Assembly: GCA_000091205.1 (NCBI GenBank)
Contig: AP006500.2
Length of the DNA: 64,000 nucleotides
DNA from: Cyanidioschyzon merolae
Taxonomy: Eukaryota
Reading direction: 5' to 3' (one strand)
Shown: positions 1 through 64,000 of the stretch, one piece after another
How positions within the stretch are numbered: position 1 is the stretch's first letter
How the letters are laid out: each line of letters starts with the position of its first letter
Notes under the pieces: model-generated
The model's database searches: none
The model's input: the letters and a program-made list of their open reading frames with translations, nothing else
What the model was told of the DNA's origin: nothing
Translations under genes and position numbers: made by a program

Positions 1-330
1 TTATGCGGGCGTGGTGTGTTGGGCTTAAAGATAGTTGTTCTTTGATGAATAGTTTGTGACTAGTTTGCATCGCGCTCAGTGAGCGCACCTCGGAGATCAG
101 GCAGGCATGAGACACGACGCACATGCCGTTGTTGAAGGGGAACGTGATCCTGATCTCTAGCATGTAGATCTATTGTAAACGTTGTATTTTCGTTCAGGCC
201 ATAGCAACGTACAGTCTTTCAGTTCGATTGTGCTTCAAACCTCAAACAAGTCTAGTCAAGTGTTTTTTCGCAGTATATAACAGAAGGGTTCAAAGAGCGT
301 TCTTTCTCAAAAAACAAAAAAAGGAAAGCT

Positions 331-2761
331 ATGAAAAAGCAAGTGCACGATCCTGGAGGCCCAGTGTCGCCGGCTGCCAGAAAAAAACAAAAAACAGTGT
401 CGAGTCCAGAAGAAAAGGAAGAGAAGAAGGACCGAAAGGGGGATGCCCTACGTCGAAGGCGGCAAGAAAGACGACTGTACGACGAGATGGTGGTGAAAGC
501 CTTCCTTCTTGGACATATCAAGGATCCCTACAGGGAAAAGTTGCGAGACGCTATCGAAATACGTGTCGACTCGTACTCCAAGAGTATTGTCAAGGCGTTG
601 TCAGGACTGATGCATTTGGCGAGGGAGATGTATCGCGACGTGACGCACATGCAAACGGTCGAGATTCCAGACGATATCTTCGACAAGACGTTTATTCGCC
701 ACCTGATGCTTGGTACAGGGGAGATGCGGAGGGAAAATGAGCAGTACATGCCGTACACGAAAACTTCGCGCAATTCCGCTTCGAAGGTAATCGATACAGC
801 GGTGACGGAAATATTGACACATACGGAGTGAAAAAGTACATCACGAATCTGAAGAACCATCTGATCGTGAACCTCGAACGTTTCATGATACGCGCCGTAT
901 TTGGACTCTACCCGGGCATCTCTCGCTATGGGAAATGGGCGATTATCAACGGCATCACGAACGATCGCAAGCATGAAGATGAGGTCGAATTTGTTGACCA
1001 GAAGGCGTCAAAAGAGAGCACGAATGAAGCTGCTGTGATCCGTGCGGTTGGACAAGAGCATCGTGTGGTGCTCGGGCTGGTGCATCCAGCAGAAAAGGTA
1101 TAAGAGTTGAAAAAAGATAAGGAAAGATACGATTGTCTCCTCCTACGGTATTTCGTGTTTTTGGACCGTGAACTCGATCGCAAAGCGGAGATGAAGCTGA
1201 GTGAAGAGACAAATGGAGAGTGGGAGAGACGGAAGAATTTCCTAATGGGGAAGTGCTTCAACGTCGTTCCGTCATGCAATGCCAAGTCACATTTTGTTAC
1301 TATCGACTCCAGAATCCCTCACGGCATCATGAAGGAGATCAGTCCGGAGTTCAATGTTAACAGGGAGGAATTCTCCGGTGAAAACCGGATGACGTACTGG
1401 AAGAACATCTTCGATTTCAAACGCCTGAGAGTGAGCAAGCAAAAAGTGTTCACTGGGATAATCGAAACCGATGGAGTAGCCTTGTGTGTACACTATCGGC
1501 GGTTGAAGACAGATCAGCCAGTCCCTCCCTCGGCTGCGCCCATGACGAAGGATGAAGAAAACAAAGAGGCGGGTCCTGCAATGCAAGAGGTGGAGGACAA
1601 CGACTTTGTCGTTGGCGCGGCGGAGCATGAAGAAAACAAAGAGGAGAATCCTACGACTCAGTAGGTAGAGAATAACGACCTTGTCGTTGACGTAACGAAG
1701 GATGAAGATGAGAAGGAAGCGGACCCTGTGATGCAGGAGCTGAGGGGGAACGACCTCATCGTTGACGCGGCGAAGCATGAAGAAAACAAGAAGGCGGGCT
1801 CTGAGAAGCAGAAAGTGCAGGATAACGACTTTGCCGTTGGCGCTGACCCCGGAAACACAAATATCATAAGCATCGCAGCACCCACGCGCGCGGAAAATGG
1901 TACTCACGGTAACTTACGTCAGAAAGACATGCGTCTATTGAGGTTCTCGAGAGCGATATACAATCGATAATCGGGAATCATGAATGCGAGGAAGAAAATT
2001 GAGGCATGGAATGCAGGAATGGAGGATCACCTGGAAGCTATGAGCGAGGTGACGAGCTGCGGAGCGGACTTTGAAGCTTTTCGGAAATTCATGGAAGTTC
2101 ATAGTACCCATTGAGATGCGCTGTGGGAGGAGTATACAAAGCCCCGGTGGGCTCGTCTGCGTATGAATCTATACGGTGGGAGGCAGCGCGCATTCGCGAA
2201 TTTTTTCAATCAGTTGAGCTCCCTAAAGGAGGACGAGAGTCAGAGGCTCGTAGTAGCGTACGGAGCAGGGCGCTTGAAGACCCAAAAAAGGGGCTACGCC
2301 AGCTCCAACGACGAGAACGTACAAGGAGTGTGCACGGCGTTTTGTTACGATACCTGTAGATGAGTTTCGAGCATCCTATGCACACCGTGAACTGGGGTGT
2401 ACACTCCAGAGAGCGGAGATGGAAAAGTGCCAGAGGAGCCCTGAGGATATAAAAAAGTACGGACCGCTGACGGAGGAGCAAATGGAAAGGAGGGCAAAAG
2501 TGCGAGGGCAACTCGCGTTGGTGAGTACAACCCCCAAGCGGCAAGAAACGTATGGAGTTTGTGAACCGAGAATTTAACGCTGCCACCAATATCAGACGAT
2601 GTGCAGTGCTGGAGGAAAGACCTTCAAAGAAGACAAGAGTGAACTTTGTTGGACAACCTATCAAAGTCGAACTATATAAGAAAAAGTTGGAAGCAGTAGC
2701 AGGTAGCCTGTCCAAAAAGACCGGCAGGCGTCTACACTCCAGTTGGAGACTTCTTGTCTAG
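331..2761 (+). pseudogene. Fanzor/TnpB-like RuvC nuclease ORF interrupted by in-frame stops and frameshifts
   Basis: Frame +1 ORF 331-831 begins MKKQVHDPGGP. Frame 0 is readable from 828 to 2363 but carries in-frame stops at 1101 (TAA), 1662 (TAG), 1968 (TAA) and 2112 (TGA). There are frame changes near 830 and near 2335. The C-terminal RuvC-III region lies in frame +2 at 2552-2761. Confidence 0.6.
1500..1870 (+). repeat. Degenerate 75-80 bp internal tandem repeat (about 3.5 units) duplicating the RuvC-I coding segment
   Basis: Repeated peptides are [46 protein letters not shown] and [12 protein letters not shown]. Only the last unit keeps the GxDPG motif. Confidence 0.6.
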
Positions 2762-2833
2762 GCCGCGTTCGCCACTACTGTACACCGCTGGCGACAACGT
2801 TTTTCTTTTGAAAGGCGTTTGTTGTTGACGGTG

Positions 2834-4021
2834 ATGCCGGTTGTCGTGCTCTGCGGCTTGCCTCGAGCAGGCAAGTCAGCGCTGGCAAAGCGAATCGCTG
2901 AAGCAGCACCACCACACCTTAAACCAGTGACGATACTCTCAGATCGCGGCATAGAGGACTACGCTGAGCCGCAGCGCGAGAAGACTGCGCGCAGTCGTCT
3001 GCGTGCAGCCTTGGAGCGTGCACCTTACCGCGAACGTCTGGTGATCGTAGATGCTTGCAATCTCGTCTCTGGTTTTCGCTATGAGCTATGGTGCGTGACC
3101 CGCGTGCCCGCTGGAAAGCGTCAAGAGTCAATACCTCACGTGACAGTACTTATTAGAAGTAAGGCAGACGTTTCTGAAGTCTCCTGTGCTCATAGTCCGC
3201 CGGGATACCAGCGCTCCACTGCCGACCGGCCTTCGGCTGCAGCAGTGGGCCCAACGCGTCTTGTTGTCGAACCCGAACTGACGTCGCCGGAGAGGATCGG
3301 GCACGAGCCGCAAGCGAAAAGCGCCCGGTCGGCGAACGCAGATGCTTTGCGCTCTGTTCTGAACGGGCGATGTGAAGTGGCAGGTCCCAGACAACAGCCT
3401 CAAGCGGACAGCGACGTGGCAGCGAACATTGCCCGGGTACGAGAGCGCTTCGAATGGCCAGACCCGCAAGGCCAACGATGGGATCGACCGCTGTTCACCA
3501 TGTCATTGAAGGAGAGGGTTTGCTCGTACGAAACTCCGGATGGGTGCACGTTCTTCGAAGAAACGCAATGGGTCGCTTCCATCTATGATTGGATTTCAGG
3601 AGGCACTGCTCGGAAGGATTTCAAAACGACGTCACGAATGACGATCGCGACGCGTCAGACTCGCGTTCAATCCGCGGATAGCTACTTCGAAAGCGAGATC
3701 CGCAAAATCGAGGACGCTATTATCCAAGTGCTCTGCGCCGGAGATGAGGGCGAGCATCAACACCCCGGAACGGTGTATACGTACGACAAGTGTCCGCTTC
3801 GCCTTCCTGAATCGTACTTGCGACGGATTTTCCTGCTCGCGAATCAATCCAGTCGCCTGTATACGGTATCGCAAGATTTGCGTGCACATCGTCATCTCTT
3901 TGTACGTCGATATCAGAAACGACGGGTAGAGCAAGATTCGAGTGCTTCGGTGCAAGAGTTCATTCGGTCTCTGGAAGGATACCTTGAGCTGCGCGACCAA
4001 CAACGTCGTAGCGAACACTGA
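2834..4021 (+). CDS. KTI12: KTI12 homolog (Elongator-associated P-loop ATPase, PSTK-like)
   Basis: The protein starts MPVVVLCGLPRAGKS (P-loop, compare human MPLVVFCGLPYSGKS). It also has the LVIVDACNLVSGFRYELWCVTR and RWDRPLFTM motifs. The ATG is at 2834, inside the 2819-4021 ORF. Confidence 0.75.
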   Translation: MPVVVLCGLPRAGKSALAKRIAEAAPPHLKPVTILSDRGIEDYAEPQREKTARSRLRAALERAPYRERLVIVDACNLVSGFRYELWCVTRVPAGKRQESIPHVTVLIRSKADVSEVSCAHSPPGYQRSTADRPSAAAVGPTRLVVEPELTSPERIGHEPQAKSARSANADALRSVLNGRCEVAGPRQQPQADSDVAANIARVRERFEWPDPQGQRWDRPLFTMSLKERVCSYETPDGCTFFEETQWVASIYDWISGGTARKDFKTTSRMTIATRQTRVQSADSYFESEIRKIEDAIIQVLCAGDEGEHQHPGTVYTYDKCPLRLPESYLRRIFLLANQSSRLYTVSQDLRAHRHLFVRRYQKRRVEQDSSASVQEFIRSLEGYLELRDQQRRSEH

Positions 4022-6035
4022 AAACGACGCTGTCTACTACTGCTTAAGATGACAGCTACAGTTGTTAGCCAGCGGCGGCCGCAGGCTAAGAACGCGTCCT
4101 GGATGACAAAGGCATGAATAGCGCCAGAATCCATTGCCCAGGTCTAGGACGGAGGCAGTAGCGAGTCGCTCTGTTCGGGAGCACGCGCCTGCTCAGCGTC
4201 AGATCGCTGACGACAAGCGATGGACGCATACTATGACGACTCTGAACCTGCGCTCTCGTCGATGAGCCGGTGTGCTGCGGAGCGTCATTCGAGCAAGGAA
4301 CGGCGTCAGACAGGCGAGCATCATCAGTGCCTGAGGCGCGGCCATCGCTCGCAAACGAGTGCACTGTCGACAGCACTTGACGTTCCCGCACTAGGCATGC
4401 GAGTGCATACTATCGATCGAAAGCGGACACGTGCCCCAAGCATTAGACAGTGGACCCATTTTCGGCAAATGAACAGGGCAGTAATCTGTGTCAGTAATCA
4501 TAAGCAGATGGTATGGGAGGAGATATGGATGTAGGCGAAGTGGCGTCGCTTGGTACGCTCAGGGAAGCTTTCTTGCTAAGCGCATAGCACCTTGTTGCTG
4601 CGAAACGACACGTCTGCACAAAAGTCCCTGTATGTCGATTTTCTGCTGTTCGCAAGTCATGCGCTGTGGAAGCGCTGCCGACTCCTATGCATAGTGCTGA
4701 CACAGCTCTGCTGCACTACTCGCCGAGCGAGTGACGTGCCTGGGTTTACCTTGTGAAATCGTAGGTTCCGTTTCCTCGAACAAAAGCCTAGCACTCGATA
4801 CCGCTGTGCTTGCATGCGACTACGGCAAATCGTCTGTCTCAGGTACCGACACCCGTCGCGCAAGCGGAGACCCTCTTGGTCGACTAAATGATCCTGCAGC
4901 CCCCAAAACGACAACAACAGAACATGCGTTGCAGCGCAGACAAGACCGAGTCTAGGCGGATTCGCATTTGCTCTGTGCTACAAGCAGAAGACCCCTCCGA
5001 ATTCGAAATTTCGCTGCAGTTGCATTTCGGACGAGTCGGTTGAGCGGGTCTAATCAAAGCACCGAAAATAACTCGTGCGACATGGCCATGAGCGCAGCCT
5101 CAAGCTGGAGCGGTAGCCGTTCCTGGAACACCCATGTGGGCGACAACGATCAGCTTCCCTGGAGTCGGGTATACGCGCTTTCCCGACGGGAGAAGATTCG
5201 TATCTTGCCTCATCTATACTGTCTTGACATGCCGCCACACGGGCCTACTTCTTACCGGACCAATCGAGCGAATATGTGCAACCAAACGAATGCCATCGCA
5301 CAGCGAGACCACCAAGCAATCCATCACTTGAGAGGATCAGCTTGTCATGTTCTGGACGGCAGCCCGCAGCCATAACTTGCGTACTGCGACGACGGAAGCG
5401 ACGTGCTTGGTGGCACACGCTGCGTCCTATGGTGCCGCTCTCGGTTCCAAACAGACGCCGAGATATACCATCACGAAGCCCTGTTGCAGGACGTTCACAG
5501 GATGAGGCGGGTACAGCCTGCGCTTCCCACTCAGTCCAAGTCGGGGAACGATCCAGCGCATCTACAAGCCCAGCGAGACGACGTGTCGCAGCCGTCCGAG
5601 CCACTTTTTCTATATCCTCGGCAGGCTCATGCCTGGTGTTGGTACCGCTAAGCGAACCAACAGCTGACGTACTCGAGGAGCGTGTGCGCACACCAGGTCC
5701 AGTGCGGCTCGCTGCATCCGCAGATGACGATCCGAGCGCTTGCGTTCCAGAAAGTGTTCGTGGACGCGACGCTGACGCCGTCACCAACCGGACATCGTCG
5801 AGGACTTTTCGAATCTCTGACAAGTCCGTAGCATCGGACAGCGCGCTGCGGCGTGTGCGTCTCTATGGCGTTTCCGGCGGTGATATCACCGGCGTCGCCA
5901 GCCCTGCAGCCGGTGACGACTCCACATCCGAACTCGGGCACGCTGCCGCTGGTGCACTAGAGTTCCGACACCCGCCTGCGTGCGGCTGGGATAACGGGCA
6001 TATTCGACTTGTTAGTCCGCTCACGCGTTTTCAGT

Positions 6036-6418
6036 GCTGCTGCTGATCACTACTGATCTCTAATGACTGCTGTTGATTGCTACTGATCATTACTGATCAT
6101 TACTGATTGCTACTGATTGCTACTGATTGCTACTGATCGCTACTGATCGCTGCTGATTGCTGCTGATTGCTACTGATCATTACTGATTGCTACTGATCGC
6201 TACTGATTGCTACTGATCTCTACTGATTGCTACTGATTGCTACTGATCGCTACTGATTGCTACTGATCGCTACTGATCGCTGCTGATCTCTACTGATTGC
6301 TACTGGTCTCTACTGATTGCTACTGATCGCTACTGATTGCTACTGATTGCTACTGATTGCTACTGATCATTACTGATTGCTACTGATCATTACTGATCTC
6401 TACTGATCGCTGCTGATG
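6036..6418. repeat. Decamer minisatellite (tactgattgc and variants), about 38 units
   Basis: Direct visual tandem repetition. Variant units include tactgatcgc, tgctgattgc, tactgatcat and tactgatctc. Confidence 0.9.
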
Positions 6419-6420
6419 CG

Positions 6421-6450
<30 letters not shown>
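6421..6450. repeat. (GGC)n microsatellite, about 9 units
   Basis: gacggcggcggcggcggcggcggcggcggtacc lies directly after the decamer array. Confidence 0.9.
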
Positions 6451-6452
<2 letters not shown>

Positions 6453-6608
6453 ACCGAACGGCCTCGACGCCGTATTGGCTTCTGCGTAGAGGCAGCATTC
6501 TGTAAACGCCTTTGGGCAGTGTACGGTTTGGTTGCGCGGGTTCAATAACAGCACCAAAAGAGTTAGTTGACTTTTATAGGGGCTCTTAATTAGACGCCGA
6601 TAGAAGCT

Positions 6609-8492
6609 ATGAGCAACCCGAACAGGAGCTCGACGCTGGGAGGCGCGAGACAGGGAGGCGGCTTAGACTCGAGTCGCCGCCGGGGAAACAACGCAGTTCG
6701 TGGCGGGTCTCAGAACGTTGCTTCTGCTGTTGGTGCACAGCGCAGCGGAAGCACCACTGAGTCCGCTCGAGTTGTTGCTGATTCTTCGGAAGCGAGCTCG
6801 GAACCGGCACCGTTCGTGGGCGCACACCAACCAACAGAAGCGCCCAAGCGAGACTCGGAGGCGGGTACTGCTGACGAGGCACGTCGGGCAGCTTCCGCGA
6901 ATGCTGCGACGATGGCTTCACCCGACGATTTGGCAAGAGATATGGAAATGGCGCGCATCAACACGATATCACTGAAACGTGTGGAGTCTGAACCGGAGGT
7001 GGCGCCGCTAAAGCTCATGGACCAGCTCATTTTCAGCACCGAGGACGGTTACCGGCAGGCGGAACTGGAGCTTCTCGCGAGCGGCCGCTCGACCGGCGAA
7101 GCAGCTGAAAGTCCAATAACGCTACCTGACGTGCAGGCGGGTTCTTTTGGGGAGCGCCCCATGGACAAGGCTCGGGACGCCGTCTCCGAAACACCGACGG
7201 AGGCGCAGAGCTACCTGCGCGAAGAGGCTGCTGTTAGCCCGCGCACATCCAGTTCCGAACGAGAACGGGAGGAAAGCAACTGTGGACCGAAATGTCCCAA
7301 ACGCTACAGAATTGCACTGTTTGCATGGGAGTCGCTCTACTCGGTTGCGGTAGGCGGTGTTGCGCCGCACGTCACCGAACTCGCAGCAGGCCTAGAGCGT
7401 CGCGGCCACGAAGTTCACGTTTTCGTGAGGTCGGGTGCTGGCCAGGCCCCCTATGAGCGAATTGACGGTGTATACGTGCATCGTTGCAGCTTCGACTTGT
7501 CCCCGGACTTTGTGAAAGAGTGTGAGAATATGTGCAACTCATTTATGCACGCGATGTACGAAGTGGAGTGTTTCATGAATGCTCATTTCGATGTTATTCA
7601 CTGCCATGACTGGCTCACGGGGTTCGCTCTGACCAACGCGAAGCACATCCTTGGACGGCCTGTCTGCATATTCACCATCCATTCTACGGAGTATGGGCGT
7701 AGCGGCAATAATCACTACGGTGGCCAGTCGGCTCGTATTCGCGATATTGAGCAGGCCGCAATATCTGCCGCCGATCGTATTATCTGCGTCAGCGGTGTGC
7801 TTTGCGATGAGGTCAAAGCGGTATACTCTTTTGACTGGAACAAACTGCGCTGTGTCCACAATGGTATTAATGCGCTGCGTTACGACGGGAATTTGTGGGA
7901 TCCCGGAGAAGTCCGCGCGCGCTACGCGGTGGGCCCCCTGGATCCAATGGTGCTCTTCGTTGGGCGTATGGCAGTCCAGAAAGGACCAGACCTGCTGGTT
8001 GAAGCCGCTCCCTTCATCTTGAAGGCCCGTAGCGACACCAAATTCGTGATGGTCGGCGACGGCTACATGAAACCATCACTCGAGGCTCGCTGTCATCAAC
8101 TTGGTGTGGCACACGCTTTCCGCTGGACCGGCACCATGGGCGGAGCACCGCTGGTTGAGGTCTTCAAAGCTTGCGACGTGGTCTGCGTGCCGAGTCGAAA
8201 TGAGCCGTTCGGGATCGTTGTTCTCGAGGCTTGGGCGAGTGGAAAACCTGTCGTCGTCACAAAGAACGGCGGACCACGGGAGTTTGTCACTCATGAAGTG
8301 GAAGGATACCAGATTGACACCAGTCCGGACTCCATAGCTTGGGGAATATGCAAGTGTTTCGAAAACTTCGATCATTCGAGGTTCATGGGCGAGCAGGGTC
8401 GCAAGAAAGCACAAAGGGAGTTTAGCTGGGATCGCATTGCGGAACTCACGAATAACGTCTACGATGAGTTGTTGCTCACACGCCCGTATTAA
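6609..8492 (+). CDS. GT4-family (group 1) glycosyltransferase with a long low-complexity N-terminal region
   Basis: A 627-aa ORF. The N-terminal Rossmann half reads RIALFAWESLYSVAVGGVAPHVTELAAGLERRGHEVHVF. The C-terminal half carries the EPFGIVVLEAWASGKPVVVTKNGGPREFV (E-x7-E) motif. It ends with TAA. Confidence 0.75.
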   Translation: MSNPNRSSTLGGARQGGGLDSSRRRGNNAVRGGSQNVASAVGAQRSGSTTESARVVADSSEASSEPAPFVGAHQPTEAPKRDSEAGTADEARRAASANAATMASPDDLARDMEMARINTISLKRVESEPEVAPLKLMDQLIFSTEDGYRQAELELLASGRSTGEAAESPITLPDVQAGSFGERPMDKARDAVSETPTEAQSYLREEAAVSPRTSSSEREREESNCGPKCPKRYRIALFAWESLYSVAVGGVAPHVTELAAGLERRGHEVHVFVRSGAGQAPYERIDGVYVHRCSFDLSPDFVKECENMCNSFMHAMYEVECFMNAHFDVIHCHDWLTGFALTNAKHILGRPVCIFTIHSTEYGRSGNNHYGGQSARIRDIEQAAISAADRIICVSGVLCDEVKAVYSFDWNKLRCVHNGINALRYDGNLWDPGEVRARYAVGPLDPMVLFVGRMAVQKGPDLLVEAAPFILKARSDTKFVMVGDGYMKPSLEARCHQLGVAHAFRWTGTMGGAPLVEVFKACDVVCVPSRNEPFGIVVLEAWASGKPVVVTKNGGPREFVTHEVEGYQIDTSPDSIAWGICKCFENFDHSRFMGEQGRKKAQREFSWDRIAELTNNVYDELLLTRPY

Positions 8493-10479
8493 CAACACAG
8501 CATCAATGCCCTGGTGCACGAGTCGCGAAACTAGACTCGGACGTGAAGTTGACGTGTCGGAACACTCGTGTCGACCAGACGTTGTTCTCGAATCGTCATG
8601 CGCTTCGGTTTCATCGGTAGCGGGCGCACTGCTTCCAGGGCGCTTTGCCTACAAGCACATATTCATCGCGCTTCGCTGACGACAGGCAAACGCATGGCAC
8701 GAAAGCGGTTCCAAGAGATCCGGTCTGAGGGTGACGGTTCCGGCCTAGTGTGTCACCATCTTTTGCATGACCATGCCGATTCATCATGACCGCTGCTTTG
8801 CCCGAGTGTGCAGCGTTCAAGGGACTGCTCAAGTGCTAGAGCAGGTAAAGACCCGCTGTGGGGTATCGCTACAGTAAAGAGGTTCGTTCCTTCGCGGATG
8901 CGTTCGTGCAGCTGGCAGGGATGAAGCGCGGTTGACGCTTTCGTTTTGTATCACGTTCGCAGATAGAGGAATCGTCCACGATTCCGTGTTACAAGCCTGT
9001 GCTGGTATTTTCCGTGAATTCTGGAAAGCGGGCGTCCCAGGAACCGTAAGATGAAAGTCCAGGCCAACTCAAGAGAACCGATGAGCGTCTCGTGCAACGG
9101 GAAGCACCAAGCATTTTCAAGCGCCCGAGCACCGCTTATCTCCCGGAGTCGTCGAGCGCTTCGACACTGGCTTTCGGTGACGTCTCTGACAATCGTCCGC
9201 GGGAAGCGACACTGGCCTGGCACCGCGTCTGGTGTCGACGATATTCACGAACTGCTTCCGCTCCCGAGAAGCGTGCACTTGAGCCTCCCCGTGGGATCCG
9301 CAGCGTGCTTCGGCGGTTCCTCGAAAGGTCCGTAGCGCTCGAGCTCGAGCCCCAAGCTTCGAAAAGCGCCTGACATTCCTCGTATGCACTCCAGAGGTAG
9401 CCTGTGATCCAGTTCGGCGTTGCTTGGCGTTCAGCTGCTGTCGTCGATGATGGTTGCACGGTCGCAAAGCCGCGGCATGGTAGGCGCACCTGGGGTCTCT
9501 CTCAGAGCGACGCTCGTCTCGCCAAGTAGGCATGCAACAACACCAGTTGTCATCGTCGTGGTCTGTGGTGTAGCTGTGCAAACCTGCTGAGCTCAGTGAC
9601 GCTAACTTGCCGGTGCCCGTCCATAGAAGTGGTGCATCGTCTGCCCTAGACAGTATACAGAGAGCAGTAGTGCGTGGCGGAGCACCAGCACCAGCACCAG
9701 CACCAGCACGCCTTTTTTGCTGTTGTTTCTTGTATCTTGCCGGCATTCAACATGAGCATTGTAAGCTTTAGACTGGAGAGCGATCGCAGAGAGATTTCAT
9801 GCTGTCATTGCTAGCTTGTGGACAACGACCCTATCAAGTCAGTCATTTTATGGTCGCAGGTCGATAAACCGCCCATCTCATCGTACTTATCCTGATTGTC
9901 ATGCGTTCAAACCCGACGTTATCAGAATCTTTTCGTACCACTAGCTCCTCGCGAATCCATTCCAGTGCAAAAGTTCTCTGAGAGAAACTGCGAGAGACGG
10001 GAAAAAATGTCGAGTTTCTGTACCATGGATACGAACGGTGTCGAAGAGCCACTGATGGACACAGGGGAACGTGCGCTTCCGCGGGAGACCGTCGCCCACG
10101 GAAACACATGCGGTTGATGTCGTATGGTAACGCAAACGCTTGTTCCAGGAGCGACGAGTGTCCTTCTCAAACGGTGAGAAATCACCCGAGAGAAGTGGTT
10201 GACCTGAGCATCCATACTCAACGTGCGTAAACCCGGTGTTCTTAAACAAGAGACAAGTGATTATTCCAACAAGATCAGCCCGGCGGCGATACTATCGTGA
10301 CCTCGCCTACCAGTCGCCAAAAAGACAGCACCGTCGACCAGCTCAGCCTTCGTCGGGGGCACGCATCGTGGCCTCTCCTTTCGACATTCTTCTGTGCTGG
10401 TCTTAGGAAACGTCGCTTTCCATCCCTCGAACGCGGTCGAAGAGTAGGCGGCTGACATTGGCGTGGAGCCGCTCTTCGT

Positions 10480-10870
10480 GTCAGCGCCTATGCTCAGTGG
10501 TTCGATCCTGTCCAAGGCGCCTTCTCTGTTGTCGTATGCCATTTTGATGCTCACCGGTCAGTAGACGAATCGTTCGTATCCTTGACACAGCTCGTGGCAA
10601 AATCATTTTCGTACAAGTCGTTCTCTGTCTTCACCAGCTCTGAACTGCTGTGTTGGTGCGCAGCACGCGTGCTAACGAGAGCCGCAAAGCGCGTTTCGGC
10701 CCATGGGCATGCTTGCGACGAGAAAGATAACACAAGTTACTTGACGAATCGTAGATACGTACATAGAAAAGGCGAGTTGCGGATCCACCGATCTTCCACA
10801 GCGTCTGCGTTTCAAAAACAAAAGAGAACGGATGTGGGGTATAGCGGCCACATCCATGGCACCCTGCGGA
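10480..10870. repeat. Dispersed repeat family 2, copy 1 (about 390 bp, unclassified non-autonomous element)
   Basis: Shares colinear blocks with 32690-33060. These include tccaaggcgcc, gacgaatcgttcgtatcc versus gacgagtcgtccgcgttc, gctgagctgctaggttgcttcgctgctcg versus tctgaactgctgtgttggtgcgcagcacg, gcgcgtttcggccc, and gcgtctgcgtttcaaaaacaaaagagaacggat. Confidence 0.55.
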
Positions 10871-11638
10871 GTATCTGAAAAGCCGAAGGACAGGAAGACC
10901 AAGGAGCCACCAGACGAATACACGGAATATCCTCACGAGAAGCAGATAAGGAGGAATCAGGGATAGCGCTCGGAGCGGATCCATCAGTCCGAAAGCATTG
11001 TCAGGGACGCTTTCATGAAACACACGAACGGGGAGAATCCTCCCGAACACGAGGTATAGGACGCTATCAAGGGTCTCGTAGCTTCTCATACGAGCAAGGT
11101 TCACACCTAGCTTTCTGCGTTGCAGTGCACATTGGCAAGCAACTGGTCGTTGACATTCCGGACGCTGAAGTGCCGGTTGTTCATATTCACCTGGAATATT
11201 TCGATCAAAGTTTCGCCCGGCAACACAACGCATGCTGTGCATCGAGAAAGCAGGACGGCCTGATCGAAGGATTACATTCATGCTTGCACATATGCTTTCG
11301 CTTCAGCTGGAGCCACATTTCTTGAGACGGTTCAGCGCCATACTCATCCAAAGGTCTGCGGCTGCAGCTTCACTTGACGACCCGCAGGAGACTTCGCATC
11401 CAACAAGTGCTGCGTACTCGCGGAAAGCGTTCTCCAGATGCTCGCCCAAAACCCCCGATCGGTCATCGTTCTCATGAAAAGCCCCATTTCACGGTGTCGC
11501 CGACGCACACCAACCCTCTATCTATGCACGAGTCGTTCCAGTTGATGTTCTTCTTATCTGATGCTCGATGGACGCATCGCCCAGGGTGCTCGCTTGCACA
11601 GCTGACGAATGCACGCCGATGCACACCGACTATGAGTC

Positions 11639-13324
11639 TCAGGGTCTGCGGCAACCAGCGTCGCCGGCATCCACCATTTTATAGGGATTAAGGATACCCT
11701 TCGGATCCAGGAGCGCTTTGAAACGCCGCATGAGCTGTAGAACCTCTGGACGCTTACCCCGTTCAAGGAGGCGAGTTTTAAGCACCCCGATCCCATGCTC
11801 TGCACTCCCCGATCCGCCATGCTGCTGGACCACGTCGTATAGCCACGGCTCCAGCGTACTGCGCAGCATGTCCCGCGGGTGCTCGCTGGAAACGTTCAGA
11901 TGTAAATTGCCGTCGGCGACATGTCCCCAGCTAAAAGTCCTCGCATCGAGCTTGTGTTGACGCAATCGTTCGCGGACTGCCTCGACGGTTCCGTAGAACG
12001 ATGGAAGCGGCAAAGAGAGATCATACTTGAGGATACTAGGGCCGGATCGACGAACCAGTTCGGGTAGGGACTCGCGCAAGCCCCATAGGTGTGCACTCTG
12101 CGACAGGTCCTGGGCCATAATCACATCCACTCGCGGGTCGGCACGAGTCATGGCGTCGAGGTAGGTCTCGAGCGGCGACAACGCCCGATGCTCCGTATCA
12201 GCAGCGGTACCGCACTCGATCAGAACATAGAAAGCATGGCTCCCTTGCAGCGGGACCCCAAATCCATCCCCATGCGCCCGCAGGAGCGTCATCGCATCGT
12301 TGTCCATGAACTCAAAAGCGCACAAATGGGCATTCAATGAACGACGCGCTTCTCGGAGCCACCACCGCACCTGCTCGAAGGGTCCCGGGAGTCCTGCTAG
12401 GGCCACTTGTGTGCCTGTAGGTGCCGGCGAGCACGACAGCGTGGCCTTGGTAATGATGCCAAGCGTACCCTCCGCTCCGATAAAGAGATGCTTGAGATCG
12501 TAGCCGGTGTTGTCTTTGCGAACTTTCCTACCAACGCCGAGGTCCAGGATCGTGCCATCAGCGAGCACAGCCTCGAGGCCCAGCACAGTGCCGTGCAGGG
12601 AGCCGTAGCGAACGTATCGAGACCCACCCGCGTTGGTCGAGAGGTTGCCACCGATTTGGCAGCTGTCCTTGGCCCCGAGATCCAACGGAAAGCAGAATCC
12701 TCGTTCGCGGCAGTGCTGCTCGGCACGGCCCAGCGTGACGCCAGCTTCGACGGTAATCGTGCTGTGCTCTTCATCAAACTCAAGAATTCGGTTCATTCTC
12801 GAGAGTGAGAGGATAATCTCGTCAAATACAGGGACAGAGCCTCCCACGAGCCCAGTATTGCCGCCCTGCGGTGTTACAGCCAGGTTCCGTTCGTGGCAGT
12901 ACGCGAGGATGCTCGCAACGCCTGCAACCGTGGACGGCCGGAGACAAAGACTTGCGTTTCCATGAAACTCGCCCGTCCAGTCCGTGTTGTAGCTCCGCAA
13001 CTGGTCTGGACTCGTAATGGACACAGTAGCGGCTGTAGCAGGTGTCGTTGGTGGAGGTTGCGGCTCAGCAGAGCGCGCCAGCTCTACCAGTGTCGCGATA
13101 TCCTTCTCAGTGAGTTTCGCGTAGTTGCCCTGCAGTTCCCTGATAAATTTTGTTCCTGTGTTATGGGGCCTTCTGAACAGCCCAAACTGTCCAAAAGTGA
13201 GCGTCGTCCTCAGCACGTCCACCGGACTGGTGCTTCTGTTGCCGCCACCAAAAGTTCGAACCGGTCCTAAAGTAGGCTTGTCCAGCACGCTCCGGACACG
13301 GTGGAGCAGAAACTGCGTTAGCAT
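11639..13324 (-). CDS. FAD-linked oxidase, D-lactate dehydrogenase / D-2-hydroxyglutarate dehydrogenase family (mitochondrial type)
   Basis: A 561-aa ORF with an FAD-binding PCMH domain (VTPQGGNTGLVGGSVPVFDEIILSLSRMNRILEFD) and a C-terminal GGSGSAEHGIGVLK motif. The ATG was verified at 13322-13324. Confidence 0.8.
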   Translation of the reverse strand: MLTQFLLHRVRSVLDKPTLGPVRTFGGGNRSTSPVDVLRTTLTFGQFGLFRRPHNTGTKFIRELQGNYAKLTEKDIATLVELARSAEPQPPPTTPATAATVSITSPDQLRSYNTDWTGEFHGNASLCLRPSTVAGVASILAYCHERNLAVTPQGGNTGLVGGSVPVFDEIILSLSRMNRILEFDEEHSTITVEAGVTLGRAEQHCRERGFCFPLDLGAKDSCQIGGNLSTNAGGSRYVRYGSLHGTVLGLEAVLADGTILDLGVGRKVRKDNTGYDLKHLFIGAEGTLGIITKATLSCSPAPTGTQVALAGLPGPFEQVRWWLREARRSLNAHLCAFEFMDNDAMTLLRAHGDGFGVPLQGSHAFYVLIECGTAADTEHRALSPLETYLDAMTRADPRVDVIMAQDLSQSAHLWGLRESLPELVRRSGPSILKYDLSLPLPSFYGTVEAVRERLRQHKLDARTFSWGHVADGNLHLNVSSEHPRDMLRSTLEPWLYDVVQQHGGSGSAEHGIGVLKTRLLERGKRPEVLQLMRRFKALLDPKGILNPYKMVDAGDAGCRRP

Positions 13325-14027
13325 GACTGGAGTAGTGGAGCGGCGGGAGTGAGGCCTCTCCAGAGGTCACCGCTTACCGCAGCCAACCGCGAGGTGCCAG
13401 CATGAACGTCGGCTGCTCAAAAGCTCCGATGTGGCGTTTCCGAACGCGAACGTGCTCCTGTTGGCGTTTTGGTCACCGCTGCACTACGCGCCAGACTAAG
13501 TACACAGCAGTTGCAGACAAGTTGTGCTTGGGAGTCTCCCCGGGTGCGAAGCCTATCGAGCAGATATCCTCGAGGAAAGCCGCCGTCTCTGGAGCCAAAC
13601 TCGGGTGTTTTCGCGCTCTGCGTTCGTGCGGTACGTTCGCAGGCTTGACCAAGGCCTGAAGCTCAGCACATGTGGCGGGTTTGGGGTCTTGCGAGCACAG
13701 AGCCCAGCCGAGTTACGCGCCTCCCGCCGTGGGATGCATTCCATGCCGTCGAGTTCCCGACAAGGGCACGATCTTCACCAAGTCTCATATCAGTCTGCTA
13801 TGCAATGATGCATTTGCAGTCGATCTTTTGAAAAAGAGCCGCACTCGTGACGCAGGATCATCTTCTAAACCGGAAATCCGATCGAATAAGAATACCAGAA
13901 AGGAAGCAGCGCTGAATCAGACAACAGCGAAAACTCTTGTCTATGCTGCTGTTACGCGTCCCTGGCGTCCGTACGAGTTGCAATCAAGGAATATTGGCCG
14001 AGGGTGCTGGCACCCAGAAGCGTTCGT

Positions 14028-14396
14028 CTAGGCAGTAGCTTCCATAGCGCGGTAACTTGCGGCATTCATGCTTCCACAGGGCCTAAGTTCGCGTCCGCGA
14101 TCCCACACAATGGACAAGTGAACTCCGCCGGGTGTGTCCTGCACCTCCGCCATCGACTGGGTTCGCTCAACGCATCCCCGGGGATTCGAGTTTGTGTATT
14201 GCTTCGGGTTTTCTTCATTGTAGATATCTAGGCTCAACGTCCCTTGCCTCATTTTCCGGGATGCTCGACAGTGGTGGGTATCCGAGGCATCCACCAGTGC
14301 CCCGCTCCAAATATGACGAGGCCCGTCTCGTTTCGGACAGGCCTTCTTAATGGCTTCCAACTGAATTGTGTTATACCCCCAGGTGCGCGTCATCAA
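14028..14396 (-). CDS. Small hypothetical ORF (122 aa) with a weak MsrB/Mss4-like C-terminal resemblance
   Basis: The segment GGVHLSIVWDRGRELRPCGSMNAASY loosely resembles MsrB GGHLGHVFDDGP...RYCINSAAL. Its 5' end abuts Fanzor-derived copy B. Confidence 0.25.
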   Translation of the reverse strand: MMTRTWGYNTIQLEAIKKACPKRDGPRHIWSGALVDASDTHHCRASRKMRQGTLSLDIYNEENPKQYTNSNPRGCVERTQSMAEVQDTPGGVHLSIVWDRGRELRPCGSMNAASYRAMEATA

Positions 14397-14907
14397 GTGC
14401 TTTTTTTCGCGGTTTACAGCAGAAGCGTTCCAAGTGTGTTTATTTTCAAAAAAAAAATCGAGGGCATGTTATGGACATGCAAGTCAGGGATCCTGGTGGG
14501 CCTCTATCGCTGGGTGCCGGAGAAAAACAAGAAAATCCTCATGTGATCGAGCGTCGAGCGAAGAAGAGCAGCTGGCGGAGAATCAGAAAAAGAATACTAG
14601 GGGCGATAAGCGAGATACGGTTTTCACCCGGCTGTACGATGACGAGACTCTTGCCGTACAGCGGGCACGAGTTGCAGTGATCTTTGTACTGGTTCCATCA
14701 ACCAGTTGCAATAGAATCGCGGAGTTCGTGAACCGAGATTCCATCGCCGTCATGGTTGTCAGCCGATTTACGTTGCTGAAGAGGAGACCCGCGGCGCTCA
14801 CGCGAGCCAACTTGTGGGTCAGCCTCCCCGGCTCGGAGTGTACAAGGAGAAACAGAGCCCGATAGCAGTCAGCCGGTCAAAAACGGCTGGGAGGCGTCTC
14901 CTTCCGG
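14349..14907 (+). mobile_element. Non-autonomous internally deleted Fanzor-family element (copy B)
   Basis: The 5' end actgaattgtg...tcaagtgctttttttcgcgg and the ORF start ATGGACATGCAAGTCAGGGATCCTGGTGGGCC match copy A. A remnant EFVNRDSIAV is followed by the 3' module gatagcagtcagccggtcaaaaacggctgggaggcgtctcc. Confidence 0.65.
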
Positions 14908-16862
14908 GTATTAAGTTTCGCTCCATGGTCTTGAAACGTCTATGGCTTTGCGGACTATCTAACTCGCCGGAAAATCGGGCTGTGCTGCAGTAGTATTTCA
15001 GCGCTTCCCTGTGGTTTCCTCTGTTGCTTCGTTTTCGTTCTCTTTGATGCAGAGTCAAGGAGACCGAACGAGTGCCCTTGAATTCAGGATCAAAGGAAAA
15101 ACGTGGTATCGCGTTGACAAGGTTTCAACTGATGACTCGAACAACCCGACGAATGTTTGCTGTGTCGAACATCGCGAAACGATTGGGTATCGTGCCAACG
15201 TGTCTTCCTGGTGCATCCATGTCGTATTTAAATACAACATTGAACTGCTCGCACTGGCCCTGCTTTTCGATCTTATTCCAGAACTTGTCTAGATATACAG
15301 CGTCGACATTCGGTGTGGGACCATAGCGCCGTCCGGATTCATATATGGATTTAGAGTTCTCGGTTGTGATTTGGGATAGGCTTCATTGTCGCCTTGGCAC
15401 TGGAATGCTTAACTTCACCGGATTCAGGATGATTCGCAACATCCCTGACCAAGGATGCGTAAAATAATCGATACCATTATCCACTGCATATGTACAAGAG
15501 TACACGCTTCTCATTTCCTAAGGTGTAGCACGCTCAACTCTAGCATTTTTCAAATTCCGATTTTCTGTTTCAGCGACACTCGAGAGCGCAGCAATGCGTT
15601 CCGCTTCATTGGCGATGCGGGAGACTCGACGTCGCCGCTTGGGGACCTGTTCACAAGCTCATGCCTAACGTTCACTGAGCATGTAACCTCAAACAATTAC
15701 TTCTGATCGAAGAGGCAAATCGTTCTGTCGTTGAGGCCACTGACGAAACCGTATTCGACGGCATCGTCATGTCTCCCGCGGAATATGTCCCCAGAAGCTC
15801 CTCTTGCCTTCTGTTTCTTTCTGTAGGGAAGTATCATGGACTCGGGCTTGAGTCATCAGAGCAATGGCTTCCGGTGAGGCGTGCGTCATCGCCTTGCGCA
15901 AAGGCAGCATGGACGGATCGGAAATTCTCGACTCGGTCTCCAGCAAGAATTCGCCTTCCGGTACTTGTTTGATCGTAGACAGCATCGCGTTGAACAAATC
16001 GTGTATCGAATGCGACAACGTGTGTTTGCTCGTGCCGCGTCCAGGAAACGCTCCGAGCGGATCACCCAGACAAAGTCCAGTATCGTATTCTACGGCACCG
16101 GGCCCCGAAACGGAGGTTTGGATCCAAGAGAGCCCTCTCCATCTATGAAAAGCACGTACCGAGCGCGATGAATCAAGCGTTCATGCGCGGCAGAGTAGTT
16201 CCCAGAAAAAAAAAGCATATAGAAGGTGGACGTACGCGAACATCTACCCACAGTCAAGTGTCATCGATACGAATCGCGCGCCGAGGCGGTGTACAAAGGA
16301 AACAAAAAGCCCACGCGATGTATCGATCGTAACTTTTCCCGCTGCATGGAATGCGTCGATTAAAGCCGGAAGCAGCAAAGTCGGAATTCAAACGCTGCGA
16401 TCAACATCCTTAGACTGCTTACAGACGATCTCGAGGGAAAGGAGAAACCGTCGAACGTAAACCTAGAAATAAAACATAGGAAATACAGCTTTCGCAGAGC
16501 AATCCTTCAAAGGCTGGTGTTGATAACAACGGGAAGAAGCTCCAGTTTATTGTGTACATTCGAGTTCATGAAATGAACCCGTTCCATTTTATGCCGACAT
16601 TCCTGGAGCGGCACGACAGGCAACGCAACGACCTGCCGGCTGGCGACGCGTAGACCGTGGCGCCACCCCGTGTCCCGCACCGCACGGCACCGCACAGCAA
16701 CGCGCTCTTCAAGCGTACGCTCTCTGAACGCCGGGTGTGTCGTCAACGACGAACGCCCCTGAGCCGAAACCCTGTGAGTCCTTCACAAGAGTCTGGTGTT
16801 TCTAAATTGCTGTGAGCGCGTGCGGTGGGGTTTTCTTGGCCTGCTTTTGGATCGAAACTCGA

Positions 16863-17555
16863 ATGAGCACAACGGGGTCAGCTGCACCCGCGGAAGGTCC
16901 GGATAACGACACCGGAACAAGCACCCACGGACACGAACAGGAGAGGTAGGTTTGGCTTTTCGAGCTGACGTGCAGCGACCTGAATCAGAACGTGTTGCAT
17001 TGGTCGAGTCTGCGTCGACTCGGGGTGAAGAGAACGCGAACTAACCACGCCGCTGGGACTCGAGGTTTCCAGGTATTTGCCGATCGCCAATATTAGCCGA
17101 TGTATGAAGGGCGCTTTGCCAGAGTCCTCCAAAGTTTCGCGAGAAGCAAAGGAGCTCGTTCAGGAAGCAACCAGTGAGTTCATATCGTTCATAACTTCTG
17201 AGAGTAGCGACAAGTGTATGCGGGAGAGGCGAAAGACGATCTGTGGGGGTAGGTTTTGTGCACGACAGCCGGTGCGTCAGACACGAGCACCACCGGGTGC
17301 GTGCTATCGGACAGGAGACTAACCATTTGCTTTTTTTGCGGCCTTGTCACAGAGGACATTCTCTACGCCATGCGTACGTTAGGTTTCGAAGAATATATTC
17401 CACCGTTAATGGCATACCTTGAGAGATACAGGACCCTCGAGCAGTCCAGGCGAAACGAAAAGCAAGCGCCTGGTACCTCAGAGGGAACCGACGGGGAAGA
17501 TAGCGAGTCGGATGGCGGCGGGATCGATGACTCTGCCAAAGACGATACGTCATGA
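16863..17555 (+). CDS. NF-YB/HAP3-type histone-fold transcription factor subunit (multi-exon, 5' exon uncertain)
   Basis: The protein reads [59 protein letters not shown], then [27 protein letters not shown]. An intron runs 17249-17352 with GTAGGT donor and CAG acceptor. A possible upstream exon starts at ATG 16863 with a donor at 16945. Confidence 0.7.
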
Positions 17556-18052
17556 CTCGTTGCCGTTGTATTTGCCATTGAGTATGCAGTGAAATCAACG
17601 GTCGCCACCATCGCCACTGCGGCTGACGAAGACGATACCAGCACGAAAGAGTTTTCGCGACCTGCAGAGAGCCATGCGCAGCTGCAGCGCCGCTGGTGGC
17701 GGCGATCGTTCGAAGACAACGACAACGATGATGATGATGGTGATGATGAAGCGCAGGCCTAGGTGGCATACTCAGCAACCAGTACCTGATCGTTTAGGGG
17801 CCATCCTGGATGCGATGAACCGACATCCACCGATTTGGTTTCGCAGATCACCTGGTACCGTCTAAACCACGACAGCACATGAAATGAACCTTGTCTTCGC
17901 CAGTCCCCCGGACGTACCGAACAGCAAGCGATCACACACAGCCAGGTATCGATGATGGCTGTGCGGGTGCCCGCGTGCCCCCTGCATCTTTAGTCGATAA
18001 TCTGGATCGGCGCGGTGCCCAAGTAGACTGAGGCCCCACGTACTTATTCAGA

Positions 18053-18979
18053 TTGGCTCAGTCTGCTCTTTTTACGACATTCCCTCGATACCTTCTACCG
18101 CATCATGACTTCAAGTCCGGTCTTGAATACCAGCAAACCGCCGATGCCTCGAAACGAAACTGGCATAGAGGCCGACTGCGAACGCCGACGGCCGGCCCCA
18201 ATGCCGCGCTGCGCTCGACTACCGGTTTGCATCGAGTGCCTGACTCGAGTACGCTTTCATGCGTCGCTCGGATCGAACGGTTCGGGAGCACGGGGTCTTC
18301 CATGGCTTTCATTGCTGGAACGCTCCCATTTGGTCGTGAAGTGCTGAATGCGGGCACTCAGACCTCCGCGGCTTGCTGGTGTCACTCGAGCGGTGACCGC
18401 TCGCGGTCGAGACGGAGCAGCGCACTAGTCGCTCGGTGCGCCGCCTCGGGGCAGACCTTCACGCGAAGGCGTTTCTGCCGAGACTTTGCCTTCGCTTCCC
18501 TGAGCCTGATTTCCGTTCTAGGAAGTTCACGCTGTCAGGTAGCGAGTGCAGCAACTGCGCCAGAGGCTGCACTCGTACAAGTCTGCAGGGCCTACGACGC
18601 GTTGGACGAGCTTGTGAGGCTCATCGAGCAGTCCCAAGACACTCGCAGCCTGCGCCAAACGATTCGCATCATCGTCAAGCAGAGCAACTTGAAGCAGAGT
18701 ATCAAGTCCGCCGCAAACGGCCGACTGCCAGCGGGACCTATTCGCGATGCCGCATTACGCGAAGGACTCGATGCTCTCGAGTACCTGAGTCAGGTGACCG
18801 CGTACTACAACCCCGTTTCAAAAGTGCCGACCCTCGAAATGCGTTCTTTTGCGATCGAGTCCGTGAAAGCTGCAAAGCAGCGTTTACAGGCGTATCTGGA
18901 TGCGTTCCCACCGGATGAAGTGGAGCGCGCCCGACGGACGGTTTTTGTTCAAGACGTTGCAGCGTACGAATCTATGTGA
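18053..18979 (+). CDS. Hypothetical protein (308-aa ORF, S/R-rich N-terminus)
   Basis: A long ORF with no recognisable motif. Its coding status rests on length only. Confidence 0.3.
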   Translation: MAQSALFTTFPRYLLPHHDFKSGLEYQQTADASKRNWHRGRLRTPTAGPNAALRSTTGLHRVPDSSTLSCVARIERFGSTGSSMAFIAGTLPFGREVLNAGTQTSAACWCHSSGDRSRSRRSSALVARCAASGQTFTRRRFCRDFAFASLSLISVLGSSRCQVASAATAPEAALVQVCRAYDALDELVRLIEQSQDTRSLRQTIRIIVKQSNLKQSIKSAANGRLPAGPIRDAALREGLDALEYLSQVTAYYNPVSKVPTLEMRSFAIESVKAAKQRLQAYLDAFPPDEVERARRTVFVQDVAAYESM

Positions 18980-20278
18980 GTGCATACTTGAGACGCTCGG
19001 AGGAAAGGTCGCAAAATTCCGTTGGTGCTTCAACATGAAGCTGAAGCGCTCGCGGCATAGCACATGGATGCATCTGACCTTTATCGAGCTTGCGCACATC
19101 CGGAAGGTCGCCAAAGTTGCACGGCGCTTCGAAATGAACCTGCAGGAGCCGCGGCTCATGAGACGCGAGTACCCATTCGACTCGAGACGTTTAATGTGGA
19201 TCTTGCCGGGCAAGCGCGTCTCCATATAATGCACGCGTCGATGCTCGGCCAGAGGACGCATCGGAAGTCGGACCCAGGGTCGCGCTTTGGAGCGATGGTC
19301 GCGCATTCGGCTGGACCCGTGGATGGAGCGCCCGTGGCGTTCGTATCCCAGTAACATGGATCATTGCATATGATCTATTGTGTGCACAAGTAGTCCACCA
19401 CCAAGATGCTCCCACGATCCGACACACGGTACAATAAGGCAGTCCGTGAGCACGCCGAATGCAGTGCTTCTCAAAAAGCATCGAACGATGTCATGGTGTC
19501 CACCGATAGTGAACACGACAATAACGCCCATGGACGGAACTCAACGACGCACGCTCGACATCTTTGTCGAACGCTGCTTCCGTGCATCCGACAGAGAAAA
19601 GCACACAACGCTAGTCTCGCCCAGTTGCTTCCTTTTGGCATTTCAGTCGATGGCAGCAGCGAAGCAAGCGGCAATACGCTCGCGCACACCCTCACGCGAT
19701 CATATGCTCCAACAGCGCTGGAGGCCTGCCCATGGTGCATAGTGCTCCCCTCGATCCATCTGTGCGTAATTCGAGACTCGCATAAACGCACGCACCAAAT
19801 TTGCCTACTATCGCCGATTCGTGACTGCAACAGCATCCACCATCCGAATCGGGAGCCTGACACGGTCGTCTCTGTTGCACACGTCGGAGGACACGTCGGT
19901 GCGCACGCACGCACGCACGCACCGGCACGCACCGGCACGCAGGCATCGATCTCGAGGCACGCGCACCGCACGCAGCAGGCGCAGGGCAATATAGTCATAG
20001 ACATAACAGCACACTAAGATCTATTATAGTATAATGCAGTACATCGCATCGCTATCCACAGATGCGCAACGGATGGTGCACCGATGCAGCGGCGCGCCGC
20101 CGTCGACGCGCAAGAGTGCCACGACACGCGTTTCTCACCCAACTCGGGTGGTGCTTTCGGTAGAGCACCAAATTTGGCCGCAGCAGCTGCGATCCAAAGC
20201 ACGCCCCGGCACCGCAGGTTGAGCCACGTGCGGATCGCCTTAGTACCTAGAAGTTTTTGTTTTTTGGACGAGGTATGG

Positions 20279-22891
20279 ATGAAGCCTAGCTTACCTCCTG
20301 TTCCGCTTGGAGCATGTGCAATAACGACGATGCGGCCGAGAAACCGAATACGAGCCCAGCTCGACCTTTGGAACGAAAGAGTCGGTGAATCGGGACTTTT
20401 TTTCTCTCTCCTAGTCGCGTACTGGTGTTCACAAGCGTGGTTCTTCGTGTACGGCGTTAAATATGCGCTTAGTCTGGCGCTTCCTTCCGATTGGTCTCGG
20501 TATATGCTGATCTTTGGCAGAGGTTTTGGATACGTGGCAACGTTCAACGCGTTGCTTCTTCCTATAACCGTGAACCGAACCCTGACCAATATCTTGTACA
20601 GGCTGCCTCTGTACGATATTTTTAGCGTAGCCCGATGGTTGCCGGACCTGCACGCAATCATCGCGCGCTGGTTCACAATCGCAGGCTGGATCCACGGCAT
20701 CCTGCTGAGTGTCGCTTACGGCGTTGGGACGCTTCCGTTCCGCGGCGGCTTCTTGCCCTTTTCGAATACGATCCCCACGACGATGGTTTTTGTAACCGGA
20801 TGTGCCCTGATGGCGTTTCTGCTAGCGATCGTGCTGCTCTCTCTGGGGAGCGTTCGTCGGCGAGTCTATCGCGTATTCTGGGCGAGTCATGTGCCGCTAG
20901 CGATTCTTACCTATGCGGCACTCGTTTTCCATGGTCTACGGGGCGGCCGCCTCTGGTCCGTCTATTTTTTTGGGTTGCCGGTCGTACTCTACATACTGGA
21001 TAGGCTGTATCACAGCTTTGCTGCTGCCTTCACGCCACATCGAGTTCTGTCTGTGGAGCTGTCGCATAAGAATTCGAATGTGGTTCGTCTTGTCCTGGAA
21101 CGCAGGGGTCGCAAGTTCGTTGCCGGCCAATACTTCAAACTGGCCTGGAAATTTCACGTTTGCTCGCACCTGGCTGTCGCCGGAGAATGGCATCCTTTCA
21201 CAGTGGCCAGTTCACCTTTGCTAGACAAAGATCGCATCATTTTTTTCATTGCCGCAACCGGGAAGTGGACGAATGCATTGCGAGCATTGGCTCTACAGCA
21301 ACACCAGCAACAGCATGACGAGAATCTCGAACACGCATCATCCACGAGTCCGACACCGAAATCCCTCGCTACTGAGGCAATGCCTCACGCTGTGGACAAG
21401 TCGAGCATAACGACGTGTTTGCCTATCAACCGCCGGTGGATTCTGCTTTCGGGGCCGTACGGCGCTCCTGCGCAGAGTCATCAGAACTTTGCGCACCAGC
21501 TGCTGATCGGCACTGGCGTTGGTGCCTCGCCAATGTTCTCCATCGTGCAGGAGCTCTGCGGTCGAGCGACGCCCTGCGACAACAACAACAACAAAGACGC
21601 AAGCCTAGAATGCAGCGATGTGTCCACCGGAGGTGACCTTGAGAACGGCACCCTTGCGTCGGTATCCGATACGACATCTCCGACGAGGGAAAGCACCGAC
21701 CTGCCCAACTTCGAAAAGCTGAAAGCGTCCACAACAGCGAACGATTCGAGCTCCGAAGTGGTTCCGAGCGTGCAGGCTCTGCCGCCGGTGCTAGCGGCAC
21801 GTCTGGGCACCCTGCGCGGTGACACTTTCCTGGATCGCTTCTCCGCTGCGGTGCTCAGTAATCTGTGGCTCTTCTCTATCCTGTGGATTTGTCTGGCCGA
21901 CCTGACCGTGTCCATCTGCGCGTCGGCGTTCAGTCACATTGTCGCATTCATTGGTAGCCTTGCTCTGTTCGTGGTCATCTTGACGATGATTTGTCTGACC
22001 GTGATTGCGGATATGAGGCTCAGCGTGAATCCGCCCCGCTGGCACTACGTTCTGCTGCTACGAGGCATCCTGCTGCTGTTGTGGTTTGCGGTGGCTCTCA
22101 CAAACGCAGTCCTCTGTAGCCTGCTTATCGTGGAGTACTTTCTGGCTTCCAACGATCGCATGGCGAGCATCAGCAAGTCAAGCGAATGGCTCTTCGTGAT
22201 GGTTGTGACCCCAGTGCACATTACGATTTTCGTGCTTCTGCTTTTCTTCTTCTTTCTACCGCGTTCATGGACCTGGCGCACGACGGTAACAGCGAAAGTT
22301 TTCCGTCGTTGCTTGCAAGGCTCCTGGGACCACCAGCAGCGTTCCAATAAAGTTGTGAGCGACGCTCGCAACGCGGAATGGAACGCTTTCTCTCACATTC
22401 GCACCGTAACGTTCGTCTGGGTAGTGCGCTACGTCGAAGACCTCTGGTTTCTCGAAAAGCTCTATGAACTCGCTTCTCAGCAGGATGCCAGTGATCCGTG
22501 TCGACCACGGTTACGAATTCATGTTCATATTACCCGACTTGGACACGACGACGCCGATCCGGTAAGCAGCAGACTCCCGGCGAATTGCGGCGAGATTCTC
22601 CAGTTCCATTGTGGTCGACCCGACTTTGGCGAATACGTCGCGGAATTGGTGAACGAGGACCACGACACCACGACACCGCTAGCCGGACGCGGGAAACCGG
22701 GCGCACCTGCAAGCATCAGACGCTTCCAACGCACGCGAGCCTTCTCGAACAAAGTGCATCATGGCATCTTCTTTTGCGGCGGCAGGTCTGTTGTCCGCAG
22801 CGTGCACCAGAGCATTCGTGCGGTAGCAGCGGCACGGGCGGCTCGAGGTTTGCCTCAACGCAATGTGTTCTTCATGAAGGAGAACTTTTAA
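20279..22891 (+). CDS. NOX-type NADPH oxidase (ferric reductase superfamily) with a large hydrophobic insertion in the NADPH-binding domain
   Basis: It has heme-binding TM histidines. The FAD motif is HPFTVASSP and the NADPH motif is LLIGTGVGASPMFSIVQEL. NOX signatures follow: RTVTFVWVVRYVEDLWFLEKL, then GIFFCGGRSVVRSV, ending FMKENF (NOX2 ends NKENF). About 280 aa with 4-6 predicted TM helices sit between the GxGxxP motif and the VxFxW motif. The ATG is at 20279. Confidence 0.75.
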   Translation: MKPSLPPVPLGACAITTMRPRNRIRAQLDLWNERVGESGLFFSLLVAYWCSQAWFFVYGVKYALSLALPSDWSRYMLIFGRGFGYVATFNALLLPITVNRTLTNILYRLPLYDIFSVARWLPDLHAIIARWFTIAGWIHGILLSVAYGVGTLPFRGGFLPFSNTIPTTMVFVTGCALMAFLLAIVLLSLGSVRRRVYRVFWASHVPLAILTYAALVFHGLRGGRLWSVYFFGLPVVLYILDRLYHSFAAAFTPHRVLSVELSHKNSNVVRLVLERRGRKFVAGQYFKLAWKFHVCSHLAVAGEWHPFTVASSPLLDKDRIIFFIAATGKWTNALRALALQQHQQQHDENLEHASSTSPTPKSLATEAMPHAVDKSSITTCLPINRRWILLSGPYGAPAQSHQNFAHQLLIGTGVGASPMFSIVQELCGRATPCDNNNNKDASLECSDVSTGGDLENGTLASVSDTTSPTRESTDLPNFEKLKASTTANDSSSEVVPSVQALPPVLAARLGTLRGDTFLDRFSAAVLSNLWLFSILWICLADLTVSICASAFSHIVAFIGSLALFVVILTMICLTVIADMRLSVNPPRWHYVLLLRGILLLLWFAVALTNAVLCSLLIVEYFLASNDRMASISKSSEWLFVMVVTPVHITIFVLLLFFFFLPRSWTWRTTVTAKVFRRCLQGSWDHQQRSNKVVSDARNAEWNAFSHIRTVTFVWVVRYVEDLWFLEKLYELASQQDASDPCRPRLRIHVHITRLGHDDADPVSSRLPANCGEILQFHCGRPDFGEYVAELVNEDHDTTTPLAGRGKPGAPASIRRFQRTRAFSNKVHHGIFFCGGRSVVRSVHQSIRAVAAARAARGLPQRNVFFMKENF

Positions 22892-24736
22892 ATGCCGCAC
22901 GAAGTATGGTAACCAAAGAACATCGTTCTCGTTTAGGAGATCACAGCGCCGTATGGTTGGGAAGTTTGTTAGCGAAAGGAAGTCCCTTGTTCGCGACTTT
23001 TCCAAAAGCGGGTGGAGGAGATGCCCACATCGCGTTTCGGGACGACCTAGAGCGTCCTGGATGCTCCTTTGGATGCAGCCTATCGAATGTAGCTGCTGCG
23101 TAAACGTTGCTTCAATGAAACGGACGCCGGACTGGACCAGTGGAACTGACGACAATTCGGGCGAAAAATTCCGATCCGCTGTTGTACGCCAAGCGCGACC
23201 GCCCATGCTTCCGTGTTGCCTATATCCTCTATCCATGGACAAGCGCACGCGGCTGGATAGGCTCCTCCATGCAGGAGGCGAGTTATCCGCCAAAGCATCC
23301 AAGCGATGATACATACAGACCGCCACGCAGCACGTATGTGCAGTTGGTACGGCGCCCGCAAGGTCATCCGGTCGATTGATTGATCGATTCTCAGTCCCCG
23401 AATGCCGCAGAGAACAAGCGACTCGCGGAATGCATAACCGTCTGTGAAAGCATGCTGAGCGATTCCCTGGTTAGAGGCAGCAAATACGCTGCCCGAGGAA
23501 TCCGATCAAAGTCATCGATCTTGTACCATCAAGTGCAATACCACCACTTTTGGACGTCGGGCTGAACAGTGCCGACCTACGCTAGCAACGTCGTCCCTTT
23601 TAGGAACGAGGCAGAGGCGGCCTCTGAACCGGCGGCATTACTCGAGCTCGCCGTGGCGCCCTGCTGGATCTCCCGACACGACTACGTCACCAGGCAACCT
23701 GGAATACAACCGGACGCTTGTCGAAACGCTTCCGTTTTCCTTGATATGCCTTGTGCTGCATTCCGTCGAGCATGCTCCACGTGAGCCGATGACGCCTGTT
23801 ACCGTTACCAGCCATTGTAGGCGCCTGATGCAGCACTTGCCTCTGAACGCTTGCAGACTTTGCAATCCTCATGGAGTGCGCGTTTCGTGTGGGCGATCAT
23901 GGCTTGGAAAGTCGCACGCCCGTCAGTGTAGATCGTGAGAGCGCTCCGCGATGTGCTCAGCTTGTAGCCGTCGAGCACTTTCGGGTAAAAGCTGAAGCAA
24001 TGCATATCGATATGCGGCGTATTCGCGAACGAAAACTCGCCTGTGGTGCCAACCGCACGAAAGAGCACCTATACGTGCGACCGTTTTCGAGAACAGGCTT
24101 CATGCCCGAGCGCCGGTCTCCATACCAACGATGACCATAAGCGGGAAGGTTCAGGGTCCCGGGCGTGCCCTGCGGATACCGAATCCGTGATCGAGCAACC
24201 ATCTTCCAACCGGTGCGACTGTGCGGCAGAGAGAGACCGGGAGGCCGTCCGTTCCGGTTCTCCCGCAAGTACCATGCCAGCTACGCAGTGCATCCGCGCC
24301 ACCAGCAGCTGCTTTCCTGGGAAGCGATGCCATTCGCCGATCGCCAAAGACCTTGTGAAACGCATCGGCCGTGTTCTCTACCGGAGCTCTGAACCAGGGA
24401 TCGCACGAGCTGCCCGCAGCAGTGCTTTCCTAACCCATAGTCATTCAGCTTGCGCTCCAGCAGCGGCTGTGCAACACTCTGTGTGGTGCGAATCGAGGCC
24501 CCAGATTGCATCTGAAACCGCGCACAACTCTCGAGCGCATTGTTTCCCGATAGGCGCTAGGGACAACGTGACCATGCCAGTTTGCTCTTGAGCCGCACGC
24601 ACATACGTATGAAACCTCCACAGTACACTGATACGTACACACACGTATACGAAGTGGCAATCCGTATGCATGCAGCTCTTCGACGCTCGAGATATCTACG
24701 TGTGCCCGGGGATTCCCCAAGCCGCTCCGGCTACGT

Positions 24737-25846
24737 TCACGCTCGCGATCTCGTTGCAAGCAGTAGCGCACGAATATGGCGTGCACAAATGAGAATACCG
24801 AAACGTCCCAGGTCAGTATCTGCCTTGTGTGAAGAGGACCACTTGCATCGACCTTCGAGGATGCCGATCAAGCGAGGATCCGCATCTTCTGCGTTCGCCG
24901 CTGCCTTCGAGCTCAATGTTGACACCTCTACCACCGGGGCACCGCAAAGTCCCCATTCCAGACGCTCGTTGCTCTCGATCATATGCCGACCTGCACAGGC
25001 TTCGCCCAAATGTGTTGAAATCCGCAAGCTCGGGTGTAAATCACAGAGCACCGCGCGCCTCTCTGTATAATAGAGCGCCGCCTTCCCGAAGGCATCGAGT
25101 TCTTCGGGCCCTTGACCCTGCGACTGCTCCCAGCCACTCAGCTGGACTTGAACGCCAGGGGCCGGCGATGCGCACTGCTCCGTTGAAATCCTCATTCCAT
25201 AGGAATGGGGTTCGGCCCCGAGACTAGCGATCATCGCTTGTGGATCTCGGATGCGGAGCATCGCAACGTCATGACCCGCGGGATGGAACACCACCATCGA
25301 TGGATCCCCCGGAGCATGCTCGCGTGGCAGCTGTAAGTCCGCCGACGTCCGTTGATGTGTCGCCATTACCAACACCTCCACCGGCGCTATCGAGGGTGCC
25401 CCAGCGATGCCACTCTGATGCGCACCCGCTGACGTAGCCGGGACGCACGTACTGCTAGGCAACAAGTGCGTGTTCCGAATGCGCAAAGATGCGTCCGCGT
25501 CCTCCAGTGCTGCTGGAACGTCTCGATCCAGGGTAGCGCCACCCGGCCCGATACGATGAACGGGCCACGCGAGCCGTAACGCACCGTCCAGCGTACGAAA
25601 CTCTAGCACATGTCGGCAGTCGATGTCGCGGACGTATTGCAGCCAGCCTTGGGGGAAGTAGTGTCGAAAGCGTTGTGGCGCCGCGACATGAGCTGATACA
25701 ACAGCGTGCGCGAAGCTCGCGCCTTCACTGTCGCCATGTACAAAACAGCCCGAGCCGCGGGCGAGTAGTTCGAAGCTGGACATGCCGAGACGTGCGCTTC
25801 GGAACCACGAAGCGTACGACAGTACTGATGCGAGCTGCTTGGCCAT
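24737..25846 (-). CDS. Hypothetical protein (369 aa)
   Basis: A long ORF. The only motif noticed is WGLCGAPVVEV near the C-terminus. Confidence 0.3.
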   Translation of the reverse strand: MAKQLASVLSYASWFRSARLGMSSFELLARGSGCFVHGDSEGASFAHAVVSAHVAAPQRFRHYFPQGWLQYVRDIDCRHVLEFRTLDGALRLAWPVHRIGPGGATLDRDVPAALEDADASLRIRNTHLLPSSTCVPATSAGAHQSGIAGAPSIAPVEVLVMATHQRTSADLQLPREHAPGDPSMVVFHPAGHDVAMLRIRDPQAMIASLGAEPHSYGMRISTEQCASPAPGVQVQLSGWEQSQGQGPEELDAFGKAALYYTERRAVLCDLHPSLRISTHLGEACAGRHMIESNERLEWGLCGAPVVEVSTLSSKAAANAEDADPRLIGILEGRCKWSSSHKADTDLGRFGILICARHIRALLLATRSRA

Positions 25847-27162
25847 TCGCGACGGTTCCAGTTAGGTCCTGGTGCCAACCAGAGCGCTTTTGAAGGAAAG
25901 GATCGTCCCCGAGGCCGGGGTCTGCTGAGAACTCCAGCCCTGTCCGAGGCAAACGTGGACCGTTCGCGTCACCGTTCAGTGGACGGGGGCTCCATTCATT
26001 GTTGCAGCACGCACTGCCAGAGAGCCTGATCGTCCAGAGTAACTTGTACCGAAGCCGCTAACGCTCAACCAAAGCTCCGGCACGGCGGACTCCAGGGTAT
26101 CCAAAGTGGGAAGGTTTGTCGCTGCACTGCGTCAAACAGTTTCCTAGAGCAAAGTTGCGTTCCAAGTCGGGTCTTCTCTAGTCTTGCAGGTCAATAGTGT
26201 TCCGCACCGGACGTGTGTCAAAGCGTGCGATTTCATGGTAGAGAGCATGCGATCGAAATCACGATGCAATATACCATACAGATCGTGGACGAAATGCCTG
26301 TACGACATATGCTTTACTGAACAGTACAAGGAGGACTGCAATCTTTCTTCGGGTGAGTCGTACATCAGTGCTCAAATGGCTGAGGATCACTGCAAGAGAG
26401 AAGGATATGCTCTCCGTGCCAAAAACTGATATGTTCAAAGTCTGCTTCCAGTCTATGGCAGGGAACGGCCCGTTGATCACCTTACGGAAAGCGAAAGCGA
26501 CGATAGCGGCTGGCACAGGCATCCCTGTTTCACAACCTCTTGTTCGCGTGGTCCTTAAAACACTGGGAAAAAAGTCGTAATAAAACAGTCCTAGTTCACG
26601 AACGCCCATTTTCCACCGAAATCGCATCTGCAGTATTCCTGGAGCGTTGAGATCCGCGTGAAGCGCGTGGACATTGGTTTGTTTTTTCAGTCGACGAGCC
26701 TCCCTTCGGACGAAACGGTCGGGACGTACATGGGTATTCGGGGTGAAGGGAGCTTGGTGTCCAAACGATTGAACTCGGAGAGATCGACAAGATCCTCTGT
26801 GGTCGTTACAAGGGATTCATCTGGCGGCCTCAGTTTCGCTCTTGCAGAATACTCAGACAACAGCACCCGCTATGTCGAATCATCGAAGAGTTTTCCCTGG
26901 CGTTTGGTGACTTGATTGAAAAACGTGGTATTTCACCATTCGCCTTGCATTCGAGCGTTTGCCGATTCTATCAGGGGTATAGCTGTTTTCCATTCCTTCG
27001 TAGAGTCCATGGTTCAACCACGCATCGACGGATGATTTTCTATCGCGAAGCGTATTGATCGCTCCACTGGGCAAATCGCTGGAGCGTTCACCAAGGTGAG
27101 CCGGGGGCAAATGTCGACTTTCTTCCTCAAGTCCCTCTCACGCCGAGAAGGCCCTCAACTAG

Positions 27163-27559
27163 GGACATCACGCAGTGCATTCATTTTCAAAAATAAGAAA
27201 TCTAATGGATGCGCTGGGTTGTACACCTCAAAAGGTTGGGATGGAGAGAAGGCAGTGGAGCGCTTCGGCGATTGAAAAGCACGGAGAGCTGACAGAGCAC
27301 CAAACGGCACTGAGGGCAAGAGTTCGAGGAATCCTTGCAATGATGAGTACCACCAGCATCAGTAATCGCATGGAATTCGTAAACCGAGGCTTCAACGCTG
27401 CTATCCATATCAGACGATGTACGTTGTTGAAGACGAGACCCGGGGATTTGAGGCGAACCAACTTCCTGGGGCAGCCTCTGATGCTCGAAGTGTGCCTAAA
27501 GAAACTGATTCCGATCGCATGCGGCAGATCAAAAAGACTGGGCGGCGCCCGTCAGTTGG
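27163..27559 (+). mobile_element. Non-autonomous internally deleted Fanzor-family element (copy C)
   Basis: The 5' start of the ORF is retained (ATGGATGCG...). The ORF 27175-27564 encodes RARVRGILAMMSTTSISNRMEFVNRGFNAAIHIRRC, colinear with the copy A C-terminus. It ends with the 3' module gatcgcatgcggcagatcaaaaagactgggcggcgcccgtcagttgg. Confidence 0.65.
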
Positions 27560-28358
27560 TATGAATTCAGTCTGTATTCATTTATAGGAACAGAAACGAA
27601 CCTTTATTTAGGAGCGAGATAACAATCCCGTTCTCTATCTACGATAAGCGTTGATAGGGGGAAAGTTTCCGCATGGTCGAGAGTTCGCCTTCTAGGCGGA
27701 AGGCCAGCGAGACGGACGAGTCTACCAAGCTCGTGCTTCATGCTTCCTCCAGTGGCAAGTGTTTTAGTGAGATCTGAGCAGCTCGTCCGCAAAACGCAGC
27801 TCATTCTGGGATCAGGTGCAGTTAGGCTGCATCTGGGCGTCGCCCTGGTCGCAGTGGACTCCTAGGATATCGCTTCACGCTGCCGCAGGCTGTACGTCTG
27901 CCAGTGCAGCTTGCAGGCTCGCAGAATGATCATATACTTCGACTCCGTATCAGGTGAAGCGTTCCTCGATCCGACGTGCTCAGTGGCGTGCCAAAGCCGT
28001 TCTATCCCCATGATACATCTGCTCCAGCGATATAAGCGCCACGGCGAGCGCACAAAACAGGTACTCGGTGAACGATACAACATACGAAACGGCCAGTATA
28101 TCCGAAAGCAAGTATGGGAGATGGAAATTCAAGGTAGTTGCTTCATGACGGGCGCTTTCCCGAAAGCCATGATCCATCCCGCAATCTGGGATTCACGGTC
28201 TATGTAAACGTATTTGCATCGAAAAGGAATCGGACATAAGTGCGGGAACCGCTTTCTGTCGAGAGCGACGTTCCCTTGTATGCCCGTGGCCTCCTCTGGC
28301 TGTGCACGGTCTTCATGCGTCGTTCGCTTCCATCTTTTCCTGATTTGAGACGCTGAGG

Positions 28359-29885
28359 ATGCACCGAACATACCCAGGTGCCCTGGACAGTGTCTCGCGT
28401 TGGTTACAGCAGCAGTCTCGAATGGTGCCCGCCGAACAAGGCTCTCAGCTAAGAGCTTTCATCAACTTCAACCAGAGCGACGCGGCGCGTTTACAACAGG
28501 TTTACGAGGAAAAGCTAGTGCAACGACTCGCAGCTGAACAGCGACTACAGCAGGTTCGTCAACAACTAGCCAGTGCCCAGGCGAGACTGCTCCAGCTCGC
28601 CGCTGCTGCTCCTGCTATCGAGTCGGACGCTGATCCTGCTGCACAAACCCGCCGGGTATATCGCTTTTTCCGCGACGCTCAAACAGCTGTTTATGGTGAC
28701 GAGAAACCGGCACGGCGAAGTCGGTACCGACCTGAGCCAGTTCGCAGCGAGCAGGCAGCACCAGCATCGACTTCTCCGCTTGCAGTCGATCCGACGCTCG
28801 AGCGCGTATCCAGTGTCAGCAACCAATCCCATAGCAGCGGAAGCATGCCCGATGCGGACGATGCTCGAGCTCCCTACGCAAGCGCTTCGCTCGCGGCAAA
28901 AGTCACCGAGCCGCCTCCGAGTATACACTGCGCTATCATTGCAAGGGCCATCACCGCGTATCGAAAACGACGCGAGGCGCCCCGTCAACCGAACCTGAGC
29001 GACTGCTTGCCGCCAGCAACCATTCGGATAGCAGCACCAGGAGGCGGAGGCGGAGCGCAGGAGCCAACGATATCGAATATTCACATCGGAGACTGGGTCT
29101 GGGTCATCTCCTACCTAGATCGGAATCATGGGTTGTGGCGGTGTCTTGTTCGACCGCCGCGATACCGTGGTCAAGGCCGATTAGGGGTCTTTGCGACGAG
29201 GTCTCCGCATCGCCCAAACGCGATCGGTATCTCCCTGGTGCAAGTCTTCGATATGCAGCCAGCGGTCTCGTCAGCGTCGAACGAGGCGGCCACAGTGGAC
29301 CTCATTGTACGCGGTTGCGACCTCCTGAACGCGACACCGATTCTCGGCATTGAACCCTATCAGCGTGCGTTGCACGATCAGCCGCGAGCGCGAGTTGGTT
29401 GGCTCTCGACGGAAACAGCGCTCACGATGCCCATCTGGGATGATCTGCTGGCATCAGAGGCAGCACGGGTGCCAGTGCGCGTACTCTCCGACGTGGTTCG
29501 TGACAAGCTGCAGTGGCTCGTTGCTCACCTACCGGCAGTGGATATCGAGGCTCGCCTGCGCGCCGTCGCCTTTGCTCAACAACAACAACAACAACAACAA
29601 CAGAAACATGAACATGCAGCTGCGAAGACCGGTTCGTCAATCAACTGTTGGCTACCTCCTGGTGATAACGGACGAGATACACTATGTTTGGGTGCATATC
29701 GACTCCGCTACCGCTACGATGAGGCGTCGGGAACGTTCTACGTGCTCGATATTCAGTCCGGTTTGCGAGCTGCTGTTCTCCAGAGTCCAGATGAGCGCCA
29801 AACTGACCCGGAAGTTGCCGAACACTGGGCATTCTGTGAGCGCTTTGAGTGCTTTCCTGCGAGCACGCCAGCACCAACACCATGA
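28359..29885 (+). CDS. TrmO/TsaA-family tRNA methyltransferase-like protein with a long coiled-coil/low-complexity N-terminal extension and an internal polyQ
   Basis: The TsaA-like core is IGDWVWVISYLDRNHGLWRCLVRPPRYRGQGRLGVFATRSPHRPNAIGISLVQVFDM. A (CAA)n run at 29575-29610 encodes polyQ. The ATG was verified at 28359. Confidence 0.65.
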   Translation: MHRTYPGALDSVSRWLQQQSRMVPAEQGSQLRAFINFNQSDAARLQQVYEEKLVQRLAAEQRLQQVRQQLASAQARLLQLAAAAPAIESDADPAAQTRRVYRFFRDAQTAVYGDEKPARRSRYRPEPVRSEQAAPASTSPLAVDPTLERVSSVSNQSHSSGSMPDADDARAPYASASLAAKVTEPPPSIHCAIIARAITAYRKRREAPRQPNLSDCLPPATIRIAAPGGGGGAQEPTISNIHIGDWVWVISYLDRNHGLWRCLVRPPRYRGQGRLGVFATRSPHRPNAIGISLVQVFDMQPAVSSASNEAATVDLIVRGCDLLNATPILGIEPYQRALHDQPRARVGWLSTETALTMPIWDDLLASEAARVPVRVLSDVVRDKLQWLVAHLPAVDIEARLRAVAFAQQQQQQQQQKHEHAAAKTGSSINCWLPPGDNGRDTLCLGAYRLRYRYDEASGTFYVLDIQSGLRAAVLQSPDERQTDPEVAEHWAFCERFECFPASTPAPTP

Positions 29886-30227
29886 TCGACGACTCTGGGT
29901 ATTTGATAGTCGCTTGCAGTACAAAAGGCCCAGCGACTGCACCACAGCGTCCGTCAGTGGTGGCCCATGCGTGTGTTACGCTTTCGCGTAGGTGTTCGCA
30001 ATATGCAAGTCTCGACAAGATATACGACCGGAAAGCATGCATCTCGCTGGGTGCTCTCCGTTTCCGTACATATATGTACGAGAGAGACGCGGCGAAATAT
30101 TGTGCAATCAATGGATATTACTAGTCAATATGTACAACCAGGAAACGTTTGCCCAGCTGGGGCGCTGCGATACGGGCGTGCTAGCCGCTACGTCCCGCCT
30201 GCCTCCGCCGTCCATGTCGAGTGCACC

Positions 30228-31564
30228 CTATGCGTATAACCTGTGGACGGGGCGAAAACCGCACAGCACGCTGCGACCGTCGGAAGCAATAACCCGTACG
30301 GTGTCATTTGGCTCAGCAGTAGTCGGAGCTGCTGTCCATGCCCCGAGACTTGGTCGTTGTCCATTACGGGAAATAGGCCAGTCGGCAGTCAGGGCGTAGG
30401 TACGCGCGTCCCAGAATCGAATGGACCCATCGAAGCCGCTAGAAACCAGAAACGCACGAGGTGATTCACCGCTGGAGGACATCTCGTGACTTCCGGGCAG
30501 CATTCCGAACGCCAGACCGCTCAGTGCCCCAGAGTGTGCTGGTATCCAGTACAGAGGCGACCCCTGGCCGGTGCCTAACGAGCCACTCGATGTTTTTGTC
30601 GCCCCATGAAAGCCACACTGTCGCACATCCCAGATCGCAACGATACCCGATGCAGTAGCACTGGCCACATGCCAGCCGTTTGGATGCCAGCGGACGAGTA
30701 CCTGCCGATGCCCCAGCGTTGTCGATGCCGGTGACGCGAGAGGGCCCGAGTCCAGGCCGAACACTTTGGCAGTTCGAATGTCCCAGAAAGCTGGTCCGCT
30801 CCAGGTTGCTGCGAGGGCAACCAACGCACCATCTGGATGGACGTCGACGCTCGATAGCAGAGGCTGCGACGCGAGAGCGCTCCCGGATGCAGCACCTGCT
30901 ACATGCACCTGCTCGAGGATTCGGAAACCGCATGGCTCTGCTGCGTCCATGACTGCGAGTCCAAGCGAGGCTGCTGCATCGCAGGCAACGAAAGCAGGGA
31001 CGCGCACATGAGCTGGTAGAAACGAGATGCCTGTAATAGCGGGTAATGCTGTCGCAGTCGATGAGCACGATGTGACGAACAGGGGAGCAGGTTTCCAGAC
31101 TCGTTGTCTGGGATGCGCTTCCTGCGGGAATGCGTCTCCCAGTTGCATATGCGCTTCCAGTAGCGTGACCGTCCCATCTGCAAAGCCGGCAAGACTGAAG
31201 AACTTGCCGTTTCCGAGTCCAGTCGCTGCCGTGCTCTCTGGAGCTGCAGTTGACGGCAGGTGTGCACGTACCAGGGCCGTGACTCGCCCCGCACCACCCT
31301 CTCGGAGCAGCGACAAGGTCACTGGAGCGTCCGCTGCGGGCGCGGCCGGACTAGAGGTGTCCGACAACGACTGCAGATGCAGAGGCCAGCGTCCTAGCCA
31401 TACGCGGCCTGCGAGGTCACCGATCAGCACCACCAGCACCAGCGAAGCGTCTACTGAGCCGCCCGCAGAAGCGCTTCCCAAAGCTACCGGTAGCAGCTGG
31501 GTCGTCACCCGCAACGAGGACTCGTTCAGGGTGCCCTTCGCTGCGAGTTCCCAGCTCGTCCACG

Positions 31565-31599
<35 letters not shown>

Positions 31600-31703
31600 G
31601 GTTGCCAGGGTTTGGCGTACAGCGTGGGCAGCCAGTGTGCTCGCCGTGCTGCGGCTTGCCGGAAACTATCCTCGGTGAGCTGTGCTCGAAATTCGTGACT
31701 CAT
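30228..31703 (-). CDS. WD40-repeat protein with an N-terminal polyglutamine tract
   Basis: WD-like repeats are GIVAIWDVRQCG and GSIRFWDARTYAL. A (CTG)n run at 31560-31600 on the plus strand encodes polyQ on the minus strand. The ATG is at 31701-31703. Confidence 0.65.
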
Positions 31704-32689
31704 GGGTGCTAGCTCCCGTCACAGATAATCAAGACACACATTCCGGGGACCGGAACAGCGCAAGGTCCCCAGAAGCCCCGTCCAACGCTCTGTTTCCACC
31801 AAGGCACCGTGTAAACCGATAACGGGTGCGTTGTTTATCCACCAGCTTTTCAGGCTGTGATGCTTCCTTATGGGGCACGAAAATTTCTGGACCACCCGGA
31901 TCAGCACGTCCTTTTCGTTCTCGTTTATAGTTCACTCGCAGATGCTTACGAATAGCATGAGATGAAAAAGCTCACGCAAATACTTCATGCTGTCACTGGT
32001 AGTTCGTGGAAGACGACGACCTTACCTGTAAAAGTCAGTCATTCCATGTGGAGCACGTAGATGAACCAACGAACCAACAACCCGTCTCGTAGTCCTTATT
32101 CTGAGTGTCGTGCACCAAAACAAATGATCAAAAATCCCTTGTGCACAACGATCGCCCCGCCAATCCATTCCACTGCGTAGGTATCCCACGAAACACTCGT
32201 AGACGAACATCAGCATGTGCACTTTCCATACCATTGATACGAACGGTGATGAAGAGACACAGATGCGCAAAGACAGCAAAGCATGCCTGTAGGAGAGATC
32301 GTCCCGCGATGAACAACCTACCATCGGTTTCGTGCTGAAACGTGAACGTCCCGTCGCACGAGGGACAGAAATATGCCTCGTTCAGTCAATGCGACCTCGT
32401 TCCGGAGGTATCGAGGACTTGTCTACGGATACCCAGGAGGGAGCAATCCGCTGTTCGTCAACAGGACACCAACGAGCATTCCGAGAATACCCGCTCTGAC
32501 GGCTATTCAATGATGACGTCAACTGCGAGCGGTCAGGACGACAGCATCGCTCAACGCGTCATCTTTCGTCAAAGCGCTATGTCACTTGTCCTTCTCCTGC
32601 CCAAGGGCTCCCGTCCAGCTCTTGGACAACATCGCATACGACGACTGACAAGCGGCCAACGAATGCGACGCTGACACTGGCGTTCCGCT

Positions 32690-33060
32690 GCCCTTCATGC
32701 TAGCCTATTCGCCTCGCTTCGAGCATGTCCAAGGCGCCGTCTCTGTACTCAGACGCCGTGCTGATGCTGAGGTACCGATAGACGAGTCGTCCGCGTTCAC
32801 GAAACCGTCATGCAACAAGCCGTTCTCTGCCCTTAGTAGCGCTGAGCTGCTAGGTTGCTTCGCTGCTCGAGTCTTGCAGGGAGTGGCATACGCGCTTCGG
32901 CCCGTGTGAGATCTCGCGGTGAATAAGGTAACGAGAGCCTACCCGAAGAACCACAGACGCGAACAAGGGTAGGGAGCGTGAGTTTCGGAGCCGCCCATAT
33001 CTCAGGGCGTCTGCGTCTCAAGAAAGAAAACGGATATAGGGTCGAGGGATCACAGTCCTG
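32690..33060. repeat. Dispersed repeat family 2, copy 2
   Basis: Colinear similarity blocks with 10480-10870 (see that feature). Confidence 0.55.
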
Positions 33061-34684
33061 ACATTCGGCCATGTAGAGGAAAAGGAGAAGAAACTTCCAA
33101 GTCATTGAAGAAACAGATCTTTCGGGAACGAGGACACAAAAAGCCGGGAACGAAGAACAGTCGGTACGGGGAAGATCTATATCAAACAAGTTGCAAAGGC
33201 TGCACGACGAATACAGATCGACTGAGGGCCTCCTCCACAAAGTACGGCACAGCACGCCACTAGGGATCGCAGTGCTTGTCGCTCGAGGAAGGCTCGGCTA
33301 GCTTCTCACGCCCTGGCGCCCACTGCCAAGCAACTGTTCGCTGGCGTTCCGGACGCAGGGCTACCAGCTTCTCTCATTCGTCTGGAATGTGGCGATCAAA
33401 ACTTTGTGCAACAACACAGCTGATGCTTTGGACAGACGATGCAAGACGAGTTCATCATAGGATCAGGGGTGCGCACCCGTGCTTTTCCATAATACATTGA
33501 CGCGTTGGCATGCCATATCGGCGATCAAAGCATCTACAGTCCAGACATCGAAACGTTTGAGACCATTTTCGAAAAGCCAAGAGTATCAGCGGATCAATGT
33601 CGAGCGCTTCGTGCAGCGCACCATGGGGGCATTCTACCTAAAGCTTGCTGACCCAGAAAAATTCGGGACTGATGGAAGCGATTCCACCTACATGGAGTAC
33701 ATGAGCGTCCGACTGGCTCATGCGGACGACCTGTGGCAGGAGTCCACGGGATAGCGCCGCTGTTGCCAACGGTTCCGGGTACGTGGATGCGAGAATCGTG
33801 CATGAGGAAACCCTCTCTCTATAACCTGGAAAACGACATGACCGATCATTTGCCTTGCTCGATGTTGTTAGCCTATGGCGTTTGGCATGCTGTAGCGCGC
33901 GGCGAGGGGTGCACGCTTGTCGTTTATACAGGAGCGCATAACGAGATTAGGACGTGATACGAACATCGCGAGCACTGGTGCCGCTCAGACACTTGAGGCG
34001 AGAGAAAGAGCGAAACAGAGCCGGATGTATAGGATAGTACGCATGATGCTGACCGAACGTCAGCTTGCGAGGCAATCGCTCATGAGAGGCTTGCAATAGG
34101 ACGATTCCACGAGCAACCACGCGGACAAACACATTCCCACCGGGAGTTGAACGCCTCGATCCACGTCGAGAAAATGTCTCGCACCTCCGTAACTTCCAGC
34201 GGTATTGCTTCGATCGGGCTGTGGACGGAATCGTTTAGTACTCAGTATGGGCATCGTGCTGGAAAGCTGAAGACTGACGATGCAAAACACCATTGGCTAG
34301 GATAGATGGCATTGGATTCTCGCGTGGACCAAGGCACCGGTATGGTGCTGTTCAGCAATCCAGCAAAACTAGAGCGCCACATATGTATTCACTGGGAACG
34401 ATATTCTGTGCCCAGTGGTGGTAGATAACGATGGTCCATGATTTGATGTTGTTGTGAAATCCCCAATTGTACACAAGTTTCCGTAGAATGGCACCAGGAG
34501 CGTAGGCGCTGTGGCAACCACGGTTCCCGTAGGTCCTCGCGACAGCAGTGCGGTACAGCTACGAACTGACAGGTATAACCCGAACAGCGCTGGTTCCGGA
34601 GTCCTAGTGCCAGAACGTCAGCAGCAGCGGTTGTAGAAGTCGTATGGGCGGTGGTCGGTATTGCAACCTGGCTTTCACCGACTG

Positions 34685-36352
34685 CTAGGCCCAAAAGCAC
34701 TGCTCTTCGGGAGGGTCAGCGTTCGCACGGAAACTGCTCAGGGCGTGGTCGTACTCTTGGTACCAAAGACGCCAGCGCTGTTGTTTCCAAAAGCATTGAG
34801 CAGCGAACCAAGAGCTCCGATCCACGTGCCAAGGCTTCATGGGGCCGTTGAAGTGGAGTACTCGCGTCTGACGACTCCGAAATCGACGCTGGCAGGTGGT
34901 ATTGAACGCAACAGGCAGCTCTGTGAAGGTGTCTTTGAAGAAGTAGTTGAGAAGTGGCTGGTCACCATAGGGGAAGGGGTAGCCGCGCGTATACGCCGAG
35001 CGCCATTCTTCGTAAAGCAAGCAGTTTCGCAGCGCCTGATACGTATGCAGACCTGGATGGATGACCATGACTCCACTGTTGAAAAGACCGCATCCACTTT
35101 TGACCGCGGCAAGTTCTTCATAGCGGAAGAGTTCATGTAACGCCCCGAGCACGATGGTGTCCGCATCGAGGTAGATGAGTTTCTCAAAGTCGACCAACTC
35201 CCAGATATTCAGTTTGTCGAATGTGGAGCGTTCCCACTGATCGTGCGCATCCGTGAACCTGGATGCAGCGTGCGACGCAGTTCCATGCCGCACTGCGCGG
35301 CGGGAAAAGGGTCTTTTCAGCTCGCGGTTGGAGAGATCTCTGGAGCTGAGAAATCCCTGCCACTCGAGATCGCTCAGAAAACTCGAACAGGAGCGGACAT
35401 CCCAGCCAGCTCTCGAAAGGACCTCGCGATGCCATTTATCCACCGCGGTGGACACCACCAAACATATCATTGGAATGCCGGCATGGTACTGTTGCAGGGT
35501 AGAAGCAAGCACCACCGCTGGCAACACGTATGTTCCGGAAGAACAAACGGTGACAAAAGCACAGGGAGCGCGGCCGTTGGGGCGAGCTTGCACACGCGGC
35601 GCGCGCAGAAAAGGCCGTGGCTTCTCCATTGGGGTCGCAGGAGACACCTCTGATTCATTGTCTGCACGATCGCGCCGTAGCGGGCGGCTTGCACTCACTT
35701 GATCAAACGCATTTCGCATAACGTGCTCTGTTTGCCGAGTTGCTAACAGCGCTCGATACTGCGTTTTATCGTGAGGGAAATCGCTGCCAGTTTTTAAAGG
35801 TGTCCCATCTGGAGTTATAAGGGAATCGGAGCCCAATGGAGACGTCTCCTCATATAGTTTTGGCGCTAAACGGGCAATCGATCCGCTCAGGGCTGGATTC
35901 ATTTTCTCGTTCAGATAGCGCATGCCGAGACCATGACCCAAAATTGCAAGAAACAGACGCCGCTCCAGTCCGTGTTGAACATCAGGCGCACGCTGCTGCG
36001 CGCGTTTTCGGGCAGAGCGCACTGCCTGCCTCCAGCCGAACCAGACCAAGACGCCGATACCAGCCCCAATTGTGGTCGTATCCGAGTAGTGAAGAACGTT
36101 CCGCACTCGTTCAAGAGAGCTGCGCGCACACGAAGAAAAACTCTTCAACCGTGATTCCGACGGTGGCGCTGCACTCTCGTCGCTGTACGGTTCAGGAACA
36201 GCGGCCCGACGAGCGTCGCGCGCACCACTGCTCTGTTTACCTACAGCAGTTTGAGATTCGAACGCCCTGTTTATCTCAGCAGGATCGTCATAATACTCGA
36301 TAAGGACATCATTTTCAACCACAGCGTCTGCACGCTGCTTTTCTCCCCACAT
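34685..36352 (-). CDS. GT8-family glycosyltransferase (glycogenin/GUX-like), probable type II membrane protein
   Basis: The GT8 core is CAFVTVCSSGTYVLPAVVLASTLQQ ... YLDADTIVLGALHELF ... HFNGPMKPW. It has a TM anchor IGAGIGVLVWFGW. The ORF stays open up to 36787. The first plausible ATG, at 36352, is used here, so the start is uncertain. Confidence 0.65.
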   Translation of the reverse strand: MWGEKQRADAVVENDVLIEYYDDPAEINRAFESQTAVGKQSSGARDARRAAVPEPYSDESAAPPSESRLKSFSSCARSSLERVRNVLHYSDTTTIGAGIGVLVWFGWRQAVRSARKRAQQRAPDVQHGLERRLFLAILGHGLGMRYLNEKMNPALSGSIARLAPKLYEETSPLGSDSLITPDGTPLKTGSDFPHDKTQYRALLATRQTEHVMRNAFDQVSASRPLRRDRADNESEVSPATPMEKPRPFLRAPRVQARPNGRAPCAFVTVCSSGTYVLPAVVLASTLQQYHAGIPMICLVVSTAVDKWHREVLSRAGWDVRSCSSFLSDLEWQGFLSSRDLSNRELKRPFSRRAVRHGTASHAASRFTDAHDQWERSTFDKLNIWELVDFEKLIYLDADTIVLGALHELFRYEELAAVKSGCGLFNSGVMVIHPGLHTYQALRNCLLYEEWRSAYTRGYPFPYGDQPLLNYFFKDTFTELPVAFNTTCQRRFRSRQTRVLHFNGPMKPWHVDRSSWFAAQCFWKQQRWRLWYQEYDHALSSFRANADPPEEQCFWA

Positions 36353-36455
36353 ACGGTATGCCGACCAGACGCACTGGATATGCTCCGTATTTCCCAAGGC
36401 CAGAGCAGAGCGCTGCAGCGTAGCGCCGGAGATGTAGCCGAGTTCCGTTTCGGAG

Positions 36456-36720
36456 GGCGCTGCGCAGGCCTGCGCGCTCGGGCGGATCCCGAACGCGCGA
36501 TTTGAATGGCTTTCGCGCCATCGCTGCGTGCGCCTGTGCGGCGATTTCCGGATCCAGGGGGCAGCGGGAGGGGCGTTTCGCCCGCAGGCCTGCGCGCTCG
36601 GGCGGATCCCGAACGCGCGATTTGAATGGCTTTCGCGCCATCGCTGCGTGCGCCTGTGCGGCGATTTCCGGATCCAGGGGGCAGCGGGAGGGGCGTTTCG
36701 CCCGCAGGCCTGCGCGCCCG
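36456..36720. repeat. Tandem duplication of a 121-bp unit (about 2.2 copies), GC-rich
   Basis: gcaggcctgcgcgctcgggcggatcccgaacgcgcgatttgaatggctttcgcgccatcgctgcgtgcgcctgtgcggcgatttccggatccagggggcagcgggaggggcgtttcgcc is repeated. It lies upstream of the GT8 ATG and inside the extended GT8 ORF. Confidence 0.85.
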
Positions 36721-39700
36721 GCATCTTTCGCGCCATTGCCGGATGTGTGCCTCGTTTACGGATGGTATGTCGGATCGATGCATCCAAACAAAACCATCGG
36801 AAGCGCGAGCGGTGCCATGGATTAGGCGAAAACTAGCTTTGTGCTCTACATTCGCCTTTGCACCTGCATACTCCTAGTTTAATGATGGTGTCGAATCGAT
36901 GGATTCTCCAGGATTCCATCGGATGTGAGAGCATTGCTGGCAATCAGGGGAAAGACTAGTGCTCGACTGGAAACGCAACCACATGGCCGTATGCACGATC
37001 GCTCGCGGGAGCGTGCACGCATGCAGAGCGTTCGCGTGGTGTTGCCTGCGCTCGCGCTCAGCTTGAACGGCGACTTGAGGCGCTTGGAGACGCTTTGGGA
37101 GGAGTGAAAATTCGGACAAAGCTGTACCAGTGGTCCACTTGGCATTCGTATGATATGTAGTTGCTCCTGCGGTATTCGTCACAGCGTTATATGCTTGGTC
37201 TCATCGGAGGAATGCATGGTTTGTAATATGAATTCGAAATGACTTTTACTCGCTTTATGGTTTCAATTTGTGTTTTTGTGTTATGCGGGCATGGTTGCGG
37301 TGCTGGGCGCCCCGCAGATCACCGTCCTACCTCCGAGTCATATGACACTGGGCCACCGCACTGATTGCCGGGCGTCAGCTTTGCGATATTTTCTGAGTTT
37401 TTTGCTGGGTGTACAGCCTTGGGATGAAGCATGAAGCAGTAAAGGGCTATCCGTTCATGCGTAGTTTTAGGACTTTCGGTCGTCATTTCGGAGTGGCACG
37501 ATTGACACATTGGTGCTGGAATTCGCAACAACATCGGCATCAAGATGATTCGCGACGCCCTCGAACAAGGGTTCCATTCATTACCGATATCATGATCTAG
37601 CTCATACGTACAAGCACCGAATATTGTTCTGTCCTGTGTGTAGTATGCGCACATGAAGCATTCTTCAATTTTTCGATCTTTTTTGTTTCATGGGAACTCG
37701 GAGACGCGGCTACTCGCTCCGCTGGGTTGATGAGGGGAAAACTCGAGAGCGTCGCTTAACGACTGCTTTAGGAGGTGATGCCTAAAGCTCAATGAATTTC
37801 GCAAATCAATGTATCGATTCCGTTCGAAAGGCATAGCCACCTCTCCTCTTGGCAATCGGCTACATGGAATTCTGCTGCTGCTGCAACAGCAGCAAGATAG
37901 TTCTCAGGCGATATGTTTCCAGGTGCTCGCGCCTCTTCTGTCTGCATGGAAAAGAGTCTCGGACACGGAATTTACTCATCGCAGTGACCGCTTCGAGTGG
38001 ACAGTGCTACGCTGCTTTTGCACCGTACGAGCGCATACAGAACGACCTTTCTCGACTCGAGTTCCAGCCTGGATATTCCGTCCGGTACTTGTTTCTGCAT
38101 GAATAGCATCGGGTGCCACAAATCCTCTATCGAATGGAACAGCATGCGCATGCGTGTGCAATGGAGATACTAGTCGCTAAGCGGACCACCCAGAGGCAGC
38201 CCGTGAACCTGGGGTACGGCACAGGGCTTGGAAGGGGGCCAGCGCTTCGCCGGGTGCCTTCTATTCCCTCCAACGCCATGTACCGAGCGATGCAGCAAGG
38301 CGTCATACGCCACCGGAATGCCCCCAAGGTAAAATATATGGTGGATACGTGTAAAAGCGCTGAACAAAGTCCAGTGTCGCCGCTGCGAGGGAGACACCCA
38401 GTTCGTATGAAAAGAAAATGGAAATGAGAAGCGAAGCCTTTACTGCAGCCTTGCGCCTGTGCATGAAGTTTGTCGACAACAGCCGGGACCACCAAAATCG
38501 GGAAGCGAACGCCACCGTTAACATCCCTCCACTGCTGACAGCGGAGCTGGGGTTCCAGAAGAGCTGGTCTTTTTTAAAGCCGGATATGAGTGAGCAAAAA
38601 GGAAGCGACCACCGAGAATCCAGCAAAGGCTTGCGTTGAAGACTATAGAAAGAGACCGAAACTTTAGAGTTTAGCCTTAATTGGCAAACTGGACCCCTTC
38701 TTCTAGATGCTGACTGGCATGCACCACCCATCTCATCTAAAAATCGCTACACACTGTCAGGCGGCTCCCCGTATTGCCTATCACTAAAACTCACAGGTTT
38801 CGGCGACGCGCTCAGTGCGTGCCATATGCCGAACAGCAAATCCGTCTGATTCGAGACCTGTTGTGCGGGCGCCCTGAGAAAGGCCATTTCGCACAGACAG
38901 CCAATGGTCCGACTGCGCGTGCTCCCTCGACACCCTGCTTTGAGACTGGCCGTAAGGCGCCGCATCCCGTGGACGACTCTTACATTATTGACAGTGTTTT
39001 TACACATTCCGCTCGATGCACCAGTTGGAATATGAAAATGCCTCGCATTGGCAGTAGAATTCATATCATGGATATGCGGCATGCGTCAGTTCGGAAAGCT
39101 GGATGAGCGGGACGGCCGGTCACCGAAAGAAGAGCGCAACCTCAGAGCTGATCGACGCAGTCCCGAGCGAGCCAGTACGTGAGTTTGTGCTATCTTCGGC
39201 CGGCTGACCGGTTCCCAACTGCGTCAACTATCTCTGTTCGGCAGTCGGCAGCTACCTCCATGTAGTTCAGCGAATGACGCTTCTCGCGGACGCGCACTGG
39301 GCTGCAAGGATCGACTCGAGCTCAAAACCGGTTCTAGCACGCTGAATACAAGCTCGGTTCCGTGCAGCATTTTGCGCTTATCAATCAAGAGCCCGTCCAG
39401 CACAATGGTAACGGTGCGGTAGTCCATTCGCACTCAATAAAGTGTCCATGAAACGCAACTCGGACAAAAACAAACAACCTGCGGCTGTTCACGGGCACAC
39501 TGCCTACGCCAGCATATTCGTCACTGTCATCGCACTCTTTTCCGCGCGCGCAGCTACCAAACCTAGCCCTGAATCGTCGATGAAATTGAACCGTTGTTGC
39601 GGCATCCGCCACGTTTGTAGCCGTTTCAGAAGAAAGCTCATAATATCGCCCAGGCAGTCATGAAACGAAGCGCCGTGGTTATGACGTCGCATCGATGATA

Positions 39701-40050
39701 CCTACTTCAGCTCCCCGAGCGCACATATGGTATTGGCGTCTGCAAAACCAACCATCAATCATCGTCCGAATCCAAGTTCCACAGTCCGCAACCAAATTCT
39801 CCTTCGCAAATAGCAACCTTTTTCCAAACGAGCCCACGGAATCCTGACGCAAACTTGCTCGCTCGCGCGTCGAGCGGTATGCGGAAGCAGCGCGCCCCGG
39901 CGAAGGCACGCATCGTCAATGGACACGTGTCCACGCGCCTCCTGTACACGCACCCGCGCATGGCGCTGTCGTCGGCATCGCCTTGGACGCATCTCGGGGA
40001 CAGCATCTCGATTGCATGTTGGCGTGTACGCGGAAGTTGCCGTTGGACCT

Positions 40051-40560
40051 ATGTCTCATCTGCAGATTGAGATCGACGAATCCCTCCGTTTCCCGGCAGC
40101 GACCTTGAAAAAGATCATACGTCGGAAACTGGACAAGCTGCTGTCTGATGAGCTGGTCCCGCGGGAAGACGGCGCCTCCGAGGCTCGACGCGTCCAGCTG
40201 GACAAGGACGCGCAGTTGGCCTTCTCCGCCGCAGCCACCGTTTTCGTGTCGTACATTACCGCAATTTCGACTGCAGTTGGGGCAGAGCGAAAACGCACCA
40301 CGTTGAACATGGATGACGTTATAGAAGCGCTTCGGAGGACCGAGTTTGAGGACTTCGCGGTCGAAGTAGAGCAGTTCGTTCAAAACTGGCGCATGCTGAA
40401 CGAGCGGCGCAAGGCGCAGGCACGGCAAGCGCGGGTTGAGCGCAAGCGGAAAGAGCCTGAAAACAGCGACGTCGAGAACGACGACGGCGCATACGCTTCC
40501 GACATGCCACAGGAAGACACCGAAGATCCCGAAGAGGACGATCTGATAGAGGGTACCTGA
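40051..40560 (+). CDS. Histone-fold protein, DNA polymerase epsilon subunit 3 / CHRAC / Dpb4-like, with an acidic C-terminal tail
   Basis: The segment LRFPAATLKKIIRRKL...AATVFVSYITAISTAVGAERKRTTLNMDDVIEALRRTEFEDFAVEVEQ resembles POLE3 ([41 protein letters not shown]). The C-terminus is D/E-rich. The ATG is at 40051. Confidence 0.65.
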   Translation: MSHLQIEIDESLRFPAATLKKIIRRKLDKLLSDELVPREDGASEARRVQLDKDAQLAFSAAATVFVSYITAISTAVGAERKRTTLNMDDVIEALRRTEFEDFAVEVEQFVQNWRMLNERRKAQARQARVERKRKEPENSDVENDDGAYASDMPQEDTEDPEEDDLIEGT

Positions 40561-40918
40561 CTCACGGAAGACGACTGCAGGCTCCGGGAGGCTTATCGCG
40601 CCGGTCAAGCACCTTGTCAGATGTCGAGGCTCAACGCTGGTGCGTATGGGCGAACTCAAATACGTGTCCACCGGATCAAGGGCACGATGTAAGCTCCAAT
40701 GATCATGAGACGCAATGAATTAGTCAAGTCCTACATAATCGGTTCCCCTGAGGCGCAAAGAGACAGCAGCTTGGGCAGGACTGTGAATTGGTCGCTGTCC
40801 TGCGAGCCTAGTGAAAGAACGGTGTTGCTTCGTGGTCGTTTCGTGGACCCTGACAACCGAGACAAACCGCTCTGTCAATTCTTTCTCCGGAATTGTGTTC
40901 CGCCCCCCAGATGTGTGT

Positions 40919-41417
40919 ACTGAATTGCTTTTTCACAATTTATACCATGCGCATTCGAAGTATGTTTATTTGAGGAAACAGAAATCTAAGTGAAAGGCAT
41001 GGACATGCAAGTCGGCAATCCTGGATGACAGTCAATGCCGGCTGCCGGAAACAATCCTCCTCTTGTCGACCATCGAGCGCAGAGGCGCAAGTGACGACGA
41101 AGACGAAGAGGGCGAATAGGCGAAAAACAGTGCCTCCCGACGGGACGATAACGAGACTTTTGTCGCACAGAGGGTACGGGTCTGAGAAATCCTTGCAAAG
41201 GTGCGTTCAACCGGTGTCAATGTACGCAAGGAGTTCGTGAGCCCAGACCTCAACGCCGCCGTCAATATCACACAATGTGTAGCACTGGAGACTAGACCCG
41301 CGGAGCCGACGCGAGCGAACTTTGCAGGGCATCCTCTCCCGCTCGATGTGTACAAGCAGAAACTAAAACCGATAGCAGTCGGACGGTCGAAAAGGGATGG
41401 GAGGCGTCTTCCAATGG
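40919..41417 (+). mobile_element. Non-autonomous internally deleted Fanzor-family element (copy D)
   Basis: The 5' end actgaattgcttttt and the ORF start ATGGACATGCAAGTCGGCAATCCTGGA are retained. A remnant KEFVSPDLNAAVNITQC (RuvC-III with D intact) is followed by the 3' module gatagcagtcggacggtcgaaaagggatgggaggcgtcttccaatgg. Confidence 0.65.
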
Positions 41418-41750
41418 TTTTCCATTTACCCTACACGGTCGTGGGACATTTTTTGTTTCACGAACATTTATGTATATTGGGGAATAATTGCATCAGAGAG
41501 GTGATTGTTGCTTGCTTCCGCTTGTGGTGATCCACGCCGACATCTCCACACCATCGAAGAACGATGTGCATCCGTCCGCAAATGACGCATCCCGCACATG
41601 CCTCCTGCTCCTACGATGACTGTCTATACGTTGACGATGCGAACCAAGCCAAAGACAAGTTTAAACAGAAAAACCTCGCTTTCGTCGCGCGATGTCGTTG
41701 ATATGCAGCGCCGGTCGGGATCACTCCTGTTCACGGGTACGCACCGTGCG

Positions 41751-42266
41751 TTATTCATCATCGGGATCTTTGGAGTCATCGAGACTCCAGCGCAACGATT
41801 CCACTTCGTGTTTCAGGCGAAGAGTCGACTCTCTGATTTTGGTGGCAAGAAGCTCGCCCTCCTCAATCTCGTCATCGGTGAGGCTGCGTTTTGCCCGCCA
41901 GTCCATCGTTCGGACTAGAACATGGGCACCGGAGGTCGCTTCCGGAAAAGGACACGGCAAAAGCACTGTCGACACGTAGCCGGTATAACGTGCGTCATTT
42001 CGTAGCTCGAGGAGAATATTTTTCCGCTCCTCGTCGATTGTGACGCGCTCCTCAACGAGGCGACCATCTGAAAAGTACAGACGTCGATCGTGCTGTTGTC
42101 GAAACCTAGCAACACCTGTGGGATCCTCAGCAACTGAAAGAGGTACAATTTCAGCCCGCTCAAGTCCGGGCATAAACTGTTCGTCACTCTGGAGCTTGTC
42201 AAGCAGTAAACCCCAGAGCACATCCAGGTCTGCGTGAATAAGTGCGGCGTACGTTGCTGTCGGCAT
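41751..42266 (-). CDS. Hypothetical protein, possible SRPBCC/START-like N-terminal domain with an acidic coiled-coil C-terminus
   Basis: A 171-aa ORF with ATG at 42264-42266, reading MPTATYAALIHADLDVLWGLLLDKLQSDEQFMPG. The fold assignment is weak. Confidence 0.35.
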   Translation of the reverse strand: MPTATYAALIHADLDVLWGLLLDKLQSDEQFMPGLERAEIVPLSVAEDPTGVARFRQQHDRRLYFSDGRLVEERVTIDEERKNILLELRNDARYTGYVSTVLLPCPFPEATSGAHVLVRTMDWRAKRSLTDDEIEEGELLATKIRESTLRLKHEVESLRWSLDDSKDPDDE

Positions 42267-43493
42267 ACAAACGGCGACAAGGCAAACCGAAGACAGCTAT
42301 CCACCACTTTTGCGATTCGTCTCCAAAAGCGGTACCAACGAGCGCTACGTGTCACTAACGAACGACTTTCCGTTGAGTAGTCACCAATAATGCAACCAGT
42401 TTCCCCGAGTCAAGCGAACAAGCGCTGCGTCCCGTTTCCAGAAGCGTACAACCCCTGTATGGACCCGCGCGGTAGTTGTCTGAAAAAAGGCCTCTTCAGC
42501 CGCGTGACGCCGCTCGAACAGAGTCTTATCAGTGAGCTACCAACCAAAGCAAAGATTCTCTTAAATAGCAACCTTGCTGATCCACGTCGCAAAATCACGT
42601 ACCAGATAGCAGTATCTGCTGTAGTACCACAAACTCCGCTGCCTAGACGCCGTCGTGTGCAGCGCAATGACCAGCGCAGACGCGGATCGAAAATTCCGGT
42701 GCATCGCGTGACGGCCTCCGCAGTCGCATCGCCTTCTTGAGCGCCGTATTCCCTTTCTATCTGGGAGATGATCTGTCTCAGGGGTGGTAGAAGAGACCAG
42801 ATACCCTCGGGTACGCGTACATGACCAGGATTAACCGAATAAACAGAAGATGTTCCCGTTCCACGCCTCCAGAACAAGACTTTCCTCCAGAACAACATCT
42901 CCTTCGTGCGTGTGTACGATACGTATGCTGCATAGCCGCGTGCCGCACGAGTCAGGACGACTCTGAGACCACAGCAAACGAATGAAAGACTGTTTTGGGT
43001 AGCATGCTGGATGCCCGGCTCACGACTGACGCCACGACATTCGTATCATGCCGCGTCCACTGCTTGTGCGATACGCAAGTACAAGCGTGCGGTTCCATGC
43101 ACATGCAGCAGAGCTGCGGTTCGGCGCACGTAGGTGCATCCTGTGCCTCGCCATCCCTGAAAGAGACAACCGGGTACGGCACCTTGTCTATCGACGGTTG
43201 TAACGTGCTCCCGCTGGTTGCGGCGACGCTCAGGGCTTTGCGCGAACTCCTGGCGATCCATGCGCTCTGTGGGCGTACACCTATGCGCTGCTGCTGTCGT
43301 GAATGCTGTCGTCAGTACCGTCGTTATCTTCGATGCCGTTTCCGACGCCCACACAATGATCCGGAGCGATGCGAAACGGCATCTCGTCTCGAAGCTAGCG
43401 ATACCATTCGACGCTCGCGCATTCACTCGAAAACATGGAACAACCACTCGACTGGACGATGAAACCTACGCAGAAACAATGAAATAAAGACAT

Positions 43494-43713
43494 ACACCAT
43501 GAAAGATGCGCATATACACTGGACGAGACTGTCGTGCCGCACGCGCGCCCCCCCGCCGCCAGCACTGGAACCCGCACGAGCAGTGTTGTTCCTCGTATCA
43601 GACATACACCATGAAAGATGCGCATATACACTGGACGAGACTGTCGTGCCGCACGCGCGCCCCCCCGCCGCCAGCACTGGAACCCGCCCGAGCAGTGTTG
43701 TTCCTCGTATCGC
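43494..43713. repeat. Tandem duplication of a 113-bp unit (2 copies) upstream of the M28 peptidase gene
   Basis: acaccatgaaagatgcgcatatacactggacgagactgtcgtgccgcacgcgcgcccccccgccgccagcactggaacccgc...gttgttcctcgtatc occurs twice, at 43494 and 43607. Confidence 0.85.
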
Positions 43714-43836
43714 TGGCGACCTGTGCGAATCTCGACGCGTCCAGAGCCGAGTTCGAAGCGTTCATGATCCGTAGGGCGCTTTTGTGCTAGGCAATTCTCT
43801 GCGATAACTTGGTGTCTATTTCTTGTTTTAGGACCT

Positions 43837-46785
43837 ATGAGTAATACGAATGAAAAGGTAGGCCAGAAAGGTGAGCACAACGCCAAGCTGCATAAACGAG
43901 CTGTGAAACATGCAAGTGCGGTGGTACGGGTGCCTTGTGCTTGCCGCGGTGTGCTGGCGCTCGTGCTGGTGCTGCTCTTGTTTTGCATTGCGTTCTTTGT
44001 GACTATCCACGCCTGGTACGCTGTTCCGAGAGCTTTATCAGCGAGTGCGTCCGATTCACTTTTTTCGGGGGAACGAGCACGCGAGCATCTGGTGCAGCTT
44101 GCTGGGCCTGCGGTCGTCGGCAGTCGGCGGGCTGAGGCGAATGCAGCCTTCATTGAACGAAAACTCAGTGCAATGATTCGTTCTGGAGGATGCAGCACTA
44201 CTTGTGAGCGCCTGAATGCAGCTGACGACTTGACAAAAACGTTGGGATTGCGAGCATTGGTCGAACGTCAGTGGGGAAACGGCTCGTTCGAGATGGACTT
44301 TTCGCAGCTCGGCGAACAGAGCATCACCAACGCGTACACCAACATTTCCAACATAATCCTGCGTTTGGAACCACTGGTAGCTACAAATGATACAGCAACG
44401 TCAGCATCCGCCTTTGTCTGTCCGAAGTCGATTGTAGTGAACTCGCACTACGACACCGCACCGGGGTCGCCGGGGGCCTCAGACGCCCTGGCACCCATTG
44501 CCGTTATGCTGGAACTGGTGCGCCTTATCCTCTATACGAATAGGCAGTATTATGTGGCGCACGGCACACCGTGGCTACGTGCCCCACTGGTCTTTCTTTT
44601 CAATGGTGCCGAGGAGGCGATCCTGCTTGGTTCGCATGCGTTTGTGAGCGGTCATCCGACGATCAATTCGACGGCAATGTTGCTGAACCTGGAGTCGGCT
44701 GGTGCCGGTATTGGTCCGGAACTGCTCTTCCGTTACGATACGCGCTCCCCGTGGCTGATGAAACTCTACGCAGACGCAGTGCCTCATCCACACACGGGAT
44801 CCTACGTTCAGGACATCTTTGAACGCAACCTGATTCCAGCGGAGACGGACTATCGAATGTTCAGCGAGACCGCAGGTGTTACTGGAGTGGATCTGGCCTT
44901 CCACTTGCACGGGTACACTTACCACACGCGTTACGATATGCCGTCTCGCGTGGACGTTGGCTCGATCCAGCATATGGGCGATAACGTTTGGGCGCTCCTG
45001 CGGATGGCCGCACACGAGCGCGCCGAAAGTGTTTGCAGCGAGGTGTCGGTCCCGCGACACCCGGAAGACGGAGCCCGCAAAGACCCCGAACCGTTGGCGT
45101 TTTTCGATATCCTCAGCGCGAAGGTTTTCTATTTCAACCATCGAAAAGCGTACCGAGTTTACATGGCGATGGCGGGGATCCTTGTACTCCTGATCTGGCA
45201 ACCATCGCGATGCTTCACAAGGCGGAATAGACGCGCCGGTGCTACCGCAGAGCCTGCGCTGGACGACGCGACACCATCCCAGTTTCGTGCAGTGCTGGCT
45301 GTGCTCTTGGGTGCTGCCACCGGGTTTTTAACTGCGCTGGCGCTCGCTAGCATAATGTCCTTCCTTCTCCCGGGGCCGAAACCGCCGATGATTTGGTACG
45401 GGCGCCACATGCTCGTGTTGCCGTGCCTGTACGGAGCACCTGCAGTTGCCATCGCGCTTGTCGTCGCTGGTCGACTCCTGGATCCCAAGCATGCTGCCCA
45501 TCACATAGCGATGCCGGAGAATCCGATTCCTCGGTTCGAGCGCATCGAACGCGCTGTAGCCGTGTACTTTATGGCACTGGCGCTGTTGCTAGGCTTCTGG
45601 ATCGAACTCACCATGGTGTACTTGTGGGCATTCCAAGCGAGTGTGCACATTCTCGGTTCAATCATCGCTTGGCCGTGGCGACATACCAGTCGACCGATGG
45701 TTTACGTGTTCCTGCGATTTTTCTGCTTCGCAGTTGCGACGCAACTTATCCACCTGCCGCCGGTGCTGATGACCCTGGAAACCTTTGCCCCGCTCATGGG
45801 TATGGCCGGCTCCGGTGCTCGCGTGGAATTCGCTGTGGCTGCATTGACGGCCTATCTCGCAATTCACTGGGGATACATGCTCTGGCTTCCGCTCCTGAGC
45901 ATACGCAAGGCATGGATGCGAGGCGCTCTTCGCCTTGCGCTGGCAGTATTTCTGGTCGGGGGTGTTGCGCTCCTGGTGCCGCACTGGCTCGGTGCGGTGC
46001 CTTATTCGCCGCAAGCACCGAAGCGTCTCGTCGTTCAGCACATGTGCGCGCAGCAGCCACTACAGGTGCACGTCGAGCAGCGCGCCCGTGCCTCGGCTCC
46101 AGCACAGATGGCTTCAGCTCCGCAGGTGTGCTTGGTCGGTATCGCTGGTCTGGATCCGTATCCGTTGGAGCGCGTGCTCCCGAAAGCGCGCTTCCAACAC
46201 TGTGAACCAAACCGCTTTACCTGGGGGTACCGGAGTAAGCGCTCGATCTTCGCGAATGTGGCACCTCTAGAGAAGCTTGTCCACCATGCCGGTATCCAGT
46301 GTCCGGAAGATTCGTTTGGCGCTGGTGTGCTCGAGTCAGTCGCGATGCCGCGTTTACTGGTCAAAGAGGACGCGTTGGTGGAGTGCGTACCACCAGCGCA
46401 TCTTCCGCGCGCTGAAGCAGCCGATAACGCGACGCTGGTGTGTCGAGCGCTCACCCTGGAAATCCGGGCACTGCGGGCTCACTGGAGTGCACTGGTCTTC
46501 GATGCCGCAGTGCGCCAGTGGAGCCTCACTGCCGACGCCCCGAACCAGGGCCAGACTCGTCGACACTTTATTCGACACGTCGCGGGACACGGCACACCGC
46601 ATATATGGAACATGTCGCTGATTGTCGAGCGAAACAACACGGAGCCTGCCGTCGTTTTCGATGTGATGGCAACGCGTTATGGAGAGAACCGCAGCGAACT
46701 GAGTCCAAGCCTCTGGTCTAACGCGTTGCCCGATTGGACTGCACCGGTCTACATGACCTCAAAGTTTGCAACGTATGTTGTTTGA
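43837..46785 (+). CDS. M28-family metallopeptidase with a multi-pass membrane domain (ERMP1/FXNA-like)
   Basis: A 982-aa ORF. An N-terminal TM anchor precedes the M28 motifs NSHYDTAPGSPGASDALAPIAVMLE and FLFNGAEE, then at least 8 TM helices. The ATG was verified at 43837. Confidence 0.8.
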   Translation: MSNTNEKVGQKGEHNAKLHKRAVKHASAVVRVPCACRGVLALVLVLLLFCIAFFVTIHAWYAVPRALSASASDSLFSGERAREHLVQLAGPAVVGSRRAEANAAFIERKLSAMIRSGGCSTTCERLNAADDLTKTLGLRALVERQWGNGSFEMDFSQLGEQSITNAYTNISNIILRLEPLVATNDTATSASAFVCPKSIVVNSHYDTAPGSPGASDALAPIAVMLELVRLILYTNRQYYVAHGTPWLRAPLVFLFNGAEEAILLGSHAFVSGHPTINSTAMLLNLESAGAGIGPELLFRYDTRSPWLMKLYADAVPHPHTGSYVQDIFERNLIPAETDYRMFSETAGVTGVDLAFHLHGYTYHTRYDMPSRVDVGSIQHMGDNVWALLRMAAHERAESVCSEVSVPRHPEDGARKDPEPLAFFDILSAKVFYFNHRKAYRVYMAMAGILVLLIWQPSRCFTRRNRRAGATAEPALDDATPSQFRAVLAVLLGAATGFLTALALASIMSFLLPGPKPPMIWYGRHMLVLPCLYGAPAVAIALVVAGRLLDPKHAAHHIAMPENPIPRFERIERAVAVYFMALALLLGFWIELTMVYLWAFQASVHILGSIIAWPWRHTSRPMVYVFLRFFCFAVATQLIHLPPVLMTLETFAPLMGMAGSGARVEFAVAALTAYLAIHWGYMLWLPLLSIRKAWMRGALRLALAVFLVGGVALLVPHWLGAVPYSPQAPKRLVVQHMCAQQPLQVHVEQRARASAPAQMASAPQVCLVGIAGLDPYPLERVLPKARFQHCEPNRFTWGYRSKRSIFANVAPLEKLVHHAGIQCPEDSFGAGVLESVAMPRLLVKEDALVECVPPAHLPRAEAADNATLVCRALTLEIRALRAHWSALVFDAAVRQWSLTADAPNQGQTRRHFIRHVAGHGTPHIWNMSLIVERNNTEPAVVFDVMATRYGENRSELSPSLWSNALPDWTAPVYMTSKFATYVV

Positions 46786-47199
46786 GCAGGTGCTTTGTCA
46801 AGCAGTGCTGTGCACGACGAACGTGTCGAAGGCGTTACCCACTTGGTGCAAGTCCGTGCGCTGCTCTGAGGCAGGGACGACGTCCTTCTTGCTTGCGCTC
46901 ACGCCACCCCAGCAGCAAACACCTCTGAGCGCGTACCACGGCTTTGCCGCAGGATGCATCCGCACCGGCGCTCGTCTGGATATGTTGTGAGCAGCGGCAG
47001 CATAAGTTTTACACACCAACGATGCGGATATGAGATCTGGTGCAGGACGCTGCTCGCTTGATTCATACCAGGACCTGGATCCTCCGGGCGCAGCACTTGG
47101 CCTCGGGCAGGTGTCAGTCTGAGTCCTGCTCGCAAAAACGCATCTGCATATCCGTGCCCAACATCCATACGCGACTAAAGCGTTATCTCAGTTTCTCTC

Positions 47200-48030
47200 T
47201 TATGTACCGGAAAGTTTCCTGAATGACGGCGAGCAATGTCGAAAACGGGCGACAAGACGCGTCCGGGTACTGGTCTCGTTCAGCTTGTGTCGCGAGGTCA
47301 AGGCGATGGAACTCGTTTCGGAGAGTCTCTCGGACTGAAGCTCCACAAGGGAGGCGCGTTGCGAGGTCACTGTGTGCAGAGGCAGGACTCGAATGCGTTT
47401 GGATGCGCGCTCTTGCTCCATTTCGATTCGTCGGTGTCGCAAACGCGCACAAGCGAGTCGCAGCTGGCGTCTAGTCTCTCGCTCTTGCTGAGCGTAGGCT
47501 GCGGACCATGAGACCGCACCTGACGGAAGACCCAGTGTCGCGGAGGCAGCGATGGCGTTCGGTGAACTCGAGGGGACGCCCTCGACACGCGCGCGCGAGA
47601 AATAGAGTTGTTTCCAACGTTGCTCCAGAGCCAAGTTCAAGCTAAGACGCATCGAGGCTGAAAGCTGCGCGGCGCCGCGAGCAGTGACCAACGTCCACGC
47701 CTCCTTCTGGTCATCGACGGCATCGTCTAGGTCGGAGTCCACCCAATCGGATCCTGTCAGTACAACAACTCCAAAGCTTGCTTGGACGGTGCGTTCGCTT
47801 GTGCTGTGTTCAAGCGAGTCGTAGAGTGGCAGCCCGTTGCAGCGAGCAAGTCGCCGCAGGTCACGTGGCCGGGCGCCCTGCAGAATAGTAGCCAACTGCC
47901 CGTCGAAGAGCTCGGCACCGTGCAGCTCCGCCAGACAAGAACAGTTCCGTGCCAAAGCGTCCGTGCATAGTTGCGCCAACGTCGGTGGCGCTGGCATCGC
48001 CACAGCGACGCCCCTCAGACGCCCTGGCAA
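47200..48030 (-). CDS. Hypothetical protein with a BC-box-like motif (possibly Elongin-A-like)
   Basis: TLAQLCTDALARNCSCLAELHG fits the BC-box pattern (S/T/P)LxxxCxxx(hydrophobic). The rest is low complexity. Confidence 0.35.
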   Translation of the reverse strand: MPGRLRGVAVAMPAPPTLAQLCTDALARNCSCLAELHGAELFDGQLATILQGARPRDLRRLARCNGLPLYDSLEHSTSERTVQASFGVVVLTGSDWVDSDLDDAVDDQKEAWTLVTARGAAQLSASMRLSLNLALEQRWKQLYFSRARVEGVPSSSPNAIAASATLGLPSGAVSWSAAYAQQERETRRQLRLACARLRHRRIEMEQERASKRIRVLPLHTVTSQRASLVELQSERLSETSSIALTSRHKLNETSTRTRLVARFRHCSPSFRKLSGT

Positions 48031-48149
48031 ACTCGTTTCAAACCTAGAGCCTGTACGTCTTCACCAGGCCGTATGTGTGGAGAGCGTTGCGTGGGTCATG
48101 CTGCCACCACTCGGCACGCGGGATCGGCGGTTGGCATCGGAAATGGCGG

Positions 48150-48695
48150 CGTTGTGCGCGTCCATCGCTGAGGCGCTGCGTTCTGGAGTTGTGTGGAGGC
48201 TCATGATGGGCGCTGCGTTCTGGAGTTGTGTGGAGGCTCATGATGGGCGCTGCGTTCTGGAGTTGTGTGGAGGCTCATGATGGGCGCTGCGTTCTGGAGT
48301 TGTGTGGAGGCTCATGATGGGCGCTGCGTTCTGGAGTTGTGTGGAGGCTCATGATGAGCGCTGCGTTCTGGAGTTGTGTGGAGGCTCATGATGGGCGCTG
48401 CGTTCTGGAGTTCTGTGGAGGCTCATGATGGGCGCTGCGTTCTGGAGTTGTGTGGAGGCTCATGATGGGCGCTGCGTTCTGGAGTTGTGTGGAGGCTCAT
48501 GATGGGCGCTGCGTTCTGGAGTTGTGTGGAGGCTCATGATGAGCGCTGCGTTCTGGAGTTGTGTGGAGGCTCATGATGGGCGCTGCGTTCTGGAGTTGTG
48601 TGGAGGCTCATGATGAGCGCTGCGTTCTGGAGTTGTGTGGAGGCTCATGATGAGCGCTGCGTTCTGGAGTTGTGTGGAGGCTCATGATGAGCGCT
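48150..48695. repeat. 37-bp satellite array, about 14.5 units (cgctgcgttctggagttgtgtggaggctcatgatggg)
   Basis: Period 37 was verified at 48211 and 48248. The variants are gatggg versus gatgag. Confidence 0.9.
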
Positions 48696-48716
48696 GCGAG
48701 TCTGCTGCGAATCCCT

Positions 48717-49874
48717 ACCTGCTTTTGCACCTGTCTCGGATTGAAATGGATCACAGAGCTGCTCATTCTGTTCCTGCGCTGAGGCTTCTTTCCGAACTGG
48801 TTCTAGACATAGAGAACCTCGACATTCGAAGTGCAGCAACACGAGCATTCGGATCGATACCTAGTTCTAGGATGCGGGGGCGTCTTTTCCGAGTGATATA
48901 TTCGAAGAATACTTGCGGATGGAATTCGTTGCGTTGCTGGAGTCAAAATGATTCGCGGAGTGTCATCGAAGATGCGTTCGTAAAATATCCGATATCATTA
49001 AGCAATGGATATGTACGAGCCTCCAGTGTGCGCCTGTGCTGATGTGCAGCATCCCCGTACCGTACACTCTTCAAGATCCCTGTCTGGGTATCTCATGGAG
49101 AATCGCGGGCGCTGTGATTCCGGTCGATTGATGGACAATGATAGATACTCGACGTCGCCTGCGCACGACTGCCTCACAAGATCTTATCGCAAGTTCAGTG
49201 CAACGCTCGCGTCCAATAGCCGATTCCGTTCGAAAAGCAAATCCTCCTGTCTCGATCGCGATCGACGAAGCGGGACGCTGCACCGAGGTGACGCCCCCGA
49301 CGGGATACGTCCCGAGACGATCCCGTCTCTCCAGGCTGCATAGACAAGTATCTTGGACCGGGACTCGAGTCATCGGAGGTACCGCTGCCGGTGGATCGAG
49401 CGTCACTGCTCGGCACAAGCGAGGAGCGTAGACGGATCAACGTATCGCGACTTGACCTGTTGCCAGGGCTCCTCTTTCGGTGCTCGGTTCGTCACGTACA
49501 ACATCGCGTTCCACGAATCATCGATCGAAAGGGAGTGCGTTCGCTCGCACGTGTATCGGTCGGATTACGTGCCGCTGGGATCGCAAAGAACAAGCACGTG
49601 ATCACAGTGTACGGCAATGCCGGCGGTTACGGACGAGGGCATCGACGGTATCCTTGGGTACTCGTCGAGGGCATGCAGCGCTCGATGATGCAAGTATTCG
49701 TGCGCCACTGGGCGGCTCTCGGAGGAGGAGTAGGGAGCGTGCTGGGCACCAGACGGCACCAGACCACAGCCAGGTATCGACGATGCCAGGAGCACAGCGA
49801 GGCTCTATACGAAGAAGATGAAAATAGCAAGCGAGGCTTCGGTCGGAGCTTTCGCCTGTCTTTGGAATACGTTG
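48717..49874 (+). repeat. Left arm of a large inverted repeat pair (about 1.15 kb, about 99% identical to 57918-59063 on the opposite strand)
   Basis: ORF 49480-49821 and ORF 57973-58314 (minus strand) encode 113-aa products differing at one residue. The boundaries were mapped by divergence after ctgcttttgcacctgtctcgg and ctttggaatacgt. Confidence 0.85.
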
Positions 49875-51945
49875 AAAGCAGCGTGAAGCAATGAGGTAAG
49901 GACTTGAACGGTAGGGACAATATCCGTCCACTCCTGATTATTGATCTGGAGGCAAAGGAGAGACCAGCGTATTGAAAGCGGGGTAGCCGACAGGCGAAAA
50001 GGAGGAATTCGCAGGAAAAGCGCTCAGAGGCTTGTGTGCGCAGCAATGGGGGAAGCGACCCAAACTTTCGTACGTATGACCGACTTGCTGACAAGACCTG
50101 TTCCCCTTTATTCTGCGATGGTTGTCAGAGCAGTGATAATTGAAACCTGCCGAAACCCTTCCGGATTGTTACCTACGAAAAGCTCTACTCACGCTCCCAT
50201 AGATCGTTCGTCTGTAAAGCATCCGCAATAGCCGGTGCTCATGGGCGTTCCCAAGGAATATAGGCACAGCGCGAGGCACGCAGATAACGATACTGGTCCC
50301 AGGCTTGCCGCTGGATATAACTGCACGTCTTCGTTCCTGTGCTGGTGACGTCGTTTATCCGGCTGAGCGGCTACTGCACCGCTCAGCGTGCAAGGTCCAG
50401 CAGCCAGACGGCCAAGGAACTGATGATGCATCCCAACACGCCTGCGAACGGCTTCTTGAACGATGCTCGCCAATGCATCATCGGCCTTTTGCCCGTGATG
50501 TGCTCCATATAGCCGACGCGGCAACACTAGCCTCCGGTTCTGAGAGGGACGTTCGCCTGCATACCACTGCGGCTGCCAGCAACGGCTCCTTATCGGCCAG
50601 TGTCACACAAGTCGGTGCTTGGAACGACACCTTGGTACGCACAGGAACGCTAGTGGGTAGACGTTGCTCTGGTTTAAACGGGCGAAACTGCTCGGGTCAC
50701 AGCGTGACTGCTCGGCATCGATGAGGAAACAAATGCTCGCGCGTTGTGTAGACGTGGCTTTGCAGCGACAAGCAGGTAAAGCGCATGCTGCGGCAGCAAC
50801 TCCACAAAAAACATACACCTCTGTATCGATATGCGTACATCGGTGTCGCAGGTCTTGCCATTACCCCATAAATCCGACATGACACCGTTGAAACTCCACC
50901 GAAAACGGACGCTTATGTGGCAATACTCACAGGTGTTTAGCGAAATACCTCCGATGTTACGGTATCGATCCACTGCATACAGTCAATCAAGTCGTCTTTC
51001 GTTGATGTTTCCACGAACGCGAGGAGAAGCAGTGCCTCAACACTGAACGCAACCAGCACTCCATGCGGAGACAAGTGGCCCTGCCCCAATGTTTTAGGTA
51101 GATCGCTCGCCCATATGGACTGCTTGGAGAGCCAGAACCCGAAATATGCAGACCCTGCGACCTGCAGAGGTTCACCCAGAAGCCGCACCACTTGAGCACG
51201 TTCCCTGACACACGCAAAACGAGCGAGCAGTGCCTGCGTCTCCGCAACATTTACTTCAAGACTGCCGTATTGACCGACAACTTTGGAACTCGGTTCCGTT
51301 GGCGGTGTCGAACGCTTGTCGCTTTCCTGACAAGATTCAAGTGTACGCAGCAAGACCAGGCTCCCGCTGACGACGCTCTTCGCATGGACCCGTTTCTGCC
51401 AGGTATTGACGCGACCTTGGTACTCCATCGGCGCTTGTATAGTACGCTAGATGCTTTGAGACGATGATGAGGCTTTTCTCAGGTGCTTATTCACACGCTC
51501 AGCGGGAAGCGTCGCAAGGAAGCTTCCAGGTAGCAGCGTGCGACGTACCTCCAGAAACTATATTGTTCTGTGTTCGGAACACAGCTCCGTTAGGGCCCTG
51601 ACCTCGCTCGAAACTAGATTAATTTTCGACAACCATACCGCAATGACTCGTTCACGTGCGCTCAACGAAAACCGAAAGAATAGCTACAGTTTGCGTCTGG
51701 AACAAGCGAGTACAACGCAGACTTCGCAGCGCCCGTTAGAGACGCTAGCGGCTGCGCTAGCGCCCAGCCAGCGTCCACCGATGGCAGCATTGCTTGCAGT
51801 CGACGACTACTGCTGCTGCTCGCTATGGTGCTAGCGAGCGTCCTCGTTGCACGTCGACGGACGTTTGGCCTCTGGGAACCTCTCCTGCAGCGCCGACCGA
51901 AGCGCATAGCCTCGCGCAAGAACGAAAGCGCAAAGCGCCGTTTAC

Positions 51946-53862
51946 TCATACGTCTTCTGCATCCAGCAAGTCCACGTCCTCGACATCGTACTCAGGGAGG
52001 TTTTCGATGCCGTGTGCTGACGCGAGGCCCCGTATGACGCGTTCTATTACCAGTCGGTAGGCGTCTGCATCACTCGCTGCGAATAATTTGCTTGTGCATG
52101 CGTTCAAATACTCAAGCTGGTACGATTCTGGCGAAGACCAGGCTAGATGCTCGATATACATGAGCATGTAGATGCCGCAATCCATGCCATTTTCCTGCAG
52201 CGGTACTTTTGGTTTCAAGAGCGGCAAGTTTTCGCCGTCGAACACGAAGGAATCGCCGCTGCGTTCATCGGCGTCTCGCTGGTCTCCGGCAGTCGATACA
52301 GTTCGCAGTGGCGATTCCGGCGAGTCGTGCGCTGCGGCGGGGCGTACACCTCGCAAGTCATCGCCAGCAGTCATCTTTTCTGGATGAGCACTCTGTGGGT
52401 GCATGGCAAGGTGCCCAGCCGAGTCCGTGCTCCCAAACTCGGAGTCAGCGGATCGTACTCCAGTGGAGCGCTCCGTACCACCCGCGCTGCAGAGCCGTAC
52501 CTTTCTGGTTGTACCTACGCCTGTCGAGCACATGGTTGCAGCTCGCACACGCGCATAGGTAGTCAAAAAGCTGCGCACTGATTTGGTCATGCCACCGGGA
52601 CTCGCGGATCGCATCGAGTCCAGATAGAGGATGCAGGGCTTGTGCCGACACTCGCAATCGAGTTCCGAATGCCAGCCATTGGCGAATGCATCGAGATTAC
52701 AGACCACTGCCACAGACCAGTGAAATTCATGGTGTATCGGTATGAATAACATTCTCTTCGTGAACAGATCGACACCTCGCGAGATGAACCAGCGCAGCGC
52801 AATGTAGTCGTAAAGTTCCTCCGCGAGCGACGCATCCGAACGCGATCGCTGGGGTACGCTGGTGATTTTCTTGTAGAAGAATGTCGACATGAAATGCAAT
52901 TGTTCCATGCGATACGGTGGAATCCGGTACCGCTCCAGAAACTTGAGCCAGAACTCAATAACGTTATCATTGAGGTAGCCACCCGGCTGGAGAAGGCGCA
53001 AATCGCCTAGCGTTATCGAAACGGCACCTGGGTTTTGTTCGGGAAAACGAAACAAATCTCTCTGCTCGGTATCTCCGCTCTCTTTTCGCCGATGAATACG
53101 CTTCGAACGACGCTCTGTGCCGGGTGCGGTCTCAAGGTAGTTGTCAACTTGCATTGGTGATTTGCGTTCGCTCGCAGGACCAGAAAGTGTATCCGAGGTA
53201 GTCGGTTCATGCGGGCATACCGCAGGCTCCTCTGCGGGTATCTGTACACAATTTGCAGACGGAAGCGGTATCGGAGAGCTCTGATTTTCTCTGGAGCAGT
53301 CCACCGCTTGAGGTGAAAGCGATGTACCTTGCGAATGCCCTTCGTCTGACTGCAACAGCCATACATTACAGCCATGCGAATCCATGCGAGCGCCGACGCC
53401 TCCTGAAAGGTGGCGAACCATCGTTTGAAAGCTCTTTGCAGGAGACCACTTTGCAGGCTGTGCTGCTGAGGCTTCACTCGAGGACTCGAGCGTGCCAGCT
53501 AGTTCTGCTCTATAGCGAGCGCTCGTTGACTCGCATCCCGTAGGCAGTGCACGACTTGCTTTACCGCTCCGGTCACGCATGAGCAGTCTACGGGGCATTC
53601 CAAGTCGCAGTCGATCCGCCTGTTCACTGAGCCGTTCACCCGCCGGCGGCTGCAAGGGTAAGCCCTCAGCACCATCCTCCTTCGATTGGTGACAAACACT
53701 TCGGATAATTGCTCTTCGCAGCTCTGTTTTCTTGTACGTTCTCTTGTGACAGCTCGCGTCTGAGGCGATCTCGCTGAGAACGACTCGCTCAGCGGAGCTC
53801 TCGATTTCACCGTGACTGTGCAGCGTTTTACTCGTACCGGGCGCTCGTGAGTTGGGCTCCAT
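51946..53862 (-). CDS. Ulp1/SENP-family SUMO protease (C48 peptidase)
   Basis: The C-terminal catalytic domain reads ITLGDLRLLQPGGYLNDNVIEFWLKFL ... HWSVAVVCNLD ... ENGMDCGIYMLMYIEHL (His, Asp, Cys triad). The ATG is at 53860-53862. The ORF extends to a GTG at 53874. Confidence 0.8.
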   Translation of the reverse strand: MEPNSRAPGTSKTLHSHGEIESSAERVVLSEIASDASCHKRTYKKTELRRAIIRSVCHQSKEDGAEGLPLQPPAGERLSEQADRLRLGMPRRLLMRDRSGKASRALPTGCESTSARYRAELAGTLESSSEASAAQPAKWSPAKSFQTMVRHLSGGVGARMDSHGCNVWLLQSDEGHSQGTSLSPQAVDCSRENQSSPIPLPSANCVQIPAEEPAVCPHEPTTSDTLSGPASERKSPMQVDNYLETAPGTERRSKRIHRRKESGDTEQRDLFRFPEQNPGAVSITLGDLRLLQPGGYLNDNVIEFWLKFLERYRIPPYRMEQLHFMSTFFYKKITSVPQRSRSDASLAEELYDYIALRWFISRGVDLFTKRMLFIPIHHEFHWSVAVVCNLDAFANGWHSELDCECRHKPCILYLDSMRSASPGGMTKSVRSFLTTYARVRAATMCSTGVGTTRKVRLCSAGGTERSTGVRSADSEFGSTDSAGHLAMHPQSAHPEKMTAGDDLRGVRPAAAHDSPESPLRTVSTAGDQRDADERSGDSFVFDGENLPLLKPKVPLQENGMDCGIYMLMYIEHLAWSSPESYQLEYLNACTSKLFAASDADAYRLVIERVIRGLASAHGIENLPEYDVEDVDLLDAEDV

Positions 53863-55261
53863 GCACTCGAGCACGAGCCGCTGCTCTAGAGATCGCGAGG
53901 TGAAAGTACGGCCGGCCGCGGTGTGCTTCCCCAGCGGAATGCCTGCTGATATACGAAGAGGCCAACTTGAAATGGTGCGCGCGGATTCGAGTCGGCTCCA
54001 GACCCCTGGTGTTTATCCATCAAGTTTAGATGAGCACTTGCGAGGATTACTCGCATAGGAGCTGTGCATCGCTATGATTATAAACGGCCCAATAGGGCAT
54101 GTATGCTGGGCAGAAGTGCGGCCAACGCGTCGACGCGCTCACTAATGCAATAACAGTCACTGGTCACAGGTGATAGCGATAGCACGCTGTATGGCATCGG
54201 CAACGACCCAGGACAGCTGGTCAGTGCTCTTGTTTTGAAACTTAGACCTCTTAGCAGCTATTTGATGATGCGCTGTTCGGCATGCTCCTAAAGGCAAGTC
54301 GCGATTCGGGACGCCGTGCGGCAGACCTCGTGTCTCGGCGCTCGACGTTCACGGATGCGTCCACTCGGTGCGACGTGTTTCAGTTTAACGGAGAAGGGTG
54401 TGTGAAGAGGTTGTTGCCGCGTTGTTTGTCGTGTGCTGTGCAAGATACTCTTCACCATAAGCAGGTGTCAGGCATTCATCCATCGATATCGCAACGAGTG
54501 AAGCCAAAAGATCCGGAATTTTCGATGAACACATGAAAGATCTGTCGGGGGCGTTCTCTCTCTAGAAGCGGTGAAGCTTGCTGGTCGCCCATCGAGGCAC
54601 CAGTTACCAGCCCTTGAACGCATCGCAGCTGAGTTGCCCTGAAGAGCTCCTGCAACACAGAGCAAACGAACATGCTTTCGATTCATACCCGCAAGGTCTT
54701 CATATGGTCATTGACTAGGCACTTTCGACAAGTGCCAGTGAGCGCCATATGAGGCTACCGAAGGGTGTTCGGCTCGATCATGTGCTCCAGCGATGGCTTT
54801 GTGCACGTTGTTCGCAACTTTGCTGAGAGTCTTTCCGCAGAGAGCCCCGCGGCAAAACAATACGCTTATATGGCCAAGCGCGTACTGCACTGAGAGCTCC
54901 AGGGCAGCACGGCTCCTTCGGACACGCTGCGTGATGCGCTGGCGTCTATCTGGCTGAGGATGCACATTCACGACAGGCGCGTAGGTCTGGCTCGAGTGCC
55001 GGCGAGTCAGCACCTCCCGGTCTACGGTTACCGACACCAAACGGGGGCACGCAGTATCACCAGGTGAAGCGCTCTTGCTCAGAGCACTGCACCGCACTAT
55101 TCAGTTCCGAACGAAACATGATCTGTACGCTCCACCGGCGCCTTTGCTTGATTCCGAAAGACACCTCGCAGCAGTACAGCTCCGCAAGGCATTGTCGCAA
55201 CCATCAGCCGCCTCTACTATGAAGTGACATACGATTTTCGCTCCTATATAAAAGTTTCCAT

Positions 55262-55610
55262 GACGGTACTCGAACAGAATCGGGCACTCTTTGCACCAAA
55301 CTTAAAGGTACGTGATACTCGAGTAGAATCGGGCACTCTTCGCACCAAGCCTAGAGGCTCCTGGTACTCGAGTAGACTCGGGCACTCTTTGCACCAAGCC
55401 TAGAGGCTCCTGGTACTCGAATAGACTCGGGCACTCTTTGCATCAAGTCTAGAGGCTCCTGTTACTCGAGTAGACCCGGGCACTCTTCGCACCAAGCCTA
55501 GAGGCTCCTGATACTCGAGTAGACCCGGGCACTCTTCGCACCAAGCCTAGAGGCTCCTGATACTCGAGTAGACACGGGCACTCTTTGCACAAAGCCTAGA
55601 GGCTCTACAG
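55262..55610. repeat. 49-bp minisatellite, about 7 units (actcgagtagactcgggcactctttgcaccaagcctagaggctcctggt)
   Basis: Units start at 55317, 55366, 55415, 55464, 55513 and 55562. The first unit is diverged. Confidence 0.85.
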
Positions 55611-55920
55611 CGGGAATTCGCCGACTGCGAGTTACCGCGTCGAACGACGGCGCTCGCAAATTCCTATCATCCGCCGTCGCTATACTAGCTTTATTGCTAG
55701 AGTGTCATCCTTCGTTTTCACGAGAACTCGTAACACTTTAGGTATTGAGTTCCTAGTGAATCTTCTTGCCGACGTGAAGAAGCCACTGAAGAGGAATTGT
55801 GAACCAGTGTGTGTGCCGGTTTCGGGTGTAACGCAGCTGGCGCTGTAGCATCGTGTACCTGTTCGGTAGAGAAGGTGAGCAGCGCTGCGCGTGGCGGCTG
55901 CTCGGCTGCAGCGGCACATC

Positions 55921-56586
55921 ATGGAATCATCGGTACCAAGTGAGAGTCCTAAGTTGGTCATTGGCGTCCTGGAACTTCAGGGCGACTTTTTTGAGCATGA
56001 GCGCTTGTTGGAAAAGTGTGGGGTTTCTACCAAGGGAATTCGGCAGCGTCGGCATCTACTTGATGAAAACGGAAAAATTCTCGTGGACGGTCTCGTTATA
56101 CCTGGCGGTGAAAGCACCACGATCGGAAAGCTGTTAGTGGAGCTTGATATGCTAGATGTGATTCGCACAGCGGTTGCACCGCCTCACTGTTTGCCGGTTC
56201 TTGGTACCTGCGCCGGTTGTATCCTCCTCGCGCGGCGGATCAGAACGTTCGACGATCAACCGCGAATAGGGTGTCTGGAAGTCGAAGTGGAGCGAAATGC
56301 ATACGGGCCCCAAATCGAGTCCTTTGAGTGCCAGGTTCAAAATGTGCAGGTATTTGGCGAAGAGCCTCTGCGAGCGGTCTTGATCCGGGCGCCGGTCATT
56401 ACCCGAGTTCTGGATTCGGCGCGGGTGCAGGTGCTTGCGTCGTTCCGGGACACTCCGATAGTCGTTCAGCAGGATCACATACTAGCGTGCACTTTTCACC
56501 CTGAATTGACGGGCGATACACGTATCCATCGCAGATTTATCGAGATCGTGAAACAGAACATAGCCGTGGAAAGGCGCCTGAACTGA
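55921..56586 (+). CDS. PDX2: Pyridoxal 5'-phosphate synthase glutaminase subunit (PdxT/PDX2/SNO)
   Basis: KLVIGVLELQGDFFEHERLL ... GLVIPGGESTTIGKLL ... LGTCAGCILLA (catalytic Cys) ... FHPELTGDTRIHRRFIE. The ATG is at 55921. Confidence 0.85.
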   Translation: MESSVPSESPKLVIGVLELQGDFFEHERLLEKCGVSTKGIRQRRHLLDENGKILVDGLVIPGGESTTIGKLLVELDMLDVIRTAVAPPHCLPVLGTCAGCILLARRIRTFDDQPRIGCLEVEVERNAYGPQIESFECQVQNVQVFGEEPLRAVLIRAPVITRVLDSARVQVLASFRDTPIVVQQDHILACTFHPELTGDTRIHRRFIEIVKQNIAVERRLN

Positions 56587-57917
56587 GCGCCGCGGCTTCG
56601 GCCCTGCTCTATCCCGGACCGGAGCGTTCATGGCGACAACTGCACAGAATTCGACATCCGTATGCACGTTTGTGCTGAGGCCTCAACACGCAAGTCTAGG
56701 ATCGCTCGGATTTTTGGACACTTCCGTCTCGGTGTGAAGCTGATCGAGCGTTTGTCATCCCGTGCCCGGCGAGCAGCGTAGCCTGCTTATGGGGCTCGTG
56801 GATGCGCTGGCATGTTAGACCTGTGATGCTCGCAACGCAGCATGGAAGGATACATGCTGAGTGGAGAGCTTTCACGATCCATTCGGCCCGAAAATTGGCC
56901 TCCAACCACGAAGTGCTGGAGCAAGGCGCACTCGCTTTAGGGTCGGATCGGCACCTGCTGCTCCACCCTCGTAATCGCATCATCTCCGACGGCTGAGTGT
57001 ACAGCCAAATCTGCAGCAAAATATCTGTGAGTGTCGTGCCTTTCTATAGAACTGTTTTATCTTGATTATCGTCTCGGATAACGAACGCTAACCTTGCCGA
57101 TAGTGTTCGCGTCCCTGGAGCCTATGGCAGTGCCTAGACAGCTGTGCATAGGAGTCAGCAACGCTTGGTTGCCTGCGAGATGTCGCATGGATTCTTCCCC
57201 GACGATGCTATGATCCCGTTAGAGATCTAATGTGAGTGTGTGTCTCAGACGCCGACGTGTCATTCAAGAAAGCTGAACGATACTCCTGCATCAAGTACGT
57301 CACTGAATGCTTAAAATGCACAGATGCGCTATTGGGGCTGTGAATTTCGCACAAGAATACTCGACCGATACGCCTGCAGCAAGTACGCTAGCAAATATCC
57401 CAGAGAATGCACAGTTGCGTTTCACGCATTTGCGCAGGGGATATCGAGACGGTGCGATGTATGGTACTGCGAGCGTTACGTCTTCTGAATGTACAGTGCC
57501 GTATACATCCCGGGATTCGCGCTACCCTTTCGTATGGGTCCTGCTCCCTGCAGCCCAGGAGCAGCAGCTGGTGCTCGGGATCCGGTGCAGTACGTCGCCA
57601 GCCGCGCTCATATCGGAGCTGAGAGGATGACGCGATTTCTTTAACGTGTATAGCGCCGTCCATTTATATCAGCAGAACATGGAGTGGGGCAGGTCGATTG
57701 ACTTGCTGCTCGGATGTACACAAAAAAAGACGGGTTTCTTCCTGCTGCCGTCAACATCACCATATCCAGACTTTGTCTCCGACTATTTCCGTATCCTCGC
57801 TTGTGTTCCGTTTTAAATGAGCCGCTGAGCTTGCTCGTCTCAAACTCGATTGTCGGCAGTCAATGGATGTTGATGGCAGTTTGTTCAAGACCCGATTTCG
57901 CTGTTCCCACTGCGGCT

Positions 57918-59063
57918 GTCGACGTATTCCAAAGACAGGCGAAAGCTCCGACCGAAGCCTCGCTTGCTATTTTCATCTTCTTCGTATAGAGCCGCGCTGT
58001 GCTCCTGGCATCGTCGATACCTGGCTGTGGTCTGGTGCCGTCTGGTGCCCAGCACGCTCCCTACTCCTCCTCCGAGAGCCGCCCAGTGGCGCACGAATAC
58101 TTGCATCATCGAGCGCTGCATGCCCTCGACGAGTACCCAAGGATACCGTCGATGCCCTCGTCCGTAACCGCCGGCATTGCCGTACACTGTGATCACGTGC
58201 TTGTTCTTTGCGATCCCAGCGGCACGTAATCCGACCGATACACGTGCGAGCGAACGCTCTCCCTTTCGATCGATGATTCGTGGAACGCGATGTTGTACGT
58301 GACGAACCGAGCACCGAAAGAGGAGCCCTGGCAACAGGTCAAGTCGCGATACGTTGATCCGTGTACGCTCCTCGCTTGTGCAGAGCAGTGACGCTCGATC
58401 CACCGGCAGCGGTACCTCCGATGACTCGAGTCCCGGTCCAAGATACTTGTCTATGCAGCCTGGAGAGACGGGATCGTCTCGGGACGTATCCCGTCGGGGG
58501 CGTCACCTCGGTGCAGCGTCCCGCTTCGTCGATCGCGATCGAGACAGGAGGATTTGCTTTTCGAACGGAATCGGCTATTGGACGCGAGCGTTGCACTGAA
58601 CTTGCGATAAGATCTTGTGAGGCAGTCGTGCGCAGGCGACGTCGAGTATCTATCATTGTCCATCAATCGACCGGAATCACAGCGCCCGCGATTCTCCATG
58701 AGATACCCAGACAGGGATCTTGAAGAGTGTACGGTACGGGGATGCTGCACATCAGCACAGGAGCACACTGGAGGCTCGTACATATCCATTGCTTAATGAT
58801 ATCGGATCTTTTACGAACGCATCTTCGATGACACTCCGCGAATCATTTTGACTCCAGCAACGCAACGAATTCCATCCGCAAGTATTCTTCGAATATATCA
58901 CTCGGAAAAGACGCCCCCGCATCCTAGAACTAGGTATCGATCCGAATGCTCGTGTTGCTGCACTTCGAATGTCGAGGTCCTCTATGTCTAGAACCAGTTC
59001 GGAAAGAAGCCTCAGCGCAGGAACAGAATGAGCAGCTCTGTGATCCATTTCAATCCGAGACAG
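57918..59063 (-). repeat. Right arm of the large inverted repeat pair
   Basis: Reverse-complement match to 48717-49874. ORFs 57885-58403 (minus strand) and 49391-49894 (plus strand) are near-identical. Confidence 0.85.
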
Positions 59064-59161
59064 GTGCAAAAGCAGAGCGTGCACGATGATGCGATACCAC
59101 ACATTCCATTGCTGCCTGCATGCAGAACATACGTGGAACAGTCATGGCATCAACATGGAGG

Positions 59162-60148
59162 CTACCGTTGACGCTGACTATCAAGCCAGCGCCAGATACC
59201 TGCCGCCACACTCCCGATGACGGAGTGCATGGAAGCGGAGATCGCTGCGGGCACTGCAACCTGGGGGTCTGCGAAATGTGCCTGGGCGAGCGCTGCCCCC
59301 AGACCCGAGTTCTGCATGCACACCTCAATCGCAACCGCTCGATTGATTTGCTTATCCCGGAAACGCAGAAATGATACGACGTATCCAAGAACGAGTCCAA
59401 GGCCATGTAGGAGTAAGAGTGCGAAGAAAAGTCGCAAACCACCGGTGCGAATCGCATCCACGCTTCCTGAAATGATGGAGGCATTGATGAGCACAACGCC
59501 AGCCACAGAGACTAGTGGAAACCAAGGCAATAGCCGCTGGATGACAGCTCTCGTTCGGGGTATCGCATTCAAAAGCATGCCCACTGCCAACGGTAGGAAC
59601 ACGACCTGGACCATAGACAAGAACATACCACAGGCATCAACAGGCATCATGGTTCCTGCCATCACTTTCATGAGGAGCGGTGTGAGGATTACGGCCGCTT
59701 GCGTCGTCGTTGCCGTCATGAGGACGCTAAGCGCCACGTTAGCTCCTGCCAGGTAACAGACCAGGTTCGACGCGGTGCCTCCTGGGCAAGACGACACCAG
59801 CAGCATACCAACGGCGTACGGTGTTGGTAGCCCCAGGTGCCGGGAAAGCATCCAGCCGAGCAGCGGCATGATGGAGTATTGCGCGAGCGCGCCCCAGAGC
59901 ACTACATCAGGAACACGCAAAACTGCGACAAAATCATCGACAGATAATGTCAAACCCATTGCCAACATGATGACCGACAACGTAGGAGATATGTACTCGC
60001 GTTTGAAGAAAGCGAAAACGCTGGGGCAGGTTGCCGCGGTGATGGACCCCAGAATCACGTACAGTGGAAAGAGGTTCGTCAACAGGCCGAGAACGCGTTC
60101 CGATCGCGAGGTCATCCTCAGGTGCCGGCCCTGAGTGGTCTCTCGCAT
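59162..60148 (-). CDS. Bile acid:sodium symporter (BASS) family transporter
   Basis: LAMGLTLSVDDF ... VGMLLVSSCPGGTASNLVCYLAGANVALSVLMT. The first in-domain ATG is residue 163 of the 59162-60634 ORF. The upstream part is non-coding. Confidence 0.7.
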   Translation of the reverse strand: MRETTQGRHLRMTSRSERVLGLLTNLFPLYVILGSITAATCPSVFAFFKREYISPTLSVIMLAMGLTLSVDDFVAVLRVPDVVLWGALAQYSIMPLLGWMLSRHLGLPTPYAVGMLLVSSCPGGTASNLVCYLAGANVALSVLMTATTTQAAVILTPLLMKVMAGTMMPVDACGMFLSMVQVVFLPLAVGMLLNAIPRTRAVIQRLLPWFPLVSVAGVVLINASIISGSVDAIRTGGLRLFFALLLLHGLGLVLGYVVSFLRFRDKQINRAVAIEVCMQNSGLGAALAQAHFADPQVAVPAAISASMHSVIGSVAAGIWRWLDSQRQR

Positions 60149-60632
60149 AACTGGGGGTCTTTCACGCCCTGGACAAGGCGCTTGCCGGTACGCGTGCTGC
60201 CCCAGTGTTCGCCAGCTGCTGAAACCCCCACCTCTACAGCAGTCATCCCGCCCAAGTCCGCAAAGCCGCTGCGTCCGCCAGCGCTTACTTGAATCAGTTG
60301 CTGGCTGCAGGTACGAAGCAGCGCGACTTCGTCGACAGCTATGCTCCGCTGTCGTCTGCAGTACAGCCGTCTTGATGCACAAGACGAAACAGCAGCCGCC
60401 GGTGCCTCGCCAGGAACCACGACAGACCTTGTGTGAGACCATGCAAACCCCAGATCTAAAGACTCGTCCTAGCAAGGTCCTAGAGGCGTCTCGTGAGCCG
60501 CTCAGCAGAAGCTGCCGAGCTGCGCTTCTGTGGATATTGCCATTGCGGATACGTGGATGCGATATGTGGCTGCCGCGCTCGAGTTGCAGTCTACAACAGT
60601 GGGCGCTCGGCTGCTTGCAGAACAGTACCAAC

Positions 60633-61727
60633 ATGGACTGGGAATGGAACGTGGTTCAAGTTCCGTTGGAGAAGTCTGTTGAAGGACAAGTGACGGCTTG
60701 GCGATGCTTGTTCTATGGGCGGCCGACCAGGCCAGAGCACGTGAGCAGCTTTGTCTGGCGATGCCTGACACAGGGACGACTGCCGACGGCACTGCTCGAA
60801 GAGGACACCGCTGCGACGCACAACGCTCAGCTGTGTGGTGCTTCGACCCAAAAGCGACAACACGACGGGAGCCATGCGATAGCTGACGCCTGCAACGGGC
60901 AGTCCGTGACGGAGCTACTGCGTTTGGTGCTGGTATTCTGGAACTTGCCGATGGGAACGCGGCGAGAGGACCTGGAAGAGGCCTGCTCGAGTGCGGGCCC
61001 AGTGCGTTGGGCCTTTATTGAGCACAGCGATAGCGCAGAGACAAAGTTTAAGACGGAGAACGTCCTCGAGAAAGAGAAGGCGTTTCGCATACGGCCAAAT
61101 AGTGCGGTCGGAGAGCCAGCGGTCGTTCGTGGGTATGTGTGTTTCGAGAGCCCAGAGGATGCACAGCGGACTCTGAACTCACCAGACGAGCTTAAGCTAT
61201 CCGCTTTATCGCGCCGGACGATTCCCAAGCTGAAACAGTTTCTTCCGGTTCAGCTGCGAGGCGCGCTGGAGGTCAATAGTTTCCCCCACTGGGCCTGGTT
61301 GCGATTCAAACATGACCACCTTGCGGATATCCGCGGCCTCGAGGCAACGTGCGATCGCATCATGGCAGCATATGAGCAACAAGTACGTAAGATACAGCGA
61401 GATCAGGAGCGGAAACGATGCTTGGTCGACGAGGATGGCTTTACGCTGGTAGTTCCGCGGACGCACAAACAGCAGCACGTGAACAACGACGACAAGCGCT
61501 CTCGTTCTGGTAATGCGAACCCGCTATATGCAGGTGCTCCGCAGAACTCGCGAGGCGAGTCAGTGATCGAAAATGTATCGGAAACGAAAGCTGCCCCGGT
61601 CGGGTTTTATCGATTCCAACGGGATGAGCTGAAGAAGCGAGAGCTCGCCGAGTTGCGGGCGCAGTTTGAGCGCGACCGACACCGCTTGCACAGCCTGCGA
61701 GCAACCCGACAAACCTTCTTGAGTTGA
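60633..61727 (+). CDS. RRP7: RRP7 (ribosomal RNA-processing protein 7) homolog
   Basis: The C-terminus FYRFQRDELKKRELAELRAQFERDRHRLHSLRATRQTF matches human RRP7A NFYAWQHRESKMEHLAQLRKKFEEDKQRIELLRAQRKF. An RRM-like segment LVLVFWNLPMGTRREDLEEACSSAGPV lies upstream. The start at MDWEW (60633) is tentative. Confidence 0.65.
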   Translation: MDWEWNVVQVPLEKSVEGQVTAWRCLFYGRPTRPEHVSSFVWRCLTQGRLPTALLEEDTAATHNAQLCGASTQKRQHDGSHAIADACNGQSVTELLRLVLVFWNLPMGTRREDLEEACSSAGPVRWAFIEHSDSAETKFKTENVLEKEKAFRIRPNSAVGEPAVVRGYVCFESPEDAQRTLNSPDELKLSALSRRTIPKLKQFLPVQLRGALEVNSFPHWAWLRFKHDHLADIRGLEATCDRIMAAYEQQVRKIQRDQERKRCLVDEDGFTLVVPRTHKQQHVNNDDKRSRSGNANPLYAGAPQNSRGESVIENVSETKAAPVGFYRFQRDELKKRELAELRAQFERDRHRLHSLRATRQTFLS

Positions 61728-62027
61728 TCGACAAGGTCCGTGGTTCGCTGTATCATCAACCAAACACACGATATATATATATAGGGATAGTGCTGGATCG
61801 CTTGCGGGCAGGCAGCATGCTGCTCGTCGCACCGCGTGGTCAGTGCCCCAGGCGAGTGCACTGCCGCTCACGCAACGGGCCCGGTGAAGCGCCTCTGTCA
61901 CGAACCGGCAGCCGCGAGCGGGAGCCAGCACCGCTTTTGTGTCATTGACGCTGCAGTGTCCATAAAAGAAAAGTCCGAAAGAACGCGATCAGAGCGACGG
62001 CATGTTTTCCACGTGCTGCGCAGTAAT

Positions 62028-62300
62028 CTAGAGCGCGGCCGGCTCCGAAGCAGCACCCGGCGAAGGCGGCTCTTCGGAAGCGCTCGGTGTGCTCTTGCCT
62101 CGCTTCATCAGCGCACGCGCTCCCAGCCCGATAACTAGCCAGGAACCTAGGACAATCGCTGCTTTCTGACACTCACAATACGATGCAAAGTCGGTCTTGT
62201 TTTTAACCTCACTCCAGGGCGTGTGGCCTGAGTGCCAACGCTGCTGTCGTCCGCTCGTAACCAGCCCTGAGTTACGGACGGGACGCATTGCCCGAGCCGC
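62028..62300 (-). CDS. Possible small tail-anchored membrane protein (hypothetical)
   Basis: The C-terminal TM segment is KAAIVLGSWLVIGLGARALMKRGK. It lies within ORF 62028-62531. The start is arbitrary. Confidence 0.2.
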   Translation of the reverse strand, partial: AARAMRPVRNSGLVTSGRQQRWHSGHTPWSEVKNKTDFASYCECQKAAIVLGSWLVIGLGARALMKRGKSTPSASEEPPSPGAASEPAAL

Positions 62301-62516
62301 ACGCACGAGACCTAACATGTTCAACAGAAGATCGTGGTGAAGCCTGCTTTGAGGTACGAAATCGGAGTTTCCCAGGCTAGCTCTGCACGATGACAGCGTC
62401 GCGCGTGCGTAAACGCCGAACAAGAGCCGCGAGCGAGATGCCCGAGGCCCGCGACCAACGACCTGCGTCCAGCGTCGGGTAAGGACTTTACGCTGCGGCT
62501 GCTGCTGCTTGTGGAG

Positions 62517-63590
62517 ATGTTTACAAAACAACCGGTATCGCAGGCGTTAGCGTCGCTTACTTTATTGGATTCGAGTGACATTAATACACACAAAGAAGAA
62601 GCAAAGGGCAACGAAGCGTGCTTTTCTAGTTCATCATCGTCGTTGTCGTCAACTTCATCGACCGCAACGGAGCTTCGTGACTTGCACGACGATGCGCACA
62701 CCGATGTCGTTGCGAGGCTCGACCAAAGGCCGCTTTCGGAGAACGGCGACTGCGAGTCAGATGCTGATTCTAGTGCTGGCGTCGGGGAGTCTCGCGAAAC
62801 ACGGACGCTTCCGCGAACGCCGCACGAGGTTCTGTACTCGGAGCTGGACCCGCCAGTGGCTCCCGATTCGAGCTTGATACGCCCCGATCACTCGCTCAAG
62901 TCCGTTGGGTCGATTCTAGCGTTCATCGACGGGCTGGTGGTCGTGCAGAGCGCACTGGAACTCGCGCCCCAAGTCAGGGCGAGTCTGGGCGAGGACTCAC
63001 TATTTTGTTTCGAGGATCGCCAGCCGCTGGGTTTCGTGTTCGAGGTGTTCGGATCGGTGCAACGCCCAATGTATATCCTGCGCGTAGATGCACGGGATAC
63101 AGCGCTGTGCAGTAAAATACGGGTAGGATGCGCGGTTTACTACGTGGAGGAACTTCTCAGGCCGCTTGAGCTTGAAAAGAATGCGAAACGTGGCTGTGAC
63201 GCATGTGACGAATTCGGTGAAGAGCTCCACAGCTCCGACCTGGAGTTCTCGGACGATGACGAGGAAGCTCGGGCGCGGAGCCGGCGGCGACGCCAAGTCA
63301 CCCAGACGCCGCTCCTCCGCAGCAGCGGCAGCAGCAGCCTCCAGGGACGGCAATCCAGTCCATTTCGGAACCGCGTCTGGTCGCAGCGCCAACGCGGACG
63401 TGCTGCAGCGTCATCGGCGATGACCAGCACTGCGCCTACATCATCTGGCGCTCGTGATCCACGGTCGATGCCGCGGCAGCGAGCAGCAGAAACGCAAGTC
63501 GAGTCTGCAGCGCTCCGAGGACAAGCCTCGCGACGTGGTCACGGACGGCACGCCGCGGTTCGCCAGGAACGTGCACTGCAGTTCCGTTGA
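62517..63590 (+). CDS. NAF1: NAF1 homolog (H/ACA snoRNP assembly factor, Gar1-like domain)
   Basis: The Gar1-like core is GSILAFIDGLVVVQSALELAPQVRASLGEDSLFCFEDRQPLGFVFEVFGSVQRPMYILRVD. It has an acidic S-rich N-terminus and an R/S/Q-rich C-terminus. The ATG is at 62517. Confidence 0.7.
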   Translation: MFTKQPVSQALASLTLLDSSDINTHKEEAKGNEACFSSSSSSLSSTSSTATELRDLHDDAHTDVVARLDQRPLSENGDCESDADSSAGVGESRETRTLPRTPHEVLYSELDPPVAPDSSLIRPDHSLKSVGSILAFIDGLVVVQSALELAPQVRASLGEDSLFCFEDRQPLGFVFEVFGSVQRPMYILRVDARDTALCSKIRVGCAVYYVEELLRPLELEKNAKRGCDACDEFGEELHSSDLEFSDDDEEARARSRRRRQVTQTPLLRSSGSSSLQGRQSSPFRNRVWSQRQRGRAAASSAMTSTAPTSSGARDPRSMPRQRAAETQVESAALRGQASRRGHGRHAAVRQERALQFR

Positions 63591-63775
63591 TGACGGATCG
63601 CACCACACGCTCAAATACGTAGAGGATGCCTGTGAGAAAAGATGCTTGCTATGAAGCATCCGAGGGAAAACGTGCACTGCAGTTCCGTTGATGACGGATC
63701 GCACCACAGATTCAAATACTACGTAGAGGATGCCTGTGGGAAAAGATGCTAGATATGAAGCATCTGACGGAAAAA
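63557..63775. repeat. Tandem duplication (about 105 bp, 2 copies) spanning the NAF1 stop and 3' flank
   Basis: cgtgcactgcagttccgttgatgacggatcgcaccaca...tagaggatgcctgtg.gaaaagatgct...atgaagcatc occurs twice. Each copy contains a short inverted repeat, gatgct...agcatc. Confidence 0.8.
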
Positions 63776-64000
63776 ACCCAGTGTCTCTGTGCAGACAAGC
63801 ACCCTGGAGAGACACCGGTTTCGACGAGGTGGGGTCTGCGCAATCGGATCCGCATGGAACTGCGTCGTCGCAGTGCAAACCTTCACGGTTTGGATGAGGT
63901 ATTCACGTGCGCGTTTCCCGGATGATGTCCAGTAATGTACATATTGTGCTCGTTTCGTTTTTTGACCCCGCTTCGACAGCGACGTGCGTGCCGATGCGCA

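What the first reader, a model, noticed from the sequence alone, without database searches (positions are those of the whole stretch)
222..2761. Eukaryotic TnpB-like (Fanzor/OMEGA-type) RNA-guided nuclease element, founding copy of a four-member family in this window
The roughly 2.5-kb unit encodes a protein with a basic NLS-like N-terminus (ARKKQKTVSSPEEKEEKKDRK) and a RuvC-I motif of the eukaryote-typical form [19 protein letters not shown] (GxDPG rather than the bacterial GxDLG). Further on come a VVAYGAG block, a VDEFRAS RuvC-II block, and a C-terminal EFVNREFNAATNIRRC block. In copy D this last block reads SPDLNAAVNI, which is the RDxNAAxNI RuvC-III hallmark of TnpB, Cas12 and Fanzor. Both termini recur in three deleted copies, so this is a mobile family. 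Its host context is eukaryotic: the neighbouring NF-YB gene has spliceosomal introns. Fanzor or OMEGA systems in this lineage would be worth characterising.
Basis: partly seen in the sequence, partly recalled or inferred. Interest (0 to 1): 0.85.

Follow-up and report, generated by a model that had tools for sequence, protein, structure and literature searches.

The report
Dead copy of known red-alga Fanzor1 transposon

Summary

**Host.** The window is Cyanidioschyzon merolae 10D: four window ORFs exactly match BAM82546, BAM82547, BAM82548 and BAM82553.

**Identity.** The element is 86% identical in DNA to the published CMe-1A consensus of Bao & Jurka 2013 (about 150 copies in this genome). 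Its repaired protein is 75-78% identical to their CMe-1 Fanzor1 protein.

**Homology.**
- A profile of 41 diverse relatives hits solved Fanzor1 structures: PpFz 2.6e-21, SpuFz 3.9e-16, GtFz 2.6e-10.
- An AlphaFold model (pLDDT 81) of an intact relative matches SpuFz best (Foldseek E 1e-16).

**This copy is dead.** It carries three frameshifts, four in-frame stops and a catalytic Asp-to-Glu change in RuvC-III.

**Extent.** The shared core runs from about 68 to 2824, not 222-2761, and ends 9 nt before the KTI12 start codon.

**Other copies.** Copies B and D are old, roughly 550-bp internal-deletion derivatives. Copy C is a 3' fragment.

**Minor additions.**
- A terminal 3' hairpin is kept in two compensating sequence variants.
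- The 5' modules vary between copies.
- A variable 25-aa repeat lies before RuvC-I.
- This clade has no CxxC zinc ribbon.

Already known; low interest.

The parts
1..67 (+). Upstream sequence that is not part of the shared core. It belongs to a repeated block of about 1.8 kb that continues beyond the window start. It is not the TE-N2_CMe module of the published consensus.
   Evidence: Orthologous contigs L054 and L055 (98% identical) extend upstream and hold no match to consensus 1-635. The same upstream block precedes paralogous copies in L015, L010 and L020.
68..2824 (+). Core of CMe-1A copy A, a Fanzor1-bearing element. It holds the 5' leader, the degenerate ORF and the 3' untranslated end.
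   Evidence: It is 86.4% identical to the published CMe-1A consensus over window 26-2817, which aligns to consensus 588-3169. Homology with dozens of paralogs starts at about 67-72 and stops at ...GGCGTTTGTTG, position 2824.
331..2761 (+). Degenerate Fanzor1 ORF, about 813 aa after repair.
- A 1-nt deletion at 742/743
- A 1-nt insertion at 2284
- A net +1 shift at 2533-2540
- In-frame stops at 1101, 1663, 1968 and 2112
   Evidence: Six-frame reading, the alignment to the consensus, and 75-78% amino-acid identity to the published CMe-1 protein.
376..438 (+). Basic N-terminal stretch ARKKQKTVSSPEEKEEKKDRK, which looks like a nuclear localisation signal.
   Evidence: Read directly from the sequence. 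N-terminal NLSs are reported as general in Fanzors (PMC10530073). Function was not tested here.
1546..1843 (+). Four tandem copies of a 75-bp (25-aa) unit just before the RuvC-I motif. The consensus has one copy, and the number varies between copies.
   Evidence: Tandem Repeats Finder. The copy has a 225-nt in-frame insertion relative to the consensus. Other loci carry different repeat numbers. The corresponding region is disordered in the model, residues 374-470.
1827..1883 (+). RuvC-I motif [19 protein letters not shown], with the catalytic Asp codon at 1845-1847.
   Evidence: Asp and Gly of GxDPG are invariant in 41 diverse relatives. The motif aligns to the DP(G) motif of PpFz, SpuFz and GtFz.
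2250..2270 (+). VVAYGAG, the strand at the canonical RuvC-II position, carrying Gly where most TnpBs have the catalytic Glu.
   Evidence: It aligns to the corresponding strand of SpuFz and GtFz. The published 'rearranged catalytic site' of Fanzors has Gly or Pro at the canonical Glu (PMC10530073).
2356..2376 (+). VDEFRAS, which carries the relocated catalytic Glu (codon 2362-2364).
   Evidence: The Glu is invariant in 41 relatives. It aligns to DEYKTS of SpuFz and DEFRTS of PpFz.
2555..2602 (+). RuvC-III block EFVNREFNAATNIRRC. The catalytic Asp is replaced by Glu (GAA at 2570-2572, GAC in the consensus).
   Evidence: Sequence, comparison with CMe-1 FVNRDFNAAINI, and R, N, A and N invariant with D nearly invariant in relatives.
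2762..2824 (+). 3' untranslated end of the element, with a terminal stem-loop at 2794-2822 (ACAACGUUUUUC-UUUU-GAAAGGCG.UUGU). It is a candidate right end and the 3' part of a guide-RNA scaffold.
   Evidence: 28 of 45 non-redundant copies fall into one of two recognised sequence variants of the terminal stem-loop, and most fold more stably than shuffles (median z -2.0 over all 45). The flanks differ after ...GGCGTTTGTTG. No RNA data.
14363..14934 (+). Copy B, an internal-deletion derivative of about 550 bp. It joins a 5' leader plus the first codons to the last 75 or so codons plus the 3' region.
   Evidence: blastn to the consensus matches 802-969 and 2903-3082. It is collinear with copy D at 68.6% identity, and with similar short elements in L051/L060 and L038. 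HMM hit at 14659-14820.
27209..27547 (+). Copy C, a 5'-truncated fragment covering about the last 110 codons.
   Evidence: tblastn gives 52% identity at E 2e-26. The HMM E-value is 1.8e-33. blastn matches consensus 2737-3010.
27588..28221 (-). TE-N2_CMe-like element, equivalent to the first 633 bp of the published CMe-1A consensus. It is inverted and sits 40 bp after copy C.
   Evidence: blastn gives 82% identity over 638 bp on the minus strand.
40890..41460 (+). Copy D, a second internal-deletion derivative of about 550 bp. It keeps SPDLNAAVNI.
   Evidence: blastn matches consensus 802-961 and 2854-3082. tblastn. Collinear with copy B. HMM E-value 6e-16.

Best explanation
Window 68-2824 is one decayed genomic copy of CMe-1A, the Fanzor1-carrying mobile element family of Cyanidioschyzon merolae 10D described by Bao & Jurka in 2013.

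The family's protein, CMe-1, is a Fanzor1. It has a TnpB-type RuvC nuclease with the Fanzor-type rearranged active site: Asp in GADPG, Gly at the canonical RuvC-II position (VVAYGAG), a relocated Glu in VDEFRTS, and Asp in RDFNAAINI. It also has a basic N-terminus.

By homology with SpuFz1, GtFz1 and PpFz1, an intact copy would bind a guide RNA (omega RNA) transcribed from the 3' end of the element into the flank, and would cut matching DNA next to a short transposon-adjacent motif (TAM). This step is inferred, not shown.

The copy in the window cannot do that. Its ORF has three frameshifts and four stops, and the RuvC-III Asp is Glu. Copies B and D are old non-autonomous deletion derivatives that keep only 5' and 3' parts. 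Copy C is a fragment.
For: **Host.** Four window ORFs are exact matches to C. merolae 10D proteins BAM82546.1, BAM82547.1, BAM82548.1 and BAM82553.1.

**Family identity.** The copy is 86.4% identical in DNA to the published CMe-1A consensus. The repaired protein is 75-78% identical to published CMe-1.

**Fanzor1 homology.**
- Profile hits to solved Fanzor1 chains: 9cf0 at 2.6e-21, 8gkh at 3.9e-16 and 9cer at 2.6e-10.
- The AF2 model has pLDDT 80.7 and pTM 0.78.
- Foldseek's best hits are SpuFz (E 1e-16, TM 0.58/0.70), PpFz and GtFz. Cas12, TnpB and Fanzor2 follow far behind.
- The catalytic columns are invariant.

**Inactivation.** Frameshifts, stops and the Asp-to-Glu change.

**Mobility.**
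- 412 related stretches were found in metagenome contigs and 80 loci fetched.
- The copies share a 3' end followed by unrelated flanks.
- A collinear short-derivative family exists.

**Past protein function.** Codon positions 1, 2 and 3 match the consensus at 0.91, 0.95 and 0.80 in the RuvC half. This indicates purifying selection while the family spread.

**Terminal 3' hairpin.** It is kept in two sequence variants.
Against: - No RNA data, so the guide RNA is inferred only.
- RNAalifold on the 3' alignment recovered no terminal structure.
- Third-codon-position conservation near the 3' end is barely raised, 0.83 against 0.80. There is no strong sign of an RNA constraint overlapping the ORF.
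- No Pfam or NCBIfam model reaches threshold on the protein itself.
- The clade lacks the CxxC zinc ribbon of TnpB and SpuFz1, so some mechanistic detail may differ.
- Nearly all surveyed copies are broken, so present-day activity of the family is doubtful.
- No transposase partner, TIRs or TSDs were found, as in the 2013 paper.
Confidence: 0.93

Rival explanations
1. The locus encodes a functional Fanzor nuclease, for example through programmed frameshifting or because the disruptions are sequencing errors.
For: Motifs are recognisable along the whole length, and the copy is only about 14% diverged from the consensus.
Against: - There are three independent frameshifts, four in-frame stops and a catalytic Asp-to-Glu change.
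- Independently assembled orthologous contigs L054 and L055 are 98% identical across the element and align to the consensus in the same pattern. The individual stops and frameshifts were not checked in them.
- GenBank annotates no protein here. The first annotated neighbour is KTI12, BAM82546.
Confidence: 0.02
2. It is a host multigene family, not a mobile element.
For: No TIRs, TSDs or transposase were found here or in the 2013 paper. Some copies share a long upstream block of about 1.8 kb, which resembles segmental duplication.
Against: - The literature reports about 150 copies in the genome.
- The copies share a 3' end followed by unrelated flanks.
- A common 5' junction follows at least four different upstream modules.
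- A family of about 550-bp deletion derivatives retains only end regions.
- The homologs are transposon-borne Fanzor1s.
Confidence: 0.03
3. It is a Fanzor2/IS607-type element or a recent bacterial TnpB transfer, rather than Fanzor1.
For: Weak Pfam Cas12f1-like_TNB hits (E 0.028 for P0023; 7 of 41 relatives, best 5e-4). Foldseek partial matches to TnpB 8h1j and Fanzor2 9b0l.
Against: - The Fanzor1 structures match over the whole length with E values of 1e-14 to 1e-16. TnpB and Fanzor2 match only about 270-280 columns, at E 0.02-0.03.
- The profile hits only Fanzor1 chains.
- No serine recombinase gene is adjacent.
- Bao & Jurka classed the family as Fanzor1.
Confidence: 0.02
4. The decayed copy has been co-opted as the promoter or 5' leader of the adjacent KTI12 gene.
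For: The element ends at 2824 and the KTI12 start codon is at 2834. The arrangement is conserved in the related contigs L054 and L055.
Against: Proximity is expected in a very compact genome. There are no expression data. Conservation between 98%-identical strains says nothing about selection.
Confidence: 0.1

Closest known systems
CMe-1A element / CMe-1 Fanzor1 protein of Cyanidioschyzon merolae (Bao & Jurka 2013, Mob DNA 4:12, PMC3627910)
   Same: Same genome and same family. The copy is 86% identical in DNA to the consensus over 2.5 kb and 75-78% identical in protein. No TIRs or TSDs are detectable. Copies are about 80-88% identical to the consensus, as published.
   Different: - This copy is broken.
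- It has three extra 75-bp repeat units.
- It lacks the TE-N2_CMe module that forms the first 635 bp of the published consensus; a different repeated block precedes it.
- Across copies, conserved sequence continues about 7 nt past the published consensus end.
SpuFz1, PpFz1 and GtFz1: biochemically and structurally characterised Fanzor1 nucleases (PDB 8GKH, 9CF0, 9CER)
   Same: Whole-length fold match and profile homology. The active-site layout is the same: DP(G) Asp, Gly at the canonical RuvC-II position, relocated Glu in DExxTS, and Asp in the RDxNAA-like motif.
   Different: - Only 13-15% identical in sequence.
- No CxxC zinc-ribbon cysteines between the relocated Glu and RuvC-III.
- A variable disordered 25-aa repeat lies before RuvC-I.
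- Guide RNA, TAM and cleavage are untested for CMe-1.
Bacterial TnpB of IS200/IS605 (ISDra2; PDB 8H1J)
   Same: RuvC core and RDxNAAxNI-type third motif. The guide RNA is expected from the element's 3' end. The ends are hairpin-bearing rather than inverted repeats.
   Different: - Only a partial structural match, E 0.02 over 273 columns.
- The canonical Glu position differs.
- No TnpA partner.
- The protein is twice as long, with a large N-terminal helical region and an NLS-like start.
Fanzor2 of IS607-like elements (ApmFz2; PDB 9B0L)
   Same: Eukaryotic or viral TnpB descendant with a RuvC core.
   Different: Weak partial match only, E 0.03. No serine recombinase is associated.

Membership tests
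CMe-1A (C. merolae Fanzor1 element family) | Nucleotide similarity to the published consensus at the level reported for genomic copies (about 80%) | tested here: met
   86.4% identity over 2,558 aligned columns, consensus 588-3169.
CMe-1A (C. merolae Fanzor1 element family) | Host genome is Cyanidioschyzon merolae | tested here: met
   Four exact protein matches to strain 10D accessions on a 1,253,087-bp record.
CMe-1A (C. merolae Fanzor1 element family) | The 5' 635 bp corresponds to TE-N2_CMe | tested here: not met
   Absent from this copy and from its orthologous contigs. Only 17 of 57 surveyed copies have it contiguous. It appears to be a subfamily feature rather than part of the shared core.
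Fanzor1 | Sequence homology to Fanzor1/TnpB RuvC nucleases | tested here: met
   The family profile hits PpFz at 2.6e-21, SpuFz at 3.9e-16 and GtFz at 2.6e-10. Direct Pfam and NCBIfam scans of the single protein gave nothing.
Fanzor1 | Fanzor1 fold (WED/REC/RuvC/NUC architecture) | tested here: met
   A model of intact relative P0001 (pLDDT 80.7) matches SpuFz states best, at E 1e-16 and target-normalised TM 0.70-0.72. The prediction was made on a 73%-identical intact relative, not on the broken copy.
Fanzor1 | Rearranged RuvC active site: Asp (I), Gly or Pro at the canonical Glu, an alternative Glu, and Asp (III) | tested here: met
   Met for the family: D484, E656 and R724/D725/N727/A729/N731 are conserved, and VAYG aligns with the Gly position (PMC10530073). 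Not met for this copy, where the RuvC-III Asp is Glu at 2570-2572 and the ORF is disrupted.
Fanzor1 | Zinc-finger (CxxC...CxxC) in the C-terminal TNB/NUC domain | tested here: not met
   The CMe-1 segment has two Cys and no CxxC. Of the 28 relatives (out of 41) in which the segment was located, 27 have no CxxC. SpuFz, PpFz and GtFz keep the cysteines (alignments). This is a lineage difference, not a reason to exclude it from Fanzor1.
Fanzor1 | Guide (omega) RNA encoded at the 3' end of the element | tested here: inconclusive
   Conserved 3' UTR with a terminal hairpin in two compensating variants. RNAalifold and Rfam gave nothing, and there are no transcript data.
Fanzor1 | RNA-guided, TAM-dependent double-strand DNA cleavage | not testable with these tools
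   Requires biochemistry. No published test of CMe-1 was found: the full-text search returned no biochemical study naming Cyanidioschyzon, the Saito 2023 supplements held as text have no match, and none of the Jiang 2023 supplements are held as text.
Fanzor1 | Carried on a eukaryotic transposable element | tested here: met
   Multi-copy family with defined ends and unrelated flanks. The transposon superfamily remains unknown, as in the 2013 paper.

The most novel reading that the evidence does not exclude
The CMe-1 clade may be a Fanzor1 lineage without a zinc ribbon that still includes working nucleases. It has about 2,170 representative clusters in public data, and C. merolae is, from general knowledge, a thermoacidophile.

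Two observations bear on how it moves. Derivatives of about 550 bp keep only about 200 bp of 5' sequence and about 330 bp of 3' sequence. The 5' modules are interchangeable between copies. Together these would mean that mobility and any guide-RNA function depend on a small 3' cassette ending in a conserved hairpin, possibly without a dedicated transposase.
Probability: 0.15. Interest if true: 0.5.

Novelty: already known. Interest (0 to 1): 0.15.

Why it matters
It matters little as a discovery. The family, its host and its TnpB/Fanzor nature were published in 2013, and rhodophyte Fanzors are listed in the 2023 surveys.

The check is still useful as a positive control: a sequence-only reader recognised a Fanzor from motifs alone, in a broken copy on which Pfam and NCBIfam find nothing.

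The red-algal Fanzor itself appears never to have been tested biochemically. An intact or reconstructed CMe-1 from a hot-spring alga could be of practical interest as a nuclease. This particular copy contributes nothing to that.

Tried and rejected
- **Pfam and NCBIfam on the repaired protein:** no hits. Pfam on intact homologs gave only sub-threshold Cas12f1-like_TNB hits.
- **phmmer of the single protein, and a profile of close relatives only, against PDB:** nothing.
- **AlphaFold with the shallow alignment A1:** unusable, pLDDT 35. It was replaced by the diverse alignment A4.
- **RNAalifold on the 3' 290 nt of 45 copies:** found only a weak 6-bp helix inside the ORF and none of the terminal hairpins, probably because the alignment is gappy there.
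- **Rfam on 1-3200:** only a chance mir-156 hit at E 0.12.
- **Search for a partner transposase in the 1.8-kb repeated block upstream, in paralog L015:** only short unconvincing ORFs.
- **Possible fifth copy at about 33.2-33.8 kb and a hit at 10978-11223:** the 33.6-kb stretch is not significant in the HMM scan, and 10978-11223 gave no hit.
- **TSD or TAM inference:** abandoned because the 5' junctions are heterogeneous.
Full report
**What is in the sequence**

The + strand between 331 and 2761 reads as one long protein-coding region. It is broken into eight stop-free pieces spread over three reading frames.

- the basic N-terminus at 376-438
- [19 protein letters not shown] at 1827-1883
- VVAYGAG at 2250-2270
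- VDEFRAS at 2356-2376
- EFVNREFNAATNIRRC at 2555-2602

A 75-bp unit is repeated four times at 1546-1843, immediately before the first RuvC motif.

tblastn with the repaired protein finds three further pieces in the window. An HMM scan of the six-frame translation agrees. The pieces lie at about 14.4-14.9 kb (B), 27.2-27.5 kb (C) and 40.9-41.5 kb (D). Nothing else in the window is significant. Copy D does read SPDLNAAVNI.

**Identity of the host and of the element**

Four neighbouring ORFs of the window are exact matches to annotated proteins of Cyanidioschyzon merolae strain 10D. The accessions are BAM82546.1, BAM82547.1, BAM82548.1 and BAM82553.1, on a 1,253,087-bp record. The surrounding genes are ordinary eukaryotic genes with long uninterrupted ORFs: KTI12, NOX-type ferric reductase, ERMP1-type peptidase, Ulp1 protease and WD40.

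A literature search led to Bao & Jurka 2013 (PMC3627910), who named the Fanzor proteins. They list one Fanzor1 family in C. merolae, CMe-1A:
- about 150 copies, each about 80% identical to the consensus
- a 3,169-bp consensus and a 734-aa protein
- no TIRs, and TSDs undetermined
- the first 635 bp equal to a separate repeat, TE-N2_CMe

I took their consensus DNA and protein from the supplements. The window copy aligns to consensus 588-3169 at 86.4% identity. The repaired protein is 75-78% identical to CMe-1. The finding is therefore one of the copies already counted in that paper.

**Test of the Fanzor/TnpB claim**

Direct scans fail:
- Pfam, NCBIfam and a PDB sequence search with the single protein find nothing.
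- A profile built only from close relatives also finds nothing in PDB.

An exhaustive HMM search shows a large family, with 2,174 representative clusters at E ≤ 1e-3. I built a profile from 41 diverse full-length members. It hits the solved Fanzor1 chains:
- Parasitella PpFz at 2.6e-21
- Spizellomyces SpuFz at 3.9e-16
- Guillardia GtFz at 2.6e-10

With that alignment, AlphaFold gives a confident model of the intact relative P0001 (pLDDT 80.7, pTM 0.78). Foldseek against PDB returns seven Fanzor1 entries first, with E values from 1e-16 to 4e-14. Cas12 variants, TnpB and Fanzor2 follow, with far weaker and partial matches.

The columns that are invariant or nearly so across the 41 relatives are the Asp and Gly of GxDPG, the Glu of DEFRT, and R-D-x-N-A-A-x-N-I.

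In the HMM alignments, VVAYGAG lines up with the strand where most TnpBs carry the canonical RuvC-II Glu. The Glu of VDEFRTS lines up with the DEYKTS Glu of SpuFz. Saito et al. list D383, E541 and D606 as the catalytic residues of SpuFz1, but I did not map their numbering onto the MBP-fusion chain. This layout is the 'rearranged catalytic site' reported for Fanzors (PMC10530073; PMC10432273). The same paper reports that N-terminal NLSs are general in Fanzors, which fits the basic N-terminus here. Its function was not tested.

**State of this copy**

Relative to the consensus, the copy has:
- a 1-nt deletion at 742/743
- a 1-nt insertion at 2284
- a net +1 shift at 2533-2540
- four in-frame stops, at 1101, 1663, 1968 and 2112
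- three extra repeat units, a 225-nt in-frame insertion
- GAA (Glu) in place of GAC (Asp) at the RuvC-III catalytic position, 2570-2572

Independently assembled metagenome contigs from a closely related strain, L054 and L055, are 98% identical over 6.3-6.4 kb and align to the consensus in the same pattern. I did not check the individual stops and frameshifts in them. The copy is a pseudogene.

The family as a whole is also mostly decayed. Among 80 related loci, only one ORF type (P0001) keeps all three motifs over more than 700 aa. Across copies, however, codon positions 1, 2 and 3 match the consensus at 0.91, 0.95 and 0.80 in the RuvC half. The protein was therefore under purifying selection while the family diversified. 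Bao & Jurka drew the same inference from the survival of intact copies.

**Extent and ends**

They are not the ends of the element.

At the 5' side, comparison with dozens of paralogs shows shared homology beginning at about window 68 (CATCGCGCTCAGTG...), which is consensus position about 643. Upstream of that point the copies fall into at least four unrelated classes. One class is TE-N2_CMe, found in 17 of 57 copies. The window's own class is a block of about 1.8 kb that is itself repeated. This copy lacks TE-N2_CMe, as do the contigs that extend beyond the window start.

At the 3' side, similarity among 63 copies persists about 7 nt beyond the published consensus, to ...GAAAGGCGTTTGTTG (window 2824), and then drops to background. 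The KTI12 start codon follows at 2834.

**The 3' untranslated end**

The 63-nt 3' untranslated end contains two features.

The first is a sequence-conserved stem. It pairs the stop-codon region with CCACTA and encloses the near-invariant ACTACTGTACAC.

The second is a terminal stem-loop, at window 2794-2822. It occurs in two sequence variants:
- CGUCGUUCGA-CUU-UCGAACGGCG
- AACGUUUUUC-UUUU-GAAAGGCGUU

The differences between the two variants compensate on both arms. In all, 28 of 45 non-redundant copies fall in one of these two classes. Several of the remaining 17 carry the same hairpin with point changes. Median z against shuffles is -2.0 over all 45 copies. About ten copies lose homology at or before the hairpin, so they look truncated there.

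This is what one would expect of a right end and the last stem of an omega-RNA scaffold. The support is indirect, though:
- RNAalifold did not recover the structure.
- Rfam has no match.
- Third-codon-position conservation near the 3' end is barely raised.
- There are no transcript data.

**The other copies in the window**

B (14363-14934) and D (40890-41460) are collinear with each other at 68.6% identity. They are also collinear with similar elements of about 550 bp in other loci. Each joins about 200 bp of leader and first codons (from consensus 802) to about 330 bp of the last codons and 3' region. They belong to an old non-autonomous deletion-derivative family. This supports mobility and suggests that the end regions are what matters for it.

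C (27209-27547) is only a 3' fragment. An inverted TE-N2_CMe-like element lies 40 bp beyond it, at 27588-28221.

So 'both termini recur in three deleted copies' holds for two of the three copies. Even in those two, the recurring 5' sequence is sub-terminal rather than terminal.

**Differences from characterised Fanzor1s**

- Identity to SpuFz, PpFz and GtFz is only 13-15%.
- The clade lacks the CxxC...CxxC zinc ribbon between the relocated Glu and RuvC-III. No CxxC occurs in CMe-1, and 27 of the 28 relatives in which the segment could be located also have none. The three solved Fanzor1s keep those cysteines.
- The 25-aa repeat before RuvC-I varies in copy number between copies and is predicted to be disordered.
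- No transposase partner, TIRs or TSDs were found.

**Verdict**

The element is nonetheless an inactive copy of a family published in 2013 from this same genome. Rhodophyte Fanzors are also mentioned in the 2023 survey.

I found no published biochemical test of the C. merolae protein. The full-text search returned no such study, the Saito 2023 supplements held as text have no match, and the Jiang 2023 supplements are not held as text. That is the only open point. Novelty is 'already known' and interest is low.

Noticed in passing
window 27588-28221 (-), next to copy C at 27209-27547: A TE-N2_CMe-like repeat, 82% identical to the first 633 bp of the published CMe-1A consensus, lies inverted 40 bp after the 3' fragment of copy C. 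In the canonical arrangement the same TE-N2 end (about position 635) abuts the core's 5' end. Here it abuts a core 3' end. This could reflect a target preference or could be chance.
   Followed up: partly
window 1-67 and loci L015:1838-3632, L054:1-1530, L055:27-1840, L010, L020: Copy A is preceded by a block of about 1.8 kb that also precedes paralogous CMe-1A copies at other loci, at 82-90% identity. Other copies have at least three other upstream modules. The 5' part of the family is therefore modular, while the ORF and the 3' end are shared. No convincing ORF was seen in the block.
   Followed up: partly
window 1546-1843; L001, L003, L004: The 25-aa (75-bp) repeat before RuvC-I varies in copy number between copies: one in the consensus, four here, and between about two and five elsewhere. 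Each unit repeats the NDFVVGA strand that leads into the catalytic DPG. The region is predicted to be disordered.
   Followed up: partly
window 2824-2836: The element's conserved 3' end lies 9 nt before the ATG of the KTI12-like gene (BAM82546.1). Any KTI12 promoter or leader must therefore lie inside the decayed element. The arrangement is the same in the related contigs L054 and L055.
   Followed up: no
window ~17050-17290 (+): An NF-YB-like histone-fold reading frame ([11 protein letters not shown]...EFISFITSE...RERRKTICG) breaks off where the fold should continue. It lies about 14 kb from the element, not adjacent to it. The intron was not verified.
   Followed up: no
loci L054, L055, L057 and most of L005-L084: JGI metagenome contigs (samples 3300005573, 3300005861, 3300050362 and others) carry a Cyanidioschyzon genome about 98% identical to 10D at this locus, with the same CMe-1A insertion. 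They would allow a comparison of occupied and empty sites between strains.
   Followed up: partly
alignment A4 (41 relatives of CMe-1): This Fanzor1 clade has about 2,170 representative clusters in public data, and its members have no CxxC zinc-ribbon cysteines between the relocated Glu and RuvC-III. SpuFz, PpFz and GtFz do have them.
   Followed up: partly

Follow-up and report, generated by a model that had tools for sequence, protein, structure and literature searches.

Organization of the locus

The DNA analyzed here, a stretch of 64,000 nucleotides from Cyanidioschyzon merolae (contig AP006500.2, assembly GCA_000091205.1; hereafter the window), opens with a Fanzor1 element, the end of which, at about position 2833, is directly abutted by the ATG of a host gene. 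The features of the element and of this neighboring gene are collected in Table 1. The other host open reading frames (ORFs) of the window are ordinary eukaryotic genes, encoding, for example, a glycosyltransferase and an FAD oxidase. Three host proteins encoded in the window are identical to C. merolae 10D entries, which lie on a chromosome of 1.25 Mb. The window also contains short relics in which parts of both element ends, 5′ and 3′, are retained.

The extent of the element was assessed by comparison with related copies in metagenome contigs. Homology to paralogs began at window positions 67–100 in most copies and stopped at 2817–2834. Upstream of approximately position 67, the copies split into four types of 5′ extension. 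In the orthologous contig L014, positions 954–1589 (equivalent to window positions −576 to 59) form a 636-nt repeat, which was also found in reversed orientation in contig L054.

An equivalent of the terminal hairpin was present at most paralog ends, several of which had unrelated arms (L071, L030, and L042). Judging by sequence and predicted folding, the terminal hairpin may represent a right-end or omega-RNA structure. RNAalifold analysis of the last 230 nt yielded a poorly defined consensus that covariation barely supported. As the hairpins are of two types whose alignment is out of register, the terminal hairpin was missed by this approach, in place of which each copy was folded separately. 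A search against Rfam returned only two matches, both far below the threshold.

Table 1. Coordinates of the Fanzor1 element, its lesions, and the adjoining host gene in the window.
Feature	Position	Strand	Details
Tail (~60 nt) of a ~636-nt 5′ module resembling TE-N2_CMe	1–66	+	Truncated by the window start
5′ non-coding region, common to all Fanzor copies of the family	67–330	+	Homology to paralogs
N-terminal coding segment of the Fanzor1 pseudogene	331–744	+	Frame 1, ATG at 331; tblastn with P0001
Frameshift 1, 1-nt deletion	742–746	+	Consensus GAGCTAGTG, window GAGC-AGTA; T lost at ~744
Central coding segment	744–2288	+	Frame 0; contains the four in-frame stops
Nonsense 1	1101–1103	+	TAA from TCA (Ser), C>A transversion
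Acidic tandem repeat, 75 nt (25 aa) × 4	1546–1843	+	TRF period 75, 4.0 copies
Nonsense 2, in repeat unit 2	1662–1664	+	TAG from GAG (or AAG), a transversion in either case
RuvC-I catalytic Asp codon, kept	1845–1847	+	GAC in GADPG motif
Nonsense 3	1968–1970	+	TAA from GAA (Glu), G>T transversion
Nonsense 4	2112–2114	+	TGA from TGG (Trp), G>A transition, opposite-strand CpC context
Frameshift 2, +1 insertion in A-run	2284–2289	+	A5 > A6
Coding segment with VDEFRAS motif	2290–2535	+	Frame 1; conserved Glu codon at 2362–2364
Frameshift 3, +1 insertion	2533–2537	+	CCCAA-CGG > CCCAAGCGG
C-terminal coding segment	2537–2761	+	Frame 2, terminates at TAG 2759–2761
Long 3′-end hairpin, up to the element boundary	2783–2833	+	RNAfold −25 kcal/mol
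Host gene, KTI12 family, outside the element	2834–4021	+	PF08433, E = 1.3e-27

Reading frame and lesions of the coding region

The central coding segment of the element is in frame 0 (positions divisible by 3). Between the bounding TGA codons at 738 and 2361, this frame contained four stops in 541 codons; in this interval, the remaining forward frames contained 33 and 28. An open frame with only four stops is far beyond chance. The original prediction had listed these stops at 1101 (TAA), 1662 (TAG), 1968 (TAA), and 2112 (TGA); all four were confirmed, and the frame was otherwise open.

The frame changes required revision. The original prediction had placed two of them, near 830 and 2335, but these positions are merely where neighboring frames close or open. 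We located the frameshift sites using tblastn with P0001, a 752-aa protein that is the closest relative (72% identity, 93% coverage), together with a DNA alignment of 47 copies of the family. Homology gave three 1-nt frameshifts, at approximately 744, 2288, and 2536, so that the tally of four nonsense mutations versus two frameshifts was corrected to four versus three. The third frameshift lies outside the originally considered range (828–2363), and the coding region is longer than had been noted. Matches to P0001 occupied frame 1 at 397–744, frame 0 at 744–2288 (73% identity), frame 1 at 2269–2532, and frame 2 at 2537–2653; a search with another relative, P0005, extended the frame 2 segment to 2785. 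Altogether, the Fanzor1 coding region runs from the ATG at 331 through frames 1, 0, 1, and 2 to the TAG that ends at 2761. The consensus ORF of the family copies opens with MKKQV.

Assignment to Fanzor1

The identification of the ORF as Fanzor, made in the original prediction, was borne out by matches of a family profile to solved Fanzor1 structures and by an AlphaFold model. Scans of the stitched ORF and its relatives against Pfam and NCBIfam found no significant family; PF07282 matched only below the threshold (E = 0.028–0.23), and these matches were weak and positional. Searches of PDB with the stitched protein (phmmer) and with a shallow profile (A1) produced chance matches only. A deep alignment of 51 diverse members (A3) was drawn from a profile search among 1.84 billion representative proteins, which returned 2254 relatives. 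The profile of these 51 members matched PpFz1 (1.9e-23), SpuFz1 (8.8e-16), and GtFz1 (6.8e-14) in PDB.

The AF2 model of P0001 had a pLDDT of 82 and a pTM of 0.79. When it was compared to PDB using Foldseek, the top seven matches were Fanzor1 chains (E = 4e-17 to 5e-14), and the TM-score against SpuFz was 0.71. An earlier AF2 model, built from a shallow alignment, was unusable (pLDDT 34) and was replaced once diverse relatives had been added.

Residues D484, E656, and D725 were invariant in A3 (motifs GxDPG, VDEFRT, and NRDxNAAxNI). In the window copy, the first Asp and the Glu (2362–2364) are kept, and the third Asp is replaced by Glu (GAA, 2570–2572): its RuvC-III motif reads NREFNAA, with Glu at the position of the invariant Asp. 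The 75-nt repeat sits just upstream of RuvC-I, and its copy number varies among paralogs. In the P0001 model, the repeat segment (residues 374–469) was predicted to be disordered (pLDDT < 50). With four stops, three frameshifts, and the substitution of a catalytic Asp by Glu, the ORF at 331–2761 is no longer intact; it is a Fanzor1 gene that is now a pseudogene, and the window copy probably makes no functional nuclease.

The C. merolae family resembles the characterized Fanzor1 nucleases SpuFz1 (8GKH), PpFz1 (9CF0), and GtFz1 (9CER) in profile homology, predicted fold, and RuvC motifs, at an identity of 12–15%. Unlike them, it possesses a variable linker of 25-aa tandem repeats, predicted to be disordered, before RuvC-I. 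The CxxC...CxxC zinc-finger pattern that the aligned stretch of PpFz1 displays appears to be missing from the C. merolae family, which shows HH...C...C or a single conserved Cys, not two CxxC pairs. The window copy further differs from the three characterized nucleases in being inactivated.

Similarity to TnpB and the IS200/IS605 elements is seen in the RuvC superfamily, with Cas12 and Cas12f being the next-best fold matches after Fanzor1, as well as in the absence of TIRs and in a structured right end whose limit coincides with the element boundary. The differences are the eukaryotic host and a protein that is much larger and has an extended helical region at its N-terminus. A TnpA was not found at any of the sampled loci.

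Relationship to the CMe-1A family

One Fanzor1 family, CMe-1A, was described in C. merolae by Bao & Jurka 2013 (Mob DNA 4:12; PMC3627910). It is an old, degenerate family in strain 10D, with about 150 copies that are each ~80% identical to the consensus, ~3 kb long, and without TIRs (PMC3627910). No TSDs could be established for CMe-1A, the 635 bp at its 5′ end represent a separate repeat, TE-N2_CMe, and some of its copies in the 10D genome still encode an intact protein (PMC3627910).

The window element agrees with this description in being a multi-copy, old and diverged element of ~3 kb in the same organism, without TIRs and with a separate 5′ module of ~635 bp. It is a CMe-1A copy, as judged by organism, size, copy number, 5′ module, and protein family rather than by the Repbase consensus. 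Most CMe-1A copies are degenerate, and the window element is one dead member with nothing essential to set it apart.

Damage across the family

The family set consisted of 343 related stretches in metagenome contigs, representing 47 sequence-distinct copies (clusters at 97% identity). These comparison copies derive from metagenome assemblies of related environmental strains, and some of the "paralog" clusters are diverged orthologs or mosaics. Lesions were present in all 47 copies, with a total of 147 stops and 112 frameshifts; because some clusters share flanks or are mosaics, these are not fully independent events. Ten of the 147 stops fell at a single hypervariable C-terminal codon. As none of the 47 sampled copies was fully intact, the source of the family's past spread was not seen here.

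The 4:3 ratio of stops to frameshifts in the window copy is typical of the family. The original prediction had started from a predominance of nonsense mutations over indels, but neither 4:3 at this locus nor 147:112 family-wide constitutes a meaningful excess.

Decay of an inserted copy

We consider it very likely (probability of roughly 0.93) that positions ~1–2833 are one inserted CMe-1A copy, the Fanzor1 gene of which (331–2761) became a pseudogene through ordinary neutral decay. The view of the locus as a decayed copy, already part of the original prediction, is supported by a protein alignment that is colinear throughout and by sense codons of relatives that align to all four stops without a gap. 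Each lesion was polarized using the consensus of the 47 copies. At site 1101, TCA was found in 42 of the 43 sense codons of other copies; at site 1662, most other copies had GAG, and the window's other repeat units had GAG or AAA; at site 1968, all 46 other copies had GAA.

Relative to the consensus, the window copy differed by 67:43:103 changes at the three codon positions, and 45% of all changes were synonymous, compared to 22% expected at random. This synonymous excess indicates that the lineage was coding, and under purifying selection, before the copy died.

In the scenario that we favor, the KTI12 gene received a Fanzor1 insertion immediately 5′ of its start codon. Once unselected, the copy gathered random substitutions and single-base indels, thereby gaining four nonsense mutations (three transversions and one transition), three 1-nt indels, and the Asp-to-Glu replacement in RuvC-III. 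We infer that at least one of the indels, the one in the A-run, arose by homopolymer slippage.

It is also conceivable, if rather unlikely, that the copy was dead at insertion, i.e., that a defective template was mobilized in trans and part of the damage predates the insertion. Paralog L075 carries the identical 1-nt deletion at ~744, but the nearest paralog, L029, does not, and we roughly estimated the probability that one indel site would coincide by chance, given 112 events over ~2.4 kb, at ~10%. In several further paralog groups, the members have more than one stop or frameshift in common, but some of these lesion-sharing "paralogs" share flanks or are mosaics. The window relics with both element ends are compatible with such mobilization; all four stops of the window copy, however, were private to this locus when compared to the other family copies. 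Shared lesions were additionally considered as proof that dead copies transpose, a line of evidence undermined by the same mosaics and flank-sharing copies.

Mutation spectrum

Neutral decay after insertion differs from the cause put forward in the original prediction, namely C-to-T transitions in a GC- and CpG-rich genome or a RIP-like process acting on repeats. The genome is indeed GC-rich (55%), the element is repeated in many copies, and stops slightly outnumber frameshifts in the family (147 versus 112). Nevertheless, we regard inactivation of the window copy by RIP-like or CpG-methylation decay as very improbable. Only one of its four stops is a transition, and that one lies outside both CpG and CpA contexts; the other three are transversions.

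The sequence-based checks proposed along with the original prediction led to the same conclusion. Alignment of the copies, with substitutions classified by type and by dinucleotide context, revealed a flat spectrum: singleton substitutions in the family comprised 603 transitions and 889 transversions (ratio 0.68). The per-site rates of C>T among these singletons were independent of CpG or CpA context (0.21 for CpG, 0.205 for CpT, 0.186 for CpA, and 0.197 for CpC). C>T and G>A changes were symmetric between strands (0.282 and 0.273 per site, respectively).

RIP is indicated by a TpA/ApT index above 0.89 and a (CpA+TpG)/(ApC+GpT) index below 1.03. The window copy had values of 0.67 and 1.08, both normal and on the non-RIP side. 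The observed/expected ratio of CpG was 1.14 for the element versus 1.16 for host DNA, and the GC content was 0.494 in the window copy and 0.497 in the consensus. Compared to fungal RIP (Neurospora and others), the C. merolae element shares only the repeated target with many premature stops. Unlike fungal RIP, it exhibits no transition bias, no CpA>TpA signature, and no AT enrichment, and its indices are normal.

The types of stops in the family followed the same pattern as the other substitutions. Nonsense events numbered 31 transitions and 66 transversions (32% transitions), whereas the expected share of transitions was 29–32% at the observed transition:transversion ratio, with an overall range of 18–32%. 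One transition among the four stops of the window copy is consistent with this expectation. The excess of transversion-type stops arises because the ORF is dominated by codons for Glu, Lys, and Tyr, from which a stop can be reached by transversion alone. Overall, 3.7–4.2% of random substitutions in the Fanzor1 ORF yield a stop.

Two further signals were considered and rejected. The many TGG>stop events prompted a search for strand-asymmetric G>A changes, a possible signal of single-stranded DNA deamination, and no asymmetry was observed. An excess of stops at Trp codons disappeared at the site level (15 of 97 events versus 11–12% expected).

Introns and recoding

We see very little chance that the gene is still functional, with its stops located in introns or with readthrough, recoding, or a variant genetic code allowing translation past them. 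The contexts at 1101 (AAG|GTATAAG) and 1662 (CAG|TAGGTAGAG) superficially resemble splice donors, but the alignment to relatives is gap-free at all four stops, and splicing would remove conserved residues. This colinearity through every stop excludes introns, in line with the doubt about short introns voiced in the original prediction. A variant code, also dismissed there, is excluded because codons for Ser, Glu, Glu, and Trp gave way to three types of stop codons, a combination that no single reassignment fits. In addition, host ORFs exactly matching annotated 10D proteins terminate at standard stops, and a functional gene would have to accommodate the three frameshifts and the catalytic Asp substitution.

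Orthologous alleles in environmental strains

Three metagenome contigs (L014, L010, and L011) contained the same insertion together with its flanks, at 98.3–98.9% identity over up to 5.7 kb. Stops 1101, 1662, and 1968 and frameshifts 744 and 2288 were present in all three orthologous alleles. The remaining two lesions were polymorphic: at stop 2112, allele L014 retains TGG, and at frameshift 2536, the same allele is one base shorter and in frame. Private indels were found in the alleles as well, with the A-run at 373–380 being A7, A8, or A9 depending on the allele and an additional C at 2736. Within the element, the window and L014 differed by 17 transitions and 17 transversions.

Allele L010 carried a cluster of 14 substitutions and an indel at 2489–2596, with GAC (Asp) restored. 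From its sequence, this tract looks like a gene conversion.

Since lesions were identical in independent assemblies, they are not sequencing errors, and most of them are older than the split of the strains. Decay is still under way, as the alleles are polymorphic for one stop and one frameshift. The original prediction had allowed that other copies might expose the stops as sequencing errors; instead, three of them recurred in the allele assemblies. Errors of sequencing or assembly in the window are a very improbable explanation: two indel sites do lie in or beside homopolymers (2284–2289, and CCCCCAA at 2531–2537), but five lesions recur identically in three independent metagenome assemblies of the locus and the other two also occur in some orthologous alleles.

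Discussion

The window element is an ordinary decayed copy of a family that has already been described. The locus is no argument for RIP, for CpG-driven decay, or for introns or recoding in C. merolae. In an ORF rich in Glu, Lys, and Tyr, ordinary mutation gives mostly transversion-type stops, and under neutrality, stops and frameshifts are expected in a ratio close to 1. Counts of stops versus indels can therefore be informative on the mutational process only after the changes have been polarized against a consensus.

More tentatively, dead copies might still take part in the life cycle of the family by means of the right-end hairpin, which is conserved in structure, gene conversion, and copying in trans by a few intact genes, although we doubt that this is the case. 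Under such a life cycle, copying in trans would explain the −1 frameshift shared with L075 and the two-ended relics in the window. If true, persistence of the family would depend chiefly on non-autonomous passengers, carried along by an active nuclease that is itself rare.

For the window itself, where neutral decay of an inserted copy is our preferred reading, the finding matters little beyond annotation: the locus should be labeled as a Fanzor1 (CMe-1A) pseudogene.

Variable Sites and Modular Structure of the Fanzor1 Element

Features of the window copy of the Fanzor1 family CMe-1A and of related sequences
Feature	Position	Location and description
~636-nt repeat	window 1-66; L014:954-1589 (metagenome contig, environmental allele of the same insertion)	5' of the Fanzor part in the window copy's subfamily
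A-run, indel hotspot	373-380 (alignment column ~456)	near ORF start
Tandem repeat	1546-1843	75-nt (25-aa, acidic) unit, four copies; directly upstream of the RuvC-I motif
Hypervariable codon	2630-2632 (consensus codon 751)	C-terminal tail
Long hairpin	2783-2833	extreme 3' end of the element; -25 kcal/mol
Element/host gene junction	2833/2834	ATG of a KTI12-family gene (2834-4021) abuts the element end
Short relics of the element family	14393-14814, 40893-41455, 27214-27537	elsewhere in the window

The length of the A-run in the Fanzor1 pseudogene varied between alleles of this locus (A7, A8 or A9), and about a dozen paralogs carried a frameshift at this position; part of this variation could be homopolymer error of the metagenome assemblies. 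The 1-nt deletion at window 742-746 was found in identical form in the paralog L075 (86% identical), reflecting either coincidence or inheritance from an already defective template. At consensus codon 751, variation affected the middle base, with TAG in nine copies, TGG in eight, and TCG and TTG in seven each; distant relatives encode Leu here. As stops at codons 751 and 759 fall 3' of every catalytic motif, truncation of the C-terminal tail at these codons may be tolerated.

L010, an environmental allele of the same insertion, differed from the window copy by 14 clustered substitutions and a 4-nt length difference at 2489-2596. This cluster looks like a gene-conversion tract with another copy as donor, and with it L010 regains an Asp codon (GAC) in RuvC-III.

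The number of 25-aa units differed between relatives, from about one to six. Every unit is closed by a DNDFVVGA-like strand, the same strand that precedes the catalytic DPG, and the acidic repeat segment was predicted to be disordered.

The 5' repeat, truncated by the window start, is probably TE-N2_CMe, a separate C. merolae repeat reported as the 5' 635 bp of CMe-1A. Other copies carried three further, unrelated 5' extensions, joined at the same junction (window ~67). Two of the three short relics have an internal deletion between a retained 5' piece and a retained 3' piece, resembling MITE-type derivatives; the third was a 3' fragment alone.

Element 3' End and the KTI12-family Gene

A hairpin equivalent to that of the window copy folds at most paralog ends. 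In some paralogs (L071, L030, and L042) it is formed from arms wholly unlike in sequence, indicating that structure rather than sequence is conserved. The hairpin is a candidate right-end or omega-RNA element. Since the element end adjoins the KTI12 ATG, the original upstream region of this gene has been moved away by ~2.8 kb or more, and the transcription start of KTI12 may lie within the element.

Follow-up and report, generated by a model that had tools for sequence, protein, structure and literature searches.

Relics of a Fanzor1 transposon family in Cyanidioschyzon merolae 10D, with a candidate omegaRNA scaffold at the right end of the family

A 64-kb stretch of the Cyanidioschyzon merolae genome (the window, analysed at its full length) contains four repeats that have a module of about 110 nt in common at their 3' side (2650-2761 in the first copy). 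The question raised by this locus is whether the module represents the scaffold of an omegaRNA, as was proposed in the first-pass annotation, or whether the copies have it in common for another reason. [quoted passage not shown] For SpuFz1, GtFz1 and PpFz1, a sense scaffold composed of stem-loops at the right end is followed by a guide of 14-21 nt from the flank (PMC10432273; Xu 2024, PMC11423790), and ORF-less 'ghost loci' that contain the RNA region have been described for the Spizellomyces Fanzor (PMC10432273).

A search of the window with the 3' end of the first copy (copy A; blastn) placed homologous segments at four sites on the + strand (E 1e-11 to 1e-22), in agreement with the first-pass annotation; the window contains exactly four copies, and a chance origin of the similarity is ruled out by the E values and by the number of matches to the block consensus (0 expected). 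Copy A (67..2833, + strand) is the pseudogenised remnant of a CMe-1A-type Fanzor1 element of almost full length. Its identity with the family consensus is 87-88% over 67-2825, and the similarity ends at position ~67 on the left and at 2825-2833 on the right. The disrupted Fanzor1 ORF (331..2761, + strand; consensus ORF of 784 aa, stop codon TAG at 2759-2761) is interrupted by four stops in frame and by three or more frameshifts, and it has RE in place of RD in RuvC-III. Stop-codon reassignment was considered for the in-frame stops and rejected, given that the neighbouring genes are clean ORFs and that the consensus is free of these stops. The terminus of copy A abuts the ATG of a KTI12 homologue (2834).

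The other three copies belong to a second subfamily and are internally deleted. Copy B (14393..14958, + strand) comprises approx. 100 nt of 5' leader and approx. 190 nt of N-terminal coding sequence fused to the ORF's final ~250 nt and a tail of ~55 nt, and copy D (40925..41468, + strand) is the same deletion derivative. Hence B and D do not represent independent losses of the ORF: one deletion junction is common to B, D and a third copy (L017:~900-1460). Copy C (27150..27610, + strand) is a second, independent derivative, in which a junction at ~27210 connects the 5' leader and start codon (ATG, 27205-27207) to the final ~111 codons and the tail (consensus aa 663-773 align to 27214-27543 in tblastn). 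Both ends and the candidate RNA region are present and the nuclease gene is missing in B, D and the L017 copy, through one deletion, and in C, through another; these ghost-type copies parallel the ghost loci of the Spizellomyces Fanzor. The true ends are located 45-70 nt further out than first given (~2833 for A, ~14958 for B, ~41468 for D). The retention of the 3' end in deletion derivatives had been taken to fit selection for a cis-acting RNA or end function; it is typical of any non-autonomous transposon, B, C and D each retain the left end equally, and taken alone the retention is no pointer to an RNA. Empty or polymorphic sites were sought in the orthologous contigs of related strains (98-99% identical) and none were found; A and B are present there. 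All four window copies are dead.

By sequence comparison, the four repeats are relics of a Fanzor1 transposon family in C. merolae 10D; the host is identified by two proteins encoded in the window, which match BAM82547 and BAM82551 exactly. The consensus of the full-length copies restores the 784-aa ORF with D..E..RD motifs, and the RuvC motifs GADPG, VDEFRTS and NRDFNAAINI occur in the right order and spacing; among 55 relatives, D484, E656 and R724 never vary and D725 hardly does. In the window copies, the third motif has mutated (RE in A, RG in C, PD in D). The Fanzor assignment made in the first pass was borne out by a profile built from 55 sequences of the family and its relatives, which matched solved Fanzor1 structures (9cf0, 1e-22; 8gkh, 1.8e-16; 9cer, 1.8e-11); neither a single sequence nor a shallow family profile found a match in the PDB, and the deeper profile alone succeeded. 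Pfam PF07282 was matched by 14 of the 55 relatives; its match to the family consensus is limited to the RD..NAA end (E 0.86), and Pfam searches with the stitched copy A and with the consensus returned nothing usable. An AlphaFold2 model from a 23-sequence alignment was poor (mean pLDDT 33.9).

We infer, by match to the published description, that the family is CMe-1A, a Fanzor1 family of ~150 copies and ~3 kb, with no terminal inverted repeats (TIRs) and no determinable target-site duplications (TSDs), and the sole Fanzor family given for C. merolae (Bao and Jurka 2013, PMC3627910). Host, length, absence of TIRs, high copy number, old and diverged copies, and the D..TS..RD motif layout are alike. 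A guide RNA, defined ends and deletion derivatives with a retained 3' end are all missing from the published account (PMC3627910); the sole derivative mentioned, TE-N2_CMe, consists of the 5' 635 bp. No C4 zinc ribbon was found between the E and RD motifs, where the consensus (TSYTHHELGCTLQRVEMEKCQ) contains two Cys and no CxxC pairs, and the consensus of the relatives (n=55) is likewise free of CxxC pairs. As judged from these alignments, the ribbon seems to have been lost in the CMe-1A-type clade, which nonetheless was classed as Fanzor1 by Bao and Jurka (PMC3627910); the protein clade thereby differs from SpuFz1, GtFz1 and PpFz1, with their CxxC..CxxC ribbon.

The module of copy A (2650..2761, + strand) represents the C-terminal coding tail that follows RuvC-III (..GQPIKVELYKKKLEAVAGSLSKKTGRRLHSSWRLLV), and it is in-frame coding sequence in the family consensus (..LEAVVGGRSKKTGRRLHVSWRRFV). 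The special conservation proposed for it is not seen among 16 distinct full-length copies, with a mean pairwise identity of 0.76-0.80 in 2650-2760 versus 0.795 for the whole element; identity in the non-coding tail is 0.64. Between the subfamilies, which align at 71-75% over the whole ORF, conservation within the C-terminal half is lowest in the last 40 codons (third-position identity 0.42-0.57), the codon-position pattern is normal, and the similarity stops exactly at GGAGGCGTCT.

As for the details of the module, the terminal block is present (..GGTC-AAAA-..GGGAGGCGTC), but its consensus, with up to three mismatches, matches only B and D, and A and C are more diverged. The hairpin cagccg/cggctg noted in copy B is real (14870-14875 with 14884-14889), but in C and D its pairing is disrupted and no base changes compensate for this. 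As a conserved helix it is weak: several lineages can form such a hairpin, though in different registers, and a G·G mismatch interrupts its middle in 9 of 23 A-type copies. An RNA-fold comparison of the four 3' ends had been suggested as a check on the proposal; the module intervals fold no better than shuffles (z -1.46 for A, -0.57 for B, +0.02 for C, +0.69 for D), as does the consensus window -141..-1 when taken alone (z -0.06). No compensatory changes were found among the four window copies, and no covariation across the subfamilies.

That the block 2650-2740 might itself be a functional RNA module is suggested by the ghost copies, in which it is the best-kept segment: identities among B, D and the L017 copy are 0.67-0.79 in the module, 0.57-0.69 in other segments and 0.52-0.55 in the tail, and the exact end of the between-subfamily similarity at GGAGGCGTCT fits as well. 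The effect comes from three ghost copies only and is driven by the single pair B-D (0.79 versus 0.53-0.69 elsewhere), and a block without a stand-alone folding signal or covariation, which is the least conserved coding stretch between full-length subfamilies, makes an improbable RNA; we give this explanation little credence. The module is common to the copies because of common descent and because it encoded the nuclease's C-terminal tail in once-active elements.

A structured element is found further downstream, at the right end of the family. In copy A, the candidate omegaRNA scaffold (2691..2833, + strand) has two parts, a rod closed by a long-range helix and a terminal stem-loop. The closing helix of the rod (GCAGUAGUGG with CCACUACUGU) is formed in copy A by GCAGTAG (2693-2699) and CTACTGT (2775-2781), and a further helix, GAGGCGUCU/AGACGUUUC, is predicted; the G·U-rich terminal stem-loop (2783..2833, + strand) reads CACCG.CTGGCGACAACGTTTTTC-TTTT-GAAAGGCG.TTTGTTGTTGA.CGGTG. 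The general expectation of a right-end scaffold was thus right, in that a structured sense-strand element is located at the right end of the family, but the element spans about -71 to +69 around the stop codon, and 2650-2761 overlaps its 5' half only.

For the terminal 141 nt of the consensus, the minimum free energy (MFE) is -69.5 kcal/mol, compared to -48.9 +/- 3.8 for shuffles (z -5.45), and the MFE structure equals the centroid; this is the extreme of 37 consensus windows (next best MFE -49), and the minus strand reaches z -1.4. In real copies (12-16), the last 140 nt have z -2.1 to -2.5, their mean z (-2.45) is the lowest among 19 windows, and the + strand exceeds the - strand in stability (Wilcoxon p 0.0006, for copies that are not independent). 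For the terminal stem-loop in 23 distinct copies, pairing is 83.2% versus 77.8% in shuffles (0/500 reach this), and there are 23 double changes versus 11 (0/500), with up to five pair types at single pairs; the alignment was fitted to the structure by the model, and the relatedness of the copies inflates such shuffle tests. The ORF-overlapping rod covaries weakly (84.2% paired versus 82.8% in shuffles; 6 versus 3.7 double-change pairs, reached by 59/500), and RNAalifold on the 23 A-type 3' ends is weak as well (-8.75 kcal/mol, covariation term +0.34).

The structured sense-strand scaffold is observed at the family level; the four decayed window copies show it weakly or not at all. For copy A, z of 2691-2830 is -1.42 (+ strand) and -0.59 (- strand), and the covariance model R1 matches at 2777-2831; for copy D, z of 41350-41468 is -2.0, and its tail contains a G·U-containing hairpin of ~10 bp with the core GTGGGAC-ATTTTTT-GTTTCAC. 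The second subfamily together with the window copies yields -9.7 kcal/mol in RNAalifold, with a positive covariation term and similar z on both strands; apart from the short terminal hairpin, which is kept in different lineages with different sequences, the structure is not recognisably conserved there. An Rfam scan of 2300-3000 returned one sub-threshold chance match (V_AS7, 25.8 bits versus a gathering score of 90).

The window segments are the right-hand parts of four decayed CMe-1A copies, and we somewhat favour the reading that the active ancestor used a sense omegaRNA scaffold across the stop codon. The ancestor would have produced a sense-direction omegaRNA with a scaffold of ~140 nt straddling the stop codon, from ~70 nt within the ORF to the last base of the element, laid out as the rod closed by the long-range helix and then the long G·U-rich stem-loop; the guide would be taken from the flanking DNA just past the terminus, i.e. 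after 2833 in copy A. Flanks are unrelated directly after the ..GTG terminus, which holds for any transposon end. By analogy to other Fanzor1 proteins, the nuclease would bind the scaffold RNA and cut matching DNA. The short copies are non-autonomous ghost derivatives that spread after internal deletions with both ends kept. The predicted scaffold, at ~140 nt, is longer than the SpuFz1 omegaRNA (75 nt), and its overlap of ~23 codons compares to 17 aa in GtFz1. The candidate, modelled here from dead copies only, is a plausible addition to the known Fanzor omegaRNAs.

Hairpins that act as single-stranded DNA have precedents in the ends of IS200/IS605 elements and in the 3' hairpin of Helitrons. 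The right end might likewise be kept by shared ancestry and as a cis-acting DNA end only, with a transposase in need of both ends, a terminal hairpin that acts as top-strand ssDNA, and no RNA. Both ends are retained equally well, and the left-end core opens with hairpins (GCGCTCA-G-TGAGCGC at 74-88 and GGCATG..CATGCC, read by eye) whose pairings differ between lineages; the coding block has a plain codon-position pattern, the consensus top strand, folded as DNA, is more stable than its shuffles (z -2.0 to -2.3) and the bottom strand is not, and TIRs and determinable TSDs are absent in the family (PMC3627910). However, the stability excess is far larger with RNA parameters (z -5.4 versus -2.3) and needs many G·U pairs, the structured region extends ~70 nt into the ORF, and a right-end guide RNA has been found in every Fanzor or TnpB so far studied. 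The DNA and RNA roles are also compatible, as the IS200/IS605 right end serves both. A DNA role alone is a possible explanation, and we regard it as clearly less likely than the omegaRNA scaffold.

The sense-strand specificity of the structure, its location at the ORF 3' end, the adjacent G/T-rich stretch, and the end of copy A right against the ATG of the following gene would also fit an mRNA feature of the Fanzor gene, i.e. a function in 3' UTR stability, in 3'-end formation, or in a transcription stop that shields neighbours in a compact genome. Such a feature does not explain the spread of non-coding derivatives, nor the long-range helix between coding sequence and tail, nor that the structure is retained in ghost derivatives that encode nothing, and we therefore consider it improbable.

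Within the window, the relics are dead and the highlighted block is former coding sequence; with its right end defined and a specific scaffold predicted in three parts (a stop-straddling stretch of ~140 nt, a G·U-rich stem-loop at the terminus, and a guide that begins after ..GTG), a repeat of 'unknown class' becomes testable. The role of Fanzor nucleases in eukaryotes is a biological question still open, and C. merolae has a tiny, well-assembled and genetically tractable genome with a single old Fanzor1 family. Tentatively, and as a rather unlikely extension of the omegaRNA reading, CMe-1A with its ghosts might be a eukaryotic counterpart of TnpB-only IS200/IS605 elements, with top-strand hairpins at both ends, with the ~140-nt right end as transposition signal and stop-straddling omegaRNA in one, and with ghosts that supply extra guides. 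The family resembles TnpB-only IS200/IS605-type elements and their PATE-like derivatives in the absence of TIRs and TSDs, in the hairpins near both ends, in a right-end scaffold (here a candidate) that overlaps the nuclease gene, and in short derivatives that keep the ends; in contrast to IS200/IS605-type elements, the family resides in a eukaryote, is not known to have a Y1 transposase, and has dissimilar hairpins at its two ends. If this counterpart is real, an intron-poor red alga would offer a simple system for the use of Fanzor to its transposon.

The window holds four copies of the element and no more, all on the plus strand (A, 67-2833; B, 14393-14958; C, 27150-27610; D, 40925-41468), and their labelling as Fanzor-family copies was borne out: a profile of the family and more distant relatives (2174 hits at E <= 0.001, then aligned) matched the Fanzor1 structures of Parasitella (9cf0; E 1e-22), Spizellomyces (8gkh; E 1.8e-16) and Guillardia (9cer; E 1.8e-11). 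Relatives of the protein stitched from copy A were found at 60-75% identity in hot-spring metagenomes. Two proteins predicted in the window are identical to BAM82547 and BAM82551 of C. merolae 10D. The C. merolae genome is compact, with ~55% G+C and few introns, and its single Fanzor1 family, CMe-1A, was catalogued by Bao and Jurka 2013 (PMC3627910) with ~150 copies at ~80% identity to a ~3-kb consensus, without TIRs, with TSDs undetermined and the class unknown. Copies A-D are certainly relics of this already known transposon family. Other repeats in the window comprise a 1164-nt inverted repeat (99% complementary; arms 48719-49882 and 57912-59075, 8 kb apart) and long tandem arrays at 5958-6450, 48061-48800 and 55216-55656, with periods of 10, 37 and 49 nt.

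The consensus, a majority call over aligned full-length copies, contains a clean ORF of 784 aa with GADPG, VDEFRTS and NRDFNAAINI and the C-terminal end ..LEAVVGGRSKKTGRRLHVSWRRFV*. Copy A is near full length (87-88% identity to the consensus over 67-2825) and carries four in-frame stops and at least three frameshifts; its stop codon lies at 2759-2761. Tandem 75-nt (25-aa) repeats are present inside the ORF (1545-1842), and their number differs among copies, with gaps and low identity at 1530-1770; the RuvC-I region (1851-1990) has a folding z of about -1.9 versus shuffles in 16 copies, with the plus strand stabler than the minus strand. Copies B and D share one internal deletion with a metagenome-locus copy (L017:~900-1460) and represent one non-autonomous derivative that spread, rather than independent losses. 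Copy C has a separate deletion, which fused the 5' leader and ATG (27205-27207) to the last ~111 codons. The 5' leader and the 3' part are both retained in all three short copies (B, C, D), which are certainly ghost-type derivatives.

The module previously proposed as an omega-RNA scaffold (2650-2761 in copy A) is certainly former coding sequence, and its 'terminal block' encodes in frame a basic C-terminal tail, since the consensus ORF runs through it. Special conservation of this module was not observed in the main family: among 16 distinct full copies, mean pairwise identity was 0.76-0.80 over 2650-2760 versus 0.795 over the whole element, and 0.64 in the non-coding tail. Between subfamilies, the ORF shows 71-75% nucleotide identity throughout, and the alignment ends at 2733-2737; conservation within the C-terminal half is lowest over the final 40 codons, whose identity by codon position (0.66-0.72 at positions 1+2; 0.42-0.57 at position 3) reads as a plain coding signature. 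One finding favours the first-pass annotation: among the ORF-deleted copies B, D and L017, the module is the best-kept part (0.79 for B-D and 0.67-0.68 for the other two pairs; remaining segments 0.57-0.69, tail 0.52-0.55), which may serve as a lead rather than a result, as only three copies are compared and the B-D pair drives the effect. A separate stretch, codons 665-704 (2399-2518, TLQRVEMEKCQRSPEDITKYGPLTEEQMERRAKVRGLLAL), has a third-position identity of 0.88 between subfamilies, equal to or above that of positions 1+2, with 0.42-0.79 in all other windows; this suggests nucleotide-level constraint or recent exchange, and part of the stretch is retained by both kinds of deletion derivative.

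The right end was mapped by comparison of 60 related loci. Copies at different insertion sites stay similar well beyond the stop codon, and the right-hand coordinates of the first-pass annotation therefore lose 45-70 nt per element. In the A-type family the non-coding tail is ~70 nt long with the terminus ..GGTG(TG)TG, beyond which flanks are unrelated; the right limits of B and D are ~14958 and ~41468. The final paired bases of copy A, CGGTG (2829-2833), adjoin the start codon (ATG, 2834) of the KTI12 homologue with no spacer, so the element provides the entire upstream region of that gene. A 103-nt solo right-end fragment (L060:851-953, also L011:800-902), which corresponds to 2728-2827 and starts with GCGTCT, was found with no left end nearby.

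Folding of the originally proposed intervals in A, B, C and D gave no excess stability versus shuffles (z -1.46, -0.57, +0.02 and +0.69). The 6-bp hairpin reported for copy B is real, but is broken in C and D with no compensating changes, and the corresponding helix has a central G·G mismatch in 9 of 23 main-family copies; RNAalifold of the window copies with subfamily-2 relatives gave -9.7 kcal/mol, the covariation term being unfavourable. A strong signal lies further right: the 141 consensus nt that span the stop codon (-71 to +69) have a folding energy of -69.5 kcal/mol (MFE = centroid) versus -48.9 +/- 3.8 kcal/mol for shuffles (z = -5.45), the clear extreme of a 141-nt scan of the whole consensus (next best MFE, -49), whereas the window wholly within the ORF (-141..-1) has z -0.06 and the terminal window, folded as its minus strand, z -1.4. 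Among 19 windows compared in real, decayed copies (sets of 12-16), the terminal 140 nt had the lowest mean z (-2.45 and -2.09), and the plus strand of the right end was stabler than the minus strand (Wilcoxon p 0.0006; copies not independent). The predicted fold comprises a rod whose 10-bp long-range closing helix joins GCAGUAGUGG in the ORF to CCACUACUGU in the non-coding tail (in copy A, 2693-2699 with 2775-2781) and which includes the helix GAGGCGUCU : AGACGUUUC, and a terminal stem-loop of ~20 bp formed by CACNGNNGGCG and the G/T-rich final 15 nt, with numerous G·U pairs.

Weak covariation is expected, as divergence between copies is mainly neutral decay and disrupts pairs at random. In a MAFFT alignment blind to structure, the rod shows little (84.2% paired versus 82.8% in shuffles, 1/500 reaching this value; double changes in six pairs versus 3.7 expected, 59/500 reaching six). 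For the terminal stem-loop (covariance model from three copies; 23 distinct hits aligned), 83.2% of cells were paired versus 77.8% in shuffles (0/500), with both-side changes in 23 cells versus 11 (0/500), in an alignment fitted to the structure and where kinship alone can beat shuffles without selection; one pair was seen as CG, GC, GU, AU and UG. Separately from this test, the terminal hairpin is kept across lineages with differing sequence and register (for example GTTCGA/TCGAAC; CGTTTTTC/GAAAGGCG; GTGCCAC/GTGGCAC; and GTGGRAC/GTTTCAC in D and locus L026).

Comparison of positions 1-110 with loci L030, L035, L016 and others showed a heterogeneous left end. More than 330 nt of additional 5' sequence is common to many copies and probably corresponds to the TE-N2_CMe part described by Bao and Jurka; in copy A and L030 the place just upstream is instead taken by GCGGGCGTGGTGTGTTGGG (5-22), which resembles the right-end terminal motif. 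The left-end core opens with the palindrome GCGCTCA-G-TGAGCGC (74-88), followed by GGCATG..CATGCC (within 103-128); the site of the first hairpin reads GTGCGC..GCGCAC in other lineages.

On balance, and with slightly better than even confidence, we predict that the ancestral element, while active, produced an omegaRNA from the sense strand, with a ~140-nt scaffold across the stop codon and a guide that would be read from flanking DNA beyond the ..GTG terminus. The main rival, that both ends act solely as DNA, draws on the hairpins that also open the left-end core, on a family with neither TIRs nor determined TSDs, and on the excess folding stability of top-strand DNA (z -2.0 to -2.3 versus shuffles, with the bottom strand at ~0), but the RNA folding signal is much stronger than this DNA signal, and the two roles are compatible, both occurring in IS200/IS605. 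The prediction agrees with what has been described for SpuFz1 (75-nt scaffold downstream of the stop, 14-15-nt guide), GtFz1 (scaffold overlapping 17 codons) and ORF-less Fanzor ghost loci bearing functional scaffolds (PMC10432273); Fanzor1 scaffolds in the literature vary, with two to four stem-loops. No guide RNA for CMe-1A is given in PMC3627910 or in the Fanzor literature searched. The earlier observation is thus partly confirmed and its interpretation partly supported: coding-block conservation, the B hairpin and independent retention do not hold as argued, but a 3'-end guide-RNA scaffold is a reasonable idea with family-level structural support, and the candidate is 2691-2833 rather than 2650-2761. 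This candidate scaffold is a predicted member of a well-known kind, from a catalogued family that is present here as dead copies only.

Follow-up and report, generated by a model that had tools for sequence, protein, structure and literature searches.

The window, by which we mean the whole 64,000-nt stretch of Cyanidioschyzon merolae contig AP006500.2 analysed here, encodes two proteins matching exactly those of C. merolae 10D deposited as BAM82548.1 and BAM82551.1. Self-comparison of the window (blastn, tblastx) revealed four related sequences, designated A, B, C and D, and the same 3′ module is present in all four. They belong to CMe-1A, the single Fanzor1 family of C. merolae, described by Bao & Jurka (2013, Mobile DNA 4:12; PMC3627910). 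According to these authors, CMe-1A comprises ~150 copies per genome that are ~80% identical to a consensus of ~3 kb; it has no TIRs, its TSDs could not be determined, and it was placed in no transposon class (PMC3627910). The same study lists TE-N2_CMe, whose 635 bp are those with which the CMe-1A consensus begins (PMC3627910). The consensus (3169 bp) and the CMe-1 protein (734 aa) used below were taken from the additional files of that publication. The parent family of copy B, which is the subject of this study, is therefore already published, and by host as well as by sequence family B is CMe-1A. The members of the family found in the window are as follows.

67–2817, plus strand: long copy A, a pseudogene belonging to the Fanzor1 family CMe-1A (blastn to the consensus; 83–2817 aligned to consensus 660–3169)
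14353–14899, plus strand: core of short copy B, whose parts are given in the next section
27173–27580, plus strand: fragment D, covering ~370 bp at the 3′ side of the family, from consensus 2737 to ~3110 (blastn, tblastx; 27209–27479 aligned by blastn to consensus 2737–3010)
28221–27588, minus strand: TE-N2_CMe-like copy, aligned to consensus 1–633 (blastn)
40875–41409, plus strand: short copy C, with the same internal deletion as B, junction 41148/41149 (blastn, nhmmer; 40891–41054 aligned by blastn to consensus 802–961, and 41184–41409 to consensus 2854–3082)

Copy A contains several stops and frameshifts, as seen in its three-frame translation and in its alignment to a young full-length copy (L001), and Tandem Repeats Finder detected in it four units of a 75-bp repeat (1546–1843). 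Fragment D matches CMe-1 residues 613–723 (tblastn, E 9e-32) and is possibly preceded by a 38-nt leader remnant, which would then record a second, different internal deletion.

The assignment to Fanzor1 was examined at the level of the parent protein. P0001, a protein of the family, shares 69% identity with CMe-1 as published. When the family alignment was compared by hhalign with SPu-1 (that is SpuFz1, a validated Fanzor1), 329 columns were aligned at a probability of 78% and an E-value of 1.8e-5, and the order of the RuvC-I aspartate, the TS-plus-finger position and NRD was the same in both. The parent copies carry the motif of the C-terminal half defined by Bao & Jurka (D ... [TS][TS]-x-x-zinc finger ... 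RD), ending in EFVNRD; their finger is HH..C..C rather than C4, and of the entire motif B has the final RD only (NRD, 14731–14739). Database searches and structure modelling were less informative: a PDB profile search pointed weakly to SpuFz1 (8gkh, E 0.13), the PDB search with a single sequence returned nothing, Pfam had no match to the conceptual A protein or to the B ORF and gave sub-threshold Cas12f1-like_TNB matches only for P0001 and P0023, and AlphaFold2, run on P0001 with an alignment of 16 sequences, gave a model with a mean pLDDT of 33. Judged from the profile alignment and the order of these motifs, homology of the parent family to a validated Fanzor1 is supported.

Structure and decay of copy B

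An earlier reading of the DNA letters alone had proposed that 14349–14907 holds an internally deleted derivative of the long copy's Fanzor element, retaining both ends of the coding region. The profile, blastn and tblastn matches of B to both ends of the long copy bear this out, and B can be resolved into the following parts.

14353–14472, plus strand: 5′ leader remnant, consensus ~790–905 (nhmmer, blastn, alignment)
14473–14639, plus strand: N-terminal coding remnant, consensus 906–1057, the ATG and ~50 codons of Fanzor1
14639/14640, plus strand: deletion junction, consensus 1057 joined to 2819 (alignments)
14640–14899, plus strand: C-terminal remnant and conserved 3′ module, consensus 2819–3082 (nhmmer, tblastn, alignments)
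14900–14957, plus strand: probable diverged 3′ tail (aligned to the old copies E and F)

With nhmmer, the profile built from seven 5′ ends of the family matched 14353–14588 (E 2e-34), and that built from 44 of its 3′ ends matched 14699–14900 (E 9e-20). The consensus itself aligned by blastn to 14364–14534 (consensus 802–969; 76%, E 4e-27) and to 14721–14899 (consensus 2903–3082; 67%, E 1e-7). Relative to copy A, segment 14393–14534 is 73% identical to A 256–394 (blastn, E 1e-16) and segment 14703–14900 was matched by tblastx to A 2536–2734, while the CMe-1 protein matched B with its residues 1–20, 645–697 and 696–726 (tblastn, E 3e-8 for 645–726). These matches cross non-repetitive sequence, and an explanation by similarity confined to A-runs consequently fails. 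The proposed limits were correct to ~10 bp, with a core at 14353–14899 and a weak tail to ~14957.

With a size of ~550–600 bp, B lacks the full CMe-1A structure (~3 kb with a 734-aa Fanzor1) and is a fragment or derivative of the family, not a full member. It aligns to consensus ~790–1057 and 2819–3082 at ~69% identity in the same organism (68.7% in a global alignment with an internally deleted consensus composite) and, like the published copies, it is old, without TIRs and without determinable TSDs (PMC3627910). On the other hand, it lacks consensus 1058–2818, the outer 5′ segment (~648–790), the TE-N2-like part (1–647) and the 3′ hairpin, and at ~69% it is more diverged than a typical copy. 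TE-N2_CMe is likewise a short, non-coding, TIR-less repeat of this genome associated with CMe-1A. In contrast to it, B consists of the Fanzor leader, the ORF start and the ORF end; having zero overlap with consensus 1–635, B was ruled out as a TE-N2_CMe copy.

Alignment against the long copy placed the breakpoint at 14639/14640 in B, corresponding to 483 joined to 2468 in A, with a loss of 1,984 bp of A or 1,761 bp of the consensus (1058–2818). The left side ends at consensus 1057 with ...CAGTACGA and the right side begins at 2819 with TGACGGAGG...; an imperfect GAC-GAG microhomology is common to both, and the lost segment is bounded by the similar motifs ...GTACGA/CGAG... and ...GC/TGACGGAG... 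(the slash marking the break). The sequence had been thought to jump straight onto the RuvC-III remnant, whereas the junction precedes this remnant by 76 nt. A possible junction hairpin, formed by an inverted repeat that spans the break (14628–14665), was attributed to chance because it is not conserved in C.

The coding remnants are heavily decayed. Of the ~70 N-terminal codons originally credited to B, the leader and the ATG are indeed kept, and an ORF of 69 codons does start there (14473–14679, stop 14680–14682), but only the first ~20 of them are homologous in frame. CMe-1 residues 1–20 match 14471–14530 (tblastn), indels of +2 and +12 nt near 14528–14548 shift the frame after ~codon 20, and the homology goes on in another frame to RLYDDE, at ~codon 50–51 of CMe-1; the 69-codon ORF is open largely by chance. 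On the other side of the junction B retains the last ~88–96 codons. They include, as proposed, a RuvC-III remnant, at 14716–14760, in a degraded form: B reads IAEFVNRDSIAVMVV where the family has MEFVNRDFNAAINI. There is a further 1-nt deletion near 14812. With the frameshifts, the stop at 14680–14682 in the ATG frame and the degraded RuvC-III motif, B is left without an intact ORF.

Two minor features reported for B have to be revised. The "partial internal duplication" of the leader resolves into imperfect repeats of 9–14 nt, which the family consensus shows too; there is thus no duplication specific to B. The small minus-strand ORF placed beyond B (14819–15058, 79 aa) in fact overlaps its 3′ end. 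An exact look-up of this ORF in a collection of 15 billion proteins gave no entry, and its sequence gave zero Pfam matches within the longer translation of its frame. Eight ORFs located within or next to B, C and D were likewise looked up exactly, and all are absent from the protein collection, NCBI annotation included.

A sister copy and the origin of the short form

Copies B and C align at 68.6% identity over 545 bp with no break across the junction (blastn and alignment, E 2e-45). Their 5′ limits are equal (nhmmer profile positions 149 and 153), and their identity within the 3′ module, 70.9%, is the highest value for either copy. In this module the B–C pair has 10 exclusive derived sites, compared with at most 5 for any other pair, and both copies carry, beside the junction, the run ACTYTTGYCG as opposed to GCAAATGG. 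In contrast, their flanks are unrelated; a 23-nt match between the two upstream flanks was dismissed as chance, because its score (15) equals that of the best shuffle and its spacing differs. Since junction, 5′ limit and derived sites are common to B and C and the flanks are unrelated, the deleted form would appear to have been copied at least once, to at least two unrelated sites.

How widespread this form is was assessed in metagenome data, where the best 80 of 337 family matches were examined. Besides orthologues of C, they contain two further old copies, E and F, together with L069, a different deletion variant in which consensus 1950 is joined to 2394; no third copy of the B/C type was found among these best 80. 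Only two copies having been found, the "short family" means two members, B and C. Variant L069, and perhaps fragment D, suggests that internal deletions recur in the CMe-1 family.

Overall, B is very probably an ancient and inert representative of a shortened version of CMe-1, a family that carries Fanzor1. In this interpretation an ancestral element would have lost ~1.76 kb of its ORF (consensus 1058–2818) between two short similar motifs, and would have kept the leader, the ATG, ~50 N-terminal codons and the last 88–96 codons with the 3′ module. Internally deleted DNA transposons generally owe their deletions to template switching or to abortive gap repair, and one of these routes, during copying or repair, may account for the deletion in question as well. 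The shortened form would then have been copied to at least two unrelated sites (B and C), presumably with the family machinery acting in trans and presumably with a need mainly for the 3′ part, and both copies would since have decayed neutrally; the divergence of ~31% between B and C equals that between B and the family consensus (~31%).

The sequence-only reading had described B as having the structure expected of a non-autonomous element mobilised in trans. The propagation of a short form, supported by sister C, agrees with that description; B does not, however, retain both termini as such an element would, and the 3′ hairpin is absent. As to mobilisation in trans, we infer it because the junction and the derived sites are shared and the flanks unrelated, in a family without TIRs and with TSDs that were not determined (PMC3627910). 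Known parallels are the derivation of Ds from Ac and of KP from the P element, in which a deletion between short microhomologies likewise removed coding sequence and the derivative was propagated. Unlike B, which keeps no identifiable termini, Ds and KP have kept both TIRs and are acted upon by a known transposase.

Taken alone, copy B is of little importance, and the original recognition of Fanzor remnants in the raw sequence was sound. To the long copies and TE-N2_CMe already known for the CMe-1 family, B and C add a short form that is old and whose deletion junction is defined. Copies that are deleted and nevertheless propagated mark the parts needed in cis, which bears on the movement of Fanzor1 elements that have no transposase.

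Element ends and possible mode of copying

The ends were compared with those of young, full-length elements in related strains from the environment (L001, L005/L006 and two in L007). These elements start at consensus ~648, share an extra 140–150 bp upstream of the point where B begins (~648–790) and, downstream, share ~85 bp (consensus 3083–3169) with the subterminal hairpin GCCGCCA-N14-TGGCGGC; a palindrome lies near their 5′ start. Copy B begins at consensus ~790 and thus does not keep the 5′ end of the element, as had been assumed. Consensus 648–790 had no match in or upstream of B or C, profile searches included, and the old long copy F, which starts at the ATG, is of no help in defining the 5′ end of the old subfamily.

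At the 3′ side, the old copies E (L019-22) and F (L057/59/62, L095) run on weakly for ~55 nt past the module and have no hairpin. The end of B was accordingly put at ~14957, to which it probably extends on the strength of this alignment, the B–E local tail score (13) being weak evidence as it was reached by 1 of 300 dinucleotide shuffles. That B, C and D might all stop at GGAGGCGTCT was considered and rejected, as D reaches consensus ~3110 and B and C have a weak tail of the E/F kind. Together these comparisons suggest that old copies differ from young ones at both ends.

At the insertion site, no TSD was discernible by eye in the sequence flanking B. A comparison with an empty site in related strains had been envisaged; no empty site was found, since each of the six related contigs spanning it carries B, at 99.1–99.3% identity, and three more contigs with the exact D-lactate-dehydrogenase-like neighbour end 140–480 bp short of B.

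Across the family the 5′ starts vary (consensus 1, ~648, ~790, 905 and 2645–2739) and the 3′ part is retained, as the module present in four of the four window copies illustrates. This pattern raises the question of whether B could be a 5′-truncated, internally deleted product of one-ended, 3′-anchored (rolling-circle-like) copying, a reading that would refine the explanation given above rather than replace it. Copies of CRe-1, CRe-2 and CRe-3, which are borne by Helitron2 elements of Chlamydomonas reinhardtii, are often 5′-truncated and internally deleted with their 3′ ends intact (PMC3627910), and the 3′ hairpin and 5′ palindrome of the young CMe-1A copies would suit such a mode. However, the metagenome loci were chosen through the 3′ module, which biases the count towards 3′-end retention; we identified neither a Helitron protein nor a terminus or target motif, the 3′ hairpin is absent from the old copies, and Bao & Jurka placed the family in no class (PMC3627910). 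The likeness of B to CRe-1, CRe-2 and CRe-3 thus extends to the shortened 5′ end, the internal deletion and the retained 3′ part, whereas Helitron termini, target motif and TSDs were not found for B and the CMe-1 family is unclassified. We regard the resemblance as only a lead and one-ended copying as a tentative refinement, conceivable and still rather unlikely.

Alternative readings: recurrent deletion, satellite function and reverse transcription

The junction common to B and C could also stem from two independent deletions at a single microhomology hot spot in separate long copies, with no short element ever mobilised. Its position within an imperfect repeat (GTACGA-CGAG and CTGACGGAG) could favour recurrence, other internal deletions occur in the family (L069 and possibly D), and the 70.9% identity of the two 3′ modules is only slightly above the 63–69% of other old copies. 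Coincidence would have to account, however, for a junction equal to the base, for an equal 5′ limit, and for twice as many exclusive derived substitutions as in the next best pair, among them the run beside the junction; independent origin is on this account improbable, and copying of a single deleted form is the preferred reading of the B/C pair.

A further proposal would make B a functional, guide-RNA-only satellite with a promoter-like leader, serving the Fanzor proteins of intact copies. Fanzor guide RNAs are normally encoded in the 3′ region, and the leader and 3′ module are kept in B, in C and perhaps in D. Moreover, the last 41 nt of the module (14859–14899) are 83% identical between B and C compared with 69% overall, and a long-range pairing of GGAC..CCTC with GAGG..GTCT is retained in 7–8 of eight copies, with one compensated change in D. 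The structural analysis speaks against the proposal: RNAalifold gave no consensus structure for 32 copies of the 3′ region, four candidate hairpins showed covariation not above that of shuffled controls, three hairpins of the young consensus (CTGGAG/CTCCAG, CGTCT/AGACG and the 3′ hairpin) are by eye broken or absent in B, and Rfam had zero matches in the window. Nor is polymorphism in B below that of its surroundings. Of the 96 variable columns in a 6.76-kb intergenic interval aligned among related strains, 12 fall within B (2.1% for B vs 1.4% overall), which is therefore not conserved above background. B encodes no functional protein and is without sign of conserved RNA structure or constraint, and a present guide-RNA function is very unlikely. 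Much the same applies to the broader notion that the derivatives composed of leader and 3′ module (B, C, perhaps D) are, or once were, such satellites, to which we give very little credence. If true, it would mean that the satellites supply or supplied guide RNAs, or were copied via their 3′ end, with Fanzor protein and putative transposition functions provided by intact CMe-1 copies, as a eukaryotic counterpart of the bacterial TnpB-less IS200/IS605 remnants.

Finally, an origin of B and C by reverse transcription of a Fanzor transcript, spliced or rearranged, is hardly credible: their 5′ limit (consensus ~790, 115 nt before the ATG) could be a transcription start and the deletion could mimic an intron, but neither copy has a poly(A) tail, no TSD was found, the junction as read from the sequence does not match GT...AG boundaries, introns are very few in C. 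merolae, and homology appears to extend beyond the ORF stop into the element's own 3′ tail.

As regards its surroundings, copy B lies within a gene-poor, repeat-rich interval, flanked by a D-lactate-dehydrogenase-like and a respiratory-burst-oxidase-like gene, and adjoins another old, unclassified repeat at 15160–16100.

Composition of the CMe-1A consensus

The published consensus of CMe-1A, a Fanzor1 transposon family of C. merolae, looks composite. Three long copies (copy A of the window, that of the environmental locus L001 and the one on the plus strand of L007) start at consensus position ~648-660 and are preceded by unrelated DNA. Three other long copies also include positions 1-647, the part represented by the published element TE-N2_CMe.

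Long CMe-1A copies and the TE-N2_CMe copy
Window 67-2817: long copy A
L001, 2671-5416: long copy
L005, 8342-11647: long copy
L007, 8893-5767 and 8917-11410: long copies
Window 27588-28221, minus strand: TE-N2_CMe copy, equivalent to consensus 1-633 (82% identity)

This TE-N2_CMe copy is arranged tail-to-tail with a 3' fragment of the Fanzor element (D, window 27209-27578), no more than a few tens of bases from the end of D.

Internal deletions and rearranged copies

Directly abutting D on its upstream side is a 38-nt stretch (window 27173-27211) that resembles the Fanzor leader and ends in ATGGA; D may therefore represent a second, independent internal deletion, in which consensus ~912 is joined to ~2737. 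The local score of this stretch against the leader of the internally deleted copy B was 16, a value matched by 1 of 500 shuffles, and the leader match by itself was not significant in a search of the whole window (nhmmer E 4.6).

Another internal-deletion variant of the family, joining consensus 1950 to 2394, occupies L069 (1-1759) and still yields a called protein, P0012, of 562 aa, which represents 18 member sequences. At several environmental loci two 3' fragments of the family are joined head-to-head in inverted orientation.

Head-to-head pairs of 3' fragments
L019-L022: 537-1687
L045 and L061: 824-1762
L085: 1-1690

Hairpin, tandem repeat and a possible distant Fanzor-like lineage

A subterminal 3' hairpin is a feature of young CMe-1A copies (window 2775-2805 and the equivalent stretch in L001, L005 and L007); it reads GCCGCCA-N14-TGGCGGC in the consensus and GTCGCCA...TGGCGAC in A, and is missing from B, C, E and F, which are old copies. 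Covariation in this hairpin was not above control. Inside the Fanzor ORF of A, a tandem repeat of 75 bp (25 codons; window 1546-1843) is present in four copies, the published consensus having one and the environmental copies one to five.

The 633-aa protein P0023 (JGI contig, 2551 bp) is only 32% identical to the CMe-1 family and has a weak Cas12f1-like_TNB match; it suggests that samples of this kind contain a second Fanzor-like lineage, distant from the first.

Surroundings of copy B

Three environmental contigs end 140-480 bp short of B. The end of one of them carries a short local duplication (L002 1-82 versus window 14069-14150 and 14205), probably the sign of a break in the assembly close to the repeat. 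On its downstream side B is adjoined by an old, unclassified dispersed repeat.

Copies of the unclassified repeat
Window 15160-16100: copy adjoining B
Window 37276-38159, 48979-49547 and 58241-59054 (minus strand): further copies
L005, L006 and L029: further copies

A minus-strand reading frame in this repeat resembles decayed protein-coding sequence and has no Pfam match. Within the old repeat that adjoins B, at window 15551-15617 on the minus strand, a profile built from CMe-1A's outer 5' segment gave a marginal match (E 0.024; consensus ~697-763).

Follow-up and report, generated by a model that had tools for sequence, protein, structure and literature searches.

A four-helix insertion within the NADPH-binding domain of a probable red-algal NoxD flavocytochrome from Cyanidioschyzon merolae

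Within a 64,000-nucleotide stretch of the C. merolae genome (contig AP006500.2; the window), one open reading frame resembles an NADPH oxidase (NOX) but carries a long hydrophobic stretch inside what should be its cytosolic NADPH-binding domain. This raises the questions of whether the insertion is a genuine part of the protein, to which class of flavocytochrome the protein belongs, and what additional membrane helices at such a site might do.

The gene and its flavocytochrome core

A single unbroken reading frame encodes a protein of 935 aa followed by a stop codon (Table 1), identical to C. merolae 10D BAM82551.1 / XP_005538587.1 / M1UWF8. XP_005538587.1 carries the annotated name "similar to respiratory burst oxidase protein" and is one of two C. 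merolae RBOH genes (PMC6972535 Table 4). The initial annotation began the protein at 20279, which is Met66 of this reading frame, and the starts of the orthologues agree with that choice. The 65 codons upstream of Met66 show no conservation, the corresponding Met of Cyanidiococcus has a stop codon one codon ahead of it, and the 90% cluster of the C. merolae protein also contains gene calls of 870 aa. Met66 is probably the true start codon.

The product is a NOX/ferric-reductase-type flavocytochrome, as had been proposed. Three Pfam domains of the NOX/ferric reductase (FRE) type occur in order and all exceed their gathering scores: Ferric_reduct at residues 176-278 (E=1.7e-8), FAD_binding_8 at 321-462 (E=4.5e-11) and NAD_binding_6 at 771-862 (E=1.1e-5). 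The motifs quoted in the initial annotation (the heme histidines, HPFT, GTGVGASP, VTFVWVVRYVEDLWF, CGG and FMKENF) could likewise all be located in the reading frame. The histidine pairs of TM3 (His190/204) and TM5 (His269/283) do not vary among Cyanidiales, the paralogue, a plant RBOH, and NoxD-like and FRE-like proteins, and a Q-rich loop of the FAD-binding domain (residues 405-449) is variable, with 15-22% identity to the orthologues. Residues 771-935 contain the VTFVWVVR strand, VTFVWVVRYVEDLWF (775-789), CGG (898-900) and the C-terminal FMKENF (930-935), with strands and helices predicted by AlphaFold2 (AF2) at pLDDT 60-84, and the terminal Phe935 supplies the C-terminal aromatic residue that accompanies HPFT, GxGxxP and CGG. 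The top-scoring PDB sequence matches were NOX5, DUOX1 and NOX2, with NOX5 aligning only to residues 237-494 and 857-904. A Foldseek search with the AF2 model returned DUOX1, NOX2 and the NOX5 DH domain at TM-scores around 0.2.

Table 1. Features of the reading frame, with positions in the window
Feature	Residues	Position	Strand	Basis or remark
Annotated CDS		20084..22891	+	Identity to BAM82551.1/XP_005538587.1
Met66, probable true start codon	66	20279..20281	+	Orthologues begin here
Six-helix ferric-reductase/NOX heme domain	~100-300	20381..20983	+	Pfam PF01794
Heme-ligand codons	His190, His204, His269, His283	20651-20653, 20693-20695, 20888-20890, 20930-20932	+	Invariant His
FAD-binding domain	321-462	21044..21469	+	Pfam PF08022 E=4.5e-11, NOX5 alignment
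HPFT	370-373	21191-21202	+	Motif inside FAD-binding domain
First NADPH-binding sub-region, GTGVGASP	476-483	21509..21532	+	Motif
Insert linker 1	494-572	21563..21799	+	N/S/T/D-rich; 10-30% identity with gaps; pLDDT 24-36
Conserved four-helix block, predicted membrane	573-731	21800..22276	+	Gap-free 83%/63% identity
Insert helix A, predicted	~586-612	21839..21919	+	Hydropathy and AF2; VLSNLWLF at predicted cytosolic end
Insert helix B, predicted	~618-642	21935..22009	+	Hydropathy and AF2
Insert helix C, predicted	~656-683	22049..22132	+	Hydropathy and AF2
Insert helix D, predicted	~702-725	22187..22258	+	Hydropathy and AF2; ends in conserved FLPRSW (724-729)
Insert linker 2	732-770	22277..22393	+	Basic; 24-38% identity to orthologues
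Rest of NADPH-binding Rossmann-type domain	771-935	22394..22888	+	Pfam PF08030, NOX5 stretch 857-904

Parts, conservation and coding status of the insertion

The proline of GxGxxP is separated from the beta-2 motif by 291-292 residues, compared with 37 in a plant RBOH, which corresponds to a net insertion of ~255-270 aa between helix alpha-1 (following GxGxxP) and strand beta-2 of the NADPH lobe. The earlier estimate of about 280 residues was therefore a fair one. Within the insertion, a variable N/S/T-rich linker that is probably disordered is followed by a block of four hydrophobic helices and then by a basic linker, again variable (residues 726-746 hold five K+R and no D+E). That N/S/T-rich linkers flank the helices had already been remarked, and they prove to be poorly conserved relative to the orthologues. 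A Kyte-Doolittle scan of the 292-residue gap, scored as 19-mers, gave exactly four hydrophobic segments (helices A to D in Table 1), and the AF2 secondary structure places four long helices at the same sites. Thus the helices quoted in the initial annotation exist, but they number four rather than four to six. The AF2 model itself, built from a 9-sequence alignment, has a mean pLDDT of 46 and a pTM of 0.33, which makes it usable for secondary structure and Rossmann elements only and too poor for helix packing. Hydropathy predicts that the block inserts in the membrane. Counts of K+R are three in the N-flank, two in the B-C loop and five in the C-flank, compared with zero and two in the predicted outer loops, where the net charge is negative. 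This distribution would fit an in-out-in-out-in topology, with the conserved motif NPPRWxY...RG (649-661) in the predicted cytosolic loop that precedes helix C.

Only its length, unusual beside animal NOX, speaks for regarding the insertion as an artefact, whether an unspliced in-frame intron or an error of assembly or annotation. Against this, the four-helix block is 83% identical to Cyanidiococcus and 63% identical to Cyanidium with no gaps, close to the values for the heme domain in the same orthologues (84% and 67%) and far from those for the insert linkers (10-38%), and 47-58% of the conserved residues in the block are specified by different codons. Because the block is conserved like the heme domain while about half of its conserved residues have been recoded, we conclude from these sequence comparisons that it is translated and under selection, in agreement with the initial view that the insertion is coding and not an intron. 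Misassembly is rejected as well, since the same architecture recurs in the C. merolae 10D genome at NCBI, in Cyanidiococcus and Cyanidium, in three contigs from hot-spring metagenomes with 100% identity and in a paralogue that is 37% identical. Also speaking against an artefact, the strongly negative AT skew of the insert-coding region matches that of the region coding for the heme TM helices, and introns reportedly occur in only some two dozen C. merolae genes (Matsuzaki et al. 2004). Taken together, an artefactual origin is hardly credible.

P0023, the paralogue, also has a recognisable four-helix block (E=7e-17). By manual count, 29 of the 40 columns that are invariant across paralogues lie within residues 573-601, 638-661 and 724-729, and the predicted cytosolic face, with VLSNLWLF, NPPRWxY and FLPRSW, is the part most strongly conserved at this level.

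Class membership and relatives of the insertion

The description of this architecture as unusual holds relative to animal NOX; as regards red-algal NoxD/preNOX, the same helices are a published hallmark. The insertion is not new, because it has been described for red-algal NoxD with C. merolae among the named species, and the four-helix architecture, in print since 2006, is not a discovery of the present analysis. As cited in PMC5016757, PMC1940245 and PMC3591440, the NOX of Chondrus, Porphyra, C. merolae and a diatom were reported by Hervé et al. 2006 to have four additional TM helices separating the NADPH-binding sub-regions, and the legend to Fig. 2 of PMC5016757 gives the same architecture, including C. 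merolae. Kawahara et al. 2007 (PMC1940245) used the name 'NoxD', placed the helices 'between the 1st and 2nd NADPH-binding sub-regions' and called their function unknown. The group appears as 'preNOX' in Zhang et al. 2013 (PMC3591440), and the extra helices have been 'predicted to function only as an anchor' (PMC9524095).

The C. merolae protein shares the features by which the class was defined. Four extra TM helices are predicted between the first and second NADPH sub-regions (hydropathy, AF2), the Pfam search found no EF-hand family at E<=0.1, with ~35 residues ahead of the conserved region if translation begins at Met66, and the red-algal origin is given by the exact C. merolae 10D match. 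Features of preNOX are the lack of an equivalent of NOX2 His-119 and the retention of Thr-178/Gly-179 (Zhang 2013, PMC3591440). Here Leu208, and not His, stands four residues after His204, and Thr238-Gly239 aligns with the Thr-Gly of NOX5, a dipeptide that is invariant, the plant RBOH included; we infer that these residues occupy the NOX2 His-119 and Thr-178/Gly-179 positions. The red-algal NoxD of Chondrus crispus (Ccrboh, AAZ73480.1) and Porphyra yezoensis (ABA18724.1), compared by published description, have the same six-TM bis-heme domain, no EF-hands and four extra TM helices, with no architectural difference from the protein described here. The preNOX of PMC3591440 likewise combine four additional TM helices with the TM4 Thr-Gly, and they lack both a His-119 equivalent and a Ca2+-binding domain. 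The helix placement in the relevant passage of that paper differs from ours: in C. merolae the helices follow GxGxxP and lie inside the NADPH-binding domain, matching Kawahara et al. and the cited account of Hervé et al. PDB searches found no NoxD structure. Overall, the protein is very likely a member of the red-algal NoxD ('preNOX') flavocytochromes with a selected ~270-aa four-helix insertion.

The same architecture could also belong to a metal reductase that serves iron uptake by reducing ferric chelates rather than to a superoxide-producing oxidase, with the insertion corresponding to the extra C-terminal TM helices described for FRE/FRO of plants and protists. The spacing of the TM5 heme histidines serves as a diagnostic of oxidase class, as a rule of thumb rather than a curated rule. 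It is 13 in the C. merolae protein, as in NoxD-like proteins and the FRE-like metagenomic protein L009, compared with 12 in RBOH, NOX5 and DUOX1, and the alignments to NOX5 and DUOX1 show a one-residue gap at this site; the 12-residue spacing of ROS-generating NOX (NOX2, NOX5, DUOX, RBOH) is absent. This spacing would suit a reductase, as would Leu208 in place of the NOX-typical His-119 equivalent. Plant and protist FRO/ppFRE belong to the same superfamily and have membrane helices in the cytosolic dehydrogenase region, and for plant and stramenopile FRE these additional TM helices are placed within the NADPH-binding domain (PMC3591440). However, the literature groups the C. merolae protein with NOX, and the best-scoring solved relatives are all NOX or DUOX. 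The NOX-type Thr238-Gly239 is present, a dipeptide that Zhang et al. treat as an indicator of ROS producers and from which they take the preNOX of rhodophytes to be probable ROS generators (PMC3591440). Moreover, the Chondrus homologue has been tied to oxidative-burst conditions (Hervé 2006, as cited in PMC3591440 and PMC1940245). We regard a role in iron uptake as unlikely.

A phmmer search with the insertion alone against 1.84 billion representatives found no credible relative outside the Cyanidiophyceae, suggesting that insert sequences are very divergent between this group and other NoxD. Three proteins were returned, namely the Cyanidium-cluster representative, a paralogue from Cyanidiococcus and, judged spurious, the 449-aa tandem-repeat protein P0024. 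Two further word-indexed homologue searches, run with alignments, both gave the same set of five proteins. Compared with the PDB, the insert profile matched nothing at E<0.4, the top entry being GLUT7 (E=0.47), with no Hv1/voltage-sensor or cytochrome match; in Pfam nothing scored better than E=0.1. The NOX of Chattonella antiqua (PMC6685483) and the metagenomic NOX L006 and L008, with ~10-11 TM segments, are similar in having four hydrophobic helices in a ~265-aa gap at the same alpha1-beta2 loop and in the TM5 His-13-His, but the core identity is only 25-29%. The inserts of this group are without detectable similarity to that of C. merolae (hhalign probability of 0.1% for L006 and L008, both profiles being very shallow), and its long low-complexity N-terminal extensions are absent from the C. 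merolae protein. It seems improbable that the four-helix inserts of NoxD-type enzymes, instead of going back to a single ancient inheritance, were acquired or wholly remodelled independently at this loop in different lineages, or that the block is a cis equivalent of a p22phox/DUOXA-type partner that stabilises the heme domain. If either were true, the near absence of introns and the genetic tractability of C. merolae would make it a clean system for asking why NOX need accessory membrane helices.

Electron path and a possible role of the four helices

Judging from the family, electrons would pass from cytosolic NADPH to FAD, through two b-type hemes (His190/204 and His269/283) and on to an acceptor across the membrane, most likely O2, giving superoxide. 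The insertion adds to this core a floppy linker of ~80 aa, four predicted TM helices arranged as two hairpins, and a basic linker of ~40 aa. With four helices both ends would be back in the cytosol, so the split NADPH lobe could still fold. Sharing the membrane of the heme domain, the helices may hold the NADPH lobe to the membrane face, or provide a docking site for it there, and may also be packed against the heme domain. The cytosolic-face motifs VLSNLWLF, NPPRWxY and FLPRSW would mark the site at which the dehydrogenase domain or the cytosolic heme-domain loops are contacted. Such an arrangement would suit an enzyme lacking EF-hands in a lineage reported to be without phox-type regulatory subunits. 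We tentatively propose that the four helices tether the NADPH lobe to the membrane or dock it there.

The block might instead have a role of its own, as a cis p22phox-like partner, a proton or ion path for charge compensation, or an additional cofactor site. In the NOX2 structures 8GZ3 and 7U8G, p22phox has four TM helices, and the helix number of the insertion equals this. The block is conserved as strongly as the heme domain, a level that seems higher than a purely passive anchor would require, and red algae appear to be without regulatory-subunit homologues (PMC1940245). Yet hhalign gave a probability of 0.2% against human p22phox (sequence checked against 7U8G_B/8GZ3_A), which led us to reject p22phox in cis, and the PDB and Pfam searches described above point the same way. 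Nor do the paralogues share any His pair or charged residue within the predicted membrane helices. Asp606, Asn674 and His712, considered as residues of an extra heme or proton path, are kept in the orthologues and all lost in P0023. A separate function of the block is thus doubtful.

The present analysis adds three small points, namely that the block is constrained like the catalytic heme domain, that its paralogue-conserved residues cluster on the predicted cytosolic face, and that it is without detectable similarity to p22phox or to distant NoxD-like inserts. These points frame a testable docking hypothesis and leave the classification unchanged. The idea of docking, or of a partner, derives from the analogy with NOX2-p22phox and DUOX-DUOXA. 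While the accessory helices of those complexes reside in separate subunits, and the insertion is unrelated in sequence to p22phox or any PDB chain, both of them, like the C. merolae protein, have TM helices in addition to the six of the heme domain, and in the known complexes these are needed for stability.

Gene model and neighbourhood

An uninterrupted ORF on the + strand (20084..22891) encodes a 935-aa protein identical, letter for letter, to BAM82551.1 / XP_005538587.1 / UniProt M1UWF8, which is annotated under XP_005538587.1 as 'similar to respiratory burst oxidase protein [Cyanidioschyzon merolae strain 10D]'. It is one of two C. merolae RBOH (respiratory burst oxidase homologue) genes (PMC6972535 Table 4); the second one reported, XP_005535894.1 (PMC6972535), lies outside the window. 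A Pfam search identified three domains in the canonical order of NOX and ferric reductase (FRE) proteins, each above the gathering score, and detected no EF-hand. All of the motifs quoted in the initial annotation were found in this ORF (see table). Residues 1-65 of the RefSeq model (window 20084-20278) are not conserved, orthologue proteins start at the equivalent of Met66, in Cyanidiococcus a stop lies one codon ahead of that position, and 870-aa gene calls are present in the same sequence cluster. The real start is probably 20279, as initially proposed, which is Met66 within the ORF.

Upstream of the NOX gene are a GT4-family glycosyltransferase (window 6609-8492, +) and an FAD-linked oxidase (FAD_binding_4 / FAD-oxidase_C; window 11639-13324, -). 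Both are found in the same order on a Cyanidium-like contig (L002) and the oxidase is also present in Cyanidiococcus (L001), indicating that synteny is conserved. The predicted ORFs flanking the NOX gene, at 18053-18979 (+, 308 aa) and 24737-25846 (-, 369 aa), gave no Pfam match at E<=1e-5.

Features of the NOX protein (residue numbering of the 935-aa model) and two metagenome loci (nucleotide positions), with amino-acid identity by region to the Cyanidiococcus and Cyanidium-like orthologues
Feature	Position	Source or character	Cyanidiococcus	Cyanidium-like
Heme domain			84%	67%
Ferric_reduct	176-278	Pfam		
Heme-ligand histidines	His190/204, His269/283			
FAD_binding_8	321-462	Pfam		
HPFT	370-373			
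GTGVGASP	476-483			
Insert linker 1	494-572	N/S/T/D-rich	30%	10%
Four-helix block	573-731	gap-free alignment	83%	63%
Hydrophobic segment A	about 586-612	Kyte-Doolittle		
Hydrophobic segment B	about 618-642	Kyte-Doolittle		
Hydrophobic segment C	about 656-683	Kyte-Doolittle		
Hydrophobic segment D	about 702-725	Kyte-Doolittle		
Insert linker 2	732-770	basic	38%	24%
C-terminal NADPH part			63%	48%
NAD_binding_6	771-862	Pfam		
VTFVWVVRYVEDLWF	775-789			
CGG	898-900			
FMKENF	C-terminal end			
L006	415-3627	metagenome contig Ga0307981_1003878		
L008	89-3229	metagenome contig Ga0073978_1600679		

Anatomy and coding status of the insert

The closest solved structures by sequence are NOX5 (E=7.8e-15), DUOX1 and NOX2. 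The NOX5 alignment is split into two pieces (residues 237-494 with NOX5 323-560, and 857-904 with NOX5 654-700), leaving ~270 residues without a NOX5 counterpart. From the GxGxxP proline to the next strand motif the protein has 292 residues, compared with 37 in a plant RBOH, and a Kyte-Doolittle scan (19-residue window, threshold 1.6) places exactly four hydrophobic segments in this gap. The helices listed in the initial annotation match these four, while its upper estimate of six did not hold. An AlphaFold2 run agrees, with four long helices where the hydropathy segments fall, Rossmann strands flanking the insert on both sides (E406-412 and E709-716, 870-residue numbering) and pLDDT of 60-84 for the C-terminal NADPH elements; the model overall (mean pLDDT 46, pTM 0.33) is too weak to show helix packing. 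Lys and Arg residues number three in the N-flank, two in the B-C loop and five in the C-flank, with none in the A-B loop, and the C-D loop has a net negative charge. The K/R distribution is consistent with a predicted in-out-in-out-in membrane topology, which would leave both ends of the insert cytosolic and the split NADPH lobe still able to assemble.

An insert of this length could represent an intron retained in the gene model. However, the residues of the four-helix block are kept in both orthologues while the codons at identical positions differ in 58% (Cyanidiococcus) and 47% (Cyanidium-like) of cases, which rules out an intron and supports the earlier reading of the insert as coding. 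Judged from these comparisons, the block is a translated peptide under purifying selection. AT skew is equally negative in the insert and in the heme TM-coding region, which is what T-rich hydrophobic codons would give. Independent sources show the same architecture: the C. merolae 10D entry at NCBI and three contigs from metagenomes, at 100% identity, and also Cyanidiococcus, Cyanidium and a Cyanidiococcus paralogue (P0023, KAF6000886.1; 37% identical).

Relatives and possible role of the four helices

The insert alone, searched against 1.84 billion representatives, hit the Cyanidium-cluster representative and the Cyanidiococcus paralogue; a third hit, to a tandem-repeat protein, was judged spurious. 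The insert profile had no match in PDB or Pfam, nor did it match human p22phox (sequence verified) in hhalign, where the probability was 0.2%. By our count, 29 of the 40 columns invariant between paralogues are on the predicted cytosolic face, where three motifs lie at the start of helix A (R-x-x-A-x-VLSNLWLF), around the B-C loop (LT-x-x-x-D-x(5)-NPPRW-x-Y-x(4)-RG) and at the end of helix D (FLPRSW). The paralogue keeps the four-helix insert (residues ~447-605) and shares only VLSNLWLF, NPPRWRY and FLPRSW with the C. merolae protein; neither the outer loops nor the intramembrane polar residues Asp606, Asn674 and His712 are conserved between the two. We propose that the four helices serve as a membrane tether or docking module, which would hold the NADPH lobe in place against the membrane or heme domain, with the two variable linkers providing slack.

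Two distant NoxD-like ORFs came out of a metagenome scan, L006/L007 (1070 aa) and L008 (1046 aa); in the core they are 25-29% identical to the C. merolae protein. The gap of L006 at the corresponding loop spans 265 residues and holds four hydrophobic helices, and inspection of the L008 sequence indicates the same arrangement; both have N-terminal low-complexity extensions of >300 aa. Two further, FRE-like loci (L009 and L010) lack an insert. No similarity to the Cyanidiales insert was detectable for L006 or L008 (hhalign probability 0.1%, from very shallow profiles), a result compatible with either extreme divergence or independent acquisition.

Family signatures and published architecture

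The protein carries the signature that Zhang et al. give for preNOX. The His-119-equivalent position is Leu208, four residues after His204, and the TM4 Thr-Gly dipeptide (Thr238-Gly239) aligns with that of NOX5 and is invariant in an alignment including a plant RBOH. In TM5, 13 residues separate His269 and His283 (window 20888-20932), with a Pro two residues past His269. This spacing is common to the paralogue, the distant NoxD-like proteins and one FRE-like protein. Plant RBOH has 12 residues there, as do NOX5 and DUOX1, which require a one-residue gap in the alignment. The 13-residue spacing is consistent with a basal position. It is formally compatible with either O2 or Fe3+ as the acceptor, and may bear on which of them NoxD enzymes reduce.

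A Q/H-rich loop of low conservation (window 21296-21430, residues 405-449; 15-22% identity) separates the FAD-binding core from the NADPH domain and is similar to the variable FAD-NADPH insertion described for NOX5 (PMC1940245).

Overall, the structural interpretation in the initial annotation is upheld, and the architecture is already in print (PMC5016757, figure). The class was named NoxD by Kawahara et al. 2007 (PMC1940245), and Zhang et al. 2013 (PMC3591440) described the same feature in a 'preNOX' group of Rhodophyta, stramenopiles and Viridiplantae. The extra helices have been 'predicted to function only as an anchor to the membrane' (PMC9524095), and 11-TMD NOX genes are reported from raphidophytes (PMC6685483). 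The gene is already annotated, and its four-helix insert is the known feature by which red-algal NoxD/preNOX enzymes are defined in the literature.

Follow-up and report, generated by a model that had tools for sequence, protein, structure and literature searches.

The sequence at 27163-27559 (copy C) is most probably part of a dead, non-autonomous internal-deletion derivative of about 1.4 kb, which stems from a two-gene transposon containing a transposase and a Fanzor1 gene; we put the probability of this reading at roughly 85%. The parts of this element and its adjoining repeat are listed below. The window, to which all positions refer, is the complete stretch of 64,000 nucleotides from Cyanidioschyzon merolae that was analyzed; three of its ORFs match proteins of strain 10D exactly.

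26178..27172, + strand: 5' arm, composed of the left-terminal ~77 nt and a degenerate IS630/Tc1-mariner (DDE_3) transposase pseudogene (homology to metagenomic loci, Pfam, tblastn)
27173..27211, + strand: remnant of the Fanzor leader up to the ancestral start codon; the ATG at 27209-27211 is the deletion junction (leader profile, common junction)
27209..27564, + strand: relic of the last ~117 Fanzor1 codons (CMe-1A 2737 to ~3095) with the stop codon at 27562-27564 (nhmmer, blastn)
27565..27576, + strand: beginning of the short-family 3' tail; the terminus lacks its final ~26 nt (tail profile)
27588..28221, - strand: full-length copy of TE-N2_CMe (= CMe-1A consensus 1-633), inverted; a neighbour outside the element (blastn)

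Results

Setting and extent of the element

A repeat search identified four related stretches in the window, at approximately 2532, 14699, 27350, and 41208. Besides copy C, these are copy A (83-2817), copy B (14329-14951), and copy D (40880-41461). Copy C is located in a 2.5-kb spacer between a minus-strand ORF of 369 amino acids (24737-25846) and a TrmO_N gene (28359-29885; Pfam E 3.8e-21), whose 5' end is 0.8 kb away. Its initial description as intergenic and upstream of TrmO is therefore correct.

Metagenome contigs were scanned by motif and subsequently mapped by profile, which yielded dozens of copies of the family; the sister copies of copy C come from metagenomes of related organisms. 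Six places begin at exactly the same profile position as copy C (2361/2362). The same junction together with homology over ~1 kb upstream was found at L028/L128, L058, L122, and L105, and the junction alone at L139, where the contig ends. Because the sister copies share both the deletion junction and the upstream region (26178-27172), the real unit measures ~1.4 kb. On this alignment evidence, copy C appears to be the 3' quarter of an element spanning ~26178-27576 and not a standalone unit of 400 bp. The initial annotation had regarded it as the shortest member of the family, which does not hold, given a true extent of ~1.4 kb compared to ~580-620 bp for copies B and D.

The sister loci contain neither TrmO nor the gene upstream of the spacer, and their pairwise identities of 65-71% are star-like. 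These copies are therefore not orthologues; one defective element inserted independently at each locus. Five independent metagenomic loci carry the deletion junction of copy C. One of them, L105 (973-2316, minus strand), combines the C-type junction and the transposase arm with a 3' tail of the long type (CMe-1A), which suggests recombination or mosaicism between subfamilies. A search for an empty site, in which the metagenomes were scanned with TrmO peptides, found nothing, and the element is present at every orthologous locus from the near-identical strains (L002, L003). In the next relative (L005-L007), whose TrmO is 50% identical, the upstream spacer is different and short and gave no Fanzor match.

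Affiliation of the parent family with Fanzor1

CMe-1A is the Fanzor1 family of C. merolae and comprises ~150 copies with ~80% identity to a consensus of 3169 bp (Bao & Jurka 2013, Mob DNA 4:12). It was described as unclassified, with no inverted repeats, no determinable target duplication, and no transposase, and the initial 635 bp of its consensus were recognized as a separate repeat, TE-N2_CMe (Bao & Jurka 2013). Copy A corresponds to CMe-1A 660-3169 at 85-88% identity; its TE-N2 part is probably cut off by the start of the window. It is a frameshifted pseudogene (~83-2817) whose stitched translation displays Fanzor1 hallmarks (...ETDGVALCV...). The stitched protein alone gave no match in Pfam or PDB. 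An intact relative of 752 amino acids is 72% identical to copy A, and more distant relatives display the classic CxxC...RDDNAARNI motif and a Cas12f1-like TNB domain. As the single copy-A protein was insufficient, a profile was built from ten intact relatives; it matched SpuFz1 of Spizellomyces punctatus (8GKH) over ~300 residues (E 1.2e-4, 23.8 bits). This match and the published assignment agree, and the parent family thus belongs to Fanzor1.

Copy A shows several frameshifts and stops, and 16 bp separate its 3' end from the first ATG (2834) of a KTI12 gene. Further long copies likewise end just 5' of genes on the same strand, for example that of IF-2 in L009; in L014, an ORF with a DAO domain overlaps the end of the Fanzor ORF. 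Within the Fanzor ORF of copy A, a 75-bp tandem repeat occurs at 1545-1842, just 5' of the RuvC-I strand. The number of units varies: one is present in the published consensus, three in copy A, and four in P0001.

The 3' block and the deletion junction

Positions 27209-27576 correspond colinearly to the 3'-terminal part of CMe-1A, the published Fanzor1 element. Compared to the family of long copies, 27210-27559 matches profile positions 2362-2720 with an nhmmer E-value of 4.2e-43. By means of blastn, copy C aligns to CMe-1A consensus positions 2737-3010 with 73.7% identity (E 1e-41), and a profile search extends the match to approximately position 3095. The Fanzor reading frame is kept in this block; its translation reads ...ALGCT...RARVRGILAMMSTTSISNRMEFVNRGFNAAIHIRRC....

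The part preceding the 3' block was compared with a leader profile that had been built without copy C. The leader remnant at 27173-27209 is the top non-training match of this profile in the entire window (E 0.21 over 128 kb), and the match stops exactly where the 3' block starts. The remnant is short, and an E-value of 0.21 would be significant only given this position. The sequence at the junction, (A/G)TGAGCTGGGG, is common to L028/L128, L058, L122, L105, and L139; the C-type junction includes ...AAGGAGTGAGCTGGGG.... In terms of CMe-1A, the start ATG (906-908) is joined to an internal ATG (2737-2739). The deletion comprises 1831 bp and does not preserve the frame.

In copy C, the ancestral ATG (27209-27211) is out of frame with the Fanzor C-terminus. 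Since this is the ancestral start, the in-frame ATG at 27205, which is specific to copy C, is fortuitous. The open frame of copy C comprises 119-129 codons (27175/27205-27564). The proposal that a leader with the ORF start is joined to the C-terminus stands: the leader (27173-27211) and its start codon adjoin ~117 colinear C-terminal codons, the ancestral ATG being in another frame.

The catalytic residues of a nuclease are missing from copy C. It starts at CMe-1A 2737, and the RuvC-I Asp, part of the GxDPG strand, is deleted, the DPG motif being located near consensus position 2200. Also absent is the RuvC-II Glu region with the [TS][TS] motif (DEFRTS) that precedes the zinc finger, as is the upstream YKECA; both DEFRTS and YKECA are located before the junction, and the translation of copy C begins with ALGCT. 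At RuvC-III, the Asp is replaced by a Gly encoded by GGC at 27388-27390 (NRGFNAAIHI). Intact relatives contain NRDFNAAINI at this site, and the other copies with the junction of copy C retain GAC. The Asp-to-Gly exchange is therefore specific to copy C. With regard to the C4 zinc finger (OrfB_Zn_ribbon), copy C retains a single Cys. Intact family members do not possess the C4 arrangement either, but contain YTHHELGC...C in place of CxxC...CxxC; the distant relative P0025 alone retains the C4 zinc finger (PF07282, E 2e-5). The initial annotation, which had noted the loss of the RuvC-III Asp (NRGFNAA) and had inferred an internally deleted Fanzor derivative that is non-functional as a nuclease, was right on both counts, as RuvC-I and RuvC-II are deleted and the remaining catalytic Asp is a Gly.

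The upstream arm is a transposase relic

The consensus translation of the arm matches Pfam DDE_3 (PF13358) with an E-value of 2.6e-19 and 69.9 bits, compared to a cut-off of 28.6, and additionally displays a weak Tc3-type N-terminal HTH (PF01498, E 1e-4). The arm in the window matches residues 1-262 of the transposase consensus (tblastn E 1.8e-68), with stops and frameshifts. A DDE_3-type transposase with an HTH is thus present as a pseudogene, with the coding relic at 26311-27092 and the second catalytic Asp replaced (LKNVVFHHS).

The 5' 77 nt of the arm align to CMe-1A 786-862 with a score of 43 compared to a shuffle maximum of 29, and its last ~40 nt rejoin CMe-1A at approximately position 868. 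As both ends of the arm align to CMe-1A, the transposase segment is a clean indel of ~940 bp relative to it. The arm is common to at least 10 independent metagenomic loci at 67-71% identity and is always found beside the Fanzor 3' block. The same arm lies 5' of other Fanzor deletion derivatives (L049/L053, L102, L124, L023/L052, L027, and L111) and also 5' of one long Fanzor copy (L064).

Two further, more decayed DDE_3 relics occur on the plus strand of the window at 32382-32756 and 10226-10533 (tblastn identities of 29-34%; E 3e-8 and 5e-7). No Fanzor fragment was detectable adjoining either of them.

Intact relatives with both genes

Homologues of the transposase that are intact exist; they comprise ~300 amino acids and are 44-50% identical. 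In the Cyanidiales data, no intact transposase with more than 60% identity was found. The two loci L140 (3-3382) and L141 (350-3428), both from public assemblies, encode a DDE_3 transposase of 298 amino acids followed on the same strand by a Fanzor1 homologue of 624 or 627 amino acids, respectively. The latter proteins gave no Pfam match and are homologous to the C. merolae Fanzor1 over its full length, as indicated by hhalign (probability 100%, E 9e-107) and by BLASTP to P0024 (E 4e-126). Both gene pairs are flanked by inverted repeats of 28-34 nt that start with TAYACTC.

Compared to the ends of the Cyanidiales copies, these inverted repeats showed no significant similarity relative to shuffled sequences (p >=0.09); a resemblance that had been noticed by eye was discarded for this reason. 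In the Cyanidiales copies themselves, terminal inverted repeats were not apparent by eye. Likewise, the flanks of 10 copies with 65-70% identity showed no consistent target-site (TA) duplication. For the transposition chemistry of the Cyanidiales copies, which would be of the Tc1/mariner type, the linked transposase is the sole guide.

Element ends and the adjoining TE-N2_CMe

The ends of copy C had been considered conserved. This is not the case at either side, since the homology to the sister copies extends ~1 kb beyond 27163 and the 3' terminus is truncated. The alignment that the initial annotation had suggested as its own test does not support shared termini for 27163-27559. The 3'-terminal ~100 nt of the long copies were undetectable after B, C, or D. 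A profile of the short-family tail, built without the copies of the window, matches copy C at positions 1-73 only (27505-27576, E 1.2e-11), whereas B and D are matched to positions 105-111. In D the match extends to 41467 and in B to 14963, which places the right termini near 41461 and 14951. Since the profile matches copy C only to 27576, ~26 nt of its right terminus are missing. In direct pairwise comparisons of the B, C, and D tails, only B-D was marginal (p 0.02); this result is superseded by the test with the tail profile.

A copy of TE-N2_CMe adjoins the truncated 3' end. It is located at 27588-28221 and aligns to CMe-1A 1-633 with 82% identity over 638 nt (blastn E 2e-177). The sister copies are not followed by TE-N2, and the adjacency is therefore a local event. 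It is the TE-N2 end joined to the Fanzor unit within CMe-1A that abuts the truncated 3' end of copy C; a preference of TE-N2 for the ends of Fanzor elements is conceivable. The missing 26 nt were also sought beyond TE-N2, from 28222 onwards; there was no profile match, only a resemblance by eye.

Copies B and D are colinear with each other through a junction of their own, at which ~50 N-terminal codons are joined to the ~90 final ones. They measure ~580-620 bp, their 3' termini are complete, and their architecture recurs at ~15 metagenomic loci. On the left, they end (profile positions 161-188) at CMe-1A ~786, as does the transposase-bearing type. B and D represent a truly short, amplified derivative. 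Of the features that characterize MITEs (less than ~800 bp, non-coding, both termini, multiple copies), B and D show a better fit than copy C. No MITEs were reported from C. merolae by the P-MITE survey (PMC3964958).

The window contains several other repeats. An inverted repeat of 1164 nt, 99% complementary, has arms at 48719-49882 and 57912-59075, 8 kb apart, and a 37-nt tandem array (48061-48800) adjoins one of them. Further tandem arrays have units of 10 nt (5958-6450) and 49 nt (55216-55656), exact tandem duplications of 120 nt (36463-36702) and 112 nt (43488-43711) lie inside ORFs, and a dispersed 111-nt family has three copies (15925-16035, 38049-38159, and 49444-49554).

Tests for present function

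The element is kept in two strains that are 99.3% identical to the window. In the comparison of these strains, four of the 14 SNPs of the 2.5-kb spacer lie within the 397-bp interval; with respect to the Fanzor frame, two are synonymous and two are non-synonymous. The SNP density of the interval between the strains is hence not reduced. The differences from the consensus affect all three codon positions (35/28/50) and are mildly skewed. Copy C gave no Rfam match, and its folding showed no excess (z-score +0.21). Across 17 long copies, alifold found almost no covariation in the 3' region (covariation term -0.35). The guide RNA of TnpB and Fanzor systems overlaps the gene at its 3' end (Jiang et al. 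2023). As a locus for such a guide RNA (omega RNA or fRNA), copy C has a truncated right end and gives no structure signal. We conclude that copy C is neutral debris with no sign of present function.

Discussion

The findings can be combined into the following scenario. The ancestor would have contained, in this order, a left end, a DDE transposase of the IS630/Tc1-mariner type, a short leader, Fanzor1 (a TnpB-like RNA-guided nuclease), and a right end. A single deletion of 1831 bp may then have joined the start ATG to the internal ATG at a microhomology of 3 nt, which would have removed codons 2 to ~611 including RuvC-I and RuvC-II and would have shifted the frame. The defective copy presumably multiplied by means of a transposase supplied in trans, whose source is hypothetical, and its copies would have decayed neutrally to pairwise identities of 65-71%. 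At the locus of copy C, the Asp-to-Gly exchange at RuvC-III was additionally acquired, and the last ~26 nt of the right end were lost where TE-N2_CMe abuts; TE-N2 presumably caused this truncation.

According to the initial annotation, copy C is a self-contained MITE-like Fanzor derivative of ~400 bp that retains both termini and could move as such. The architecture of a leader joined to a 3' block is indeed real, and truly short derivatives with both ends, namely B and D, exist nearby and at ~15 loci. However, the sister copies share ~1 kb 5' of the proposed start, the 3' terminus of the long type is absent, that of the short type is truncated by ~26 nt, and the 400-bp unit occurs alone at no mapped locus. 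The unit of ~1.4 kb, with its transposase pseudogene and truncated right end, leaves this view very unlikely. One might also suppose that a plain 5'-truncated Fanzor fragment came to lie beside an unrelated transposase relic by chance, without any true junction between leader and 3' block. The leader match alone is weak enough for this (E 0.21 in the whole window), but five independent loci show the junction in combination with the transposase arm, the arm is also found 5' of other Fanzor derivatives and of a long copy, and intact relatives have the same gene order. We consider such a coincidence highly improbable.

It could further be argued that the element was exapted as a guide-RNA scaffold, as a regulatory element of TrmO, or as a small protein encoded by the frame of 119-129 codons. 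In accordance with this idea, guide RNAs of TnpB and Fanzor systems overlap the gene at its 3' end, the 3' segment is retained in each of the three short derivatives of the window, and the frame of copy C is open. Yet the right end, where the guide would begin, is truncated; excess folding, an Rfam match, and covariation in the 3' region of the family were not found; the SNP density between strains is not reduced; the spread over codon positions is only mildly skewed; and only copy C has the in-frame ATG, the ancestral one being in another frame. Exaptation is hence hardly to be expected. Bacterial non-autonomous IS200/605 relics provide an analogue for satellites that borrow a nuclease in trans. 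By analogy, the short derivatives (B, D, and the C-type) might persist as guide-RNA-bearing satellites whose retention or homing relies on a Fanzor nuclease acting in trans. For this speculation, to which we assign a very small probability, the truncated right end of copy C would still have to yield a usable RNA.

The analysis has one by-product of modest use. Three observations suggest that the Fanzor1 family of C. merolae descends from a Tc1/mariner (IS630-like) two-gene transposon: the DDE_3 relic is located between consensus positions 862 and 868 in sister subfamilies, relatives with an intact transposase, Fanzor1, and inverted repeats exist in metagenomes, and consensus position ~786 is also where the short derivatives have their left ends. 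Consensus positions 1-785, i.e. TE-N2 plus ~150 bp, may have been a later add-on, as the same comparison suggests. Both the family and the association of Mariner with Fanzor1 have already been published; the novelty is small and consists in connecting the C. merolae family with a transposase. As neutral debris of a repeat family that is already published, copy C itself matters little. The transposase link would aid the annotation of repeats in Cyanidiales genomes, and L140 and L141 are a candidate intact Fanzor1 system for testing the clade.

Comparison with known systems

The Fanzor part of copy C aligns to the CMe-1A consensus of the same organism from 2737 to ~3095 with ~70-74% identity. 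The copy C element differs in that it contains a transposase-coding segment of ~940 bp where CMe-1A has 5 nt (862-868), does not comprise consensus positions 1-785, continues with another 3' tail after ~3090, and carries the internal deletion of 1831 bp. TE-N2_CMe, the 635-bp repeat that forms the 5' end of CMe-1A, adjoins copy C as a full-length copy of 82% identity; this repeat is a distinct one, lies here in inverted orientation, and does not occur beside the sister copies.

Like other non-autonomous transposons that arose by internal deletion, such as Ds from Ac, Tc1/mariner derivatives, and MITEs, the copy C element is a defective copy found with one deletion junction at several loci. In contrast to these, it is too large to be called miniature (1.4 kb), and inverted repeats are not recognizable.

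PUl-1 and PGv-1 are examples of Mariner/Tc1 transposons carrying Fanzor1 (Bao & Jurka 2013), and Mariner/Tc1-Fanzor1c associations have been surveyed by Jiang et al. 2023. The intact relatives L140 and L141 show this architecture. Although both genes are dead in the window copy and neither inverted repeats nor TA duplications could be shown for it, its organization is that of these elements: a DDE transposase occupies the 5' kilobase, and Fanzor1 follows downstream on the same strand.
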